Shown here in pieces: positions 1 through 64,000 of a DNA stretch of 64,000 nt; position 1 is the stretch's first letter, and every line of letters starts with the position of its first letter. The notes below the pieces were generated by a model that did no database searches, was not told the DNA's origin, and was given only the letters and a program-made list of their open reading frames with translations. The DNA comes from Burkholderiales bacterium. GTDB taxonomy: Bacteria; Pseudomonadota; Gammaproteobacteria; Burkholderiales; Burkholderiaceae_C. A program made the translations under genes and the position numbers. Where the stretch lies: contig JBBQAI010000005.1 of NCBI GenBank assembly GCA_038316205.1, positions 13,449 through 77,448 on the forward strand, given 5' to 3'.

Positions 1-1
1 T

Positions 2-847
2 CAGAAACTCATTCGCACTCTTGCCGATGCGCTGGGTCAGCATCACCAGCTGGCCCACCGCCGACAGCTCGGCCGCCGAAGCGCCGCTCTGCAGTTTCAG
101 CGACGACACCGTCTCGGCGGTTTCCAGCAAGTCGGCGCTCTGGCGGTTGATGGCGCGCAGCGCCTGGCCCACCTGGGTCAGCGTCTTCTGCTGGCCCAGC
201 ACGGTGGCCGATGATTTTTCGGCGCGTTCCACCAGCGGCAGCAGCTTGTCCACTTGCTCTTGCAGATTGCCGGGCGCAGCGGCGATATCGCTGTCGCCGT
301 TCTTCAGCGCGCGCACGTTGTGGGTCAGCACGGCGATGCTGTCCTTGACTTCACCGAAGGCCGCAGCATTGCCCACCAGGGCCTGCGAGACCGACTTGGC
401 CAAGCGCTGCGACTGCGTACTGGCCTGTCCGGCAGCACCCACCTGGTCGGCGCTGCGGCCACTGGCCGACAGTGACAAACCGGCCCAGGCCAGCAGACCC
501 AGCAGGCCGGCCGCGAACAACACCACCAGGCTGCGCTGTTGGCGCGCAATGGGCCAGGCGCCGATGATGGGCAAGCCGCTGTTGAAGACGGCGGGCTCGG
601 CGCCCGGGGTCAGCAGGCGGCTGTCGTTGAAGTCGCCTGCCAATTCGGAAGGCGCGGCCTCGGAAATGATGGAGGCGTCTTCGTCCGGCGCATGCGTCTG
701 GGGCGGTGACAGGGTGCTCTGGCTCAGGCGCACGGTCGCTTCCATCGGGTTGGCCGGTGGCGCGAGTTCGTCGAAGGGAAGCAGGTCCGGCGCCTCGTCG
801 GCAGCGGGGGTGCGAGGGGTGCCCTTGATCCGGTCTAGAAAACTCAT
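2..847 (-). CDS. pilJ: Type IV pili methyl-accepting chemotaxis receptor PilJ, N-terminal part (runs off the left edge; not in the ORF track)
   Basis: Hand translation from ATG at 847 (RBS GAGAGG): MSFLDRIKG... acidic/Pro-rich tail, TM helix (SLVVLFAAGLLGLLAWAGL), then QSQRLAK and MLTQRIGK PilJ/NarX-like repeats. Lies directly downstream of pilG-pilH-pilI. Confidence 0.85.
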   Translation of the reverse strand, partial: MSFLDRIKGTPRTPAADEAPDLLPFDELAPPANPMEATVRLSQSTLSPPQTHAPDEDASIISEAAPSELAGDFNDSRLLTPGAEPAVFNSGLPIIGAWPIARQQRSLVVLFAAGLLGLLAWAGLSLSASGRSADQVGAAGQASTQSQRLAKSVSQALVGNAAAFGEVKDSIAVLTHNVRALKNGDSDIAAAPGNLQEQVDKLLPLVERAEKSSATVLGQQKTLTQVGQALRAINRQSADLLETAETVSSLKLQSGASAAELSAVGQLVMLTQRIGKSANEFL

Positions 848-962
848 GTCGTCCTCTCTGGGGTTCCGCTGCGTCAACGGAAACACCCGCGCGCAACGCC
901 GCAGCGTTCGGCGCGAGCCTGCTCATCGATCGGAAAATCTATCTCTAAATGGCCCACCGCAG

Positions 963-1508
963 TCATGCTGCGATGGCCAGAAACTGCTCGTTGCGGGCCA
1001 GCGCCCCAAGGTCGATCTCCTGCCACACGCGACCGTCTGCGTCGCGCCAACGGGCGCCCGCGAAAGCCGGCCGCGCGACCGCGCCGGTCCCGTCGGCCGT
1101 TTCGCCAGCCTCCAGCTTCAACTGCGTGGCGCTGCGCAAACCGGCCAGCTTGTCAACCAGCACCGCGCAATGTGCACCTTGGTTGGCGTTGAAGGCCAGC
1201 AGTTGCGACTGTTCACGCACGACGTCTACTGCGATGGGCGTTCGCAAACCCAGGAAGGCGGCGAGATCGACCACCCCGTGCAGCCCGCCGCGCAGATTGG
1301 CCACGCCCATGAACCAGGGGTGCGTGTGCGGCACCGTCAACAGTTTGCCCACCGGAAAGATTTCACCGGCCGTGGCCAACGGCACCAGAAAACCCAGCCC
1401 CGCGCACTCGACCGCCAACCAAGACTGCACGCGCACTTCGGTGCGCGCCTGCTGCAGGCGCAGTGCCAGCCGGGCTTGCAGTTCGCGCAGAGCGACGCGG
1501 TTGGCCAT
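963..1508 (-). CDS. pilI: CheW-like adaptor PilI
   Basis: MANRVALRELQARLA..., VPHTHPWFMGVANLRG CheW motif. ATG overlaps the pilH stop (TGATG). Confidence 0.9.
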   Translation of the reverse strand: MANRVALRELQARLALRLQQARTEVRVQSWLAVECAGLGFLVPLATAGEIFPVGKLLTVPHTHPWFMGVANLRGGLHGVVDLAAFLGLRTPIAVDVVREQSQLLAFNANQGAHCAVLVDKLAGLRSATQLKLEAGETADGTGAVARPAFAGARWRDADGRVWQEIDLGALARNEQFLAIAA

Positions 1509-1873
1509 CAGTCGAAGGCTTTGATCTTGGTCATCAGCTCTTCGGTGCTGACCGGCTTGACGATGTAATCGCGCGCACCCTGGCGCATGCCCCAGACCTT
1601 GTCGGTTTCCTGGTTCTTGCTGGTGCACATGATCACCGGCACATCGGCATAGCGCGCATCACGGGTGATGCTGCGCGTCAGCTGGAAACCGTTCTGGCCG
1701 GGCATCACCACGTCCATCAGGATGAGGTCGGGTTTTTCTTCGGCCAGGCGGCGCATCGCCTCTTCACCGTTTTCGGCGGTGCGCACGCTGTAGCCGCGCT
1801 TGCCGAGCACTTCGGAGAGATGGTGCAACTCGGTCTTCGAGTCATCGACGACAAGGATCTTGTGGATCGGCAT
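1508..1873 (-). CDS. pilH: Single-domain response regulator PilH
   Basis: ILVVDDS...LMDVVMPGQNGFQ...TSKNQETDKVWGMRQGA...KP receiver domain. Confidence 0.93.
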   Translation of the reverse strand: MPIHKILVVDDSKTELHHLSEVLGKRGYSVRTAENGEEAMRRLAEEKPDLILMDVVMPGQNGFQLTRSITRDARYADVPVIMCTSKNQETDKVWGMRQGARDYIVKPVSTEELMTKIKAFD

Positions 1874-1900
1874 CTGGGTGTCCTTGCAGGATCCGGCGCG

Positions 1901-2323
1901 CTAACGCGCGCTGCGCCGGTAGGCGTCAACGGCGCGCAGCAACTGCTCTTTGGTGAAGGGTTTGGTCAGGTAGTCTTCTGAGCCGACCATGCGCCCGCGG
2001 GCCTTGTCGAACAGACCGTCTTTGGACGACAGCATGATCACCGGTACGTGCGCGAAACGCGGATTGCGCTTGATGATGGCGCAGGTCTGGTAGCCGTCCA
2101 GGCGCGGCATCAGGATGTCGCAGAAAATGAGTTCAGGGTCGTGGTCGCTCACCTTGGCCAGCGCATCGAAGCCATCTTCGGCCAGCAGCACTTCATGACC
2201 ACCCTGGCGCAAGAAGATCTCGGCGCTGCGGCGTATGGTGTTGCTGTCGTCGATGACCAGCACTTTGGCGCCAACGGTCGCCGTGGTGTTGCCGCTTGCG
2301 CCCGCAGGTGCCTGTATCTCCAA
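1901..2323 (-). CDS. pilG: Single-domain response regulator PilG (start uncertain, TTG)
   Basis: DDSNTIRRSAE...DILMPRLDGYQTC...SSKDGLFDKARGRMVGSEDYLTKPF, characteristic PilG sequence. Confidence 0.93.
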   Translation of the reverse strand: MEIQAPAGASGNTTATVGAKVLVIDDSNTIRRSAEIFLRQGGHEVLLAEDGFDALAKVSDHDPELIFCDILMPRLDGYQTCAIIKRNPRFAHVPVIMLSSKDGLFDKARGRMVGSEDYLTKPFTKEQLLRAVDAYRRSAR

Positions 2324-2390
2324 GCGCTATCTCCTCAACGGCATCTGGCAGCGCGGGCCGCAGCCCTGAGGCCACAGACCTGGCAGCGGA

Positions 2391-2564
2391 CTAGACCGCG
2401 ATCATTTCGAAATCTTCCTTGCGGGCTCCACACTCGGGGCAGGTCCAGTTCATGTCGACGTCGGCCCACACGGTGCCCGGTGCGATACCGTGCTCCGGAT
2501 CACCATCGATTTCACTGTAGATCCAGCCACAGATCAGGCACATCCAGGTACGCGGTTCACTCAC
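2391..2564 (-). CDS. Rubredoxin (57 aa; below the ORF-track cutoff)
   Basis: Hand translation from GTG 2564: MSEPRTWMCLICGWIYSEIDGDPEHGIAPGTVWADVDMNWTCPECGARKEDFEMIAV*. Has two CxxC iron knuckles (CLIC, CPEC). Confidence 0.95.
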   Translation of the reverse strand: MSEPRTWMCLICGWIYSEIDGDPEHGIAPGTVWADVDMNWTCPECGARKEDFEMIAV

Positions 2565-2582
2565 GATTAGACCATCACCTCA

Positions 2583-2604
2583 CTACAATGGAAGAAGATT
2601 GTAG
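2583..2604. promoter_or_regulatory. Inverted repeat CTACAAT-N8-ATTGTAG giving a TACAAT -10-like box on each strand (rubredoxin / thiD-like divergent region)
   Basis: ctacaat ggaagaag attgtag read directly from the sequence. Confidence 0.5.
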
Positions 2605-2655
2605 CCATGCATTTCCGGCCAATTTCCGCACCGAAACCCGTGACCAGGCCTGCCC

Positions 2656-3621
2656 ATGATTCCCGAACTCACACCGGCCACGGCCATCGATGACCCCGGC
2701 ACCGAACCGCCGCCACCGGCCTGCGTGATGTGCTTCAACGCCAGCGACCCCAGCGGCGCTGGTGGCATTGCAGGCGACATTGCCACCATCGCCGCGATGG
2801 GCGCGCACGCGCTGCCGGTGGTCACCAGCATCGTGATGCGCGACACCGCCGACACCTTCGACCAACACGAGATCGAACCCGACGTGGTGGCCGAGCAGGC
2901 CCGCACGATCCTGGAAGACGTGACCATCGCCGGCTGGAAAGTCGGCTTCCTGGGCAGCGCCGACAACGTCAGCGCGGTGGCCGAAGTGCTCAGCGACTAC
3001 ACCGAGATTCCGCTGGTCAGCTATTTGCCCAATCTGAGCTGGATGGACGACGACCCGCTGCAGATGTACCTCGACGCCTTCCGGGAACTGATCTTGCCGG
3101 CCACCGAGGTGCTGGTGGGCAGCTACAAGACGCTGCAAGATTTCCTGCTACCCGATTGGGACAGCGAACGCCCGCCTTCGGCGCGCGAACTGGCAGTGGC
3201 CGCCGGCGAACACGGCACGCGCTACGTGCTGGTGACCGGCATCATGCTCAAGGGCAAGCTGTCGGGCGCAGGCCCCGAGCAGTACATCGACAACGTGCTG
3301 GCCTCGCCACAAGGTGCCATCACCGGCGAGAAGTTCGAACGCTTCGAGACCTCGTTCATGGCCGCCGGCGACACACTGGCAGCTTCCTTGGCCGCGCTGC
3401 TGGCGGCGGGCAGTGAACTGCAGCCGGCTGTTGGCGAGGCGCTGTCCTTCCTGGACCAGAGCCTGGACGCCGGCTTCCGCCCGGGCATGGGCCAGATCGT
3501 GCCCGACCGTTTCTTCTGGGCCCTGCCGCCGCCCGATGAGGACGAGATGGAAGAAGGCGGCATGCCGGAACCCGAACCCGAAGACCCCAGCAACAAAGGC
3601 GCAACGCGCCGTGTGCATTGA
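2656..3621 (+). CDS. Hydroxymethylpyrimidine/phosphomethylpyrimidine kinase family (ThiD-like, divergent)
   Basis: [12 protein letters not shown]...KVGFLGS PfkB/ThiD motifs; upstream of hemL; anion-hole motif reads AAGD rather than GTGC. Confidence 0.8.
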
Positions 3622-3650
3622 CCGCATTGATTGAATTGAAGTCTGCCGAC

Positions 3651-4955
3651 ATGAAGTCCAACGAAGAACTGTTTGCCCGCGCCCAGCGCGTCATTCCCGG
3701 CGGCGTGAATTCACCAGTGCGCGCCTTCCGCGCCGTGGGTGGCACGCCGCGTTTCATCCAGCGCGCCCAGGGCGCCTACATGTGGGACGCCGAGGGCAAG
3801 AAGTACATCGACTACATCGGCTCCTGGGGCCCGATGATCCTGGGCCACGGTCACCCGGCGGTGCTGGAAGCGGTGCACAAGGCGGCCGAAGACGGCTTCA
3901 GTTTCGGCGCACCGACCGAGCGCGAAATCGAACTGGCCGAAGCCATCATCGCCCTGGTACCTAGCGTCGAGCAGGTGCGCCTGGTCAGCAGCGGCACCGA
4001 GGCCGGCATGAGCGCGCTGCGCCTGGCGCGCGGCGCCACAGGCCGCAGCAAGTTCGTCAAGTTCGAAGGCTGCTACCACGGCCATGCCGACGCGCTGCTC
4101 GTGAAGGCCGGCTCGGGCCTGGCCACCTTTGGCCACCCGACCAGTGCCGGCGTGCCGGCCGACGTGGTCAAGCACACGCTGGTCCTGGAATACAACAACG
4201 TCGCGCAGCTCGAAGCCTGCTTCGCCGAACATGGCCCCGAACTGGCCTGCGTGATGATCGAACCCATTGCTGGCAACATGAATTTCGTGCGCGCCAGCCT
4301 GCCCTTCATGACCCGCCTGCGCGAGCTGTGCACGCAGCACGGCGCGCTGCTGGTGTTCGACGAAGTGATGTCCGGTTTCCGCGTGGCGCTGGGCAGTGCG
4401 CAGAGCCTCTACGCCCAGCTGATCCCCGGCTTCCAGCCCGACATGAGCGTCTTCGGCAAGGTCATTGGCGGCGGGATGCCGCTGGCCGCTTTCGGCGGCA
4501 GCAAGGCGGTGATGAGCATGCTGGCGCCGCTGGGACCGGTCTACCAGGCCGGCACCCTCAGCGGCAACCCGGTGGCCACGGCCTGCGGTTTGGCCACGCT
4601 GAAGGAAATCAGCAAGCCCGGCTTTTTCGACGCGCTGTCTGCGCGCACGACCAGCCTGGTGCGCGGTCTGGAAGGCGTGGCACGCGAAGCCGACGTGCCC
4701 TTCGTCGGCGACTGCCAAGGCGGCATGTTCGGCTTCTTCTTCGCCAGCGAACTGCCGCAGAACTACGGCGGCACCATGGCCACCGACAAGGACCGCTTCA
4801 ACCGCTATTTCCACGCCATGCTGGACGGTGGTGTCTACCTGGCGCCGGCGCTCTACGAAGCCGGTTTCGTCAGCGCCGCGCACAGCGAACAAGACATCGC
4901 CGCCACGCTGGAAGCTTCCCGCGCCGCCTTGCACGCCGCACTGCGCGCTGCATGA
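3651..4955 (+). CDS. hemL: Glutamate-1-semialdehyde 2,1-aminomutase
   Basis: [53 protein letters not shown]. Confidence 0.97.
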
Positions 4956-5785
4956 TCAAGCCGACCACGGCGCTGGGGCAGCCGGCGATGTGGCTGCGCG
5001 CGCCCGACGGTGCGCAGGCAACCGTCTTGCTGCACGGCGCCACGCTGGTCAGCTGGATACCGGCCGGCGGCCATGAAAGGCTGTACGTGTCGCCGCTCGC
5101 CGAGGCCGGCCCGGGCAAAGCCGTGCGGGGTGGCGTGCCGGTGATCTTTCCGCAATTCGCTGAGCGCGGCCCGCTGCCGCGCCACGGCTTCGCACGCAAC
5201 CGCGCCTGGCAGTGGATGGAAGGCGCCGAGCGCAGCGGCAATGTCATCGGCGTGCTGAGGCTGCGCGACGACGAAGCCACACGCGCCATCTGGCCGCACG
5301 CCTTCGAGGCCGAGCTGAGCTTCAGCCTCAGCGGCCAGCAGCTCGACGTGGAACTGGCCATCACCAACTGCGGTGAGGCGCCCTTCAATTTCAGCGCCGC
5401 GCTGCACAGCTACCTGGCCGTGGGTGACCTGCAGCGCAGCCAGATCGGCGGCCTGCTGGGCGTGCGCTACACCGACAGCCTGAGCGGCCACCAGCAGCAA
5501 CAGGAACTCGACCCCTTTGGCTTTGCGGGCGAGATCGACCGCATCTTCTGGGACGCCACCGGCGCGCAGCACCTGGTCAGCCCAGCGGGCCGCCTGCTGA
5601 TCAGCCGCGAGGGATTTGCCGACGTGGTGGTGTGGAACCCCGGCCCGACCCAGGCGGCCGCCATGGCCGACCTGCCCGATGACGACTGGCTGGCAATGCT
5701 GTGCGTGGAAGCGGCGCAGATTGGCGAGCCCGTTGTCCTGGCGGCCGGCCAGGAATGGGTGGCACGGCAGAGCTTCACGGCTTGA
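4952..5785 (+). CDS. D-hexose-6-phosphate mutarotase / aldose 1-epimerase family (YeaD-like)
   Basis: [36 protein letters not shown] overlap with the hemL stop. Confidence 0.9.
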
Positions 5786-5867
5786 CGCAGCCCCACTGAC
5801 CGCGCCGCAAAGACGTCGCTGGACCACTGGCTGGCCTGCGCAGGCCGCCTCCTAGAATGAATCGATC

Positions 5868-7259
5868 ATGCACATACACATCCTGGGCGTCTGCGGCACC
5901 TTCATGGGCGGCCTGGCCGCCCTGGCCCGCGAAGCCGGCCACCGCGTCACCGGTTGCGACACTGGCGTCTACCCGCCGATGAGCGACCAACTGCGCGCCC
6001 TGGGCGTCGAGATCATCGAAGGCTACGGCGCCGACCAATTGGCGCTCAAGCCCGATTTATTCGTTATCGGCAACGTGGTCACGCGCGGTTTCCCGCTGAT
6101 GGAAGCCATCCTCGACGCCGGCGTGCCCTACACCAGCGGCCCGCAGTGGCTGGCCGAACACGTGCTGCAGGGCCGGCATGTTCTGGCCGTGGCCGGCACC
6201 CACGGCAAGACCACGACGACGGCCATGCTGGCCTGGATCGTCGATCAGGCCGGCCTGGATGTAGACGGCGTGCGGGTCCAGCCAGGCTTTCTGGTCGGCG
6301 GTGTGCCACTGAACTTCGGCGTCTCGGCGCGGTTGGGCACGGTGGCGCCGAATTCGCCGTTCGTCATCGAGGCCGACGAGTACGACACGGCCTTGTTCGA
6401 CAAGCGCAGCAAGTTCGTCCACTACCGGCCGCGCACCGCCATCCTGAACAACCTGGAACACGACCACGCCGACATCTTCCCCGACCTGGCCAGCATCGAG
6501 ACGCAGTTCCACCATCTGGTGCGCACGGTGCCATCCACCGGCCGCCTGGTGGTGAATGCGCGCGACGCTGCGCTGGCCCGCGTGCTGGCACGCGGCTGCT
6601 GGAGCGAGGTGCTGCGTTTCGGCACCAAACGCGAAGAACCCGGCGGTCTGTGCGCTCGCGGCGAGCCGCAGGCCTTCGACGTGCTGCGCGGCAGCCTGAA
6701 GCTGGGTCGCGTTGAATGGACGCTGCTGGGTGAACACAACCAGATGAACGCGCTGGCCGCCATCGGTGCGGCCGAGCACGTGGGCGTGGCGCCTGACGCC
6801 GCCTGCGCCGCGCTGAACAGCTTCCAAAACGTGCGCCGCCGCCTGGAATTGCGTGGCGAGGTGGCGGGCGTGAAGGTCTACGACGACTTCGCCCACCACC
6901 CCACGGCCATGCGCACCACCGTCGATGGCCTGCGCCGGAAAGTGGGCGTGGGCGGCCGCATCCTGGCCATCTTCGAGCCCCGTTCCAACACCATGAAGCT
7001 GGGCACGATGAAGGCCCTGCTGCCCTGGGCGCTCGAAGAGGCTGACTTGAGCTTCTGCCTGCAGGGCAACTACGGCTGGAGCACCGCGCAGGCACTGGCG
7101 CCACTGGGTCCCAAGGCCGTGGTGCGCGACAGCGTGGACGCGCTGGTGACCGAGATCGTGCAGACGGCCCGGCCCGGCGACCACCTGCTGTGCATGAGCA
7201 ACGGCGGCTTCGGCGGCATTCACGACAAGCTGCTGGCCGGTTTGGCGGCACAGGGCTGA
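5868..7259 (+). CDS. mpl: Murein peptide ligase
   Basis: MHIHILGVCGTFMGG, AGTHGKTTT, EADEYDTA, DDFAHHPTA, MSNGGFGG. Confidence 0.97.
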   Translation: MHIHILGVCGTFMGGLAALAREAGHRVTGCDTGVYPPMSDQLRALGVEIIEGYGADQLALKPDLFVIGNVVTRGFPLMEAILDAGVPYTSGPQWLAEHVLQGRHVLAVAGTHGKTTTTAMLAWIVDQAGLDVDGVRVQPGFLVGGVPLNFGVSARLGTVAPNSPFVIEADEYDTALFDKRSKFVHYRPRTAILNNLEHDHADIFPDLASIETQFHHLVRTVPSTGRLVVNARDAALARVLARGCWSEVLRFGTKREEPGGLCARGEPQAFDVLRGSLKLGRVEWTLLGEHNQMNALAAIGAAEHVGVAPDAACAALNSFQNVRRRLELRGEVAGVKVYDDFAHHPTAMRTTVDGLRRKVGVGGRILAIFEPRSNTMKLGTMKALLPWALEEADLSFCLQGNYGWSTAQALAPLGPKAVVRDSVDALVTEIVQTARPGDHLLCMSNGGFGGIHDKLLAGLAAQG

Positions 7260-7391
7260 AGCACACCGCCGTGCAAGCCGCGATGCGTTGCGCGACAGGC
7301 TGCGCAACTTCAACTTCGTTTACCTGCCCTGCGGCCGAATTGCGCGGTCTTTTGCGATAAGGTCCCGCGCTTCGAATTCGCAGGATCGCCC

Positions 7392-10202
7392 ATGTCACGT
7401 TTGCCGCAGTCGCGTTTTGCCCCGTCCCGTTTTGCCTTGGCTGCCCCCGTGCTGCTGAGCGCCGTTGCCGCTGTGCTGGCAGGCTGCGCCAGCGTCGGCG
7501 CACCGCCCGAAACGGCAGCCGCGCCCCCTACGCCTGCCGCAGTCGGCAGTGCGACGGCCGCGTCCGCTTCAAGCGCTGTCGCCTCCGCCCGCCCCAGCGG
7601 TCCGGCCGGCGCTGCGTCGGCACCCCTGGTCCGCACCACGCCGGCCGTGCCGCCCGGCACGCCCGCGCCATTCGCCGAAGTCACGCGCGACGCCACCAGC
7701 AAGGCCGGCTACCTGACGGTCTGGACCAAGGACGACAAGACCTGGCTGGAGATCCCGGCCGACCGCCTGAACCAGCCTTTTTTCCTGAGCGCTTCGCTGG
7801 CCAGCGGCCTGGGTGAACGCGGCTTCTGGCCGGGCTTGATGGGCGGCCGTCAGCAGGTGGTGGTGCTACGCCGCGTCGGCAACACCGTGCAGATGGTCGC
7901 GCGCAACCTGCAGGTGCGGGCACCCGACGGAACGCCGCTGGCGCGAGCCGTCGGCGAAAGCTATTCGGAAAGCCTGATCGGCGTGGCGCCGCTGGCCGCC
8001 GCTGCCCACCCGCAGCGCAAGTCGCTGCTGGTGGACGTGCAGGCGCTGTTGGGCAGCGACATCCCCGGCACGCAGACGCAGCTGGAAGCCAGCTACCGCC
8101 TGGCCTACATCCACGACCGCAGCAATTCGTCGGTGGAACGCACACGCACCTCGGGCGACGGCACGGCCATCACGATGCGTTCGCACTTCACCGTGCCCAA
8201 GTTGCCAGCGCCGCCAGTCTTCGCACCCGGCGCGCCGCCACCCAACCCGGCCGCGCTGCCCAACCCGCCCACCGTCGTGCCCGACGCGCGCAGCCTGTTC
8301 CTGAGCTACACCTACACGCTGGCCCCGCTGCCGCTGGAGCCGATGAAGCCGCGCCGCGCCGACCAGCGCGTGGGCTTTTTCAGCGAAGCCTATTTCGACC
8401 TGGCAAACGACAACGGCGGCGACAGCCGCACCCACCTGGTTCGCCGCTGGCGTCTCGAAAAGAAAGACCCGGCGGCGGCCGTGTCTGAACCCAAGCAGCC
8501 CATCCGCGTGGTGATGGATCGCAACATCCCTGAGAAATGGCGGCCCGCGCTGCGCGAGGCCATCCTGGAATGGAACAAAGCCTTCGAGCGCGCCGGCTTC
8601 AAGAACGCCATCGCGGTGGAACAGCAGGCCAACGACGCCGACTGGTCGTCGCTGGAAGGCACCCACATCCTGGCCGTGCGCTGGTTCGCGCTGGAAGGCC
8701 CGGGCGCCACCGCCGTCGGCCCCAGCCAGAGTGACCCGCGCACCGGCGAAATTTTGCGCGGCGCGGCCATCATCCCTGAGAACTGGGCAAGGCTGGAACG
8801 CACCCGGGTGCGCGAAACGCTGCCGACCGTGGCCCTGAACATGGCCAACCCTGCCAGCCTGACCGCCGAAGACCTGTGCAGCTACGGCAACGACGCGCTG
8901 GAAGAAGCCAGCAGCGGCCTGGAACTGCTGACGCTGCGCGGCGAGATCGACCCCAACAGCCCGCAAGGCGAGCGCTACATCGCCGGCGCGCTGAAGGACG
9001 TGACCATGCACGAGGTCGGCCACGCGCTGGGCCTGCGCCACAACTTCCGCGCGTCCACCAGCGTCACCCCGGCGCAATTGCGCGACCCCAAGTTCACCGC
9101 TGCCAACGGCGTTTCGAACTCGGTGATGGACTACAACGGCTTGAACATCTCGCTCGACGGTGAGCGCATCGCCGACTACGTGATGCCCACGCTGGGCGCC
9201 TACGACTACTGGGCCATCGAATACGGCTACCGCGAATTTCCGGCGGCCACCGAGGCAGCGGATCTGGCCCAACTGGCGGCCAAGTCGGAAAGCAACCCGA
9301 CACTGGCCTATTCGACTGACGAAGACATTTTCGGCATCGACCCACTGGTCAACCAGCGCGACCTGGGCGACGACCCGCTGGCCTATGCGCAACGCAACAT
9401 CAAGCTGGGGCGCGAACTGTGGGCCCGCACCGAAAGCCGCGTGCTGCCGGCCGACGACGACCTGACCGTCTACCGCCGCAACCTGTCGCGCAGCCTGGCC
9501 ACGCTGGCCAACGCGGTGCCGATGATCGCCAAATACGTCGGCGGCACCTACACCTCGCGTTCGCTCAGCGGCGGCAAGCAGGCGCTGCTGGTGCCGGTGC
9601 CGGCGGCCAAGCAGAAGGCCGCGCTGGACCTGCTGGTCGGCGAAGTCTTCACCACCACCAGCCTGCGCTTCGACCCGAAGATCATGAGCCGCCTGGGTGT
9701 TGATCAACTGGATCGCACCGGCCCCAACCGCTTGGTCGCCAACGTGGACTACAGCATCGCCGAAGCGGTGCTCGCCATCCAGCGCAGCGCCCTGGACGCG
9801 CTGATGTCTGACGGGCTGGCCTCGCGCCTGTCGGACGCAGAAACCAAGGTCACCGACACGCGGTCGCTGCTGAGCTTTGCCGATGTGCAGGAGCAAGTCC
9901 GTTCGGCATCGTGGTCCGAGTTGAAGGGCAAGGGCGGCAAGAAAGGCGAGATCGACAGCCGGCGGCGCAGCCTGCAGCGCGAGCACCTGCGCCGCCTGGC
10001 AGCCGGCCTGCTGCGCCCCACCTCAGCGGCCGCCACCGATGTGCGCGCCGTCTACCGCCAAGCGGCCGTGCGGCTGGAAAGTGAACTGAAGACGGCAGTG
10101 GCGGCTGGCGGTTGGACCTCGATCGCCCAGGCCCACCTGGCCGACAGCCTGGCCACGGTCAGCGAAGCTTTGCGCGCACCGCTGAACAAGCAGGGCGTCT
10201 GA
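7392..10202 (+). CDS. Zinc-dependent metalloprotease lipoprotein (metzincin, DUF5117/DUF5118/EcxA-like)
   Basis: Lipobox LAGC; HEVGHALGLRHNF zinc motif; Met-turn SVMDY; YDYWAIEYGY; MKPRRADQRVGFF. Confidence 0.88.
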   Translation: MSRLPQSRFAPSRFALAAPVLLSAVAAVLAGCASVGAPPETAAAPPTPAAVGSATAASASSAVASARPSGPAGAASAPLVRTTPAVPPGTPAPFAEVTRDATSKAGYLTVWTKDDKTWLEIPADRLNQPFFLSASLASGLGERGFWPGLMGGRQQVVVLRRVGNTVQMVARNLQVRAPDGTPLARAVGESYSESLIGVAPLAAAAHPQRKSLLVDVQALLGSDIPGTQTQLEASYRLAYIHDRSNSSVERTRTSGDGTAITMRSHFTVPKLPAPPVFAPGAPPPNPAALPNPPTVVPDARSLFLSYTYTLAPLPLEPMKPRRADQRVGFFSEAYFDLANDNGGDSRTHLVRRWRLEKKDPAAAVSEPKQPIRVVMDRNIPEKWRPALREAILEWNKAFERAGFKNAIAVEQQANDADWSSLEGTHILAVRWFALEGPGATAVGPSQSDPRTGEILRGAAIIPENWARLERTRVRETLPTVALNMANPASLTAEDLCSYGNDALEEASSGLELLTLRGEIDPNSPQGERYIAGALKDVTMHEVGHALGLRHNFRASTSVTPAQLRDPKFTAANGVSNSVMDYNGLNISLDGERIADYVMPTLGAYDYWAIEYGYREFPAATEAADLAQLAAKSESNPTLAYSTDEDIFGIDPLVNQRDLGDDPLAYAQRNIKLGRELWARTESRVLPADDDLTVYRRNLSRSLATLANAVPMIAKYVGGTYTSRSLSGGKQALLVPVPAAKQKAALDLLVGEVFTTTSLRFDPKIMSRLGVDQLDRTGPNRLVANVDYSIAEAVLAIQRSALDALMSDGLASRLSDAETKVTDTRSLLSFADVQEQVRSASWSELKGKGGKKGEIDSRRRSLQREHLRRLAAGLLRPTSAAATDVRAVYRQAAVRLESELKTAVAAGGWTSIAQAHLADSLATVSEALRAPLNKQGV

Positions 10203-10305
10203 TGGCGTGATGTTCGGCTGAAAGATGCACAGACCGGGGTCTGCCGTCGGCAGGCCCTGGCCATGTATCGGCGGCCGTCACGCTTCCCCGGCGACAATCC
10301 TGCCC

Positions 10306-12360
10306 ATGTATGCACTGTTCGATGACGCCGGGAAATTCCACGCCGGCCGCGTGATGTCCGAAGCCGAGAGTTCGCTACAGGTGGAGCTGGATTCCGGCAA
10401 GCGGGTGAAAGTGAAGGCAGCCAATGTGATGCTGCGCTTCGAAAAGCCGGCACCGGCCGAGTTCATGGCCCAGGCGCAAGCCCTGGCCGCTGAGATCGAC
10501 CTCGACCTGGCTTGGGAATTTGCCTCGGACGCCGAATTCAGTTTTGGCGACCTGGCGCGCGACTATTTCGACGCCAAGGCCGGCCCCGAGAAGCAGGCCG
10601 CCGCGTTGCTGCGCCTGTACGACGCGCCGCACTACTTTCGCCGGCTGGGCAAAGGCCTGTTCAAGAAGGCGCCGGAAGAGACGGTCAAGGCGGCGCTGCT
10701 GGGCATCGAACGCAAGAAGCAGCTGGCTTTGCAGATCGAAGCCTGGGCCGCGGAACTGGTGCAGGGGCAGTGCCCGGCAGCCGTGCGCGAGCAGCTCTAC
10801 CGCATCCTCTTCAAGCCCGACAAGAACGGCCCGGAATACAAGGCCGTGGTCGAAGCCGCCAAGCGCGCGCAGAAGGCGCCGCTGGACCTGCTGACCGCCG
10901 CCGGGGCCATCGAAAGCCCCTACCAGTTCCACTGGCAGCGCTTCCTCTTCGAGCAATTCCCCAAAGGCCACGCCTTCACACCCGGCCTGGCCGCGCCAGC
11001 CATCAAGGACGACCTGCCGCTGGCGGCGGTGCAGGCCTTCTCCATCGACGACAGCGCCACCACCGAAATCGACGACGCGCTGTCGGTGCAGGGCCTGGGC
11101 ACCGGCACCGTCACCTTCGGCGTGCACATCGCCGCGCCGGGGCTGGCCATCACGCCCGACACCGCCATCGACAAAGTGGCGCGCGAGCGCCTGTCCACGG
11201 TCTACATGCCGGGCTGGAAGATCACCATGCTGCCCGACGAGGTGGTGCAGGCTTACACCTTGGCCGAAGGGCGCAATTGCCCGGCCGTCAGCCTGTACGT
11301 CACGCTGGACGAGGCCACCTTGGAGGTGCGCAGCAGCGAGACCCGGCTCGAGCTGGTGCCGATTGCCGCCAACCTGCGCCACGACAAGCTGGACGCGGTG
11401 GTCACCGAAGCCTCGCTGAATGGCCAGGCGCCTGCCGACTACCCCTTCGCTGCTGAACTGGCGTTCGCCTTCCGCCTGGCCCAGACGCTGAAGGGCCGGC
11501 GCGAGGTGGTGCGGGGCAAGCCGGAAACCTTCAACCGGCCGGACTACAACTTCCGCCTGGAAGGCAGCGAAGGCGAGCCGCAAGGTCACGAGCCGGTCAC
11601 CATCAGCACCCGACAGCGCGGCGCGCCGCTGGACCTGATCGTGGCCGAAGCCATGATCCTGGCCAACAGCACCTGGGGCGCATGGCTGGCCGAGCACGGC
11701 GTGCCCGGCATCTACCGCAGCCAGGCCAGCCTGCTGCCCGGCAACAAGGTGCGCATGGGCACCAAGCCCGCGCCGCACGCCGGCATGGGCGTGGCGCAGT
11801 ACGCGTGGTCCACCAGCCCGTTGCGGCGCTATGTGGACCTGGCCAACCAGTGGCAGATCATTGCCTGCGCCCGCCACGGCCGCACCGCCGCGCTGGTGGC
11901 GCCCTTCAAGCCGAAGGACGCCGCGTTGTTCAGCGTGATCTCGGCCTTCGACGCGGCCTACACCGCCTACAACGGCTACCAGCAGGGCATCGAGCGCTTT
12001 TGGACGCTGCAGTGGGTGGCGCAGCAAGGTTTGACCGAGATCGACGCCAGCGTGATGAAGGACGGCCTGGTGCGTGCGGACAGCGTGCCGCTGGTCTTCC
12101 GCCTGCCGGGCACCGACAGCCTGCCGCGCGGCAGCCGCGTGCGGGCCCGCATCAACGGCATGGACCTGTTGACGCTGGAACTGCACGCGACGCTGGCGGC
12201 GCGGCTCGACGAAGCAGCCCCTGCGACGACCGCCGACGAGGCTACCGCCGAAGACGACGACACCGAGCCGACGGGCGCGCTGCAATTGGCCATCGATCTG
12301 GACGATGGCGGCAGCGCAGCGCCGGCTGCAGATGTCGCCGTGGCTGCCGACTCGGCCTGA
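10306..12360 (+). CDS. RNB-domain exoribonuclease (RNase II family)
   Basis: SIDDSATTEIDDALS, HIA, TSPLRRYVDL. Confidence 0.92.
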   Translation: MYALFDDAGKFHAGRVMSEAESSLQVELDSGKRVKVKAANVMLRFEKPAPAEFMAQAQALAAEIDLDLAWEFASDAEFSFGDLARDYFDAKAGPEKQAAALLRLYDAPHYFRRLGKGLFKKAPEETVKAALLGIERKKQLALQIEAWAAELVQGQCPAAVREQLYRILFKPDKNGPEYKAVVEAAKRAQKAPLDLLTAAGAIESPYQFHWQRFLFEQFPKGHAFTPGLAAPAIKDDLPLAAVQAFSIDDSATTEIDDALSVQGLGTGTVTFGVHIAAPGLAITPDTAIDKVARERLSTVYMPGWKITMLPDEVVQAYTLAEGRNCPAVSLYVTLDEATLEVRSSETRLELVPIAANLRHDKLDAVVTEASLNGQAPADYPFAAELAFAFRLAQTLKGRREVVRGKPETFNRPDYNFRLEGSEGEPQGHEPVTISTRQRGAPLDLIVAEAMILANSTWGAWLAEHGVPGIYRSQASLLPGNKVRMGTKPAPHAGMGVAQYAWSTSPLRRYVDLANQWQIIACARHGRTAALVAPFKPKDAALFSVISAFDAAYTAYNGYQQGIERFWTLQWVAQQGLTEIDASVMKDGLVRADSVPLVFRLPGTDSLPRGSRVRARINGMDLLTLELHATLAARLDEAAPATTADEATAEDDDTEPTGALQLAIDLDDGGSAAPAADVAVAADSA

Positions 12361-12369
12361 TCCATCGCG

Positions 12370-13227
12370 ATGCGCTGGCCGGCTCTGTCAACCTTGCAGT
12401 GGGCTTTGCTGGCCTCGGGTGCCGTGCACGCCACGCTGCTGACGGTGCACCTGGTCGGCCCGCTGCGCGTGGAACGCGCCTTCCGCGACACGCCGCTGGA
12501 CGTGATCCTGGTCAACGCCCGTTCGGCCGAAGCGCCGCTGCAGGCGCAGGCCATTGCGCAGGCCAATCTGGCCGGTGGCGGCGAAGCGGACAAGGGCCGT
12601 TCGACGTCGCCGATGCCGATGGCACCGTCCATGCAGTTGGGCGACGCGGTGGAAGACGCCAAGCGGCGCATCGACACGCTGCAAGACGAGCAACAGCAAC
12701 TGCTGTCGCAGATCCGCCGCGAGATGGCCACGCTGCCACCGCCCGACCCGCGACGCGAGAACGGCACACCGCAAGAACGCGAACAGGAAGACCACCGCAA
12801 GCGGTTGCTGCGCCAGTTGGCCGAGATCGAAAAGCGCGTCAACGACGAGAGCACTCGGCCCAAAAAACGCTACATCAGCCCGGCCGCGCGCGAAGAGGTT
12901 TACGCCATCTACTACGACACGCTGCGCCGGCGCATCGAAGAGCGCGGCACGCGTGACTTCCCTGAACAGAACGGCAAGAAGCTCTACGGCGAATTGACGA
13001 TGAACGTGACCGTGGACGCGCAGGGCCGGGTCGTCGAAGCCGAGATCGTGCGGGCGTCGGCCTCGCGCGGGCTGGACCAGCGCGCGATGGCCATCGTGCA
13101 GGCCGCAGGGCCTTTCGGGCCTTTTTCGTCGGCCATGCAGTCGCAGGCCGACCAGATCATCGTCACCTCGCGCTTCCGCTTCACGCGCAACGACGGGCTG
13201 GAAGCGACGGTGGGGGCGGCGCGATGA
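12370..13227 (+). CDS. TonB C-terminal domain protein (energy transducer TonB family)
   Basis: N-terminal TM with SxxxH (SGAVH); VILVNARS...AQANLAGGG; C-terminal TonB_C fold (LDQRAMAIVQAAGPF). Confidence 0.8.
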   Translation: MRWPALSTLQWALLASGAVHATLLTVHLVGPLRVERAFRDTPLDVILVNARSAEAPLQAQAIAQANLAGGGEADKGRSTSPMPMAPSMQLGDAVEDAKRRIDTLQDEQQQLLSQIRREMATLPPPDPRRENGTPQEREQEDHRKRLLRQLAEIEKRVNDESTRPKKRYISPAAREEVYAIYYDTLRRRIEERGTRDFPEQNGKKLYGELTMNVTVDAQGRVVEAEIVRASASRGLDQRAMAIVQAAGPFGPFSSAMQSQADQIIVTSRFRFTRNDGLEATVGAAR

Positions 13228-14006
13228 TGAAGTCCGTTCAGGCTCCTCACACCCGCCACGCGCTGCGGCTGGCGGCTTTGCTGCTGCTGTGCTTGGCCTC
13301 GCTGCAGTTGGTCTTCGCCGCGCGCATCGCGCTGATGGCCGGGCTGGCGCCGCAGTCCACCGCCTTCCAACGCAGCGAGGCCTGGCGGCTGCTGGTCGAA
13401 AAACACCAGATCAGCTGGAGCCAGGACTGGGTCGACGGCAGCCGCATCTCGCCCAATCTGCAGCGCGCCGTGATCGCCAGCGAAGACGCCGGTTTCGTGG
13501 ACCACAACGGCATCGAGTGGGACGCCATCGAGAAGGCCTGGCAGAAGAACCAGCAGGCCGAGCAGCGCGTCCTGCAACAAGTCAGCAAGGCCGTGGCGGC
13601 CAGGCCTGCCAAGCCCGGGCGGCCAGCGCCTGTGCCCAAAGTGGTGGGCGGTTCCACCATCACCCAGCAACTGGCGAAGAACCTCTTCCTGTCGGGCGAA
13701 CGCACCGCCGTGCGCAAGGCGCAGGAAGCGCTGTTGACGGTGATGCTGGAAGCCGCGCTCAGCAAGGAACGCATCCTGGAGATCTACCTGAACAACGTGG
13801 AATGGGGCGAAGGCGTGTTCGGTGCGCAGGCGGCGGCGCGGCACTACTTCCGCGTCGATGCCGCCCGGCTCGGCCCCGAGCAAGCCGCGCGCTTGGCCGT
13901 GATGCTGCCGGCGCCCAAGCGCTTCGAGAAAAACCCAGGGTCGGCCTATGTCGCCGGGCGTGCGGCGACCATCGTGGCCCGCATGGGGGCGGTGGAACTG
14001 CCATGA
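13224..14006 (+). CDS. mtgA: Monofunctional biosynthetic peptidoglycan transglycosylase
   Basis: GT51 motifs ASEDAGF..H, GGSTITQQLAKNLFL, RKAQE, KERILEIYLN. Confidence 0.93.
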   Translation: MMKSVQAPHTRHALRLAALLLLCLASLQLVFAARIALMAGLAPQSTAFQRSEAWRLLVEKHQISWSQDWVDGSRISPNLQRAVIASEDAGFVDHNGIEWDAIEKAWQKNQQAEQRVLQQVSKAVAARPAKPGRPAPVPKVVGGSTITQQLAKNLFLSGERTAVRKAQEALLTVMLEAALSKERILEIYLNNVEWGEGVFGAQAAARHYFRVDAARLGPEQAARLAVMLPAPKRFEKNPGSAYVAGRAATIVARMGAVELP

Positions 14007-14587
14007 CGGCGCCTGAGGAACTCACCGTCGCAGCGGCCCAACTCGTGGTCGAGGAAGGCATGGAGTACGGCGCCGCCAAGCGCAAGGCCGCGCGGTCCTT
14101 CGGCAGCCGCGTCGAACTGCCCAGCGACGAGCAGGTGGAAGCCGCGGTGCGCGAGCACATCGAGATCTTCTGCGCCGACACGCAACCGGCTGAACTGCGC
14201 GCGCTGCGCGAGGTGGCGGCGCTGTGGATGGGGCGCATGGCCGACTTCCGTCCGCACGTCTCGGGCGCGGTGTGGCGCGGTACCGCGACGCGGCTGTCCA
14301 CCGTGCGCCTGGACCTGTATTGCGACGACCCCAAGGCGGCCGAGATCGCCATGATCAATGCCGACGAGGACTACGACAGCGGCGCGCTGGACTTGCCCGG
14401 CCGCCGCGAACCCCTCAGCGTGCTGACCGTGGCCACGCCCAGCGCGACCCTTGGCGAGCGCGTCACCGTGCACCTGCTGCTGCACGACCTGGACGACCAG
14501 CGCGGTGCGCTGAAACCCGACGCCCAGGGCCGCAGTTGGCGCGGCGACCTGGCGGCCCTGCAAAAACGAATGACGGACAACACATGA
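14003..14587 (+). CDS. Conserved hypothetical protein, degenerate minimal-nucleotidyltransferase-like
   Basis: EEGMEYGAAKRKAA...GAVWRGTATRLSTVRLDLYCDDPK. ATGA-coupled to mtgA and tlpA. Confidence 0.7.
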   Translation: MTAPEELTVAAAQLVVEEGMEYGAAKRKAARSFGSRVELPSDEQVEAAVREHIEIFCADTQPAELRALREVAALWMGRMADFRPHVSGAVWRGTATRLSTVRLDLYCDDPKAAEIAMINADEDYDSGALDLPGRREPLSVLTVATPSATLGERVTVHLLLHDLDDQRGALKPDAQGRSWRGDLAALQKRMTDNT

Positions 14588-15114
14588 ACCGACGCAATTG
14601 GATCCTGGCCGGCACGGGCGCTGCGGCCGCCGCTGCCGGCGCGGCCTGGCAAATCAGCCGCAGCACGCGCGCGGAGCCGACAGCGGTGCTGGACGAGGCC
14701 ACGACCGCCTTCTGGCTGACCAGCTTCACCCGGCCCGACGGCCAGACGCTGAGCCTGGCCGCGCTGCGCGGCCAGCCGCTGGTTTTGAACTTCTGGGCCA
14801 CTTGGTGCCCGCCCTGCGTGAAGGAAATGCCCGAACTGGACCGCTTCGCCAAGCAGTTCGCCACCCAGGGTGGCCACGTGGTCGGCCTGGCCGTGGACAA
14901 CTCCAAGGCGGTACGTGAATTCCTGCAACGCGCGCCAGTCGGCTACACGATCGGCATGGCCGGTTTCGAAGGCACCGACCTCAGCCGCAAGCTGGGCAAC
15001 AGCACCGGCGCCTTGCCCTTCACGGCCGTCTTCGCCCGCAGCGGCGCGCTGGTGCACCGCAAACTGGGCGAAACCGGTTACGACGAGTTGCAAGGCTGGA
15101 CCAAAGCCTTGTAG
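14584..15114 (+). CDS. TlpA/ResA-family thiol:disulfide oxidoreductase
   Basis: LNFWATWCPPCVKEMP; cis-Pro LPFT; N-terminal RR signal. Confidence 0.92.
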   Translation: MNRRNWILAGTGAAAAAAGAAWQISRSTRAEPTAVLDEATTAFWLTSFTRPDGQTLSLAALRGQPLVLNFWATWCPPCVKEMPELDRFAKQFATQGGHVVGLAVDNSKAVREFLQRAPVGYTIGMAGFEGTDLSRKLGNSTGALPFTAVFARSGALVHRKLGETGYDELQGWTKAL

Positions 15115-15267
15115 CGCGGACTGTCGGGGACCCGCACTCTGGAAACAGACTGACGTTGGGCAATTCCGGCAATCCGCAGCCAGCCGCCTTGAACGGCCTC
15201 TAAAAAGCGTAAAGTGCGCCCGCTCAGAGCGCTTCAGGTTGGCGCAACAAGACAAGGAAAAATCCCG

Positions 15268-15729
15268 ATGGACCTGCGAAAACTCAAGACCCTGATCGAT
15301 CTGGTGTCGGACTCAAACATCTCCGAGCTCGAAATCACCGAAGCCGAAGGCAAGGTCCGCATCGTGAAGGGCCCCGTGGGTGGCGTTGTGGCACCGACCT
15401 ACATGCTCGCGCCGGCGGGCTCGTCCGCCCCGCTCGCCGCGCCGGCAGCCAGCAGCGCAGCGCCCCTGGCGGCCGAAGCGCCCGCCGCGCCCGAAGGCAA
15501 GGTCATCAAGTCGCCCATGGTCGGCACCTTCTACCGCTCGGCCAGCCCGGGCGCGAAGTCCTTCGCCGACATCGGCGACAACGTGAAGCTGGGCGAACCG
15601 GTGTGCATCATCGAAGCGATGAAGATCATGAACGAGATCGAAGCCGACTGCGAAGGCAAGGTGCTGCGTATCTTGTGCGAGAACGGCCAAGCGGTTGAAT
15701 TCGGCCAGCCGCTGTTCATCATCGAATAA
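15268..15729 (+). CDS. accB: Acetyl-CoA carboxylase biotin carboxyl carrier protein
   Basis: [22 protein letters not shown] biotinylation motif. Confidence 0.97.
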
Positions 15730-15737
15730 GCGACGCT

Positions 15738-17090
<1,353 letters not shown>

Positions 17091-17093
17091 GCC

Positions 17094-17996
17094 ATGTTTG
17101 AACTGGTTTTGCGTGCTCCGGCAGCGCTCGTCGAGCCGGTCTCTGACCTGCTGATGGACGGGCTGGACGCGTTGTCGGTGTCGGTGGAAGACGCCGATGC
17201 CGACACCGCCGCCGAGCACGCGCTGTTCGGTGAACCGGGCATGCCGGCACCGGCGGCGGGCTGGGAGCGATCGACGCTGAAGGCGCTGTTCGAAACCGAA
17301 GTGGCGGCCGAGCAGGCCGCCGCGCTACTGCTGGCCGAGCATGGCAGCGCGGTGATCCTGCAGGCCCTGGCCGTGATGCCCGACCAGGACTGGGTGCGGC
17401 TGACGCAATCGCAATTCGCGCCTGTGGAAATCACGCCGACCTTTTGGGTCGTGCCCAGTTGGCACGAACCGCCGGCTGCTGCCACTCAGGTCATACGCCT
17501 CGACCCCGGTCTGGCCTTCGGCACCGGCACGCATCCGACCACGCGCATGTGCTTGCGTTGGCTGGCCACGCACCCGGCCGCCAACGCGGGCAAGCGCGTG
17601 CTGGACTACGGTTGCGGCTCGGGCATCCTGGCCATCGGTGCGGCGCTGGTCGGCGCGGCAGCGATCGACGCGGTGGACATCGACACCGCCGCCGTGCAGT
17701 CCACCCACGACAACGCGGTACGCAACGGGGTGGCCTTGGCGCAGTTGAAGCCGGGCATGCCGGACGCAGCGCAGGGCCTCTACGACACCGTGCTGGCCAA
17801 CATCCTGGCCACGCCGCTGAAGCTGCTGGCACCCCTATTGGCCGGCCATGTGGCGCCCGGTGGCTGGCTGGTGATGGCGGGCATCCTGGAGCGGCAGACC
17901 GACGAATTGACCGCCGCCTACGCGCCGTGGCTGGACGTGCGCGTAGCCGACGTTGAGGACGGCTGGGTCCTGATGACGGCGCAACGGCCGGCCTGA
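17094..17996 (+). CDS. prmA: Ribosomal protein L11 methyltransferase
   Basis: LDPGLAFGTGTHPTT, LDYGCGSGILAI, ANIL; follows accC. Confidence 0.96.
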   Translation: MFELVLRAPAALVEPVSDLLMDGLDALSVSVEDADADTAAEHALFGEPGMPAPAAGWERSTLKALFETEVAAEQAAALLLAEHGSAVILQALAVMPDQDWVRLTQSQFAPVEITPTFWVVPSWHEPPAAATQVIRLDPGLAFGTGTHPTTRMCLRWLATHPAANAGKRVLDYGCGSGILAIGAALVGAAAIDAVDIDTAAVQSTHDNAVRNGVALAQLKPGMPDAAQGLYDTVLANILATPLKLLAPLLAGHVAPGGWLVMAGILERQTDELTAAYAPWLDVRVADVEDGWVLMTAQRPA

Positions 17997-18013
17997 AACG
18001 TGGGTGCCGCCTG

Positions 18014-19024
18014 ATGCCCAACCTGGCCGCCCGCTGCACGTCCTGCGGCACGGTGTTCCGTGTCGTTCAGGACCAGTTGCGCGTGGCTGGCGGCCTGGTG
18101 CGCTGCGGGCGCTGCGGCGAGGTCTTCAACGCCGCCGAAGCCCTGATCGACCTGGACACGGCGACGGCCAGCACCTTCGCCGCACTGCCGGCAGAAGAGG
18201 CCGTGCGCGCCGAGGCCGTACCGAGCGTTGCGTCCGAGCATGAGCATGAGCATGAGCGTGAGCGTGCGCATGAGCCCGAGCCCGAGCTCGAGCCGGCACG
18301 GGGTCTGGCCTTCGACCTGCACCTGGAAGCCGAACGCGCCGCAGCGCCGGCGCTGGACTTCGCGGCCGTCGAGCCGCTGCACCAAACCACGGCGCTGGCC
18401 GAGCCGCTGCACGCGGTGCCGCCGGCTGACAGCAGCATCGGGGCGGCATCCGCGTACGGACCTGAAGCCGATGCTGCGCAGCCGCCCGACCCGCGCGCCG
18501 AACCCAACGACATGCCGTCCTTCGTGCGCAGCGCCGACCGTGCGCAGCGCTGGCGCCAGCCGCGGGTGCGCGCGGCGCTGTCCGCCGTGGTCGTGCTCGG
18601 CGCGGTGGGTTTGGCCGCGCAAGCCGCCGTCAGCTGGCGCGACACGCTGGCCGCGCGCGTCCCTGCCACCCGGCCGGCGCTGGAAGCGGCCTGCGATGCC
18701 CTGGGCTGCCGCGTCGAAGCGGCGCGGTCCATCGACAAACTGGCGGTGGAAAGCAGCGGCCTGGTGCGCGTGGAGAAGTCCAGCGTCTACAAGCTGCAGG
18801 TCACCTTGCGAAACCGGGGCGACATCACGCTGGCACTGCCGGCGTTGGACCTGACGCTGAGCGACGGCGCCGGCAAGACCGTGGCGCGGCGCGTGCTGCG
18901 CATGGCCGACCTGGGCGTGAACACGGCCACGCTGGCCGCCGGGCGCGACCTGGCGCTGCAGGCCACACTCCAGGCCGCCACCGACCCGGTCATCGGCTAC
19001 ACCATCGAACTTTTTTACCCCTGA
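18014..19024 (+). CDS. Zinc-ribbon (MJ0042-type) + DUF3426 membrane protein
   Basis: CTSC...VRCGRC finger, low-complexity linker, TM helix, C-terminal ...GYTIELFYP; usual position after prmA. Confidence 0.85.
   Translation: MPNLAARCTSCGTVFRVVQDQLRVAGGLVRCGRCGEVFNAAEALIDLDTATASTFAALPAEEAVRAEAVPSVASEHEHEHERERAHEPEPELEPARGLAFDLHLEAERAAAPALDFAAVEPLHQTTALAEPLHAVPPADSSIGAASAYGPEADAAQPPDPRAEPNDMPSFVRSADRAQRWRQPRVRAALSAVVVLGAVGLAAQAAVSWRDTLAARVPATRPALEAACDALGCRVEAARSIDKLAVESSGLVRVEKSSVYKLQVTLRNRGDITLALPALDLTLSDGAGKTVARRVLRMADLGVNTATLAAGRDLALQATLQAATDPVIGYTIELFYP
18236..18295 (+). repeat. Degenerate in-frame hexamer array (GAGCAT x3, GAGCGT x2, GCGCAT, GAGCCC x2, GAGCTC, GAGCCG) encoding EHEHEHERERAHEPEPELEP
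   Basis: Read directly from the sequence. Confidence 0.85.
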
Positions 19025-19081
19025 CCGCGCGCCGCGCTGTCAGGTTCAAACCGCCTTCCCCCTGCACCTTGGAGCTTTGCC

Positions 19082-20011
19082 ATGCCCGCCTTGATCTGCG
19101 GATCTCTCGCTTTCGACACGATCACGAACTTCCCGGGGCGCTTCGCCGACCAGATCATGCCGGACCAGGTGCACATCCTGAACGTGTCCTTCCTGGTGCC
19201 CACGCTGCGCCGCGAATACGGCGGCTGCGCCGGCAACATCGCCTACACGCTGCACATCCTGGGCGGCACGCCGGTGATCCTGGCTGCGCTGGGCGTGGAC
19301 GGCGGTGACTACTTCGGCCGCGTGCAGGGCTGGCGTGCCGACACCACGCTGATCCACCGCGACATCGAACTGCACACCGCGCAGTGCCACATCACGACCG
19401 ACCGCGACAACAACCAGATCACCGCCTTCCACCCCGGCGCGATGAGCAACGCCCACCAGAAGACCGTGCCGCCGCGCAGCGTGCGCAGCGACCTGGCCAT
19501 CGGCATCGTGGCGCCCGACGGCCGCGACGCGATGTGGCAACACGCCCACCAGATGGCCGACGCCCAGATCCCCTTCATCTTCGACCCGGGCCAGCAACTG
19601 CCGCAGTTCAACGGCGAAGAACACCGCGAGATCCTGGGCCTGGCCCAGTGGGTGGCGGTGAACGACTACGAAGCCAAGATGCTGCAAGAGCGCACCGGCG
19701 AATCGCCCGAGCAGATCTCGCTGCGCCCGAATGTGCGCGGCGTCATCGTCACGCTGGCCGAACACGGCTGTGAACTCTGGGAAAAGGGCCAGCGCACCCT
19801 GGTGCCCGGCGTGGTGGCTGAACAGGTGGTGGACCCCACCGGCTGCGGCGACGCCTTCCGCGCGGCCCTGCTCTTCGGCCTGGAACGCGGCTGGACGCTG
19901 GCCCGCTGTGCCACCCTGGGCAACCGCCTGGGCGCGATGAAGATCGCGCAGCGCGGCCCGCAGAACCACACGCTGACACCGGCGCTGCTGGCTGAGTGGA
20001 CGGTCGGCTGA
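19082..20011 (+). CDS. PfkB-family carbohydrate/nucleoside (adenosine-like) kinase
   Basis: GSLAFD, GGCAGNIAY, FDPGQ, DPTGCGDAFR. Confidence 0.9.
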   Translation: MPALICGSLAFDTITNFPGRFADQIMPDQVHILNVSFLVPTLRREYGGCAGNIAYTLHILGGTPVILAALGVDGGDYFGRVQGWRADTTLIHRDIELHTAQCHITTDRDNNQITAFHPGAMSNAHQKTVPPRSVRSDLAIGIVAPDGRDAMWQHAHQMADAQIPFIFDPGQQLPQFNGEEHREILGLAQWVAVNDYEAKMLQERTGESPEQISLRPNVRGVIVTLAEHGCELWEKGQRTLVPGVVAEQVVDPTGCGDAFRAALLFGLERGWTLARCATLGNRLGAMKIAQRGPQNHTLTPALLAEWTVG

Positions 20012-20041
20012 AGCCGCTGCTCCGCCCCGTTTAACCCATGC

Positions 20042-20070
20042 AAAAGGGCCGCATCAGCGGCCCTTTTTTT
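20042..20070. terminator. Bidirectional rho-independent terminator between the kinase gene and fba
   Basis: AAAAGGGCCGC-ATCA-GCGGCCCTTTTTTT perfect hairpin with A and T tails between convergent genes. Confidence 0.9.
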
Positions 20071-20107
20071 GTGCTGCGGTCGATGCCGCCCAACACGTGC
20101 AACGCGA

Positions 20108-21172
20108 TCAGTTCACCACTTGCGCCATCGCGCCGCTGGTGTACAGGCCCGCCACGGCAGCCAGCGTCATCGGCTTGATCTTGCCGGCCTGGCCTTCGCA
20201 GCCGAATTCCATGTAGCGCTGCTTGCAGATGGCCTTGGCTGCTTCGCGCGCCGGCTTGAGCCATTCGCGGGCGTCGAATTTGTCGGGGTTCTCGGCCAGG
20301 AACTTACGCACGGCGGCGGTCATCGCCAGGCGAATGTCGGTGTCGATGTTGATCTTGCGCACGCCGAACTTGATGGCTTCCTGGATCTCTTCCACCGGCA
20401 CGCCGAAGGTGGTTTTCATGTTGCCGCCGTACTGGTTGATGATGGCCAGCAGGTCTTGCGGCACCGACGACGAACCGTGCATCACCAAGTGGGTGTTGGG
20501 GATGCGGGCGTGGATGGCCTTGACCCGGCTGATGGCCAGGATGTCGCCGGTGGGTTTGCGGCTGAACTTGTAGGCGCCGTGGCTGGTGCCGATGGCGATG
20601 GCCAGCGCGTCGAGCTGGGTGGCCTTGACGAAGGTGGCAGCTTCCTCGGGGTCGGTCAGCATCTGGCTGTGGTCCAGCTTGCCGACGGCGCCGATGCCGT
20701 CTTCTTCACCGGCTTCACCGGTTTCCAGGTTGCCCAGGCAACCCAGTTCACCTTCGACGGTGACGCCCACCTTGTGCGCCATGTCCACCACCTTGCGCGT
20801 GACTTCGACGTTGTAGTCGAAGCTGGCCGGCGTCTTGCCGTCGGCCATCAGCGAGCCGTCCATCATCACCGAGCCGAAGCCCAGATCAATCGCGCCCTGG
20901 CAGATCTCGGGCGTCTGGCCGTGGTCCTGGTGCATGACCAGCGGGATGTTCGGGTAGGTCTCCACCGCCGCCTGGATCAGGTGCTTGATGAAGGCTTCAC
21001 CGGCGTACTTGCGCGCGCCGGCGCTGGCTTGCAGGATGACCGGCGCGCCGACCTCGGCAGCGGCCTGCATCACCGCCTGCACCTGTTCCAGGTTGTTGAC
21101 GTTGAAGGCCGGTATGCCATAGCCGTTCTCGGCGGCGTGGTCGAGCAACTGGCGCATCGAAACGAGGGGCAT
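20108..21172 (-). CDS. fba: Fructose-bisphosphate aldolase class II
   Basis: [40 protein letters not shown]. Confidence 0.97.
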
Positions 21173-21362
21173 GGCGTTCTCCGTAAGGCAAGGACGCCGA
21201 TTCTAGCCACCGCACCCCTGTGAGGCTGGCGTTCTGACGCCCCACAACCCCTGCGAACTGGAGGCGAAAAGCGCTGCTTTTCACACTCAAGCCAGCGACT
21301 TGGGGCGCGGACACTGCCCGCACAAGGACCGCCACCCGCACCGGCCCGCAAGAAAGCACGAG

Positions 21363-22385
21363 ATGGCCCGCATCGCCCTGGCACCCCTGACGCAATGGAT
21401 CACCGAAGCCGCGCTGGCTCACGGCGACAGCTTGCCCGCCCACCTGATGGCCAAGCTGGGTATCAGCCGGCGGCAAGCCAGCGGGGTGCTGCGCAAGCTG
21501 GTGGCCATGCAGTGGCTGGCCAGCACCGGCACGCCGCGCATGCCGCGCTACGCGCCCGGTCCGTTGCGCCAGGTGGTGCGCCGCTACGACATGGCCGGGC
21601 TGCAGGAAGACAGCCCCTGGCGGCGTGATTTCGCGCCGGTCTTCGAACTCAAACCCGACGTGCGGCGCATGGCCCAGCACGCCTTCACCGAACTGCTGAA
21701 CAACGCCGTGGACCATAGCGGCGGGCGCACCGTCACCGTGTCGATGCGTCAGACGCCGGTGCAGCTGCAGCTGCTGGTGTCGGACGACGGCCTGGGCCTG
21801 TTCGAGCGCATCGCGCGCGACTTCGCCATCGAAGACCCGACGCTGGCGATGCTGGAACTGAGCAAGGGCAAGCTGACCAGCGACCCTGAACGCCACCTGG
21901 GCCACGGGCTGTTCTTCTGCTCGCGCCTGGCCGATGTGTTCGACATCCACGCCAACGAGGCCGCCTTCCAATGTCGGGGATGGGACCGACGTCGCTGGCA
22001 CGTCGGCCGGCCGGCCGCGCGCAGCGGCACCTCGGTCTACGTCGCCATCTCGTTGGACACCCTGTGCACGCTGGACGCCGTGCTGCGCGCGCACAGCAGC
22101 AGCGACAGCAGCTACCGCTTCGAGCGCACCTCGGTACCGCTGAACCTGATCGGTTCCGGTGAGCGCGGTGAGCTCACGCTGGCCTCTCGTGCCGACGCCA
22201 AGCGCGTGGCCTCGAGGCTGTCGCAATTCAGCGTGGCTGAACTCGACTTCAACGGCATCAGCGACATCGGCCACGCCTTCGCCGACGAACTGTTCCGAGT
22301 CTTCCATCGCCAGCACCCGGCGCTGCAGCTGGTGCCCGTGGGCATGGCACCGCGCGTGGCGGCGATGGTGGCCAGCGTGGGCTGA
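21363..22385 (+). CDS. wHTH + HATPase_c + STAS-like (DUF4325) protein
   Basis: LGISRRQASGVLRKL HTH; ELLNNAVDHS N-box, DDGLG G1, GHGLFF G2; C-terminal SRADAKRV...LDFNGISDIGHAFADELF. Confidence 0.8.
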   Translation: MARIALAPLTQWITEAALAHGDSLPAHLMAKLGISRRQASGVLRKLVAMQWLASTGTPRMPRYAPGPLRQVVRRYDMAGLQEDSPWRRDFAPVFELKPDVRRMAQHAFTELLNNAVDHSGGRTVTVSMRQTPVQLQLLVSDDGLGLFERIARDFAIEDPTLAMLELSKGKLTSDPERHLGHGLFFCSRLADVFDIHANEAAFQCRGWDRRRWHVGRPAARSGTSVYVAISLDTLCTLDAVLRAHSSSDSSYRFERTSVPLNLIGSGERGELTLASRADAKRVASRLSQFSVAELDFNGISDIGHAFADELFRVFHRQHPALQLVPVGMAPRVAAMVASVG

Positions 22386-22430
22386 TCGGCGCAGCTCGGG
22401 CGTCGCTGGGTCAGCGGCGCGGTCTGACGC

Positions 22431-23861
22431 TCAACCGACCTTGCAGACCTTCAGCATGTTGGTGCCGCCGGGGTAGCCCATCGGTTCACCGCAGGTGATG
22501 GCGTAGGTGTCGCCGGGCATCAGCACTCCCTGTTCGACCAGCAGCAACTCGGCCTGTGCCAGCGCCTCGTCGCGGTCTTTGAAGGTGGGCATCAGCAGCG
22601 GCCGCACATTGCGGTACAGCGTCATGCGGCGCTGCGAATTGACCTGCGAGGTCAAGCCGTAGATCGGCACCTTGATGTTGTGCCGGCTCATCCACAGCGC
22701 CGTGCTGCCCGACTCGGTCAGCGCGATGATGACCTTGCAACCCAGGTGATGCGCCGTGAACAACGCACCCATCGCGATGCTCTGGTCGATGCGGCCAAAA
22801 CGCTTGTTCTTGAAGTCGCCGTCCAGTTCGGGCTCTTCGGCGCGCTCGGCGGCTTCGGCAATCTGCGCCATCTGCTCGACCGTCTCGACCGGGTAGCGGC
22901 CAGCCGCCGTCTCAGCGCTAAGCATCACCGCGTCGGTGCCGTCGAGCACGGCGTTGGCCACGTCGCTGACTTCAGCGCGCGTGGGCACCGGCGCCAGGAT
23001 CATGCTTTCCATCATCTGCGTGGCGGTGATGACGACCTTGTCCATCGCCAGCGCCATGCGGATCATCTTCTTTTGCAGCGCCGGCACCGCCGCGTTTCCG
23101 ACTTCAACCGCAAGGTCACCACGCGCCACCATGATGCCGTCGCTGGCGCGCAGGATGGCTTCCAGCTGCGGGATGGCTTCGCTGCGCTCGATCTTGGCGA
23201 TCAGCGCGGTCTTGTGGCGCGTCGGCTCGCCGGCCACATAGGCCAACTGGCGCGCCATTTCCATGTCGGTGGCGTTCTTCGGAAAGCTGACCGCCAGGTA
23301 CTCGGCCTGGAAGGACATCGCGGTCTTGATGTCCTCCATGTCCTTGCCCGTCAGCGCCGGCGCCGTCAGGCCCCCGCCGGCCTTGTTGATGCCCTTGTTG
23401 TTGGACAGCACACCGCCCAGCACAACGCGGGTGTGGACCTGCTCGCCGCGCACCGCCTCGACGGTGAGTCTGATGATGCCGTCGTTGAGCAGCAGCACGT
23501 CACCGGGGCGCACGTCACGCGGCAGTTCCTTGTAGTCCAGGCCGACCGCGTCGATGTCACCGGGATCCGTCCGCTCGGCGTCCAGGATGAAAGCCGCGCC
23601 GGCTTCCAGCAGCACCTTGCCATCGGTGAACTTGCCGACGCGGATCTTGGGGCCCTGCAGGTCGGCCATCAGCGCCACCGGCTTGCCCACCTTGGCAGCC
23701 ATGCTGCGCACCAGATTCGCCAGCGCGATGTGGTCTTGCGCCGTGCCGTGGCTGAAGTTCAAGCGCACCACATCGACACCGGCGCGCAACAGGCGCTCCA
23801 GCACCGCAGGGTCGCTGGAAGCCGGGCCGAGGGTGGCGACGATCTTGGTGGCGCGTGACAT
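22431..23861 (-). CDS. pyk: Pyruvate kinase
   Basis: TKIVATLGPAS, RLNFSHG, DLQGPKIR, MVARGDL, ATQMMESM, DAVMLSAETA. Confidence 0.97.
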   Translation of the reverse strand: MSRATKIVATLGPASSDPAVLERLLRAGVDVVRLNFSHGTAQDHIALANLVRSMAAKVGKPVALMADLQGPKIRVGKFTDGKVLLEAGAAFILDAERTDPGDIDAVGLDYKELPRDVRPGDVLLLNDGIIRLTVEAVRGEQVHTRVVLGGVLSNNKGINKAGGGLTAPALTGKDMEDIKTAMSFQAEYLAVSFPKNATDMEMARQLAYVAGEPTRHKTALIAKIERSEAIPQLEAILRASDGIMVARGDLAVEVGNAAVPALQKKMIRMALAMDKVVITATQMMESMILAPVPTRAEVSDVANAVLDGTDAVMLSAETAAGRYPVETVEQMAQIAEAAERAEEPELDGDFKNKRFGRIDQSIAMGALFTAHHLGCKVIIALTESGSTALWMSRHNIKVPIYGLTSQVNSQRRMTLYRNVRPLLMPTFKDRDEALAQAELLLVEQGVLMPGDTYAITCGEPMGYPGGTNMLKVCKVG

Positions 23862-23942
23862 GGGCAGGACTCCGGTAGCAGTACAGCCGACCATTATCGA
23901 CCGCACTGCCGGCACCGAATTACCGGCCAGTTACGGGCGCGC

Positions 23943-25136
23943 TCAGCCGGCGGCGCGTTTCGCCAGAATTTCAAAAGCCGGCAAGGTCTTGCCTTCCAGC
24001 ACTTCAAGAAAGGCGCCGCCGCCGGTGCTGATGTAGCCGACATCCTTTTCGATGCCGTATTTGGCGATGGCCGCCAGCGTGTCGCCGCCGCCGGCGATGC
24101 TGAAGGCCGTGCTGGCCGCGATGGCCCGCGCGATGGCTTCGGTGCCATGCGAAAAGGCTTCGAACTCGAAGACGCCCACGGGACCATTCCAGACGATGGT
24201 GCCGGCCGCCATCAACTGCGCGGCCAGGATCGCCGAAGTCTGGGGGCCAATGTCCAAAATCAGGTCGTCGTCGGCCACATCGGTGGCGGCTTTCACCGTC
24301 GCGGCCGCGTCGGCGCTGAAGGTCTTGGCGGTGACCACGTCCACCGGTATCGGCACGGCCGCGCCGCGCGCCTTCATCGCTTCGATGACAGCCTTCGCCT
24401 GATCGATCAAATCGGGTTCGGCCAGGCTTTTTCCGATCTTCAAACCGGCGGCCAACATGAAGGTGTTGGCGATGCCGCCGCCCACGATCAGCCCATCGAC
24501 CTTCTCGGACAAGGCCTTCAAGATCGTCAGTTTGCTGCTGACCTTGCTGCCCGCGACGATGGCGATGAGTGGGCGCTTGGGGTGCGCCAGCGCCTGGGTG
24601 ATGGCGTCGATCTCGGCCGACAGCAGCGGGCCGGCGCAGGCGATGGGCGCGTACTGCGCGATGCCATAAGTGCTGGCCTCGGCGCGGTGCGCGGTGCCGA
24701 AAGCGTCGTGCACGAAGATGTCGCACAGCGCGGCCATCTTGCGGGATAACGCTTCGTTGTTCTTCTTCTCGCCCTTGTTGAGGCGGCAGTTTTCCAGCAG
24801 CACGACCTGGCCCGGCGCGACGCTCACGCCGTCAACCCAGTTCGAGACCAGCGGCACGGCGCAACCCAACAATTCAGCCAGGCGCGCGGCCACCGGAGCC
24901 AGGCTGTCTTCAGGCTTGAATTCGCCCTCGGTGGGCCGGCCCAGGTGGCTGGTGACCATCACTGCCGCGCCGGCGTCCAGCGCCATGCGGATACAGGGCA
25001 CGCTGGCGCGGATGCGGGTGTCTTCGGTGATGTTGCCAGCGTCATCCTGCGGTACGTTGAGGTCGGCACGGATCAACACGCGGCGGCCGGCCACACGGCC
25101 CTGGGCGATCAGATCGGCGAAGCGCAAAACTTTCAC
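23943..25136 (-). CDS. pgk: Phosphoglycerate kinase
   Basis: [44 protein letters not shown]. Confidence 0.98.
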
Positions 25137-25180
25137 GGCGGTCTCCTGATTTTTTATCTGGCGCTGATTCTAGGGAGCGC

Positions 25181-25519
25181 CTACCAGCCCAAGCCCAACC
25201 GCAACGGCAGCAACACCGCCATGCCGACGACGATGGTGCCCAGGATGCCGCGCCGCCACCAGAACCAGGCCGCGCCGGCCGCAGCACCGAACAAGCGGGC
25301 GTCTTGCCAGGTGTGGATGAGGTGGCCCTGCTGCATCACCACCTCGGGCACCACCACCGCCGCCAAGGCCGCCAGCGGCGCATAACGCAAGCCCTGGCGC
25401 AGCCATTCGGGGATCGGGATTTCGCGCTCGCTGAGGAAGAAGAAACCCCGCGTCAGCACCGTCAGCGCGGTCAGGCCCAGCACGATGAGCACGCCTTCGA
25501 ATGCGCCGTAGGTGTTCAC
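25181..25519 (-). CDS. azlD: AzlD-family membrane protein
   Basis: GTG overlapping the azlC stop; LTRGFFF...LRYAPLAALAAVV; small hydrophobic protein. Confidence 0.85.
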   Translation of the reverse strand: MNTYGAFEGVLIVLGLTALTVLTRGFFFLSEREIPIPEWLRQGLRYAPLAALAAVVVPEVVMQQGHLIHTWQDARLFGAAAGAAWFWWRRGILGTIVVGMAVLLPLRLGLGW

Positions 25520-26292
25520 GTGCGGTCGTCCAGCGGCAGCGGCGCACGCGGCCGCGTGTGGTCGATCAACAGGCCCATCGCCACCGCGGCCGCTATGGCC
25601 ACCACGATGTTCAATTTGTAGGGCAGCGCAAAGGCCGCCACAGCGGCGCAAGCCGCCACGCCTCCAGCCACCGCCGTGCCCCGGCCGGTGATCAGCGAGG
25701 CGCCCACGCCCAACAAGGCCAGCGTGCCGGCGAAGCCGAATCCCCAGTGCACGGGCACGGCATCGGCCAGGAAGATGCCCAGCATCGAAGGCACCTGCCA
25801 GGCCGTCCAGTTGCAGGCCACGCCGCCCCAGAAGTACGGCAGTTGTTCGGGCGCCGGGCGTGGCTCCGGGAAGCGGCGCATGAACATGACGTAATTCAAG
25901 TCGGCCGTGAAATAGGCCAAGCGCAGGCGCTGGTGCCAGGGGTAGCCGATGAAGTAGGGCCGCCAGATCGCGCTGAAGATCATGAAGCGCAGGTTCACGC
26001 ACAGGGCCGTGGCCCAGACCACCCAGGCCGGTGCGCCGCCGACCATCAGCGGCAGCACCGCCAGTTGCGCGCTGCCGGCAAAGACCAGCAGCGACATCAG
26101 TGCCATCAGCGGCAGCGGCAGGCCGCTCTTGCCCATGGCCACGCCGGTGATCAGCCCCCAGGCGGCGATGCCGATGGCGGTGCCGAACATCTCACGGGCG
26201 CCGCGGGCGAATTCGGGATGGCGCCAGATCGGCGCGGCCGATGCGGCGGATGCGGCGGATGCGTCAGGATCGTCAGGAGCGTCAGGGTTCAC
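25516..26292 (-). CDS. azlC: AzlC-family branched-chain amino acid exporter permease
   Basis: MSLLVFAGSAQ, VNLRF motifs. Confidence 0.9.
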   Translation of the reverse strand: MNPDAPDDPDASAASAASAAPIWRHPEFARGAREMFGTAIGIAAWGLITGVAMGKSGLPLPLMALMSLLVFAGSAQLAVLPLMVGGAPAWVVWATALCVNLRFMIFSAIWRPYFIGYPWHQRLRLAYFTADLNYVMFMRRFPEPRPAPEQLPYFWGGVACNWTAWQVPSMLGIFLADAVPVHWGFGFAGTLALLGVGASLITGRGTAVAGGVAACAAVAAFALPYKLNIVVAIAAAVAMGLLIDHTRPRAPLPLDDRT

Positions 26293-26348
26293 CCGCGCAT
26301 TGTCGCCAGCCGCTGTCGTCCAGCGGCCACGGGTTCAGCGGCCTGCGC

Positions 26349-27083
26349 TCAGCGGCGATTGATGCTGCCGCTACCGGCCACTTTGCTCTTGACAGTCGCG
26401 TTGCCCGTGTAGGTCACGTTACCGCTGCCGGCGATGCGCACGTTCAACGTCTTCTGCGCGTTGATGAGTGCGTCGCCGCTGCCGGCGATCTGCACGTCCA
26501 CGTCGTCGGAGCGCAGATCGGCCAGGTGCACGTCGCCGCTGCCCGCAATGTTCACCGACATCTTGGCGGCGTTACCCTTGCCGCTGACATCGCCGCTGCC
26601 AGCGATGCGGATGCTGAGGTCCTCGGTGCTCAGACCATTGAGCTTGGCGTCGCCCGAACCGGACAGCGAAACCAGCAGGGCCGAAGTGGTGAAGCTTTCC
26701 AGCTGGAAGTCGCCCGAGCCCGAGGCCACCAGGGCACTGAGCTTGGGCACGCTGATGGTCAGCATCACCTTGGCCCGCGTGTAGATGTTTTCACCGCGCT
26801 TCCAGCGCACCACCAAGGTCGAACCGTAGCGCGTGGTTTCGACCGAGGTTTCCAGCAGCGCCAGCAGGTTGTCGTCGGCCTGCACTTGCAGTTGCTGGGT
26901 GCTTTGGCGGATCACGGCGTCCATCGAACCGGCCAAGGTGACGGCCTGGAACTCGGCCACGTTGCGGGTCTCGGTGGCGCTGTGGCCCGAGCCCGAAGTG
27001 GCGGCCTGCGACTGCACCGGCGCGAAGGCCAGGCTGAGCAGCAGAGGAACAGCGAAAAGGGCGTTGCGGCGCAGGGCATACAT
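26349..27083 (-). CDS. Secreted GIN/DUF2807 beta-helix protein (putative autotransporter adhesin head-like)
   Basis: Signal peptide; GSGHSATETR; ADDNLL; repeated I/LxGSGD units. Confidence 0.85.
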   Translation of the reverse strand: MYALRRNALFAVPLLLSLAFAPVQSQAATSGSGHSATETRNVAEFQAVTLAGSMDAVIRQSTQQLQVQADDNLLALLETSVETTRYGSTLVVRWKRGENIYTRAKVMLTISVPKLSALVASGSGDFQLESFTTSALLVSLSGSGDAKLNGLSTEDLSIRIAGSGDVSGKGNAAKMSVNIAGSGDVHLADLRSDDVDVQIAGSGDALINAQKTLNVRIAGSGNVTYTGNATVKSKVAGSGSINRR

Positions 27084-27265
27084 GGCGGGCTTTCGGTGGA
27101 GTGGAGCGGATGCCCGCACTGTGCCGCGCCAGCGGGTGCGCCCCAAGTGGCGCGCGACGCATGGCCGCTGGCGCCGATGAAATGCGATACAGCGCCCTCA
27201 AACGAACCCAGCGCCGCAGGCCGACCGGCTTGGCGGCGGCACTGGCCTCAGTGGCTTCAGTCGCC

Positions 27266-27655
27266 TCAGTGGCCCTTGGCCGCCACCTTGGCGGCGGCCT
27301 TGCCTGGCTTGCCGGCCTTGTCGGCCTTGGCGTCGGCCGGCGCGTCTTCATCGGCCTCGGCGGTGGGCGGCGGCTTGGGAGGCTCTGGCGGCGGCAGCAT
27401 GGCGTCGATCTTGTTCTCGCGCATGTAGTCGTTCATCTCGCGCCAGCCGGCAAACACGGCGGCCTTGTCGGCCTTCTTGTTGTTGCCGTAGCAGACCTCG
27501 ACCGAACGCCCGGCATGGCGGCAACCCGCACCGACAGCCTTGCCCTCGGCCTCGCGACGGGCCGCCATGGCGGTGGTCGATTCGATGCCCAGCTGATCGC
27601 AAGCGGCGAGCAGCAAAGGCATCAGCAGGAGGAGGGCGTGGGCGGGGTGGCGCAT
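27266..27655 (-). CDS. Conserved hypothetical lipoprotein
   Basis: Lipobox LAAC; EGKAVGAGCRHAGRSVEVCY...GWREMNDYMRENKI; typical neighbour of fmt. Confidence 0.8.
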   Translation of the reverse strand: MRHPAHALLLLMPLLLAACDQLGIESTTAMAARREAEGKAVGAGCRHAGRSVEVCYGNNKKADKAAVFAGWREMNDYMRENKIDAMLPPPEPPKPPPTAEADEDAPADAKADKAGKPGKAAAKVAAKGH

Positions 27656-27731
27656 GGACAAGGGGCGGAGATGACCGGGATATCGGCCATCACCCCCTGC
27701 GCTTGAGCCAACCTGGTCGGGCAATTGCGGA

Positions 27732-28679
27732 TCAGCCCCCAGCCGGCGCTTGGCGCTGCAGAAATTCTCGTGAGGACATGCGCCGTCCACCGGCGCGTTG
27801 CACGTCCAGCAATTCCAGCGCGCCGGTGCCGCAGCCGACCCACAAGCGGCCCTCGCCGGATGGCAGGACCGCGCCGGGCGCGCCGGAACCCGCCACGGCC
27901 TGAGCGCGCCAGACCTTGATCGCCTCGCCGCCGATCTCGGCCGTACAGCCCGGGAAGGGGTCGAACGCACGGACGCGGCGGGCCAGCGTTTCGGCGGGCT
28001 GTGACCAGTCGATGGCGGCCTCGGCCTTGGCGATCTTGTGGGCATAGCTGGTGCCCTCAGCCGGCTGCCGCACCGGTCGCAAAACACCCTGCGCCAGCTG
28101 TTCCAGCGTTTGCAGCAGCAAGCGCGCGCCCATTGCGGCCAGGCGGTCGTGCAAGGCGCCGGTGGTCTCGTCGGCGGCGATGGCGGTGGACTCGACCAGC
28201 AGCATGTCGCCGGTGTCCAGCCCCGCGTCCATCTGCATGATGGTGATGCCGGTGCGCGCATCGCCGGCTTCGATGGCGCGGTGGATGGGCGCCGCTCCGC
28301 GCCAACGCGGCAGCAGCGAACCGTGGATGTTCAGGCAGCCGTGGCGCGGCGTGGCCAGCACCCAGGCGGGCAGGATCAAACCGTAGGCCGCCACCACCAG
28401 CACGTCCAGATCGGCGGCTTGCAGCGCGGCCTGGGCCGCCTGCGCGTCTGCGGGGAATTTGCCGTCCAGGCGCAGGCTGCGCGGCTGAGCCACCGCGATG
28501 CCGTGCTGCAGAGCCAGTTGCTTGACGGCCGAAGCCTGCAGCTTCATGCCCCGCCCCGCCGGGCGGTCGGGCTGGGTCAAGACCAGCGGAACGGTGTGCC
28601 CGGCAGCGATGACCGCGGCCAGCGCCACCTGGGCGAATTCGGGCGTGCCGGCAAAGCCGACCCTGAGCACAGCGGCCAT
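27732..28679 (-). CDS. fmt: Methionyl-tRNA formyltransferase
   Basis: [36 protein letters not shown]. Confidence 0.97.
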
Positions 28680-29195
28680 TCAGCCGCCGCGTTCTTCGTC
28701 GCGCGTCTTTTTGAGCATCTTGGTCTTGATGCGGGTGCGTTTGAGCAGGCTCAGGTATTCGACGAAAACTTTGCCGACCAGGTGGTCCATCTCGTGCTGC
28801 ACGCAGACCGCCGCCAGGTCTTCGACCTCCATCTCAAAGATCTGGCCTGCGCGGTTCAGCGCCCGCACGGTGACCTTGGCGTGGCGCTCGACGCGGTCGT
28901 AGACCAGCGGCACCGACAGGCAGCCCTCTTCAGAAATCAGCATCTCTTCGCTGCGCGCGATCAGTTCGGGGTTGATCAGCACGATGGGCTGGTCATGCTG
29001 TTCTGACGTGTCCATCACGATCAGCCGCTCGTGCACGTCCACCTGCGTGGCGGCCAGGCCCACGCCATCGGACGCGTACATGGTTTCGATCATGTCGTCG
29101 GCCAGTTGCTGGATGCGCGCGTCGACGGCCGCCACGCTGCGGGCCACCGTGTGCAGGCGGGGATCGGGATAACGCAGGATGGGCAGTCGGGCCAT
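28680..29195 (-). CDS. def: Peptide deformylase
   Basis: [20 protein letters not shown]. Confidence 0.98.
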
Positions 29196-29472
29196 GGCGG
29201 GGTGTGCACAGAGCAGTGATGAAGGCAGCGAAACAGCTCGCTACAGCTGTGGAAAGTGCGCAACGGCAGGGCACAGCTGAGGCCACTGTGCAGGGCACCC
29301 GGGGCGCAGGTTTCGTTGCGGCATCAAGGGTTTACAGGCAAAATCTGTGAAACCATATGAGCATTGTCGCCGCACGCTCCTGTCCTTACCCGGCTGGGGC
29401 TGAACGCCTTCCGTGAGGCGGTATTTTGGCATCCGCCACGGCACTGCATCCTGCCCCGGAGACTGAAGCGTC

Positions 29473-30663
29473 ATGACCATCCGCGTTCGCACCATCCGCG
29501 TTCGCAGCAGCCTGGGCATGGCCCGGCTCGCGGCCACAGCCTTTATCGCTGTCAGCGCCCTGCCCGGCATGGCGCTGGCGCAGGCCAATCTACCCATCAC
29601 TCCCGCCATGCGCGACACCGCACAGCGGGTGGCCCAGGCTGGCGTGCCGCTGGCCGATCTGGCGCCCAACGCCCCCGACTTGCACACCGTGCAGCGCGGC
29701 GACACGCTGTGGGGCATCTCCTCGTTGTTCCTGAAGTCGGCGTGGCGCTGGCCCGAGCTGTGGGGGATGAACCTCGACCAAATCCGCAACCCGCACCTGA
29801 TCTACCCCGGCCAGGTGCTGGTACTGGAAAAGTTGGACGGACGCGCCACCTTGCGCGTCGGCGGCAACAACGGCGGGGTGCCCACCAACACCGTGAGGCT
29901 GTCACCGCGCACGCGCAGCGAGTTGCTGGACAACGGCGCGATCGCGTCCATTCCGCTGAACCTGATCGGCCCGTTCTTGAACGAGGCGGTCGTCTTCGAC
30001 GACAACAACCTCGACGCCGCACCGCGCATCGTGGCCACCCAGGAAGGCCGCGTGATGGTGTCGCGCGGCGAAACCGCCTACGTGCGCGGTGACCTGGCCG
30101 GTGCCCGCGATTTCCGCATTTTCCGCGAACTTGTGCCCATGCTGGACCCGCTCACGCGCGAAGTGCTGGGCTTCGAAGGCCGCTACGTCGGCACCACCGA
30201 ATTCGTCCGCAGCGGCGAGGTGCAGCGGGCCGCCAGCGGCAAGGGCGTGGTCGTGCCCGACACCTTCCGCATCACGAGCACCCGACTCGAAGCCGGCGTG
30301 GGTGACCGCCTGTCGCCGGTGCCGCAGCAGGAACTGGTGTCTTACACCCCGCACCCGCCGGCCGGCGCGGTCGATGGCCGCATCGTTTCGGTCTACGGCG
30401 ACGGCCTGAAGGCCGGGCAGAACCAGGTCGTGGCCATCAACCGGGGCACGCGCGACGGCATGGAGCGCGGCCATGTGCTGGCCTTGTGGCGTGCCGGCGT
30501 CGAAGCCGTGGACAACACCGAGGGCCGCAAGGTGGCCATGCGCCTGCCCGACGAGCGACACGGCCTGCTGTTCGTCTTCCGTACCTTCAGCCGCGTGTCT
30601 TACGCGCTCATCCTGACCGTGCAAGAACCGGTGCGCGCAGGCGACCGTTTTTCGCAGCCCTGA
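29473..30663 (+). CDS. LysM peptidoglycan-binding protein (TsaP-like); start may be ATG 29518
   Basis: HTVQRGDTLWGIS...WPELW...NPHLIYPG; conserved def-LysM-dprA-smg synteny. Confidence 0.9.
   Translation: MTIRVRTIRVRSSLGMARLAATAFIAVSALPGMALAQANLPITPAMRDTAQRVAQAGVPLADLAPNAPDLHTVQRGDTLWGISSLFLKSAWRWPELWGMNLDQIRNPHLIYPGQVLVLEKLDGRATLRVGGNNGGVPTNTVRLSPRTRSELLDNGAIASIPLNLIGPFLNEAVVFDDNNLDAAPRIVATQEGRVMVSRGETAYVRGDLAGARDFRIFRELVPMLDPLTREVLGFEGRYVGTTEFVRSGEVQRAASGKGVVVPDTFRITSTRLEAGVGDRLSPVPQQELVSYTPHPPAGAVDGRIVSVYGDGLKAGQNQVVAINRGTRDGMERGHVLALWRAGVEAVDNTEGRKVAMRLPDERHGLLFVFRTFSRVSYALILTVQEPVRAGDRFSQP
29476..29505 (+). repeat. Perfect 15-bp tandem duplication ACCATCCGCGTTCGC x2
   Basis: Read directly; encodes TIRVR-TIRVR. 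Confidence 0.9.
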
Positions 30664-30718
30664 AGCGCAGTCAGGCGCTGCCCTGGCCGCCTGACTGCGC
30701 CCCACCCGGCCCCGCGCG

Positions 30719-31834
30719 GTGCTGATGAACGACACTGAATTCGCCGCCTGGCTGCGGCTGCTGGAAACGCCCGGTCTGGGTCGTGGCACCGCGCGCCGCC
30801 TGCTCGCCGCCTGCGGTTCACCCGAAGCCGTGCTGGCCGCGCCGCCGGGCACGCTGCGCGCGCTGGCCGGTGCCACCGTCGCACAGGCGCTGTCGGACCT
30901 GCCGCCTCTGTTTGCGCAACGCCTGGCCGCCGCGCAGGCCTGGCGCGCGGCCTCGGCCGAACACCACGTGCTGACCTTGGGTGACGACGCTTGGCCGCCC
31001 GCGCTGCTGCAGGCCGCCGACCCGCCGCTGTTGCTGTACGTTCGCGGCGACCCGGGCATGCTGTCGCGGCCCAGCCTGGCCATCGTCGGCAGCCGCCAAG
31101 CCACCGCCCAGGGCAAGGACAACGCGCGGGCCTTCGCGCAGGCACTGGGCGAACAAGGCTACGTCGTGGTGTCGGGCCTTGCGCAGGGCATCGACGCCGC
31201 CGCCCACGAAGGCGCGCTGGCCGGCCCCGCCGGGACCATCGCGGTGGTGGGCACGGGCCTGGACCGCAACTACCCGCCGCGCCACGCCGACCTGGCCGCG
31301 CGCATCGCCGCACAGGGCGCTTTGGTCAGCGAATACGCGCCGGGGACACCGCCGCTGCCCGAGCACTTTCCGCAGCGCAACCGCATCATCGCCGGGCTGA
31401 CCCAGGGCACGCTGGTCGTCGAAGCGGCGCTGCGTTCGGGCTCGCTGATCACCGCGCGCCAGGCCAGCGAGGCCGGCCGCGAGGTCTTCGCCATCCCTGG
31501 TTCCATACACGCGCCGCAGGCCAAGGGTTGCCATGCCTTGATCAAGCAGGGTGCCAAGCTGGTGGAATCTGCCGAGGACATCCTGGAAGAGTTGCTGGGC
31601 GCGGCCGCGCCCCGGCAAACCAGCTTGGCATTGACCGCCGCAGCCGCCAGCGAAGCCACGCATACCGACCCGCTGCTGGACGCGTTGGGTCCCGACCCGG
31701 TGACGTTGGACGCGCTGCAGGCGCGCACTGGTTGGCCCACGTCCGAGCTCCTGGCCAAGCTCCTGGAATTCGAGTTGGCCGGCCAGGTGGCGCGCCTCCC
31801 AGGCGGCCTGTACCAACGGCGGTTCGTCGGCTGA
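30719..31834 (+). CDS. dprA: DNA-processing protein DprA
   Basis: AIVGSR, VSGLAQGID, FPQRNRII, VVEAALRSGSLITA, LIKQGAKLV. Confidence 0.96.
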   Translation: MLMNDTEFAAWLRLLETPGLGRGTARRLLAACGSPEAVLAAPPGTLRALAGATVAQALSDLPPLFAQRLAAAQAWRAASAEHHVLTLGDDAWPPALLQAADPPLLLYVRGDPGMLSRPSLAIVGSRQATAQGKDNARAFAQALGEQGYVVVSGLAQGIDAAAHEGALAGPAGTIAVVGTGLDRNYPPRHADLAARIAAQGALVSEYAPGTPPLPEHFPQRNRIIAGLTQGTLVVEAALRSGSLITARQASEAGREVFAIPGSIHAPQAKGCHALIKQGAKLVESAEDILEELLGAAAPRQTSLALTAAAASEATHTDPLLDALGPDPVTLDALQARTGWPTSELLAKLLEFELAGQVARLPGGLYQRRFVG

Positions 31835-31900
31835 TGCCTGCCGGTGGGTTTGAAACCGGAGCCGCGTAGGGCCCGCCAGCGCCTCGGGTATAGTGAATTC

Positions 31901-32353
31901 ATGTTCGAAGTACTGGTCTATCTCTACGAGAACTACTGGCGCCCGGATGCCTGTCCGGAAACCAAGCAGCTCAAACGCAAACTCTCCGCTGTGGGCTTCG
32001 AACCCGAAGAAATCCAGGACGCGCTGCGCTGGCTCGACGGCTTGGCCAACAGTGCCGAGGCCGTCACTGGCACGCCCGTACAGGGCAGCATGCGCATCTA
32101 CACCGACGACGAGCGCCTGGTGCTAGACGAGGCTTCGGTGGGCTTCATCACCTTCCTCGAATCGGCCGGCGTGTTGCCGGCGCCGATGCGCGAAATGGTC
32201 ATCGACCGCGCCGTGGCTGTCGGTGCCGGCACGATGGACCTGGAAGACCTCAAGATCATCGTGTTGATGGTCTTCTGGAGCCTGGGCGAGGAGCCCGACG
32301 CGCTGATCTTGGACGAGTTGTTCGTCGATCCCCAGGACCGCCTTCTGCACTAG
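31901..32353 (+). CDS. smg: Smg / DUF494 protein
   Basis: MFEVLVYLYENY...AVGFEPEEIQDALRWL; follows dprA. Confidence 0.92.
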   Translation: MFEVLVYLYENYWRPDACPETKQLKRKLSAVGFEPEEIQDALRWLDGLANSAEAVTGTPVQGSMRIYTDDERLVLDEASVGFITFLESAGVLPAPMREMVIDRAVAVGAGTMDLEDLKIIVLMVFWSLGEEPDALILDELFVDPQDRLLH

Positions 32354-34779
32354 TTCAGCAGTCGGGACGCATCCACGTCCAGCTTGGCCAGCGCGCTGCG
32401 CGTGGCGCGCACCGTCAGCGCTTCGTCCTGCGCCGGCAGCATCAAACCGGCCTGCAGATAAGACGCCAGCCGGTGCTGCTGGAACAGCACGCAGCGCGCT
32501 TGCGGCGTGACGAAGAGCGACAGCTGCTTGCGCAAGCCGTGCCAGGCCAGTTGCACCGCCTCGCTGTGGCCACCACGGTCCAGCATGTACCAGCTACCGA
32601 CCTGCAGTTCGCGCGCCCAGGACACCATGGCCGGCGTCGGCATCGAGCCACCGTCCAGCACCACTTCCAGCCCGGCGCTCTGGTGGCCCGAGAGGTCCAG
32701 CACCATCGATTCGTCGATGTCCACATCGGCCTGATCGGGCAGCAGTTCTTCCAAGGTCTCGAGCCGCTCCATCAGCTCACGCAGGCGGTCGTCGGGGATG
32801 GCCGCCGCCTTGGCCGTGAAGGCTGCGGCCAGCGAGTTGTTCAGCTGGTGGATGTGCTCGTCCTGCTTGGGTGTGTCCATGCCGGCCGAGGCCATGCCTT
32901 CGCGCAAGCTCTTCAACAGCGGCGGCAGGCGGCGCAGGACCTCGGCGCGCTCTTCGCGGCTGACCTTGGCGCTGGCACTCCAGATGAGGTCGGCGGCGGC
33001 GCGCTTCATCACCTTGGTCTGCACGCCCTGACTGCCGTAACGCACAGCCGTGGTGGCCAGGACGTCGGCCCAGACGTGGAACAAGAACTGGCGCACACCT
33101 TCCTGCACCGGCACCTCGTTGAGCATGCGGCGCAGCTCGATGGTGTACTGGATGGCCAGCGTCTCGCGCTGCTCGACCTGCTGGGCCAGCGAGACGCCGC
33201 GCTTGGTGGCTTCGTTCTCGGTGCTGAAGTAGTGCTCCAGGAACTTTTCGAACTCGGTCAACACGGTCTGAAAAACGCGGCGACCGGTGTCGGGGTAGGC
33301 CTCGACGACCTGCACGATGCGCTTGATTTCCTTTTCCAGCGCCGAATTCGGGTCGCCCGCATTGCTGGTGCTGGCGCTGTCGAAACCCATCACGCAAGCA
33401 CCCATGCGGTCGATCAGGCGGCGCGCGGGGTGGTCGATGGTGGCGAAGAAATCGGGCTCGGTGACAGCCACGCGCAGCACCGGCATCTGCAGCCGGGCGA
33501 ACCACACGCGCACGCTGGCCGGTATGCGCTCTTCGGTCAGGATGCTCTGGAACAACAAGGCCACGATCTCGATGGTGGCGCGCTCTTCGGGCGACGCCGC
33601 AGCCTTCTTCAACGCCTGTTTGCGCTGGTGGAGCTCTTCGAGCATCACCGGCGCGGTGAGGGCCGACTCGCCGCCCTGCGCGCTGCTGGCCAGGCGCTGG
33701 CGTATGCCCTGCTGGGCCGATTCGATGGCGCGGTCAAGCCCGGGTGACATCACCGGCGCTGCCCGCTGCAGGTTTTGCGACCGCGTCGAAGCGCCGAAGT
33801 CGGGCACGCTGCGGCCAATCAGGCGGTTCAAGCGTCCGAGCACCGCCTCGGCGTGGTCGCGGCTGCGGGCCAGCGGCGCGGCGCGGGTCATCATCCGCGT
33901 CTCTTCGCCGACGCTACCCCGGCCGTTGCCCGGGTTGGCGTTCTGCCAACTGCTGAAGTTGCCGCCAGAACCGGTGCTGACGCTGCCGCTCTGCGGGTAG
34001 CCCGAAGGCGCACCGAAGCCTGCTGGCATACCGTCGTCGCGTCCCGCGGGACCGCCGGGACCGGAGCCGGCCTGCGGGCTGCCGTCAAACTGGAAACCGG
34101 CCGTCGGCGGGGTATGGGTGCGCGAGCGGCGGATGAAAGGCCGCAGGTCGACCTCGGCCAGCACGCCGCGTTCCATCAACAAGCGGTTGGTCTCGTGGTA
34201 AGCCTCTTCGACCAGCAAGGCGAACTCGTCGTGCAGCAGCGGCTGCAATTCGCGCCAGCCTTCCAGCGTCTGCCCGGCGGCGCGCCACGCGTCGAAGACC
34301 ACGCGGGCCAGCATATGGGCGCGGAGCATGTCGTGAGCGTCTAGCTCAGCGCGGTGTTCGAGGTGCGAAACGCGCGAACGCAGGTCGGCGAATTCCCAGG
34401 ACGCGCGGTCCATGATGGCCAGCGCCAGGCGCGAAGTGACGATTTCCAGTTCGATGGTGTCGTCGGGCACCAGCGTCAGCGCAGCACCGGCTCCGCCAGG
34501 AGGCGGCAGGTCGCTCGGGCGGGACGCCGACCCACCGCCCGCAAGCGCAGAACGCAAACCCGCCACGATGCCGCGGTGCCAGGCCTGGGCGCCGGCCAGC
34601 AGGGACTGGACGAGGTCGCGGCGGCGCTGGAAAACGGCATGTTCCGACGGCTTGTCCAGCAACGTGCGGGCACCGTCCATCACGGCCTGCACCAGCGGTA
34701 CGAGGCCTTTGACCAGTTCCTCGGAATAGAGCCTGCGCGCCTGGCCGGCCAGGTTGTCAGGCGTGGCGCTGGTGGCCAT
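32350..34779 (-). CDS. DUF1631-family protein
   Basis: Helical protein with LQMPVLRVA...FF...HPARRLID and C-terminal LQVGSW motifs. Confidence 0.8.
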   Translation of the reverse strand: MATSATPDNLAGQARRLYSEELVKGLVPLVQAVMDGARTLLDKPSEHAVFQRRRDLVQSLLAGAQAWHRGIVAGLRSALAGGGSASRPSDLPPPGGAGAALTLVPDDTIELEIVTSRLALAIMDRASWEFADLRSRVSHLEHRAELDAHDMLRAHMLARVVFDAWRAAGQTLEGWRELQPLLHDEFALLVEEAYHETNRLLMERGVLAEVDLRPFIRRSRTHTPPTAGFQFDGSPQAGSGPGGPAGRDDGMPAGFGAPSGYPQSGSVSTGSGGNFSSWQNANPGNGRGSVGEETRMMTRAAPLARSRDHAEAVLGRLNRLIGRSVPDFGASTRSQNLQRAAPVMSPGLDRAIESAQQGIRQRLASSAQGGESALTAPVMLEELHQRKQALKKAAASPEERATIEIVALLFQSILTEERIPASVRVWFARLQMPVLRVAVTEPDFFATIDHPARRLIDRMGACVMGFDSASTSNAGDPNSALEKEIKRIVQVVEAYPDTGRRVFQTVLTEFEKFLEHYFSTENEATKRGVSLAQQVEQRETLAIQYTIELRRMLNEVPVQEGVRQFLFHVWADVLATTAVRYGSQGVQTKVMKRAAADLIWSASAKVSREERAEVLRRLPPLLKSLREGMASAGMDTPKQDEHIHQLNNSLAAAFTAKAAAIPDDRLRELMERLETLEELLPDQADVDIDESMVLDLSGHQSAGLEVVLDGGSMPTPAMVSWARELQVGSWYMLDRGGHSEAVQLAWHGLRKQLSLFVTPQARCVLFQQHRLASYLQAGLMLPAQDEALTVRATRSALAKLDVDASRLLN

Positions 34780-34822
34780 GTCGGCGGGTGGCGGCTACGC
34801 GGTTGTAGGGGATCGACTCACT

Positions 34823-35857
34823 CTACACCACGGCTCCGGCATTCGGGTCGCCGGGGTCGCTGCCCTTGCCGGTGGCCTTGACCAGATCGTCGCGCTTCAC
34901 GCCCAGCCACATCGCAATGCCAGCAGCCACGAAGATCGATGAGTAGATGCCGAACAGGATGCCGATGGTCAGCGCCACGGCGAAGTAGTGCAGCGTTGGG
35001 CCGCCGAAGATGAGCATGCTCAACACCATCATCTGGGTGCTGCCGTGGGTGATGATGGTGCGGCTGGTGGTGCTGGTGATGGCGTGGTCGATGACCTGGT
35101 GGGTGGTCAGCTTGCGGAAGCGTCTGAAGGTCTCGCGGATGCGGTCGAAGATGACCACCGATTCGTTGACCGAGTAGCCCAGCACAGCCAGGATGGCGGC
35201 AAGCACGGCCAGCGAGAACTCCCAGCGAAAGAAGGCGAAGAAGCCCAGGATGATGACCACATCGTGCAGGTTGGCGATGATGCCGGCCAGCGCGAACTTC
35301 CACTCGAAGCGAACGGCCAAGTAGGCCATGATGCCCACCACCGTGGCCAGCAGCGCCCAGGCCCCGTTCTCGTAAAGCTCTGCGCCCACGCTGGCGCCCA
35401 CCGCTTCGGTGCGGACCAAGGTCAGCGGTTCTTTGCCATCGGCCGTGGTGCAACTGGGGCGGCTGACCTGCTCGCCCTGCGGCGTCAAATACTGCTTGGT
35501 GGCGCGCACGCCCTGCTCGGCCTTGCACAACGCGTCGAAGACGCGGTCAGCCACTTCGGTCTGCTTCACGTCGGCACGCACAGGCAGGCGGATGAGCACG
35601 TCGTGCGAGGTGCCGAAGTTCTGCACCTGCACCTCACCGAAGCCCAGGCTGTCCACGGTAGACCGGGTGCGGTTGATGTCGGCGGACTGCACGTAGGCCA
35701 CTTCCACCAGGGTGCCGCCGGTGAATTCGATGGACAGGTGCAGCCCGCGCGTGGCCAGGAAAAACACGGCCAGCGCGAAGGTCACGAACGACACCGCGTT
35801 GAGCACCAGCGCGTGGCGCATGAACGGGATGTCCTTGCGGATGCGGAAAAACTCCAT
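34823..35857 (-). CDS. secF: Protein translocase subunit SecF
   Basis: SIEFTGG, HDVVI, GYSVNESVVIFDRIRE, SRTIIT. Confidence 0.97.
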   Translation of the reverse strand: MEFFRIRKDIPFMRHALVLNAVSFVTFALAVFFLATRGLHLSIEFTGGTLVEVAYVQSADINRTRSTVDSLGFGEVQVQNFGTSHDVLIRLPVRADVKQTEVADRVFDALCKAEQGVRATKQYLTPQGEQVSRPSCTTADGKEPLTLVRTEAVGASVGAELYENGAWALLATVVGIMAYLAVRFEWKFALAGIIANLHDVVIILGFFAFFRWEFSLAVLAAILAVLGYSVNESVVIFDRIRETFRRFRKLTTHQVIDHAITSTTSRTIITHGSTQMMVLSMLIFGGPTLHYFAVALTIGILFGIYSSIFVAAGIAMWLGVKRDDLVKATGKGSDPGDPNAGAVV

Positions 35858-35873
35858 GTGCGGCTCCGGTGCC

Positions 35874-37739
35874 TCAGGCTTCGTTTCTGTCGGCGACGGG
35901 CCCCGCGACGGCGGGCACAGCGGCGCCGTCAGGGCGCCAGATCTGGCCGATGGACACCGACTTCAGCTTCTTCTGCCTGCCGTACCAGAAGTTCACCAGG
36001 CCGCGCGAGAACATCACCGCCGAGAACATCGAGGTCAGGATGCCCAGGCAGTGCACGATGGCGAAACCGCGTATCGGGCCGGTGCCGAAGGTCAGCAGCG
36101 CCACGCCGGCAATCAGCGTGGTGACGTTGCTGTCCAGGATGGTGGCGAAGGCCTTTTCGTAGCCGGCGCTGATGGCCTGCTGCGGCCCGGCGCCGCCGCG
36201 CAACTCTTCGCGCACGCGCTCGTTGATCAGAACGTTGGCGTCGATGGCCATGCCCAGCGCCAGCGCGATGGCCGCGATGCCGGGCAGCGTCAGGGTGGCC
36301 TGCAACATCGACAGCACGGCCACCAGACACAGCAGGTTGAACGCCAGCGCGATGGCCGAAAAGGCACCGAACAGCATGTAGTAGGCGCACATGAAGATGG
36401 CGATGGCGATGAAGCCGCCGGTCACGCTGTACAGGCCCTTGGTGATGTTGTCCGCGCCCAGGCTGGGGCCGATGGTGCGTTCTTCGACGATCTCCATCGG
36501 TGCGGCCAGCGCGCCGGCGCGGGTCAGCAGCGCCAGGTCGGCGGTTTCCTGCGGCGTGAAGTTGCCGGTGATCTGGAAGTCGGTGCCGAATTCACCGTTG
36601 ATGGTGGCCACCGACAAGGCCTCGCCCTTGCCCTTTTCGTAGAGCACGATGGCCATGGGCTTGCCCAGGTTCTCGCGCGTGGTGGTGCGCATGTTGCGGC
36701 CGGCCACGTCGTCCAGGCGCACGCTGACGGCAGGGCGCTGGTCCTTGTCGATGGTGGCGCTGGCCTGCTTCAGTTGTTCGCCGGTGGCGATGCTGTCGCG
36801 CTTCAGGCCCACCGTGCCGCCGCCGCGCGTGGGCACCACTTCGGCGGCCGTGGCGGTGTCGGGATCGACCAGCCGGAATTGCAGCGTGGCCGTGCGGCCG
36901 ATGATGGACTTGGCGCGCGCCGTGTCCTGCACGCCAGGCAATTGCACAACCACGCGGTCCAGGCCCTGTTGCTGGATCGTCGGCTCGGCCACGCCCAGCT
37001 CGTTCACGCGCTTGTGCAGCGTCTCGATGTTCTGCGTGATGGCCTGGGTCTGGATGTCGTTGATGGCCTTGGCCGACAGGCGGCCGATCAGGCGCACACC
37101 GCCATCGGCCGGCTCGTCGGTCCAGGTCAGCGACGGCAGGCGGTCGGACAGGATGTCGCGCGCCTTGGCGGCCTCGGCGGCGTCGGGCAAGCCGACGGTG
37201 ATGCCGTTCGGTTCCCGCGTGATGCCGGCGAAACGCACGCGCTTTTCGCGCAGCGCCGCGCGGGCGTCGCTGCCGTAGGTGTCCACGGCCTGCTTGAGCG
37301 CGCCGCGCATGTCCACCTGCATCAGGAAGTGCACGCCGCCGCGCAGGTCCAGCCCCAGGTACATCGGCAGCGCGTGCAGGCTAACCATCCAGCGCGGCGT
37401 GTTCGAAACCAGGTTCAGCGCGACCACATAGCGCGGGTCGGCGGCATCGGGGTTCAGCGCCTTGCTCAACGCGTCTTTGGCCTTGAGCTGGGTGTCGGTA
37501 TCGGAGAAGCGGGCGCGCACCGAACCGTTGTCGAACTGCACGAAATCCGGCTTGATGCTGGCGGCCTGCAGAACCTGCTGCACGCGGTCGATCATCGTGC
37601 CATCGACTTTGACCGTCGACTTGCCGCCCGACACCTGCACGGCCGGCGCTTCGCCGTAGAAATTAGGAACGGTGTAGAGCAGGCCGATCAACAGCGCGAT
37701 GCCGAGGATCGCGTACTTCCACAGGGGGTAGCGGTTCAT
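35874..37739 (-). CDS. secD: Protein translocase subunit SecD
   Basis: LGLDLRGG, RVNELGVAEP, IGPSLG, AIDANVLINERVREE, ILDSNVTT. Confidence 0.98.
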   Translation of the reverse strand: MNRYPLWKYAILGIALLIGLLYTVPNFYGEAPAVQVSGGKSTVKVDGTMIDRVQQVLQAASIKPDFVQFDNGSVRARFSDTDTQLKAKDALSKALNPDAADPRYVVALNLVSNTPRWMVSLHALPMYLGLDLRGGVHFLMQVDMRGALKQAVDTYGSDARAALREKRVRFAGITREPNGITVGLPDAAEAAKARDILSDRLPSLTWTDEPADGGVRLIGRLSAKAINDIQTQAITQNIETLHKRVNELGVAEPTIQQQGLDRVVVQLPGVQDTARAKSIIGRTATLQFRLVDPDTATAAEVVPTRGGGTVGLKRDSIATGEQLKQASATIDKDQRPAVSVRLDDVAGRNMRTTTRENLGKPMAIVLYEKGKGEALSVATINGEFGTDFQITGNFTPQETADLALLTRAGALAAPMEIVEERTIGPSLGADNITKGLYSVTGGFIAIAIFMCAYYMLFGAFSAIALAFNLLCLVAVLSMLQATLTLPGIAAIALALGMAIDANVLINERVREELRGGAGPQQAISAGYEKAFATILDSNVTTLIAGVALLTFGTGPIRGFAIVHCLGILTSMFSAVMFSRGLVNFWYGRQKKLKSVSIGQIWRPDGAAVPAVAGPVADRNEA

Positions 37740-37750
37740 GCGGAACGCTC

Positions 37751-38080
37751 CTACTTGAACGTTCCCTTGGGCAGCACCTGAATCACCGCACCGCGCTGCA
37801 CTTGCAGTTCGACGTTGTTGGCCACTTCGACGTGGACGAAGGTCTCGCCCAGCTTGGCGACCTTGCCGATGACGCCGCCACCGATGACGACTTCGTCACC
37901 CTTGGCCAGCGCCTCGATCATGGCCTTGTGTTCCTTCTGCTTCTTCATCTGCGGGCGGATCATGATGAAGTACAGCACCACGAACATCAGCGCCAAAGGC
38001 GCCAGGCTCAGCAGCGAGGATTCGGCACCACCGGCGGCGGCGGCCGGGGCGGTCTGGGCAAAGGCTTCGGAGATGAACAC
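37751..38080 (-). CDS. yajC: Preprotein translocase subunit YajC
   Basis: GTG start (M)FISEAFAQ...YFIMIRPQMKKQKEHKAM...KGDEV; upstream of secD. Confidence 0.95.
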   Translation of the reverse strand: MFISEAFAQTAPAAAAGGAESSLLSLAPLALMFVVLYFIMIRPQMKKQKEHKAMIEALAKGDEVVIGGGVIGKVAKLGETFVHVEVANNVELQVQRGAVIQVLPKGTFK

Positions 38081-38157
38081 GGCTGGCGATCCTGATTGCT
38101 GATGACGGGGCGAACGGCTGACGGCTCGATCGGGCAAGCCCGGGCGAACCGCGAATT

Positions 38158-41100
38158 CTAAGGTGCGCCGACCGGCTGGCTCAAACGGTCGCCAGTCAGC
38201 CCCACCGGTTCTGCGGGTCGCCGCGCGGCGGCCAGCCACAGCAGCACCAGCAGCAGCCACAAGAAGCGCGGCGCGTCGATCAAGGTGTTCAGCGTGCTCG
38301 ACACCGCAAAGCCCAACACCGCCGGCAGCGCGGCCGCCACCAGCACCTGCCCATGCCACACCGCCAACACGCCGCCGCCCAGCGCCACCAATGCCAACCC
38401 AGCCCAGGCCAGCACGCCCAACCAGCCCTGGTCGAAGAGCACGGCCACCGGCAGGCTGTGCAACTGCCAGGGCGGGTCGACGTCGGTGGCGAAGAACCAG
38501 CGGTCCATGCCATCTGCGAAGTCGCCGTTGACCAGCAATTCGTCGCCCAACGCGGTGCGCAGGCGCACGTGGGTCACGTCCACCCAGCCTTGCTTGGGCG
38601 TCAGCAGCGACAGCTTCAGCGGCGCGCGCCAGGGCGCCGGGCGGGCCAGCAGGGGTGAGGCGTCGAGCGCCAGTTCGGTGTGCTGCCAGGCACCGGCGGA
38701 CGCAGCCGACCCAGCCGACGCAGAAGGCACAGACGAAGGAACAGGCGAAGGAACGGGCGCAGGAACGGGCGCAGGAACGGGCGCAATGACGGCAGCGCCC
38801 TGGGCCGTAGAGGCAGGCGAAGCCGGCGCCACTGCCCTTGCGGGTGCGCAGCCCAGCGAGGTCAGGGTCCACTTCTCGCACAGCAGCACTTGCGGCCCGG
38901 GTTGGCCAGCGCTGGCGCGCCAGTCCAGCGACAGGCGCAAGGCGCCGATGTCAGGGCGCGGCACGATCTGCTCGATGTAGAGCGTCGCGCCCTGCGCCAG
39001 GCGCAGGTGGTGCGGGAAACCTGCACCCGCGTCATCGCGGACCAGGCTGTAGCTGGCAGCGTGCACAGCCTCGGCGCTGCGCCAGTAGTGGGCCTGCGGG
39101 TAGCGGCCGACGCCCATGCCGACCAGAGCAGTCGTCAGGCTGCTGCCGCGCAGCGCCAGGCCATCGGCCCAGTGCGCCTGCCGCACGCCCAGGTCTTGTG
39201 CCGACTGCGCCAGCCGCTGCTGCGCGTAGCTGCCCCCTGCGATAGGCACGGCGATGGCCAGCAGCAAAGCCGCCAGCGCCGCACCCGTGGCCCCTGCATG
39301 CCAGTCTCGCCGGGCCTGCGCTTGCCGCGCCCATAAAACGGCCTGCATCAGCAAGCCGGCCAGCAGCACCACCGCCAACGCCGCGTATCCGTTGCGTGAG
39401 TAGGTGACCATGGTGGCGTAGCCCGCGCCGACCAGCACCAGCAATGCGGCCAGCCGCGCAGGCCACCGCAAAGCCAAAGGCCCCGGCTGCAAGACCGTGG
39501 CGATGGCGAAGGCCGAGCCCACGGCCAGGAAGCATTCGATGTAGGCGCCGCCCTTGTGCATGGCCGAGAAAGGACCGGTGACGCGGAAGTCGGCCGCGAA
39601 GTCCCACAGGCCGCCGGTGAAAACGACGCGCTCGAAGCCGACGATCAGCACGGTCAAGGCCAGGCCGGTCAGCACCCCCGCACTGAACACGCGAGCGCGC
39701 CGCGCCGGCGGGTCGGGCAGCCGCAGCCACAGCACCACGAACAGCCAGGCCCAGAGCGCACCCTTGATGATGCGCAGCGCGTTGAAGGCGCTGGTGTAAC
39801 TGCTGAAGCTGTCGCCGTCAGGCCAGGCCGGCGGCCACAGCGCGCGCAGGCTGCTCAGCAACAGGCTCAGGCCCAACGCGGCAAAGGCCAGCGTCAGCAG
39901 ACGAAGGCGCTGCGGCTGCGATGACCGCGACCGCATCGGCAAACGCGCGAAGGCGACGGCAATGCACACCGCCTGCAGCAGGTCGAATTCGTCCAAAAAG
40001 AAGCGGCCGCTCCACGGCGCCAGGTCCAACACCGGCAGCGCGGCCGGCACCAGGGCCAGCGCCAGCACCGGCCAGCGGCCGACCAGCACCGCCGCCGCGG
40101 TCAGCCCCGTCAACAGCGTACCGGGGAACACCGGGAAGGCCACTGCCCACAAGGCCACCGGCGGCAGCACCAGCAGCCACGGCCAGCATGTGGCGCCCGA
40201 TGCCGCAACGGCGGTAGCAGTCGCAGCCGCATCCGAAACCGGTGCGGCAGACTCGCGCTGCGCCATCGCCAGCACCGCCAAGGCCAGCGCGTTGCCGGCC
40301 ACGGCCACCAGCGCATTCGTGGGGTCGGCGTGCAGCCCCTCGACGAAGAGCTTGCCGAATTCGACGGTCAGCACCAGGCCCGCCGTCAGCGCCGCCGTCA
40401 CGCCCAAGCTTTGCCCACGCGCCCAGCCCAGCGCCGCGACGGGCAGGTACATCAGCGCCACGCTGCCCAGGCTGAAAAGAGCCAGCGCTTCCGACGTGTA
40501 GTAGTGGTAGTAAAACGGCAGCAGATGCGTGGACTGCCACGAACCCCAGGCCGCGTCGGCCCCATGCCAGGTGTGCTTGAAGGCGCCGTTCACCGCCGCC
40601 AACAGCGGCAGATAGACCGCCCACAGCGGCAGCACCCAGGGCCGCAGCGTGGCCCGCAGGCCCGTCCAGCCGACCGCCCGCAGCCAGGGCAGCACGGCAG
40701 CGCCAGTGGCCACGCCCAAACCCCGACTGAGCACCGACGCACCCTGGCTGACGCCCGAGGAAACGAAAAACTGGCCGACTTCGATGACCGCGCCCAGCAA
40801 CAGGCCGGCGGCGAAAGCGCGCGCCGGGAGTCCGCCGCCGCGGCTTTGCATCCCGCGCAGGGCGCCGATGGGCAGCGCCATCGCCACTTCCACCAGCAGT
40901 TGCACCCCGGTGAAGAACAGGCCGCGTTCCTGCGGCGCCAGCCACAAACTCCAATGTTGGGACTGCCATTTGCCGGCCAGTTCGGTCTGCGACAGCAGCA
41001 GGTCGTAGGGGAAGAAACACAGCAGCACATAGGCCACCGCGTAAAGCTCCAGCAGGTGGGGCAACAGCCGGGCGCCGCCGCTGCGCCAGCCCCGCGCAAG

Positions 41101-41517
41101 GCGGTCCAGCCAAGCCGACAACAGCGGTGCCATGCCAGCCCCCAGCACGCTGCCGATGCACTCGGCCAGGATGTCGTTCTGCGAAACCGTGCGCGCCGGG
41201 AAGTACAGCTGCGTGAATTCCACGCCCACGGCCAGCGCGCAGCACAGCAGCGCTGTCAACACGGCTGCCAGCACCTGCGGCAGGCCGCGTTCGAAGGCCG
41301 CGCGGGCGCCCAAAAAAGCCAGCGGGGCGTAAAGCACGCCGTTGGCGATCCAGTCGGCCCGCGATTCCAGGCCCAGCTTCAGGAAGGGGATGTGCTGGAA
41401 GCGGCCCCATGCCTCGTCCAGCGGCAGCGCCCGGAATTCCAGCGGCACCAAACTGCCGTAGACGACGAATGCGCCGTAGGCCAGCGCCAGCCACAGCGTG
41501 GTGGCGGGGCGGTTCAT
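38158..41517 (-). CDS. Large polytopic membrane protein: three VanZ-like repeats + O-antigen ligase/Wzy_C-like domain with periplasmic insert
   Basis: VanZ motifs (DWIANGVLYAP..EFTQLYFPARTVSQND; EVGQFFV; EFGKLFV); ligase-like TYSRNG, GMGVG, HS..V..L.DQGWLG. Confidence 0.75.
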   Translation of the reverse strand: MNRPATTLWLALAYGAFVVYGSLVPLEFRALPLDEAWGRFQHIPFLKLGLESRADWIANGVLYAPLAFLGARAAFERGLPQVLAAVLTALLCCALAVGVEFTQLYFPARTVSQNDILAECIGSVLGAGMAPLLSAWLDRLARGWRSGGARLLPHLLELYAVAYVLLCFFPYDLLLSQTELAGKWQSQHWSLWLAPQERGLFFTGVQLLVEVAMALPIGALRGMQSRGGGLPARAFAAGLLLGAVIEVGQFFVSSGVSQGASVLSRGLGVATGAAVLPWLRAVGWTGLRATLRPWVLPLWAVYLPLLAAVNGAFKHTWHGADAAWGSWQSTHLLPFYYHYYTSEALALFSLGSVALMYLPVAALGWARGQSLGVTAALTAGLVLTVEFGKLFVEGLHADPTNALVAVAGNALALAVLAMAQRESAAPVSDAAATATAVAASGATCWPWLLVLPPVALWAVAFPVFPGTLLTGLTAAAVLVGRWPVLALALVPAALPVLDLAPWSGRFFLDEFDLLQAVCIAVAFARLPMRSRSSQPQRLRLLTLAFAALGLSLLLSSLRALWPPAWPDGDSFSSYTSAFNALRIIKGALWAWLFVVLWLRLPDPPARRARVFSAGVLTGLALTVLIVGFERVVFTGGLWDFAADFRVTGPFSAMHKGGAYIECFLAVGSAFAIATVLQPGPLALRWPARLAALLVLVGAGYATMVTYSRNGYAALAVVLLAGLLMQAVLWARQAQARRDWHAGATGAALAALLLAIAVPIAGGSYAQQRLAQSAQDLGVRQAHWADGLALRGSSLTTALVGMGVGRYPQAHYWRSAEAVHAASYSLVRDDAGAGFPHHLRLAQGATLYIEQIVPRPDIGALRLSLDWRASAGQPGPQVLLCEKWTLTSLGCAPARAVAPASPASTAQGAAVIAPVPAPVPAPVPSPVPSSVPSASAGSAASAGAWQHTELALDASPLLARPAPWRAPLKLSLLTPKQGWVDVTHVRLRTALGDELLVNGDFADGMDRWFFATDVDPPWQLHSLPVAVLFDQGWLGVLAWAGLALVALGGGVLAVWHGQVLVAAALPAVLGFAVSSTLNTLIDAPRFLWLLLVLLWLAAARRPAEPVGLTGDRLSQPVGAP
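38737..38784. repeat. In-frame 12-bp tandem array (AGGAACGGGCGC x3 + 1 variant) encoding an APVP linker
   Basis: Read directly. Confidence 0.85.
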
Positions 41518-41566
41518 CCAGCGGGGTGGGTGCGCGACATCACGCCGCGATCATGCCGCCTGCCGA

Positions 41567-41602
41567 GTGCCGCGACGTGTGCCGCGACGTGTGCCGCGAC
41601 GC
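41567..41602. repeat. Intergenic 12-bp tandem repeat GTGCCGCGACGT x3 (last copy ends in C)
   Basis: Read directly; 50-85 bp upstream of the VanZ/ligase gene start. Confidence 0.9.
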
Positions 41603-41640
41603 TCGCCGCCCTCAAACCAGGTCCGGGGCGGCCAGCCGGC

Positions 41641-42171
41641 TCAAGGCGCGCGGGTGGCGGGCGCCGGAACCAGCACTTTCTTGATGGTGGTGGGGCGCGT
41701 GTCAAAGACGGACGTTGCCGTCGGCAGCGTCGCGCAAGCGCCTTGGCCCGCCTTTACGGTGACGCCCGTTATGGTGGCAGCGCCGCTGGTGGAAACCAAC
41801 GCGAAGTTGCTGCTGGTGCCCTGCCGACAGACCATCCAGGAGTAGGCCGACGTGCCGTAGCTGTGAGTCAACAAGGCATTCGTGTCGTTGCCGGCAACCC
41901 AGGTGCCGACGTTGGACGTTGGGTCCGTCGCATGGCCGGGACCCTGCTTCCAATCGATCAAGGTGCCGCTGCCCGCCCCTTGGTGAAATTCCTGCCAGGT
42001 GTCGGCGTTGCTCGAGCTGGCGGCGCAGACGGTGTTGCCGTTGATCAAGGCCTGCAACGCAGCACCCGTGATGCGTGTGGTGCCGCCTGGACAAGCAATC
42101 TGGGCAGACGCATGACCAGCCACCAGACCGGTTGCGGCCACCAAAGCCAGGGTGCGGATTGCGTGATGCAT
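41641..42171 (-). CDS. Hypothetical secreted protein (4 Cys)
   Basis: RBS GAGAGG; Sec signal ending ASA|Q; WQEFHQG..LIDWKQGP..VGTW. Confidence 0.75.
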   Translation of the reverse strand: MHHAIRTLALVAATGLVAGHASAQIACPGGTTRITGAALQALINGNTVCAASSSNADTWQEFHQGAGSGTLIDWKQGPGHATDPTSNVGTWVAGNDTNALLTHSYGTSAYSWMVCRQGTSSNFALVSTSGAATITGVTVKAGQGACATLPTATSVFDTRPTTIKKVLVPAPATRAP

Positions 42172-42317
42172 GGCAGACCTCTCAAGAAGACAAATTTGTG
42201 AGCGAGTCTAGGCGCTGGACGCTGAATTGCCACCAGCGCGCCCCCCCCTCGATCAGGGGCGTATCCGTCACCCGACCGGGGCCGCCCGGCAATATTTCGC
42301 GTCGCGATGGCCGACCG

Positions 42318-43592
42318 TCAAACCAGCACTTCGGCACAGGCCGGGTGGCCCAGAAAACCGTGCGGGCTGGCGCTGGCGCCGTAAGCGCCCGACTGGTAGA
42401 CGACCACCAGGTCGCCTTCTTGCGCCACCGCCAGCGGCATGCGGTCGGCCAACAGGTCCAGCGGCGTGCACAGCGGGCCGACGACGCTGGCCACCTCGCG
42501 CGCCGTGTCGTTCATGCGGTTGGCGATGGCCACCGGGTGGTTGCGCCGCAGCACCTGGCCGAAGTTGCCCGAGGCCGACAGGTGGTGGTGCAGCCCGCCA
42601 TCGACGACCAGAAAAACCTGCCCGCGCGAGACCTTGCGGTCGATGACCCGGGCGACGTAAACACCGGCCTCGCCCACCAGATACCGGCCCAGTTCCAGCA
42701 CCAGCGCCGCCTGCGGCAAATCCTGGCGCGCACGTTCGACCAGGCTGGTCAGCACGGCCGCAACCGGCGCCAGGTCCAGCCGCGTTTCACCGGGGAAATA
42801 CGGGATGCCGAAGCCGCCGCCCAGGTTCAACGTCAGCACCGGCTGCGGCGCGTGTTCGGCCAGGCGCAGCGCCAACTCGAAGCTCAGCGTCTGCGCCTGC
42901 GCGATGGCAGCGGCGCGCAGGTTCTGTGAACCGGCGTAAAGGTGAAAACCTTCGAAGGCCAGGCCCAGTTGGCCGATGCGCGTCAGCAGCGCGGGCACGG
43001 CCTCGGCATCGACGCCGAAAGGCTTGGGGCCGCCGCCCATCTTCATGCCCGAACCCTTCAATTCGAAGTCGGTGTTGACGCGCACGGCCACGCGGGCCGG
43101 CAGGCCCAGCGCCTGCGAAGCCGCCGCCAGCACCGGCAGTTCGCGCGGCGATTCCACATTCACCAGCACACCGGCGCGCACCGCTGCTTGCAGTTCGGCG
43201 TCGCGCTTGCCCGGCCCGGCGAAGCTGATGTGGCGGGGCGCTGCGCCAGCGGCCAGCGCCACCTGCAGTTCACCGGCCGAGGCCACGTCAATGCCGTCCA
43301 CCAGTCCGGCCATCAGCTGGACGACGGCCGGCAGCGGGTTGGCTTTCATCGCGTAATGCAGCAACAGGCCGGCCGGGAGCGCGGCGCGCAGGTCGGCCAC
43401 GCGGGCCTGCATCAAGCGGCTGTCGTAGGCGTAAAAGGGCGTCTGGCCGACCTGCGCGGCCAGTGCGCTGACGGTGTGTCCGCCGACCACCAGTTCACCG
43501 TCGCGCACCGCGAACTGGTCCATCGCGGCGTGCACGGGTGCAGCGGGTGCAGCGGGTGCTGCGGGTGCTGCGGATACGGGCGACGGGTTCAT
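42318..43592 (-). CDS. PLP-dependent decarboxylase, exosortase A/PEP-CTERM system-associated (LysA-fold, group IV)
   Basis: HYAMKANP (PLP Lys), FHLYAGSQ, LGGGF, ELGRY, GPLCTPLD, GAYG; coupled to the AMP ligase. Confidence 0.88.
   Translation of the reverse strand: MNPSPVSAAPAAPAAPAAPVHAAMDQFAVRDGELVVGGHTVSALAAQVGQTPFYAYDSRLMQARVADLRAALPAGLLLHYAMKANPLPAVVQLMAGLVDGIDVASAGELQVALAAGAAPRHISFAGPGKRDAELQAAVRAGVLVNVESPRELPVLAAASQALGLPARVAVRVNTDFELKGSGMKMGGGPKPFGVDAEAVPALLTRIGQLGLAFEGFHLYAGSQNLRAAAIAQAQTLSFELALRLAEHAPQPVLTLNLGGGFGIPYFPGETRLDLAPVAAVLTSLVERARQDLPQAALVLELGRYLVGEAGVYVARVIDRKVSRGQVFLVVDGGLHHHLSASGNFGQVLRRNHPVAIANRMNDTAREVASVVGPLCTPLDLLADRMPLAVAQEGDLVVVYQSGAYGASASPHGFLGHPACAEVLV
43535..43570. 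repeat. In-frame 9-bp tandem array CGGGTGC(A/T)G x4 (AAP repeats at the decarboxylase N-terminus)
   Basis: Read directly. Confidence 0.85.
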
Positions 43593-45310
43593 CGCCAGTC
43601 GGCCACGATCTGGCGGCGGTCCAGCTTGCCGTTGGGGTTGCGCGGTAGCGCGGCGGCGGCCACCACGATGCCGGCCGGCACCATGTAGGCGGGCATCTGC
43701 AAACGGCAGACCGCCAGCAGCGCGGGCACGTCCAGCACTTCGGTGCCGGCCGGCGGCGTGGCCACCACCTGGATGGCCTGGCCCAGCGCGGCGTCGTCAA
43801 CACCGAAGGCCACACATTCGCCGACCAGGCCGCTGGCGTGCAGCACGGCTTCCACCTCGGTCGGGCTGACGCGGTAGCCCGAAGTCTTGATCATCTCGTC
43901 GCGCCGGCCGACGAAGTACAGAAAGCCGTCGGCGTCGCGGCGCACGGTGTCGCCCGAATAGACCGCGATCTCGGGCAGCTGCAAGCCCCCGCCGATCGCG
44001 GCCTCGCCACCCACCAGCCCAGCCTGCAAGGCGCGGTAGCGCAGGGCTGTCTTTTCGGCGTCGCCCCAGTAGCCCAAGCCAACCAGCGGCCCGCGGTGCA
44101 CCAGTTCACCCGGCTCGTTGTCGGCGCACAGGCTGCCGTCGTCGCGCAGCACCAGCACTTCGGCGTTGGGGATGGCACGGCCGATGGAATCGGGCCGGCG
44201 GTCGATTTCATCGGGCGGCAGATAAGTCGAGCGGAAAGCCTCGGTCAGGCCGTACATCAGGAAGGGCTGTGCACGCGGCACGCGGTGGCGGATGGCGGCC
44301 AGCGTTTCCAGCGGCATGCGCCCGCCGGTGGTGGCGAAATAACGCAGGTGTTCGCCGATGGCCGGCGGCCAGTCCAGCGCGGCCAGTTGCATGTAGAGCG
44401 GCGGCACCGCCGTCAGGCCGGTGACCCGTTCACGCTCCAGCGCCTGCAGCACGTCGCGCGGCACCAGGTGGTTCAGCAAGACCACGCGGGCACCGGCATG
44501 GAAGGCTGTCGTCAACTGGCTGAAGCCGGCGTCGAAGGACAGCGGCAGCACGGCCAGCAGGGTGTCGTCGGCCGCGTTGTCCAGGTACTGCGCCACGCTG
44601 GTGGCACCGACCACCAAATTGCGGTGGCTGAGCACCACGCCCTTGGGCGCGCCGCTGCTGCCCGAGGTGTAGAGGATGGCCGCCATGTCGCTGTCGATGA
44701 CGCGGTGGCCGGCGCACGGCGCGCTGGCCAGCAGCTCGGCCCAGTGCAGCATCGACAAGGTTGCTGGCAAGGCCGCCGACCACCGTCCGGACGCAGCCGG
44801 CCGCGCCGTCAGGACGAGACGGCGCAACGCCGGCAGCGCCGCCCACAGCCCTTCCAGCAAGGCCGCGCGCTCGGGCGTGCTCAGCAGCGCGCAGGCACCC
44901 GAGTCGCGCAGGATGTGCGCGACCTGGGCCGGTTTCAGCAAAGGGTTGATGGGGACGAAAACCGCGCCGGCCGCCGCCGCTGCGAAGCACAGCACCACGG
45001 TCTCGGGCCGCTTGTCCAGCCACACAGCCACGCGCTCGCCGCGCTGCACCCCCTGCTGCAGCAGGCCGGCGGCCACGGCTTGTATGGCGCAGGCCAAGGT
45101 CGCGTAGTCCAAAGTCTGCACCCCCGAAGTCAGTGCAGGCGCCAGCGGCGTGCGCTCGGCGGCCAACAGGATCAGGTCGGCCAACAAGCGCGGCTCGCGC
45201 GGTCGGGCTAGGGTCTGCGTCGGCAAGCGGTGGGTGGTGCTGTTGGGGTTTGGAGGCGCTGCAAAACCGGATTGTGGCGGCAGCCCTGGCACCCGTGCCG
45301 GCGGCGTCAA
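43589..45310 (-). CDS. Acyl-CoA ligase (AMP-forming), exosortase A system-associated; start uncertain
   Basis: YTSGSSGAPKG, LPLSFDAG, MYGLTEAFRS, SGD, KTSGYRVSPTEVE, NGKLDR. Confidence 0.88.
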   Translation of the reverse strand: MTPPARVPGLPPQSGFAAPPNPNSTTHRLPTQTLARPREPRLLADLILLAAERTPLAPALTSGVQTLDYATLACAIQAVAAGLLQQGVQRGERVAVWLDKRPETVVLCFAAAAAGAVFVPINPLLKPAQVAHILRDSGACALLSTPERAALLEGLWAALPALRRLVLTARPAASGRWSAALPATLSMLHWAELLASAPCAGHRVIDSDMAAILYTSGSSGAPKGVVLSHRNLVVGATSVAQYLDNAADDTLLAVLPLSFDAGFSQLTTAFHAGARVVLLNHLVPRDVLQALERERVTGLTAVPPLYMQLAALDWPPAIGEHLRYFATTGGRMPLETLAAIRHRVPRAQPFLMYGLTEAFRSTYLPPDEIDRRPDSIGRAIPNAEVLVLRDDGSLCADNEPGELVHRGPLVGLGYWGDAEKTALRYRALQAGLVGGEAAIGGGLQLPEIAVYSGDTVRRDADGFLYFVGRRDEMIKTSGYRVSPTEVEAVLHASGLVGECVAFGVDDAALGQAIQVVATPPAGTEVLDVPALLAVCRLQMPAYMVPAGIVVAAAALPRNPNGKLDRRQIVADWR

Positions 45311-45329
45311 ACCGGGCGCCGAGCAGTGC

Positions 45330-45345
45330 CGTGAACCAAGTCACG
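45330..45345. promoter_or_regulatory. CRP/FNR-family-like palindrome CGTGA-N6-TCACG in the ligase/ACP divergent region
   Basis: CGTGA ACCAAG TCACG; a TATACT -10-like box lies at 45408-45413. Confidence 0.55.
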
Positions 45346-45434
45346 GGGGTCGGCCCGGCACCGGCGCCGCAGGCCGCGCCACCCCCGGTTGCGCCAGATG
45401 TGCAACCTATACTGACCGTTAGCCTGAAAGGGGC

Positions 45435-45692
45435 ATGGCGGTGGATGTTCTGCCTCACGTGATACAGGTATTGGACGAAGTGTTGGCCCTGGGTGGCCGG
45501 GGCTTGGCGTTCACGCGGCTGACGCCTTTGCTGGGCGCTGTGCCCGAGCTCGATTCGATGGCGGTCGTGGCCTTGATCACCACGCTGGAAGAGCGCCTGG
45601 GCATCGAATTGCCCGACGACGAAATCGACGCGCAGGCCTTCGCCACCGTCGGTGCGCTGGCCGACTTCGTCAGCGCCCACAGCGGCACCTGA
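45435..45692 (+). CDS. Acyl carrier protein
   Basis: 85 aa, acidic, ELDSMAVV phosphopantetheine Ser motif, LEERLGI, F.TVG.L. Confidence 0.92.
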   Translation: MAVDVLPHVIQVLDEVLALGGRGLAFTRLTPLLGAVPELDSMAVVALITTLEERLGIELPDDEIDAQAFATVGALADFVSAHSGT

Positions 45693-45699
45693 AGCGCAC

Positions 45700-46575
45700 G
45701 TGGCTCTGGCGACCCTAGCCTTCATGCTGCCCGCCGGGGCCGGCAGCGACGAGCACCTGATGGCCTTGTGGCACGCCCCGGCGTCTACCACCGAAATGCG
45801 CGGCGTGGTGCTCTACGTCCACCCCTTCGCCGAAGAGATGAACAAGACGCGCCGCATGGCCGCGCTGCAGGCGCGCGCGCTGGCGGCCGCAGGCTACGGC
45901 GTGCTGCAGATCGACCTCAAGGGCTGTGGCGACAGCAGCGGCGAATTCGGTGACGCCAGCTGGGCCGATTGGGTCTCGAACGTGCACACTGCCGTGCGCT
46001 GGTTGGGCGCCAAGAGCCCCGCGCCGCTGACCCTGTGGGGCTTGCGCGCCGGCTGCCTGGTGTTGGCTGACGCGGCCGCGCAAATGCCCGACGAGACCTG
46101 CAGTTTCGTGTTCTGGCAGCCCACGCCCCAAGGTGCCCCGGTGCTGCGCCAGCTGCTGCGCACTGCTGCGGCGGCGGCCTTTTTGGACGGTGGCGGCAAG
46201 GGCGTGGTGGACGGCCTGCGCAAACGCCTGGCCGCCGGGCAGGCCATCGAGGTGGGCGGTTACCGCGTCCACCCCGCGCTGGCCGCCGGGCTGGAACAGG
46301 CACGCTTGCCGGTGCCGGCGCGCCTGAACCGCCTGGTCTGGCTGGAAGTCAGCGCGGTGGCCGGGCCCGCAGCCAGCCACCCGCCACTGACGCCGGCCAG
46401 CATCAGCGCGTCGGCACCGTGGCGCCAGGCAGCCGCCAGCTTCGAGGTGCGCTTGATCCCTGGCCCACCCTTCTGGCAGACCGCCGAGATCGAAACCGCG
46501 TCGGCCTTGATCGAGGCCACGCTGGCAGCAATGCAGCCGGCTGTCGCTGAGCCTGCGTCCGGCCTTTTGGTATGA
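45700..46575 (+). CDS. Alpha/beta hydrolase 'hydrolase 2', exosortase A system-associated
   Basis: HPFAEEMNKTRRM, DLKGCGDSSG, WGLRAG, GPPFWQT. Confidence 0.85.
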   Translation: MALATLAFMLPAGAGSDEHLMALWHAPASTTEMRGVVLYVHPFAEEMNKTRRMAALQARALAAAGYGVLQIDLKGCGDSSGEFGDASWADWVSNVHTAVRWLGAKSPAPLTLWGLRAGCLVLADAAAQMPDETCSFVFWQPTPQGAPVLRQLLRTAAAAAFLDGGGKGVVDGLRKRLAAGQAIEVGGYRVHPALAAGLEQARLPVPARLNRLVWLEVSAVAGPAASHPPLTPASISASAPWRQAAASFEVRLIPGPPFWQTAEIETASALIEATLAAMQPAVAEPASGLLV

Positions 46576-47483
46576 CGATGGTCCAGCCTGTCGCCCAACC
46601 TGTCATCGACACCCCGCTGGTCTTCGCCCTGGACGACGACACGCTGGTCGGCGTGCTATCAGCACCTGCAGGCGCCGCGCACCCCACCGCGATGCTGGTC
46701 GTGGTCGGCGGCCCGCAGGTGCGCACCGGCAGCCACCGCCACTTCGTGCAACTGGCCCGCCACCTGGCCGCGCAGGGCCATGCCGTGTTGCGCTTCGATG
46801 TGCGCGGCATGGGCGACAGCAGCGGCACGCCGGCCGGCTTCGAACAGTTGCACGACGACATCGCCGCCGCTGTCGGCGAACTGCAGCGCCAGCGCCCCGA
46901 GGTGCAGCGCGTGGTGCTGTGGGGCTTGTGCGACGGTGCCTCGGCGGCTCTGCTTTATCTGCAGCAGACCCACGACCCGCGCATCAGCGGCCTGGTGCTG
47001 CTGAACCCCTGGGTGCGCACGCCCGAAACCCTGGCCCGCGCCACGTTGCGCCACTACTACGTGCAGCGCCTGATGCAGCCCGGCTTCTGGCGCAAGCTGG
47101 TCGGTGGCAGCGTGGGCCTGGGCGCCGTGCGCGGCTGGTGGCTCAACTTCCAGACCGCCCGACAGCAGGTGCGCCGTTCACGTGGCGCCGAGAGCGTGCA
47201 TTTTGCTGCGCGCATGGCCGAGGGCTGGCGCGGTTTTCACGGTCCCATCTTGCTGCTGCTGTCGGGCGACGACGTCACCGCCCACGAATTCGCCGGCCAC
47301 GCCGGCAGCGACAGCCACTGGCGCGGCGCACTGGCCATGCCGCACGTACGGCGCATCGACTTGCCCACCGCCGACCACACCTTTTCCGACGCCGAAACCG
47401 GGCCACAGGTGCTGGCGCTGACGCTGGACTGGCTGCGCAGCATCAGCAGCGGTACAGGCACCGGCAGCGCCACCCTGCGGTGA
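46572..47483 (+). CDS. Alpha/beta hydrolase 'hydrolase 1', exosortase A system-associated
   Basis: VVVGGPQVRTGSHR, RFDVRGMGDS, WGLCDGAS, LLNPWVR, ADHTFS. Confidence 0.87.
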   Translation: MTMVQPVAQPVIDTPLVFALDDDTLVGVLSAPAGAAHPTAMLVVVGGPQVRTGSHRHFVQLARHLAAQGHAVLRFDVRGMGDSSGTPAGFEQLHDDIAAAVGELQRQRPEVQRVVLWGLCDGASAALLYLQQTHDPRISGLVLLNPWVRTPETLARATLRHYYVQRLMQPGFWRKLVGGSVGLGAVRGWWLNFQTARQQVRRSRGAESVHFAARMAEGWRGFHGPILLLLSGDDVTAHEFAGHAGSDSHWRGALAMPHVRRIDLPTADHTFSDAETGPQVLALTLDWLRSISSGTGTGSATLR

Positions 47484-48664
47484 GCCTGGCGCTGAAGACC
47501 ATGGCCACGGCCACTCACGAGCGGCGAGATGGGCCGGGCAGCCACACCGGCACGGCTCAGACGTGCGGCGATTTCACGGCCCTGCCCAACGATGTGCGCG
47601 CGCTGCTGGACGCCGCCGGCGCCACCGACTTCCAAAGCAGCACGGCCTGGTGGACCCACTTCGTGCAGACCGTCGATGTCGGCGCCGCCCTGCCGCAGTT
47701 GCGCATCTGGCGTGCGGGTCAGCATGACGGTGGGCTTGACGCCGGACCTGTGCTGGCGGTGTTGCCAGTGCTGCTGTACCAGCAAGGCGGGCGGGTCACG
47801 GCCCTGGGCAACTACTACACCACGCGCTACGCGCCGGTGCTGGCCGACGGCTTGAGCACCGAGCAGGCCACCGCCGCCCTGCAAGGCCTGCTGGCCGCCT
47901 TGCTGCGCGACGCGCCGCACCTGCACACCCTGCGCTTCGAACCACTGGAAGCCGGCTCGCTGGCCGAGACCGCACTGCGCCGCGCGCTGCAAAACCAGGG
48001 CTGCGCGGTGTTCGGTTTCCACGCCTTCCAGAACTGGTTGTTGCCCGTCACCAGCGGCTGGCCAGCCTACCTGGCCGCGCGTGACGGCCAGCTGCGCACG
48101 ACGCTGGCCCGCATGGGCAAACGCTTTGCGGCACGCGGTGGCCGGCTGGAACTGGTGCAAGGCGAGACCGAGCGCATGGACGCCGCCATCCAGGCCTACG
48201 AAACCGTCTACGCCGCCAGTTGGAAAGACCCCGAGCCGCACCCGCGCTTCATGCCCGGTTTGATCCGCGCCGCCGCGCACAGCGGCGTGCTGCGCCTGGG
48301 CATCGCATGGCTGGGTGATATGCCGGTCGCGGCCCAGGTGTGGATGGTGGCCGGCGGCCGCGCCGACATCTACAAACTGGCCCACGACGAAGGCCACAAA
48401 GAGACATCGCCCGGCAGCCTGTTGACGGCCATGTTGATGCAGCACGCCTTCGAGCAAGACCGTGTGACGGTGGTGGACTACCTCAGCGGCGACGACGGCT
48501 ACAAGCGCCTGTGGATGAGCGAAGTGCGCGAGCGCACGGGTCTGGTCGCCTACCGCTTGCGCACGCCGCGCGGCCTGCTGGGTGCAGCGCGCGCGGTGGC
48601 CGGTGTTTGGCTGCGCGCCTTGCGGGGCAAGCCGGCAACGCCATCGCCATCGCCATCGCCATGA
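47480..48664 (+). CDS. GNAT-family acyltransferase (CelD/BcsL, Acetyltransf_6-like); alternative start ATG 47501
   Basis: LGNYYT, SWKDPEP, YKLAHDE, SPGSLL, DYLSGDDGYKRLW. Confidence 0.82.
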   Translation: MSLALKTMATATHERRDGPGSHTGTAQTCGDFTALPNDVRALLDAAGATDFQSSTAWWTHFVQTVDVGAALPQLRIWRAGQHDGGLDAGPVLAVLPVLLYQQGGRVTALGNYYTTRYAPVLADGLSTEQATAALQGLLAALLRDAPHLHTLRFEPLEAGSLAETALRRALQNQGCAVFGFHAFQNWLLPVTSGWPAYLAARDGQLRTTLARMGKRFAARGGRLELVQGETERMDAAIQAYETVYAASWKDPEPHPRFMPGLIRAAAHSGVLRLGIAWLGDMPVAAQVWMVAGGRADIYKLAHDEGHKETSPGSLLTAMLMQHAFEQDRVTVVDYLSGDDGYKRLWMSEVRERTGLVAYRLRTPRGLLGAARAVAGVWLRALRGKPATPSPSPSP

Positions 48665-49611
48665 CGACCGTCAGCGTCGTCATCCCCGGCTACAACTGCG
48701 CGGCCTACATCGGGCAGACGCTGGCCAGCGTGCTGGCCCAGCCGGTTGACGGCCTGGAAGTGCTGCTGGTGGACGACGGCTCCACCGACGACACCGTGGC
48801 CATCGCCATCGCCTGCGCGCAAGGCTTGAACGACCCGCGCCTGCGCGTCATCCAGCTGGCCAACGGCGGTGTCTGCAAGGCGCGCAACCGCGGCATCGCC
48901 GAGGCGCGCGGCAGCTACATCTGCCTGCTCGACCACGACGACTGGTGGTACCCGCACAAGCTGCCGCGCCAGCTGGAAGAGATGGCCCGCCACCCCGAGG
49001 CCGGGGTTGTCTTCAGCACCTTCGAGCGATGGTTTCCGAACGCCACGGACGGCCGCTTTCCAGCCCCCGAGTCCGTCGATGTCAGCGCCACGCCCGACGA
49101 CATCGACCCCGACTTTTCGGGCTGGATCCACCACCAGTTCCTGCTGGACTGCTGGATGCTGACCAGCACCTCGATGTTCAGGCGCGAGGTCTTCGAGCGT
49201 TGCGGCACCTTCGACGAAAGCCTGCCTTTTAGCGAAGACTGGGACCTGTGGCTGCGCGTGGCGCGCGAATTTCAATTCATTCAATTGCGCCGCCCGACCA
49301 CGCTCTACCGCATGCACGCCAGCCAGGGCAGCGGCTACCACCGGCCGGTGGATTACCGCACCCGGCTGCTGGAACGCACGGCCGCCGAACACGGCTTATC
49401 CAGCCGCGACGGGCGCACCATCACGCGGCAGCAGTTCAACCACCAACTGGCGCGCTACCACGCCGATTTCGCCCGCGGCGAATTGCACGCAGGGCGCCGC
49501 CGCAGCGCGCTGGCGGGCTACAGCCGCGCCTGGCGCTTGCACCCGCTGCGCTGGAAGTACCCGGTGTACCTGGCGGCGGTGCTGGGTGGCTGGCAGGGGC
49601 GCGAGCTGTGA
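48661..49611 (+). CDS. Glycosyltransferase family 2
   Basis: VSVVIPGYN, VDDGSTD, ARNRG, LDHDD, EDWDLWLR. Confidence 0.93.
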   Translation: MTTVSVVIPGYNCAAYIGQTLASVLAQPVDGLEVLLVDDGSTDDTVAIAIACAQGLNDPRLRVIQLANGGVCKARNRGIAEARGSYICLLDHDDWWYPHKLPRQLEEMARHPEAGVVFSTFERWFPNATDGRFPAPESVDVSATPDDIDPDFSGWIHHQFLLDCWMLTSTSMFRREVFERCGTFDESLPFSEDWDLWLRVAREFQFIQLRRPTTLYRMHASQGSGYHRPVDYRTRLLERTAAEHGLSSRDGRTITRQQFNHQLARYHADFARGELHAGRRRSALAGYSRAWRLHPLRWKYPVYLAAVLGGWQGREL

Positions 49612-50738
49612 ACCACACGACTGCACCGGCTCTGCCAGCGTCATCGCCGTCGGGCATGAAACCCGAGTTGTCGCTGTACCTGGACGTGGTGCGCTTTTTC
49701 GCCGCGCTGGTCGTCTTCGTCTCGCACTTCGCGCTGCACAGGCTGAGCGGCGGCTTTCTGTGGCAACTCAATCCCTACGGGTACGAAGCGGTGACCGTGT
49801 TCTTCGTGCTGTCGGGCTTTGTCATCGCCTACGCCACCAGCACGCGTGAGCGCGACGCCGCCACCTATGCCATCAGCCGTGCCGCGCGCATCTATTCGGT
49901 GGCCGTGCCGGCGCTGCTGTTGACCGTGGTACTCGACGCCATCGGCAGCCGGCTTCAACCGGAGCTGTACAGCGCGGGCTGGGGCTATGTGCCGGACCAC
50001 ACGCTGTGGCGCTTCTTCGCGGGCCTGAGCTTTTGCAACGAGCTGTGGGCCTTGAACGTGGTGCAAGGCTCCAACGCGGCCTACTGGTCGATGGGCTATG
50101 AAGTGCCCTACTACGTGATCTTCGGCCTGGCCTTGTACGCGCCGGCGCGCTGGCGTGTGGCCGCGGTGGCGCTGGCGCTGCTGGTGGCGGGGCCGGCCAT
50201 CGTGCTCTTGCTGCCGATCTGGTTGATGGGTGTCGCCGCCTACCGCTACACCCAACGCCATGTTCTGTCGGTGCAACGCGGCCGGCAGCTGTTTTTCGGA
50301 TCGCTGGCGGTCTGGCTGCTGTACGAAGTGGCCGTGCTGCACTGGGGCCGACCCGACTTGCCCGTCAACGCGGTGTTCAAGCGCCACCAGGTGCTGCAGG
50401 ACTATGTCATCGGCATCTGCTTCACTGCCAACATCGTCGGCTTCAACGCGGCGGCACCGGCATTGGGCGCGATGTTGCTGCGGCACGCCACGGCTATACG
50501 CTGGGTGGCCGGCGCCACCTTCACGCTGTACCTGTGCCACTTTTCTATCGCCCAGTTTCTGCTGGCCTGCATGCCCTGGCCCGCCGAAGACGCACGCAGC
50601 CGGGTGCTGGTTTTCAGCGGCACCTTGCTGGCCGTTTTCGCGCTGGCCGCCGTGACCGAGCGTCGCAAGAGACTCTGGCGCGGTTGGTTCGAAGACATGC
50701 ACGGTGCCGTCTTCAAACGCCCGAGTTCCACCAGCTAA
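49608..50738 (+). CDS. Acyltransferase family 3 (OafA-like O-acyltransferase); alternative start ATG 49656
   Basis: LDVVRFFAALVVFVSH, FFVLSGFVI, RAARIY, YWSMGYE, TFTLYLCH. Confidence 0.9.
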   Translation: MNHTTAPALPASSPSGMKPELSLYLDVVRFFAALVVFVSHFALHRLSGGFLWQLNPYGYEAVTVFFVLSGFVIAYATSTRERDAATYAISRAARIYSVAVPALLLTVVLDAIGSRLQPELYSAGWGYVPDHTLWRFFAGLSFCNELWALNVVQGSNAAYWSMGYEVPYYVIFGLALYAPARWRVAAVALALLVAGPAIVLLLPIWLMGVAAYRYTQRHVLSVQRGRQLFFGSLAVWLLYEVAVLHWGRPDLPVNAVFKRHQVLQDYVIGICFTANIVGFNAAAPALGAMLLRHATAIRWVAGATFTLYLCHFSIAQFLLACMPWPAEDARSRVLVFSGTLLAVFALAAVTERRKRLWRGWFEDMHGAVFKRPSSTS

Positions 50739-50757
50739 CGTTCAAACCACACTGACC

Positions 50758-52104
50758 ATGCTGCCCATCTCCCCTGCACCGCAGCCGCTGGTTGCCGACA
50801 CGCTGCCCGCACCTTTCGGCCGCCGCAGCGCCGCCGTCGCGCTGCTGCTGTGCCTGGCCGTGGCCGCCTTTCATTTCGCCCACGGTGGTGCGCTGATCCA
50901 CACCGTGCTCTTGCAATCCTTCAATTGGGTTTTCGACTACGACGCATCGCGCTTTCTGGGTGGTTGGTGCACGCTAGGTGCTGATGTGACGCAGGACGTG
51001 GACCTGTCCTTTCTGGGCCGCCACGCCCTGAGCCTGGCCACCCGCCCGTTGTGCCTGGCGCTGCTGCCGGTGGCGGGCACACCGGCGCTGGCGCTGATGG
51101 CACTGACAGCCCTGTGCGCAGGCGTGGCAACCGCCCTGGCCTATGCGCTGGCAGCGGTGTGGTGCGCCACTGAAACCGACCGTGTGCTGCTGGCGCTGGG
51201 TTACGCCACGTCCATCCACCCGCTGTTGTTGGGTGTCATCCCAGAGACCTTTGGCTTTGCCTTGTGCGGCATCGGGCTGCACTTTGTGTGGCTGGCACAG
51301 CGCGGCGGGCAGCCGTTGACCTCAGGCCCCCGCGCCGCCGCGTCACTGTTTCTCAACCTGGGCTTCACCGTCACCAATGCGGGCTTGAACCTCGTCTCGT
51401 CGGCGGTGATGTCGTGGCAGCGCATGCCTTGGCGGCGCTGGCTGGCCCTGGAAGCGCGCACCTGGCTGCTGGCTTGCGCGGCCATGGCAGCCGTGGTGGT
51501 GGCCAGCGCGGCGATCTACGCACCGCAGTTGCTGGCGGCTGCGGGTTCAACGCCACAGCATGTCTGGTGGACCATCAACATGGCGCGCGGCGAGACCGCC
51601 AGCCTGGCGATGGTGGTCTGCACCTTTGTGCTGTACAGCTTTGTTGCGCCGGCCCTGAGCACCGTGCAACTGGCGGCACCCGACTCGCACCCGATGCTGG
51701 ATTTCCGCAGCTTCCAGTTCAGTGCCATCGGGGGCACGGCACTGGCGCTGTGGACGCTGGCGATGGTGCTCAGCGTGGCCTGGGCCTGGCGGGTCCAAAG
51801 CCTGCGGCGGCTGCTGCTCGTGGTCGGCATCTGGCTGCTGATCAACATCGCCCTGCATGCCTCGTGGCAGTACCGGGGTAGCGTCTTCATCTACGGGCCG
51901 CACACCAGCTTTGCTTTGTTCGCGGTGCTGGCGATGGGCTACGGTTGCGCGCTTCGGCGTTACGCCGCCGTGCGCGTGCGGGCTTATGCCGCCGTGCTGG
52001 TGCTGCTGACGGCGGCCAACAACCTCGGCTTGTACCGCGAAATGGGAGACTTCTTGCGGCAGCAGCCGGGCGCTGTAAGCGCCGCGCCCTTCGCGCCGCG
52101 CTAG
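50758..52104 (+). CDS. Polytopic membrane protein, putative GT-C-fold glycosyltransferase
   Basis: About 10-11 hydrophobic segments; FDYD (DxD) in the loop after TM1; RH and IPETF motifs; sits in a glycan locus. Confidence 0.55.
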   Translation: MLPISPAPQPLVADTLPAPFGRRSAAVALLLCLAVAAFHFAHGGALIHTVLLQSFNWVFDYDASRFLGGWCTLGADVTQDVDLSFLGRHALSLATRPLCLALLPVAGTPALALMALTALCAGVATALAYALAAVWCATETDRVLLALGYATSIHPLLLGVIPETFGFALCGIGLHFVWLAQRGGQPLTSGPRAAASLFLNLGFTVTNAGLNLVSSAVMSWQRMPWRRWLALEARTWLLACAAMAAVVVASAAIYAPQLLAAAGSTPQHVWWTINMARGETASLAMVVCTFVLYSFVAPALSTVQLAAPDSHPMLDFRSFQFSAIGGTALALWTLAMVLSVAWAWRVQSLRRLLLVVGIWLLINIALHASWQYRGSVFIYGPHTSFALFAVLAMGYGCALRRYAAVRVRAYAAVLVLLTAANNLGLYREMGDFLRQQPGAVSAAPFAPR

Positions 52105-52148
52105 CACTTGCAACCGCGCTCGCCCGCCCGCCCGCCGAACACCCGCAC

Positions 52149-53238
52149 ATGCAAGAAATCAAGAGCCTGACCTCTTTGCGCGGCATCGCCGCGATGGCCG
52201 TGGTGCTGCAGCATTTTTCGGTCACGGCGCAACGGCTGTGCGACAGCACCATCCCTTCGCTGGTGCCGCATGGCTACATGGCCGTCGACTTCTTCTTCGT
52301 GCTCAGCGGCTACATCATGTGCTACACGTATTTGCAGGCCTTTCAGCAGCAAGGCTGGCAGGCCTACAAGCCGTTTTTGCAAAAGCGCGCCATCCGCTTG
52401 TTGCCGCTGCAGATTTTTTGTGGTGACGGTGGTGCTGCTGCTGGCCTGGGCCAGCACGCGCTGGGCGGGCCACAACCTGTTCTTCGCGGCTGACCGCACG
52501 GCAGCCGATGTGCTGGCGAACTATTTGATGCTGCAAGGCATCATCACCGGCACCAACATCAACGGCCCTTCATGGTCGGTGAGCGTTGAATTCGTCGCCT
52601 ACTTCAGCTTTCCACTGCTGATCCACGGGGCCTTCAGCAAGCGGCGCTGGGTCACGGGCGCCACCGCAGCCGTCGCGCTGGCGGGCCTGCTGGCGCTGGC
52701 GCTGACCCAGCCGCGCCTTGGCCTGGGCACCGAGATACCGCCCGACGGCTTGATCCGCTGCATGACCGAATTCACGCTGGGCATGCTGAGCTTTCGGGCC
52801 TTGCAACACCCGGGCTTTGCCGCCTGGATAGCGCGCGACCGCATCACGGCAGCGGTGCTGTTGCTGTGCCCCGTGCTGGCGCTGCTTCGCATCGACCTGC
52901 TGACCGCCTTGAGCTTCCCGTTGGTGGTGGCCGCCGCCGCCAGCAACAGGGGCCGCGCCACGGCCTGGCTCCAGCACCCCGCCCTGCACCTGCTGGGCGT
53001 GATCTCGTACTCGCTGTACCTGATCCACTACCTGTTCTGCATCGGCCTGCCTGTGCCGCTGCAGTACTGGCACCCGGCCCCATTGACGGCCCCGCAAGCC
53101 ATGCTGGCGGCGTTGCTCGGCACACTGATCGTGTTGCCCTTTGCCTGGCTGACTTACCGGGGTGTCGAGCTGCCCGCTCGCGCCTGGCTGCTGCGGCGTT
53201 TGCACGCGCAGCAAGCCGCGCGAGCGGCGGCGGTGTGA
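52149..53238 (+). pseudogene. Acyltransferase family 3, split by a 1-nt frameshift in a T6 run at 52414-52419
   Basis: 5' frame: SLTSLRGIAA..H, VDFFFVLSGY, KRAIRLLP. 3' frame: NGPSWSVSVE, LGVISYSLYLIH. Removing one T joins them as QIFVVTVVLL. Confidence 0.85.
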
Positions 53239-53261
53239 CTGCTGCCGCGTTGCCGTGAGCG

Positions 53262-54737
53262 TCAGCGAACCAGATAGGCCAGCACAAAGACCAAGGCCAT
53301 CGCCAGCACCGTGAGCCGGCTGCCGCGGTCGCGCAGCGCAAAGACGATGGGGTCGTCGTGCATCTCGCCACGGCCGGTTTTGATCCACAAACGGCCGAAC
53401 CAGTAAAACAGGCCCACCGCCACCAGCCACAACAGTTGCGGATGGGCAAACCGCGCGGCCGTCTCGGGCGTGGCCACGTACAGGCCGAAGACCACGATGG
53501 CGCAGATGCTGGCCGCAGCGCCAAAAGGCCACAGCACCACCAGATCGGCCACGCGGTAGTCGCGCCCGCGTGCGGCTTCCGCGCCGGTCTGCCGCAGGCT
53601 CACCAATTCGGCACAACGCTTGACCAGGGCCAGGCTGAAGAAGGTGAAGATGCTGAAGGCCAGCAACCACGGCGACACCAGGATGGCGGTGGCCACGGCC
53701 CCGGCCAGCACACGGTAGGTGTAAAGCAAGGCCAGCATCAGCACGTCGATTAACACATAGCTTTTCAGCCACCAGCTGTAGGCCGTGGTCAGCAGCACAT
53801 AACCCGCCAGCATGCCCACAGCAGGCCAGGAAACGGCAGCCGTCACGGCCAGCCCGGCAGCAATCAGCAGGCCCGCAGCCACCACGCCGTGCAGCACGCC
53901 GATGCGCCCGCTGGCGAAGGCCCGTTCGCGTTTGCGCGGGTGCAGGCGGTCGCTTTCCAGATCCCACAGGTCGTTCATCACATAGGTGCCTGAGGCCGCC
54001 AATGAAAAACCGATGAAAGTCAAAGTGGCGGCCAGCAGCTTGTCGCCCTGCGTGAAAGCGAATGCGGTGAACAGGGGGACGAAGAGCAGCAAATTCTTGA
54101 TCCACTGGTGGGCGCGTATGGCCTTCAGCCACAGGCGCCAGCCGGCCGCGTTGCTGCGTGTGAATTCGGCCTCGATCGGCACCTGGGCCGACACCTGTGT
54201 GCGCAAGCTCGGTGACACGCCGGCGATGACGGCCGCTGCGCTGGCACGCCAGATCGGCAGGTCGGCCGCGCAGTCGCCAGCGTAGACGAAACGCGGGCCG
54301 ACGGCCGCCTGGATGGCGGCCAACTTGTTGGCACCCTTGAGATTGCGCTGGCCGTCAGTCGCCAGCACCAGATCAAACAGTTGCAGATGCACCGCCACGG
54401 CGTCGGCAATGCTGCGCGGGGCAGCAGTAGCCAGCACCACCTCGCGGCCAGCTGCGCGCTGCGCGCGGGCCCAATCGACCAGGTCTTGCCGCCAGGGCAG
54501 CGTGGCCACGTTCAAGCTCACCCGCTCGGCGGTGCGCCGCTTCAAAACCAAGGCCCCTTGCAGCGCCCAGAACAGCACGCGAAAAATGTTCAGCGGGTTG
54601 CGTTTGAGCAGCACCAGCACCGATTCAAATAGCGTGTCGGTGAACGTCAAGGTGCCGTCAAGGTCCAGCACCAACGGGGGCAATGGCTGAGCCTGTTCAG
54701 ACCGCTGGGCGGACATTTCACTCGTCGGGCTGTTCAT
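53262..54737 (-). CDS. HAD-like phosphatase + UbiA prenyltransferase fusion (polyprenyl-phosphate phosphoribosyltransferase-like)
   Basis: DLDGTL and GDCAAD HAD motifs; RAHQWIKN, NDLWDLESDRLHPRKRER, KRCAEL, MHDDP. Confidence 0.88.
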   Translation of the reverse strand: MNSPTSEMSAQRSEQAQPLPPLVLDLDGTLTFTDTLFESVLVLLKRNPLNIFRVLFWALQGALVLKRRTAERVSLNVATLPWRQDLVDWARAQRAAGREVVLATAAPRSIADAVAVHLQLFDLVLATDGQRNLKGANKLAAIQAAVGPRFVYAGDCAADLPIWRASAAAVIAGVSPSLRTQVSAQVPIEAEFTRSNAAGWRLWLKAIRAHQWIKNLLLFVPLFTAFAFTQGDKLLAATLTFIGFSLAASGTYVMNDLWDLESDRLHPRKRERAFASGRIGVLHGVVAAGLLIAAGLAVTAAVSWPAVGMLAGYVLLTTAYSWWLKSYVLIDVLMLALLYTYRVLAGAVATAILVSPWLLAFSIFTFFSLALVKRCAELVSLRQTGAEAARGRDYRVADLVVLWPFGAAASICAIVVFGLYVATPETAARFAHPQLLWLVAVGLFYWFGRLWIKTGRGEMHDDPIVFALRDRGSRLTVLAMALVFVLAYLVR

Positions 54738-54788
54738 GCGTTGCAGACTTTGTCGAACATTTGGGTTGTGGGGAAAGGCAAAGCGCTG

Positions 54789-55889
54789 TCAATTCGCATG
54801 GCCAGCCGGCGCACGTCTGCGAGCAAGCAGGCCGGCAACGGCGCGTTTCAGGACTGGCGCGAATTTTTTCTCGACACCTGCGTGCACCACCCAGGCCGCC
54901 AGAATCATCAGCGCCAGCACGCCCCAAAACAGTACATGGGGGCTGAGGGCGGGGTAACCCGCATTGAAAATCATGTAGCCGATGTTCTGGTGCAGCAAAT
55001 ACAGCGGGTAAGTCAATGCGCCCAGCAACTGCCAATCCCGACGGCCCAGGAACCCACTGCGCCGGAAACTGACCAGCAGCATGAGCCCAAAGAAAGCCGT
55101 GACCATGGCAAGCGCCACCGAAACATCCACAGCAGCGCCGTAATGGCGGGCCACGCCGGTTGCACGGCCCACCGATTGGTGCAGCGCCAGCAGCAGTGAA
55201 CCCGCCAGCAGCGCCCAGCGCTGCAAGCTAGGCCCCTGCGCATGCAGTGCATAACAAGTGGCGCCGGCAATGAAGTAGGCCGAATAGTCAGCAATCAAGA
55301 GCGAACTGACTCGCCACAAACCCGGCACCGGTGCCGGCAGCAACGCAGGCAAGAATTCCAGCGCAGCCGATAGCAGCAGCCACAACGCCAGCCAACGTTG
55401 CATTTGCTGGATTTTGCCAAGCAACAAAACGATCAGCACCAGGGCGTAGAACTTCAGTTCGACCACCAGCGACCAATAGACGCCGTCCACATGCTCCACG
55501 TTGAAAAAATCCTGCAGCATGGTCAGGTTGACCAAGTACTGGCCCAGGCCAACTTCAAAACGCGGTGCACCGATGGCCAGCGTGAGCAGAAACGTCAGCG
55601 TGCAGCAGGCCCAATACGCCGGATACAGCCTGACGATGCGTGACGTCAAAAAAGCCCGCCAGTCGCCATTCGAGGCCGTCATTGAAATGACGAAACCACT
55701 GATCATGAAGAACAGGTCAACACCCAGGTAGCCGTAACGGGCAATTGGCGCCAGCGCCGGGTAGGGCATGCTGGACATGTTGTTGGCCGCGTGGCCGCGA
55801 AACGCGTAATGGAACAGCACCACCATCAAGGCGGCGCTGAACCTCAGCAGGTCTATCTCATGGACTCTGGCGTTTCTGTAGGAAGCCAT
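54789..55889 (-). CDS. Acyltransferase family 3 (OafA-like)
   Basis: IDLLRFSAALMVVLFH, GVDLFFMISGFVI, RIVRLYPAY, YWSLVVELKFY, TYPLYLLH. Confidence 0.92.
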   Translation of the reverse strand: MASYRNARVHEIDLLRFSAALMVVLFHYAFRGHAANNMSSMPYPALAPIARYGYLGVDLFFMISGFVISMTASNGDWRAFLTSRIVRLYPAYWACCTLTFLLTLAIGAPRFEVGLGQYLVNLTMLQDFFNVEHVDGVYWSLVVELKFYALVLIVLLLGKIQQMQRWLALWLLLSAALEFLPALLPAPVPGLWRVSSLLIADYSAYFIAGATCYALHAQGPSLQRWALLAGSLLLALHQSVGRATGVARHYGAAVDVSVALAMVTAFFGLMLLVSFRRSGFLGRRDWQLLGALTYPLYLLHQNIGYMIFNAGYPALSPHVLFWGVLALMILAAWVVHAGVEKKFAPVLKRAVAGLLARRRAPAGHAN

Positions 55890-56191
55890 GCGGGCGTGGC
55901 GGACGACACAAGTCGGGTCGCAGCTAGTTTTGCACAGCCCGGTAGGCAGACCCCAGACACCGACGGTGAACAAGTCACGCCAGCCGTGCGCCTGGCGCCA
56001 ATTGCTCTGGCCTGCAACGGGCTGACACAACTGACGCAGACGGACGCAGGTATGCGCCTTAAGCGCCAACAAACTCAGCCGAAGAAACCATTTGCCGTTG
56101 AACGCGCGGCACCACCTCGGCATCACCGCACTACGGCTTCGACCTGCCTGCGGTCATGCGTGAAACACACTCTCGAACAGGCCCAGCATCC

Positions 56192-58372
56192 ATGAACCCC
56201 GAACAGCTTTCACGCCGACGCTTCGTCAACGCCACAGCCCTTGCGCTCAGCACCGTGGGCCTGCCAGCCTGTGGAGGTGGCGGCAGCGGCACTGGTACGC
56301 CGGAGGCCGTAGCCGACAACCCGACCAAAAATGTGCCGACCAACGTCGCCGCGCCCCCGGTGCCCCCCGCACCGACGGTGGTGGTCACGCGGTTGAGCGT
56401 GCATTCGTCCGCCGACGGCAGTCGCAACTACGCCAGTTCGGTCTTTCCGCTGGAAGGCCAAGTCCCTGCCGGTCAGACCCTGGTTTCTCCTGACGACGCC
56501 ACCGCGGTCTGCAGCGTGCTGTCGCACTGGAACGACGGCTCAGCGGCCGTGATGGTGGTGGCTGGCACCACCGCGGCGGCCAAGGGCGAAACTGCCGTGG
56601 TGCGTTTGCAATTGGGCACGCCGGTCACTGCGCTGCCGGTTCTAACGGCGGCCAGCGTCGGCAAGTCCGTTAATGCGGTCAAAGTTGATTTCGGCGTTTT
56701 GGGTGTGGCGCAATTGACTGATTTCTCATCGCCCGAGCGTATTTGGTGGGCGAATGCAAAAGTCATCTGTGCGCGCTACCGGCTGCGCGCACCGGGCCAC
56801 TCCACGCTGGAGGCGCTGGTGGACATTCACGCCTACGCGGGCGGCCGGGCGTTGGTTGAAATCGTTGTCGAGAACGCCCGCATGGTCACGGCTGCGCCCG
56901 TCAAACCTGCCGACGCCGCCTATGACGGTGTGGCCTATGTCAACGGCGTGGCGGCTGGTTCTGCCCGCAGCAGCGAGGCACCGGAAGGCACCCACACCGC
57001 TTTCCGCGCCTGGTACGCCAGCGCCTGGGTTGGCGGCGACCCTGGCTTGTTCACCACGCAATTGCACACCGATCTGCAAAAGCACCCGGTACTGTTCAGG
57101 GTGGACCAACCCGGCGGTGACATGTCAGAGTACGCCGCCGACACTTATGTGCCGTGGACGGCAGCGCGCATGCGGGCCGTCTACATGGGCGGCGCCGGCG
57201 ACCACCCCGAAATCGGCCCGATCACTCTGTGGGACGCGCACTTCCTGCAATCGGGCAGCCCCCTGGCAGCGCGCGCGGTGGAAACCAATGCCCTGGCCGT
57301 GCTGAGTTACAACGTGAGCTACCGCGACACCAATACCGGGCTGGTGCCGGACGCGGCGCAATTGGTCGGCTACGACCAGCAGTCGAATTGGCCGAAGACA
57401 ACCAATCCCACTGACTTGCGAACGTGGGAGGTGGCTCACCACCCAGCCGCCGGCTTGCTGGCATTCGCATGCCGGCCGTCACCGATTTACATCGAAGTGG
57501 CGCAACGCATCGTGGTGTGGAATTCGACCTGGTCAGCGGGCGGGATGGGTTCACCCAACATGTCGTATTGGACGGATACAGGAATCACCGACAGCACCGG
57601 GGTCTACGGCTATTTTTACCAGCCTCGCGGCCGCGCTTGGTGCCTGCGCAGCCTTGTGCATGCTACCTTCCTGTCGCCCGATGGTTCATGGCGAGAAGGT
57701 GGCAAACGGTGGCTCAACCTCAATCGGATTTACTGGCAGGCGTGGATGAAAAAGCAGCCTGCTATTGCACTTGGTGTGCCCTGGGCGGTTGGACCGAACA
57801 ACCTCGATGGTCTTCCGGCCAACAACTGGCAATGGCCCTCTTGGCAGACCCATTTCCTGATTCCAGAGCTGCACAAAGCGGCAGCGGTCAAGCTGCTGCA
57901 AGGTGTCGAACAAACAGCGCTTGAAACGGTTGCTGACTGGGTCGCGTCTTTTCCTGTGCGGTGGGTGAACGAGCAACCCAATGGCGGCTGGCGCTACATC
58001 CCCTACCAGCAACTGTTTCCGACCGACAGCAGCGGCAAGCTGCCAACAAATTGGGCTGATTGCATGGCCAAACTGGTGTCTGCACCGCCGCCCTCGGTAG
58101 CTGGAACCTGGTTCATGCGCGACGGCGACAGTGCCGACTATGTGCATTTCTTTGGTGAAGGTGTGGCCGGCGGCGGCAGCACGGGCTACTACTACATCTC
58201 GGCCTGGTGGGCTGCATTTGCCGCTGCGGTCGAACGCGGTATCCCAGGCTCAGAAGCCGCCTGGAATACCGTGAACGCCAATCTCACCAACCTGGAAACC
58301 TGGCGCAAGGGATTTGGCGCAAATCCCCGATTCGGTGCCGCGCCCCGCAGGGTGGGCGGCAAGGCCATATGA
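56192..58372 (+). CDS. Tat-exported putative lipoprotein of unknown function (726 aa, Trp/Tyr-rich)
   Basis: SRRRFV twin-arginine motif, LPAC-GGGG lipobox-like site, Pro/Thr linker; W-x-DGS and QPRGRAWCLR motifs. Confidence 0.75.
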   Translation: MNPEQLSRRRFVNATALALSTVGLPACGGGGSGTGTPEAVADNPTKNVPTNVAAPPVPPAPTVVVTRLSVHSSADGSRNYASSVFPLEGQVPAGQTLVSPDDATAVCSVLSHWNDGSAAVMVVAGTTAAAKGETAVVRLQLGTPVTALPVLTAASVGKSVNAVKVDFGVLGVAQLTDFSSPERIWWANAKVICARYRLRAPGHSTLEALVDIHAYAGGRALVEIVVENARMVTAAPVKPADAAYDGVAYVNGVAAGSARSSEAPEGTHTAFRAWYASAWVGGDPGLFTTQLHTDLQKHPVLFRVDQPGGDMSEYAADTYVPWTAARMRAVYMGGAGDHPEIGPITLWDAHFLQSGSPLAARAVETNALAVLSYNVSYRDTNTGLVPDAAQLVGYDQQSNWPKTTNPTDLRTWEVAHHPAAGLLAFACRPSPIYIEVAQRIVVWNSTWSAGGMGSPNMSYWTDTGITDSTGVYGYFYQPRGRAWCLRSLVHATFLSPDGSWREGGKRWLNLNRIYWQAWMKKQPAIALGVPWAVGPNNLDGLPANNWQWPSWQTHFLIPELHKAAAVKLLQGVEQTALETVADWVASFPVRWVNEQPNGGWRYIPYQQLFPTDSSGKLPTNWADCMAKLVSAPPPSVAGTWFMRDGDSADYVHFFGEGVAGGGSTGYYYISAWWAAFAAAVERGIPGSEAAWNTVNANLTNLETWRKGFGANPRFGAAPRRVGGKAI

Positions 58373-58480
58373 AGCAGTGCGGGGCGCTGACGCCGCTTAG
58401 GCGGCCGCCAAGGCACTGAACGGCGCGATCGTGCTTGCGGCAGCCTGAGGCGCTTCACCTAAAACTGGCGAACGAATGCC

Positions 58481-58930
58481 TCAGCGGTGCACGGTTGGCT
58501 CGCGCGGCCCAAACACCCACCGCGCCATGATGACGTAGGACAACAGTGCCATCGGAACGGTCAAGATGGCCTGTGCGACGATCGGATTGGGAACCCACAG
58601 CCCCAACCACCGAATCAATGCCCAGTTGACCAGGTAGATCACCAGGTAGGCGCTGGCAAAACGAGGAAATCGGTTGAGCAGCCGGCTCCGGAAGGCATAG
58701 GCGCCTGTGGTCAGGAAATTGAAAGCGACGCCGGTGACGTTGGCGATCAACAGGGCAGCCCAAACGGGGACGCCAATGAGGATGGATGCGCTATAAACCG
58801 AGAGGCCGAAAGCCGTATTCAGGCCACCCGCAAACAAGAAGCGCAGGAAGCGCAGGCTGCCCGAATCTTCATCGGGTGCAAGCGATTCTGGCTTCAGTTC
58901 CACGGCAACCTCATCGTGGCGCACGGGCAA
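58481..58930 (-). CDS. GtrA-family polyprenyl-phosphate-sugar flippase (start uncertain)
   Basis: RFLFAGGLNT, 4 TM segments, NF....YAF, SY....WVF. Confidence 0.87.
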   Translation of the reverse strand: MPVRHDEVAVELKPESLAPDEDSGSLRFLRFLFAGGLNTAFGLSVYSASILIGVPVWAALLIANVTGVAFNFLTTGAYAFRSRLLNRFPRFASAYLVIYLVNWALIRWLGLWVPNPIVAQAILTVPMALLSYVIMARWVFGPREPTVHR

Positions 58931-58940
58931 AAAACCTCAT

Positions 58941-59849
58941 TCACGCTCGACGAAACCCAGCGGTAATGATGTTTCCGACATTGAAGCCCAATTTCATGCG
59001 GGTCAGTCCAGTGGCCGCTGCCATTCGCTGGACAATGGACTTGAGAGCGCTGGGCAGCGGCAATAAGCGCAGCCAGTAGCCAAGTGCATAGCTGTTCACG
59101 AACGCCTGCACCTGAACGTCTTCAAATCCACGACTTTCAAAGAGACGTTTGGCACTGGCAGAAGAAAAAAGTTGCAGGTGTTCAACGTCAATGATCGGCG
59201 ACCGCCGACCGAGTATGCGATTGACTCGGCTTCGGTAATCATGAGTTACTGTGACGAACGCCCCACCGGGCCGCAGCAATCGCATGGCGGAATCTGCAAG
59301 CTGTCCAGGGTCAAGCACGTGCTCCATAGTCATAAAACAACAGATCAGATCGAAGGAGGCCGGCTCGAATTCCGATTCGACAAAGATGCTCTCGCGGATC
59401 CAGGCTTGTCGGTGTTCAGGGGCCGCCACGATAGCCGCACGCGATGGCTCAACACCGACCAAGGTTTGAAATCCTGCTCGTTTCAAATGTTCGAGAAAGA
59501 CTCCGGTACCGGTGCCAATCTCGAGGACACTGCCGCGCGATTTAAGTTTTGCCAGGGTCGAACCTATTGCGTAAATGTAGGCCCGAGCAGCGTCGTCGGC
59601 CTCCTCGGAACTGTCGTACTCGGCTTGGTGGTATGCGTGAGCCAACTCATCTTGGCGAGGCGGGGTATCGACGTAGACTAACTCGCAACCCGGGCAGCAC
59701 ACCATTCGATGACTCATGTACTCCGGGTCCTTGCGCGAGGCAAAGCTGAATCCAGTTAGCTTTCGGGGGTCGATGGTCCGCTCCACGAATACCGATGCAC
59801 CTCGAGGAGGCGTGCCGCAAACAGGGCAATTACGTGTTTCATTCGTCAT
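58941..59849 (-). CDS. Class I SAM-dependent methyltransferase with N-terminal zinc ribbon
   Basis: CPVC...CPGC; VLEIGTGTG; GVEPS; MEHVLDP; LRPGG. Confidence 0.87.
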   Translation of the reverse strand: MTNETRNCPVCGTPPRGASVFVERTIDPRKLTGFSFASRKDPEYMSHRMVCCPGCELVYVDTPPRQDELAHAYHQAEYDSSEEADDAARAYIYAIGSTLAKLKSRGSVLEIGTGTGVFLEHLKRAGFQTLVGVEPSRAAIVAAPEHRQAWIRESIFVESEFEPASFDLICCFMTMEHVLDPGQLADSAMRLLRPGGAFVTVTHDYRSRVNRILGRRSPIIDVEHLQLFSSASAKRLFESRGFEDVQVQAFVNSYALGYWLRLLPLPSALKSIVQRMAAATGLTRMKLGFNVGNIITAGFRRA

Positions 59850-59850
59850 C

Positions 59851-61830
59851 TCAACGTGCTTTCCCATCCGGCAGCAGTTCAGTGGTAACGCCATTGCGTA
59901 TCAAGGCCGAGCGGATCATGCGTGGACGGCCTTTCACCTCGGCCATGATTTTGGCCACGTATTCGCCCACCAGCCCGACCGCGAACAGATTGGCCGAACC
60001 AAACATCAGAATCAGTATCTGCAATGTCGTGGCGCCTTGGGCGGCGATGTCCGGGTAAATCAGTTTCAGCAACACTGTCACCACAGCCAGCACCGCCGAA
60101 AGTGCCAAAGCCACTATGCCTGCCGTCGTCAACATCGTCAGTGGCGTGTCACTGAACGAGAAGATGCCTTTCTTCGCCCACTCGATGTTCTTCAACAGGT
60201 TGTTCGTCGACACGCCAAACATGCGCTCAGGACGGATGTAATCCACCCCGGTCTGCTTGAAACCCACATAGGCACGCAGGCCGCGCACGAACAAGTCGCG
60301 TTCGGGGCAGTTCAGCAACCAACCCACCACGCGCCTGTCCATCAGTGAGAAGTCGCCCGCGTCGTGCGGGATCTTGATGTAGCTGAAGCGCGCAAAGATT
60401 CGGTAGAAAAGTTTGTACATCAGCCCCCACATGAAGGGCATCTCACGTTTGATGCGGCGGCCGTAGACGACGTCCCAGCCGGCCTCCCACTGCGCGTAGA
60501 ACTGCTCGATCAATTCAGGCGGGTCTTGCAGGTCTCCGTCGAGCAAAACCACGCTGTCTTTGGTACACAACTCCATGCCGCTGCGAAACGCCATCTGCGA
60601 GCCGAAATTGCGCGAATGGGTGATACCCAACACATGCGAATCGCGTTCGCTGATGTCGCGTATCACCTTAGCACTGTCGTCAGGGCTGCAGTCGTTGACG
60701 AAGATGATTTCGTAGTCAATGTCCAGCTTGCGGAAGGTGGCCGTCAATCGCTGGTGCATCACCGGTATGGCTTGACCGTCTTTGTAGCAGGCAATGATGG
60801 CTGTGACGCTGCGCTTGCGGGCGTTCGGGTCGCGCTTGGTGGCGGCGGCGTGTTCCGCATCGGTCAGCGTGCGCACCCATTCGGCCGTGCGGCGCAGACC
60901 CTCTTCGAGGGTGACTTCGGCCTTCCAGCCCAGCTTTTCGTGGGCCTTGCGAGGGTCAGAATACCAATCGGCCAAATCCCAGGCGCGACCCTCCATGGTG
61001 CCGAACTTGGGTTCGGCGCTGACATCAAAAATACGCCTCGTCGTTTCGGCCAGTTCGGCGATGGTGGTGCGATGGCCTGTGCCGATATTGAAGCTGTCAC
61101 CGTAAATGGCCGGCTGCATGGCCGTGGCGGATTTGACGAAGGCGGCAATGGTGTCGTCGATGTGGATGAAATCGCGTGAGGTGCGCGGGTCAACGAAGGG
61201 CGGCAGTTCGCCGGCAATGGCCTTGCGCAGCAGCGTCGGGATCAGCCGCGAGGTGTCTTCATACGGACCGTACACCGCATACAGCCGCAGATTGGCGCAG
61301 GGGAATCCGTGCTGCTGGCCCATGAAGCGCAGATAGCTGGCAACGGCCACCTTGCTGACGGCGTAATGGCTGTTCGGTTCGCAAACGGCGGCTTCAGCCG
61401 GCGCGCTGCAGTTGGTGCCGTATTCGGACGAACTGCCGGCGTGTATGAAGGCCGCGAAGGGTTGGTCTTGCAACAGGCCAACCAAGTTCACAATGGACTG
61501 AAAATTCGTCTGGTAGATCAGCCCGCCGTCTTTCTCGAAGGAATAGGCGCCATAGGCTGCGCAGTCGAAGACGGTCTGCGGGTGCAGGCCGTTGACCATG
61601 TTCTTGGTGGCCGAAAAATCGGTCAGATCAACCGCAACTAGCTGCTCGTCCTTGACGTCGTCCAGGCGCCAGTTCTTGCCGCGGCGCACGGCGGCGTACA
61701 CGTCGCTGCGCACGCGCGCAATGGCGTGGAACAGGTTGGCGCCGATGAACCCTGATGCGCCGGTTACCAAGATGGGGCCGCGCAGGGCGCGGATGTGGTT
61801 GTCAAGGTCCGACATGCGTTGAGGATCCAT
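59851..61830 (-). CDS. Fusion of NAD-dependent epimerase/dehydratase (extended SDR) and GtrB/ArnC-like polyprenyl-phosphate glycosyltransferase (GT2)
   Basis: TGASGFIG, SSSEYG, YAVSK; then VNDCSPD, SRNFGSQMA, LDGDLQDPP, DAGDF, two C-terminal TMs and GEYVAKI. Confidence 0.9.
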   Translation of the reverse strand: MDPQRMSDLDNHIRALRGPILVTGASGFIGANLFHAIARVRSDVYAAVRRGKNWRLDDVKDEQLVAVDLTDFSATKNMVNGLHPQTVFDCAAYGAYSFEKDGGLIYQTNFQSIVNLVGLLQDQPFAAFIHAGSSSEYGTNCSAPAEAAVCEPNSHYAVSKVAVASYLRFMGQQHGFPCANLRLYAVYGPYEDTSRLIPTLLRKAIAGELPPFVDPRTSRDFIHIDDTIAAFVKSATAMQPAIYGDSFNIGTGHRTTIAELAETTRRIFDVSAEPKFGTMEGRAWDLADWYSDPRKAHEKLGWKAEVTLEEGLRRTAEWVRTLTDAEHAAATKRDPNARKRSVTAIIACYKDGQAIPVMHQRLTATFRKLDIDYEIIFVNDCSPDDSAKVIRDISERDSHVLGITHSRNFGSQMAFRSGMELCTKDSVVLLDGDLQDPPELIEQFYAQWEAGWDVVYGRRIKREMPFMWGLMYKLFYRIFARFSYIKIPHDAGDFSLMDRRVVGWLLNCPERDLFVRGLRAYVGFKQTGVDYIRPERMFGVSTNNLLKNIEWAKKGIFSFSDTPLTMLTTAGIVALALSAVLAVVTVLLKLIYPDIAAQGATTLQILILMFGSANLFAVGLVGEYVAKIMAEVKGRPRMIRSALIRNGVTTELLPDGKAR

Positions 61831-62739
61831 TCAGGCGCCGGCCAGTGCGGCCAACATGCTGGCCGGGTCCAGCCCCGACTGCTGACGCAGAAAAACCTGC
61901 GAGCCATAGCGCTCGTAGTGGTGGGCTCGGGCATACAAGTGAACGAAACGTGGCACGCTGATGCCTTGGTCGGCCAACCACAGGGCCAGCTCAGAACCCA
62001 CACCGCCGCGCCGCACATGCTCTTCAGCCACGCACAGCGCGCGCCCGGCGCCGATCTGCGCCAGCAATGCAGCCGGCATGGGGTTCAGGTCCAGCGATAA
62101 TTCAGCCAGGGCCCAAAGGCAAGGGCGTTGAGCAGGGACCAGTGCCTGGAACGCTTCGATGTAGCTGCCCGCCAGCGCGCCGACGGCAATGACCACCGGC
62201 CCATCACCATGGGTCAGTTGGCGCCAGGGTGCATAGACGGGAACGGTGTAGCCCTTGGGCTTTTCACCACGACCCAGGCGCAGATAAGCAGCACGGTTTG
62301 AATCGCCAGCGCGCGGCACCACAGCGCCCAGGTCTTCATCAAATACTGGCGCGTAAACAGCCATATTCGGCAAGCACAGCAGAACGCCGTAATCCTCAAT
62401 CGCGTGGTGCGTGGGGCCCATCACGCCGTAGCCATAGCCGCCACCGTTACCCACCAACTTGACGGGCAGCTTGTGGAAGGTGACGTCGTTACGGATCTGC
62501 TCGAAGGGCCGCGCATAGCAAAACGGCGCGATGCTGTAGGCCCAGACTTCGAAGCCCTGGCGCGCCATGCCGGCGGCCACCGAAATCATGTTTTGCTCGG
62601 AAACACCGGCATTGATGAAGCGCGGGCCCATGGCAGCCTGCAGCGGCTCCAGCGCCATGAAGCCCAGGTCACCCGTCAGGAACATCATGTTTGGGACGGT
62701 GGCCCGCGCCAGCATGGCGTCGCAAAACTGGATTCTCAT
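61831..62739 (-). CDS. Split transketolase, C-terminal (pyrimidine-binding + C-terminal) subunit
   Basis: TGDLG, GVSEQNM, RPFEQIRND, GPTHHAIED, YLRL, EEHVRRGG. Confidence 0.92.
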   Translation of the reverse strand: MRIQFCDAMLARATVPNMMFLTGDLGFMALEPLQAAMGPRFINAGVSEQNMISVAAGMARQGFEVWAYSIAPFCYARPFEQIRNDVTFHKLPVKLVGNGGGYGYGVMGPTHHAIEDYGVLLCLPNMAVYAPVFDEDLGAVVPRAGDSNRAAYLRLGRGEKPKGYTVPVYAPWRQLTHGDGPVVIAVGALAGSYIEAFQALVPAQRPCLWALAELSLDLNPMPAALLAQIGAGRALCVAEEHVRRGGVGSELALWLADQGISVPRFVHLYARAHHYERYGSQVFLRQQSGLDPASMLAALAGA

Positions 62740-63521
62740 GCGGCCTCCAATTCGGCCAGGGCAGCGTGGTACTGCGCTTCACGCAGCGGCAGGTAATGCG
62801 AATCCATGCGGTTTTCCAGGAAGCTGACGCCCTTGCCCTTGACGGTGCGCAGCATGGTGAAGGTCGGTCGGGCCGTGGGCGCGGCCAACGATGTGCGGAT
62901 GGCACCGAGGTCATGGCCGTCGATGACGCGCACCTCGACATCGAAGCCGGCCAGCTTCTCCCACAGCGGCGCCATCGAAGCCACTTCGGTGGTGCCCCCA
63001 AAGCCCTGCAGCTGGTTGTGGTCCACCAGTACCGACAGATTGCCCAGCTTGTGGTGCGCGGCGAAGATCAACGCTTCCCAGGTGGAGCCTTCCTGCCATT
63101 CGCCGTCAGAGGTCAGGCAGATGGTGCGGGCGTCGCCGCCCTTGAAGCGCATGGCCAGCGCCGTGCCGGCCGCCAAAGACAAGCCATGGCCGAGGCTGCC
63201 GGTGGCGAAGGGGATGTCGGGGATACCGGCTGCTGGCGGGTGACCGGCCAACAAGGTGTTGTCCTTGTGGAACTGGGTCAGATCGTCATCGCTAAGGCGG
63301 CCGATGCTCCACAGCGCGGTATACAGCGCACCAGCGGAATGGCCCTTGGACAGGATAAAGCGATCTTGCGGCCGCAGGAATTCATGGAAAGCCACGAGCA
63401 TGGCATCCAGCGACGACAGATTGCCGCCGATGTGGCCAACGCCCGCTTCGAAATGCATGCGCAGAAGCCGCTTGCGGGCACGCAAAACGTCATCGCTTGA
63501 AATGGGGGTAGAGGCTTTCAT
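62736..63521 (-). CDS. Split transketolase, N-terminal ThDP-binding subunit
   Basis: GHIGGNLS, DRFILSKGH, TGSLGHG, SDGEWQEG, DHNQLQ, KGKG..H. Confidence 0.92.
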   Translation of the reverse strand: MKASTPISSDDVLRARKRLLRMHFEAGVGHIGGNLSSLDAMLVAFHEFLRPQDRFILSKGHSAGALYTALWSIGRLSDDDLTQFHKDNTLLAGHPPAAGIPDIPFATGSLGHGLSLAAGTALAMRFKGGDARTICLTSDGEWQEGSTWEALIFAAHHKLGNLSVLVDHNQLQGFGGTTEVASMAPLWEKLAGFDVEVRVIDGHDLGAIRTSLAAPTARPTFTMLRTVKGKGVSFLENRMDSHYLPLREAQYHAALAELEAA

Positions 63522-63687
63522 CGCTTACCAATTTAAAGTGTGGGTGGGATGTGACGCGCGCTGAAGCCCGACCAGCTCGCACCGCCCAAGCGTAGCAGTG
63601 ACGTGAGCGAACGTCGCAACCACCGGCGTGGTGACGACAACCAAAACATGAACCATCACACCAAGCCGATGAATTGCGGCACAAAAC

Positions 63688-64000
63688 TTAGCGCGTTTCG
63701 GGTCGTCCTTGGCGGGGAAGTAGACCCATGAGGCCGGTCCAGATGGGGTAGGCCAACGCGCGAACCCACTGTGGCAAGGTCAGGATGAAGGCATAGAGCA
63801 TGTAAGCCCAAAGCATCCAATTGACAAGTTCATCCACAGTCCAGCGGTAGAGCAGCGGACTCATGTAGCAGGTCGCGACTACACCCAGCAAAGCCAGGCT
63901 GGACACCGGGCCCAAACGCCTGTCAGTTTTGATCCAAAGCAGCATTTGCGGCATCGTCAGCAGCAAGAACATCAATTTATAGTCGAAAACCACACCCAAC
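63688..64000 (-). CDS. C-terminal part of a hydrophobic membrane protein (possibly GT-C/GtrC-like); truncated by the window edge
   Basis: Open frame to TAA at 63688; DYKLMFLLL and three hydrophobic segments; upstream of the transketolase operon. Confidence 0.55.
   Translation of the reverse strand, partial: LGVVFDYKLMFLLLTMPQMLLWIKTDRRLGPVSSLALLGVVATCYMSPLLYRWTVDELVNWMLWAYMLYAFILTLPQWVRALAYPIWTGLMGLLPRQGRPETR

Follow-up and report, generated by a model that had tools for sequence, protein, structure and literature searches.

Organization of the Locus

The window analyzed here is a 64,000-nucleotide stretch of contig JBBQAI010000005.1 from a Burkholderiales bacterium, and it contains two divergent operons, one on the reverse strand comprising a ligase and a decarboxylase, and the other on the forward strand running from a small carrier protein through hydrolase 2, hydrolase 1, a GNAT protein and a GT2 glycosyltransferase to an AT3 acyltransferase (Table 1). 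All of the genes that the initial annotation had listed are present in, or adjoin, the region it described; AT3 does belong to the forward operon but lies just past position 49611, where that region was taken to end. The ATGA and GTGA overlaps that it reported are real and are seen at five junctions. Direct reading gives a 4-base ATGA overlap between the ligase and decarboxylase genes, ATGA again between those of hydrolase 2 and hydrolase 1 and of the GNAT and GT2 proteins, with GT2 being translationally coupled here, and GTGA between hydrolase 1 and the GNAT. The overlap between GT2 and AT3 is GTGA, unless AT3 starts instead from the ATG at 49656. The start of the ligase is uncertain (candidates at 45310, 45292, 45226, and 45187), and the true one is probably located between 45187 and 45310. 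Within the spacer between the operons, neither an Rfam family nor a sigma-54-like site (up to two mismatches allowed) was found.

Table 1. Positions of the genes and the divergent spacer, numbered from the first nucleotide of the window
Feature	Position	Strand	Family or basis
VanZ-domain membrane protein, 1119 aa	38158-41517	-	PF04892 VanZ, N-terminal
PLP decarboxylase, BtrK-type	42318-43592	-	TIGR03099
Adenylating (ANL) ligase, VinN/AfcQ-type	43589-45310	-	TIGR03098
Divergent intergenic spacer, 124 nt	45311-45434		Direct sequence reading
Stand-alone carrier protein	45435-45692	+	PF00550 PP-binding
Hydrolase 2	45700-46575 (longest ORF from 45652)	+	TIGR03101
Hydrolase 1	46572-47483	+	TIGR03100
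Fem-type tandem-GNAT protein ("CelD/BcsL family")	47480-48664	+	Acetyltransf_6, PF13480 (E 4e-21)
GT2 glycosyltransferase	48661-49611	+	PF00535 (E 2e-35)
Acyl_transf_3 (AT3) membrane acyltransferase	49608-50738	+	PF01757 (E 4e-16)

The ligase, the decarboxylase, and both hydrolases had been assigned to families associated with exosortase A, and all four do exceed the curated TIGR03098-03101 cut-offs: 722 bits against 592 for the ligase, 608 against 478 for the decarboxylase, 309 against 168 for hydrolase 1, and 261 against 203 for hydrolase 2.

Ligase, Carrier, and Decarboxylase

The adenylation motifs of the ligase are of the amino-acid type, and 20 of 20 orthologues retain SFD(A/Y)G, LMYGLTEAFRSTYL, and NGKxDR. 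For the region of its pocket, the best PDB match is VinN (3wv4, 112 bits), with LgrA at 74 bits. The amino-binding Asp of motif A4 and an Arg that aligns with Arg331 of VinN are likewise invariant (20/20). In VinN and AfcQ, in which Arg311 is the counterpart of VinN Arg331, this pocket Arg binds the alpha-carboxylate of Asp (PMC12186527). Pocket position 236 is occupied by Ala here and in a minority of orthologues, and by Tyr in most. In the carrier, the motif (E/A)(L/F)DS(M/L) is kept in all 15 orthologues, and Ser41, within ELDSMAV, is the predicted phosphopantetheine serine. The earlier proposal that the ligase charges its dedicated carrier with an amino acid is supported by the homology of the ligase to VinN-type adenylating enzymes.

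The PLP lysine of the decarboxylase lies in YAMKAN. Its best PDB matches are to BtrK (7ru7/2j66, 267 bits), the L-glutamyl-[BtrI] decarboxylase, which decarboxylates Glu on an 87-aa carrier (PMC7857480). The alignment with BtrK covers the full length, and VDGGxHHH and SGAYGxSxSPxxFLGHP are common to the two proteins but are not found in the aligned LysA. That the protein might be an ordinary LysA, a concern raised in the initial annotation, is rejected: it is about 100 bits nearer to BtrK than to any LysA (best, 168 bits), its 248 bits against the lysA model fall under the cut-off of 298, and a true LysA (514 bits) is encoded elsewhere in the genome, on contig C191. In addition, of 38 loci compared, 37 place the ligase gene next to the decarboxylase gene; the remaining one has no tblastn match to the ligase. 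This adjacency, combined with the likeness to BtrK, argues for action on a carrier-bound substrate, and we predict that the decarboxylase acts on a carrier-bound amino acid, consistent with the tailoring role first suggested for it and with its homology to BtrK-type enzymes. The identity of that amino acid is ambiguous, because Glu in gamma linkage is the substrate of the nearest solved decarboxylase, whereas the nearest ligase uses an Asp-type substrate.

Two Proteins with the Hydrolase Fold

In hydrolase 1, W117-G-L-C-D121, D234, and H269 are invariant in 28 of 28 sequences. In alignments with PDB 9pjb/8b4u, Cys120 falls on the catalytic Ser of GLSMGG, and the DHTFS stretch corresponds to GDHTFS. 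Hydrolase 1 is an alpha/beta hydrolase with a Cys120-Asp234-His269 triad and is predicted to act as an acyl-S-enzyme transferase or a thioesterase. In CmaE and SyrC, which are enzymes with the alpha/beta-hydrolase fold, an active-site Cys shuttles the aminoacyl group from a carrier thioester to another acceptor, and by analogy a reaction of this kind is proposed for hydrolase 1. As a Cys-His-Asp alpha/beta hydrolase, however, it could also just hydrolyse the thioester, yielding the free amino acid.

Hydrolase 2 carries an Arg (codon 46045-46047) at its nucleophile elbow, where GLSMGG/HSLGG of PDB 7wwh and 5cml have their catalytic Ser, and this Arg is also invariant (28/28), while no conserved His is found in the protein. 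In the AF2 model (pLDDT 91), whose fold matches esterases, the Arg is located between strand 110-115 and helix 117-127. Because an invariant Arg replaces the nucleophile, a classical hydrolase is rejected, and hydrolase 2 is likely a non-catalytic partner. The suggestion that the hydrolase pair, the GNAT, or both carry out the transfer step is supported by homology for hydrolase 1, with its invariant Cys, and for the GNAT, with its Fem-like fold, but not for catalysis by hydrolase 2, in which Arg takes the place of the nucleophile.

Neighboring Genes

The AF2 model of the GNAT (pLDDT 93) finds its best PDB folds in FemX, FemA, MprF/aminoacyl-PG synthases, and Sba18/Sbb17 (Foldseek E 1e-13 to 1e-10). 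The FemAB-like TIGR03019 family belongs to the XrtA gene set; the GNAT of this locus matches no NCBIfam model and is therefore not TIGR03019. Among 17 family loci, 7 encode a homologue with 40-45% identity no more than 10 kb from the cassette, and one more has a weak one (about 45% of loci); further homologues occur in loci L043, L048, L056, and L058. The GNAT, which the initial annotation regarded as wired to the module, recurs in only about 45% of the related loci.

GT2 had also been regarded as part of the system, and AT3 as a member of its operon, but neither recurs with the cassette: GT2 finds only weak, generic GT2 matches (27-33%) in other loci, and no AT3 homologue was found in 38 related loci. 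These two genes are local neighbors, not conserved cassette partners. Homologues of the VanZ protein adjoin the decarboxylase gene in L042, L060, L071, and L067 and lie nearby in L046, and VanZ proteins are present in L050 and L054 too. In canonical loci the cassette sits among EPS genes, together with TIGR03097 O-ligase-like, polysaccharide deacetylase, DegT aminotransferase, and Acetyltransf_6 proteins, as well as a TIGR03087-like glycosyltransferase that scores under the cut-off of its family.

Association with Exosortase A

A search for exosortase A and its substrates elsewhere in the genome, proposed in the initial annotation, revealed XrtA on a different contig from the cassette and at least 32 PEP-CTERM matches. 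The wider distribution was examined in 61 genomes from 61 genera of the same family, 18 of which carry the cassette and 43 of which do not. In counts that ignore shared ancestry, XrtA is present in 17 of the 18 carriers, the exception being a genome that is 62% complete, and in 0 of the 43 non-carriers, such that all 17 XrtA genomes carry the cassette; XrtA and the cassette share a contig in 12 cases, always 21-41 kb apart. Across 20 genomes of the class, hydrolase 1 and XrtA are found in the same 17, and three (G068, G385, and G186) have the ligase/carrier/decarboxylase trio without XrtA or hydrolase 1. The trio by itself is thus not inherently part of the exosortase machinery. The genes described here genuinely represent a gene set that is widespread, linked to exosortase A, and never studied, and no biochemical evidence for any TIGR03098-03101 member was found in the literature.

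Proposed Pathway and Alternatives

The reading that we prefer, with a probability of roughly 60%, is that this carrier pathway makes a short acyl group with a free terminal amine as part of the XrtA surface-polymer system. Support for the pathway as a whole comes from the genes present, their conserved residues and homologies, and the way they are distributed together with XrtA. Judging from homology and pocket residues, the ligase would adenylate L-aspartate (or, less likely, glutamate or a close analogue) at the side-chain carboxylate and transfer it to Ser41 of the carrier, after which the BtrK-type PLP enzyme would strip the free alpha-carboxylate on the carrier, giving beta-alanyl-S-carrier (in the case of glutamate, GABA-S-carrier). 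The invariant Cys-Asp-His triad suggests that the aminoacyl group would then pass through a thioester on Cys120 of hydrolase 1 to an acceptor, with hydrolase 2 probably non-catalytic and binding the carrier or the acceptor. In the last and weakest step, the acceptor would most likely be a sugar of an XrtA-associated exopolysaccharide or glycan, and the Fem-type GNAT may perform a related aminoacyl transfer or extend the new free amine.

An unlikely alternative is the supply of beta-alanine for pantothenate and CoA, in which the trio would make beta-alanyl-S-carrier and hydrolase 1, as a thioesterase, would free beta-alanine, making up for the missing aspartate 1-decarboxylase, PanD. PanD (TIGR00223) was not found in the genome itself, which is 85% complete, nor in two complete genomes of the same family (G316 and G149), and it is present in 2 of 18 cassette carriers versus 18 of 43 non-carriers (odds ratio 0.17, uncorrected Fisher p 0.03); the occurrence of the trio without XrtA in 3 of 20 genomes also fits such a role. 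However, this pattern is inseparable from clade membership, because the cassette tracks XrtA almost perfectly in the family sample. Moreover, 25 of the 43 non-carriers have neither PanD nor the cassette, and the family therefore has another source of beta-alanine, while at the class level PanD is present alongside the cassette in 7 of 20 carriers. A vitamin precursor made by this route would cost ATP per molecule, and it would need no pseudo-hydrolase partner, Fem-like transferase, or placement in an EPS locus.

It is quite unlikely that the product is a diffusible small molecule (for example, a signal, an N-acyl amine, or a lipopeptide built of oligo-beta-alanine) and that the EPS genes are mere neighbors. 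The characterized relatives AfcQ/K/P, VinN/L/O, and BtrI/J/K do all feed secondary metabolites, AfcQ iterates to form (beta-Ala)n (PMC12186527), and a link between PEP-CTERM/exosortase loci and N-acyl amino acid synthases is credited to Craig et al. (2011), as cited in PMC11631085. Yet no PKS, NRPS, KAS III, fatty acyl-AMP ligase, or tailoring oxidoreductase was seen among the scanned ORFs here or in canonical locus L050, the neighboring genes encode glycosyltransferases, a deacetylase, and proteins of O-ligase-like and flippase type, and the co-occurrence with XrtA is strict.

Finally, a strict Dlt-like scheme, in which an unmodified amino acid (e.g., D-Ala) is loaded, crosses the membrane, and is esterified to a surface polymer while the decarboxylase only makes a precursor from free substrate, is very improbable: an ANL ligase with a small carrier does follow DltA/DltC logic, the carrier weakly matches the DltC model (26 bits), DltA structures are among the PDB matches of the ligase, and the membrane acyltransferase AT3 lies downstream in the operon, but the DltC match is far under the cut-off of 68 bits, the ligase matches DltA far less well than VinN (62 versus 112 bits), the scanned ORFs of the locus included no MBOAT (DltB) or DltD family, AT3 is absent from the 38 related loci, and ligase-decarboxylase adjacency and BtrK-likeness favor a carrier-bound substrate.

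Comparison with Known Systems

The cassette GNAT shares the tandem-GNAT fold of FemX/FemA/FemB and MprF-type transferases, although identity is only 12-16% and there is no Fem Pfam or TIGR03019 match; its donor could be either aminoacyl-tRNA or aminoacyl-S-carrier. In teichoic acid D-alanylation, an ANL ligase (DltA) charges a dedicated carrier (DltC) to decorate a surface polymer, and the cassette ligase and carrier are distant matches to these two proteins; however, the Dlt system involves no decarboxylation and requires DltB (MBOAT) and DltD. The initial comparison with Dlt thus holds only for the ligase-plus-carrier logic. The scanned ORFs include no DltB/DltD equivalent, and among known systems AfcQ/K/P, VinN/L/O, and BtrI/J/K come closer than Dlt.

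BtrI/BtrJ/BtrK, from the butirosin side-chain pathway of Bacillus circulans, provides the closest solved decarboxylase homologue, and its product ends on a sugar (an aminoglycoside). This pathway, however, loads its carrier with an ATP-grasp ligase (BtrJ) rather than an ANL enzyme, works on gamma-linked Glu, and relies on BtrH for transfer, with gamma-glutamyl protection and deprotection. The beta-amino-acid starter pathways of vicenistatin (VinN/VinL/VinO) and fluvirucin (FlvN/L/O) resemble the cassette in its proposed reaction order; with 3-methylaspartate, VinN/VinL/VinO follow this same order, and ACP thioesterification must precede PLP decarboxylation (PMC11284099). Their hosts are actinomycetes making macrolactams, and the later Vin steps, namely, the Ala-adding ligase VinM, the acyltransferase VinK, the PKS, and the deprotecting amidohydrolase VinJ, have no counterpart in the cassette.

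In the AFC-BC11 lipopeptide system of Burkholderia (PMC12186527), the adenylating enzyme is, as here, a stand-alone protein of the VinN type that has the pocket Arg, and a PLP decarboxylase and a small carrier, also stand-alone, accompany it; AfcQ and AfcP are likened to the cassette proteins on the basis of their published description. The outputs differ, in that Afc, within a lipopeptide cluster, uses a KAS III-like Cys enzyme (AfcL) for release and a fatty acyl-AMP ligase for acylation, whereas the cassette has a Cys alpha/beta hydrolase with an Arg-substituted paralogue in an XrtA/EPS locus. Reconstituted in vitro, AfcQ/AfcK/AfcP load Asp, which is then decarboxylated on the carrier to beta-Ala (PMC12186527).

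Gene Organization and Family Membership

The five-gene cassette—an ANL ligase, a PLP decarboxylase, a carrier protein, hydrolase 2 and hydrolase 1—belongs to a gene set that is catalogued but uncharacterized. Its ligase, decarboxylase and two hydrolases all score above the curated cut-offs of TIGR03098–TIGR03101, the exosortase A (XrtA) system-associated families. To our knowledge, these four enzyme families have long been catalogued with no chemistry assigned, and our literature search found no functional study of them. The ORF listing and profile scans place the genes in two divergent operons, and direct reading of the sequence reveals ATGA/GTGA overlaps at five junctions, that between ligase and decarboxylase being a 4-nt ATGA overlap; the genes, operons and overlaps described in the initial annotation are thus confirmed. 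The start of the ligase is uncertain, between 45187 and 45310.

Coordinates and profile matches of the cassette, its operon partners and other ORFs of the window
Feature	Position	Strand	Match
980-aa ORF	7260-10202	+	no NCBIfam match at E 1e-8
1119-aa VanZ protein	38158-41517	-	N-terminal VanZ domain, no further Pfam match
176-aa ORF	41641-42171	-	no Pfam family
PLP decarboxylase	42318-43592	-	TIGR03099, 608 bits (cut-off 478)
ANL ligase	43589-45310	-	TIGR03098, 722 bits (cut-off 592)
Carrier protein	45435-45692	+	PF00550
Hydrolase 2	45652/45700-46575	+	TIGR03101, 261 bits (cut-off 203)
Hydrolase 1	46572-47483	+	TIGR03100, 309 bits (cut-off 168)
GNAT	47480-48664	+	Acetyltransf_6 (PF13480)
GT2	48661-49611	+	
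Acyl_transf_3 protein (AT3)	49608-50738	+	Acyl_transf_3
Acyl_transf_3 gene	52270-53238		Acyl_transf_3, C-terminal two thirds only
HAD-UbiA fusion protein	53262-54737	-	
Acyl_transf_3 gene	54789-56126		Acyl_transf_3
Epimerase/GT2 fusion ORF	59851-61830	-	NAD-dependent epimerase/dehydratase domain fused to GT2 domain
Transketolase-like gene	61831-62778		

Upstream of 38 kb (1–38 kb), the window carries housekeeping genes unrelated to the cassette (mpl, accC, fba, pyk, pgk, fmt, dprA, and secDF), and from 38 kb to its end it is a glycan-related island. No sigma-54 promoter with up to two mismatches was found in the divergent spacer (window-wide, there were 38 matches, fewer than the 52 expected by chance), nor any Rfam family of structured RNA in 38–52 kb. 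The initial annotation had proposed looking for xrtA and PEP-CTERM proteins elsewhere in the genome, and both are present: XrtA (345 bits vs. a cut-off of 208) on another contig of the draft assembly (C47), and 32 PEP-CTERM matches above cut-off.

Several other ORFs of the window deserve mention. Homologues of the 1119-aa VanZ protein, which may act on the acceptor side, directly adjoin the decarboxylase in several related genomes (L042, L060, L067, and L071) and lie near it in L046; among the family loci, four have such a homologue next to the decarboxylase. In L050 and L054, the cassette has separate VanZ proteins on its flanks. The 176-aa ORF that separates the VanZ protein from the decarboxylase has a 51% identical homologue at the equivalent place in L067 (10787-11146). 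In L073 and L075, homologues of the HAD-UbiA fusion protein (59–60% identity) occur at a distance of about 8 kb from the cassette, which makes this protein a possible recurrent neighbor in part of the family. In addition, the transketolase-like gene adjoins the epimerase/GT2 fusion ORF, and the 980-aa ORF in the housekeeping region has a coding-like codon bias.

Predicted Loading and Decarboxylation on the Carrier

Over its whole length, the ligase matches NRPS adenylation domains in the PDB, along with VinN and beta-aminoacyl-ACP synthetases, and in the pocket region (residues 205–420) VinN is clearly the top PDB match (112 bits), followed by the next protein at 96 bits and by LgrA at 74. All 20 orthologues retain the A4 motif SFD(A/Y)G, including its Asp, as well as LMYGLTEAFRSTYL and the A10 lysine; the window ligase itself contains SFDAG and LMYGLTEAFRS. 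The Asp that binds the amino group and the Arg of the pocket are likewise invariant (20/20), and in the alignment the Arg of LMYGLTEAFRSTYL falls on position 347 of the VinN chain, read here as Arg331 assuming a 16-residue tag. Judged by sequence, the ligase belongs with the amino acid adenylating enzymes of the VinN/AfcQ type; its A-domain motifs, which are of the amino-acid type and include the A4 Asp, and its VinN-like pocket rule out a fatty-acid or CoA ligase. The DS(M/L) motif of the carrier, which bears the predicted phosphopantetheine serine, is kept in 15 of 15 orthologues.

The best matches of the decarboxylase among all PDB sequences are the two BtrK entries (7ru7 and 2j66; 267 bits), annotated there as L-glutamyl-[BtrI acyl-carrier protein] decarboxylase, vs. 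168 bits for the best diaminopimelate decarboxylase. The alignment with BtrK spans residues 42–423, and the two proteins have in common VDGGxHHH, SGAYGxSxSPxxFLGHP, and KMGGxP, which are absent from the aligned LysA; the PLP lysine is retained. These features mark the decarboxylase as a predicted BtrK-type, alanine-racemase-fold PLP enzyme, nearer to BtrK than to LysA. An ordinary LysA (TIGR01048), a possibility raised in the initial annotation, is excluded, as the score of 248–249 bits falls below the cut-off of 298, BtrK is closer, and a separate LysA of 514 bits is encoded on contig C191 of the same genome. The substrate of BtrK is glutamate thioesterified to an 87-aa carrier (PMC7857480).

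Two related systems indicate what such enzymes do together. AfcQ/AfcK/AfcP was reconstituted in 2025: the VinN-type enzyme activates L-Asp, the side-chain carboxylate being inferred as the site, and modeling and docking propose that AfcQ Arg311, equivalent to VinN Arg331, binds the alpha-carboxylate and orients the side-chain carboxylate for activation, after which the PLP enzyme AfcP converts Asp-S-AfcK to beta-Ala-S-AfcK (PMC12186527). VinN/VinL/VinO follows the same scheme on 3-methylaspartate, and here the thioester must form before decarboxylation (PMC11284099). On the strength of these precedents, the VinN-like pocket, and the conserved Arg, the most likely route is predicted to run from Asp to beta-alanyl-S-carrier: the ligase would load Asp on the carrier, and the decarboxylase would convert it there to the beta-alanyl thioester. 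The main alternative would be Glu, giving GABA-S-carrier, because the only solved relative of the decarboxylase is a Glu enzyme. Loading by the ligase and tailoring on the carrier by the decarboxylase, both postulated in the initial annotation, are thus supported by homology to enzymes of the VinN/AfcQ and BtrK types, respectively. Loading of Asp or Glu on the named carrier serine is a prediction that is cheap to test, and the loaded carrier should become 44 Da lighter once the decarboxylase is added.

The Hydrolase Pair

In hydrolase 1, the W-G-L-C-D elbow, Asp234, and His269 are invariant, first among 12 aligned orthologues and then among 28, and HMMER alignment with solved esterases matches Cys120 with the catalytic Ser of GLSMGG, and DHTFS with GDHTFS. 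Hydrolase 2 has an invariant Arg at the elbow position, which alignment pairs with the Ser of GLSMGG and of HSLGG, and its orthologue alignment contains no conserved His. In a model of hydrolase 2 (pLDDT 91), this Arg is located between strand 110–115 and helix 117–127, that is, at the nucleophile elbow, and structure comparison gives an ordinary esterase fold. A catalytic Ser-His-Asp alpha/beta hydrolase is therefore ruled out, the elbow residue being Cys in hydrolase 1 and, with no conserved His, Arg in hydrolase 2, which for this reason cannot be a classical hydrolase.

PhaC, CmaE, and SyrC use a Cys to accept acyl groups from thioesters. Given its invariant Cys120, Asp234, and His269, hydrolase 1 is suited to do the same, and a Cys120 acyl-enzyme is predicted. 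The transfer step that had been proposed to follow loading and tailoring is plausible; for hydrolase 2, however, the name hydrolase is not apt.

GNAT, GT2, and AT3

Acetyltransf_6 is the sole Pfam match of the GNAT, which some sources name "CelD/BcsL family," and no match was found to the Fem Pfam models, TIGR03019, or NCBIfam. An AF2 model built from 60 homologues (pLDDT 93) has FemX of Weissella as its top neighbor in a PDB structure search (E 1e-13), and further neighbors are staphylococcal FemX and FemA, MprF and aminoacyl-phosphatidylglycerol synthase domains, and the aminoacyl-tRNA-dependent peptide synthases Sba18 and Sbb17. Because these best structural neighbors are all aminoacyl transferases, the modeled GNAT is better described as a Fem-type transferase (tandem-GNAT Fem fold) than as an acetyltransferase. 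Its candidacy for the transfer step gains from the fold of the model.

A homologue with 40–45% identity is found within 10 kb of the cassette in 7 of 17 family loci, often abutting hydrolase 1, and there is one additional weak match. As a possible fusion link to hydrolase 1, two GNAT homologues of greater length (637 and 689 aa) were compared with it, and neither shows significant similarity. GT2 and AT3, both counted as partners in the initial annotation, are not conserved with the cassette across family loci, and their link to it is local only. It should also be noted that three genes for Acyl_transf_3 membrane acyltransferases lie within 7 kb, and that the second, matched only in part by the profile, may be truncated.

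Distribution and Co-occurrence With Exosortase A

TIGR03099 is above cut-off in 43 of 400 sampled genomes of the class, a tally that takes in three unpublished genomes (G141, G296, and G308) used for it alone. The ligase adjoins the decarboxylase in 37 of 38 related loci; the exception (L055) has no ligase by tblastn. Class-wide (n = 20 loci), the two are adjacent in 19, the remaining locus having no detected ligase, and the carrier–hydrolase 2–hydrolase 1 block is at most 10 kb away in 11. XrtA is above cut-off in 17 of these 20 genomes, and hydrolase 1 occurs in exactly the same 17; the three without XrtA all keep decarboxylase and carrier, two of them with a detectable ligase. Neighbors at canonical loci are exopolysaccharide (EPS) genes, encoding a TIGR03097 O-ligase-like protein, a TIGR03087-like glycosyltransferase (under cut-off), and GT4 enzymes, as well as a polysaccharide deacetylase, an AsnB-like amidotransferase, a DegT aminotransferase, a Wzx-type protein, and Acetyltransf_6 and VanZ proteins.

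The family of the window was sampled as 61 genomes, one per genus. XrtA is above cut-off in 17 of 18 cassette carriers and in none of 43 non-carriers (Fisher p 3e-14, uncorrected for phylogeny), and the lone carrier without it is a genome 62% complete. In the 12 family cases in which both are on the same contig, XrtA is 21–41 kb from the cassette. The divergent layout of the window recurs in 16 of 17 primary family loci; the family loci number 18 with a second, partial locus of genome G403 (L077), which has ligase and decarboxylase with no carrier or hydrolase pair nearby. G403 and G452 each have two decarboxylase genes above the TIGR03099 cut-off, on separate contigs, and G429 has one above it and a second just under (409 bits); XrtA, too, is present twice in G452.

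These samples bear on a minor alternative, namely that ligase, carrier, and decarboxylase make beta-alanine in place of PanD (aspartate 1-decarboxylase). PanD was not found in the genome of the window, nor in G316 and G149, and it is present in 2 of 18 family carriers vs. 18 of 43 non-carriers (odds ratio 0.17, p 0.03 uncorrected), but this pattern is inseparable from that of XrtA itself. Moreover, 25 family non-carriers lack PanD as well as the cassette, and PanD accompanies the cassette in 7 of 20 class-level carriers, which leads us to judge such a replacement weak for this family. Across 60 sampled family genera, PanD was not found in about two thirds.

Possible Role in Protein Sorting and Significance

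The link with XrtA would lead one to think of a further role, which we consider improbable: that the cassette builds a handle used by exosortase A, a beta-alanyl or oligo-beta-alanyl amine serving as XrtA acceptor. On-carrier decarboxylation would yield a beta-alanyl or oligo-beta-alanyl group with a terminal free primary amine, the Cys enzyme (hydrolase 1) and its Arg-bearing partner would put this group on exopolysaccharide or lipid, the Fem-like GNAT may lengthen it, and the XrtA acyl-enzyme with a PEP-CTERM protein would be resolved on the free amine. If true, the handle would play, in a Gram-negative setting, the part that the pentaglycine bridge built by FemXAB plays for sortase. Such a role fits the near-perfect co-occurrence of cassette and XrtA in the family sample and the presence of hydrolase 1 solely where XrtA occurs. 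An exosortase acceptor as product would fill the main gap of the sorting pathway. If the product is instead an aminoacyl substituent on EPS, the polymer would gain a free amine and thus positive charge. Overall, reading the cassette as an on-carrier pathway brings antibiotic-type carrier chemistry to the surface-polymer biology of common environmental and floc-forming proteobacteria.

Comparison With Known Systems

The initial annotation had likened the module to Dlt. The carrier, however, reaches only 26 bits with the DltC model (cut-off 68), the pocket region of the ligase scores 62 bits with DltA structures vs. 112 with VinN, and the ORFs scanned at the locus include no member of an MBOAT (DltB) or DltD family. 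The apt comparison is with AfcQ/K/P, VinN/L/O, and BtrI/J/K: as in these systems, there is a stand-alone carrier with a phosphopantetheine serine and a BtrK-like PLP decarboxylase, and the ligase resembles VinN and AfcQ in its amino-binding Asp and its pocket Arg (VinN Arg331/AfcQ Arg311). The ORFs scanned, both in the window and in the canonical locus L050, include none of VinK/VinM/VinJ, BtrH/BtrG, and AfcL/AfcA and provide no PKS, NRPS, or aminoglycoside context. Unlike in the Afc, Vin, and Btr clusters, the output genes of the cassette are hydrolase 1, hydrolase 2, and the Fem-like GNAT. As a type of pathway, the cassette would appear to be a new form of on-carrier decarboxylation, a known chemistry, here joined to another output module and placed in a surface-polymer and exosortase context.
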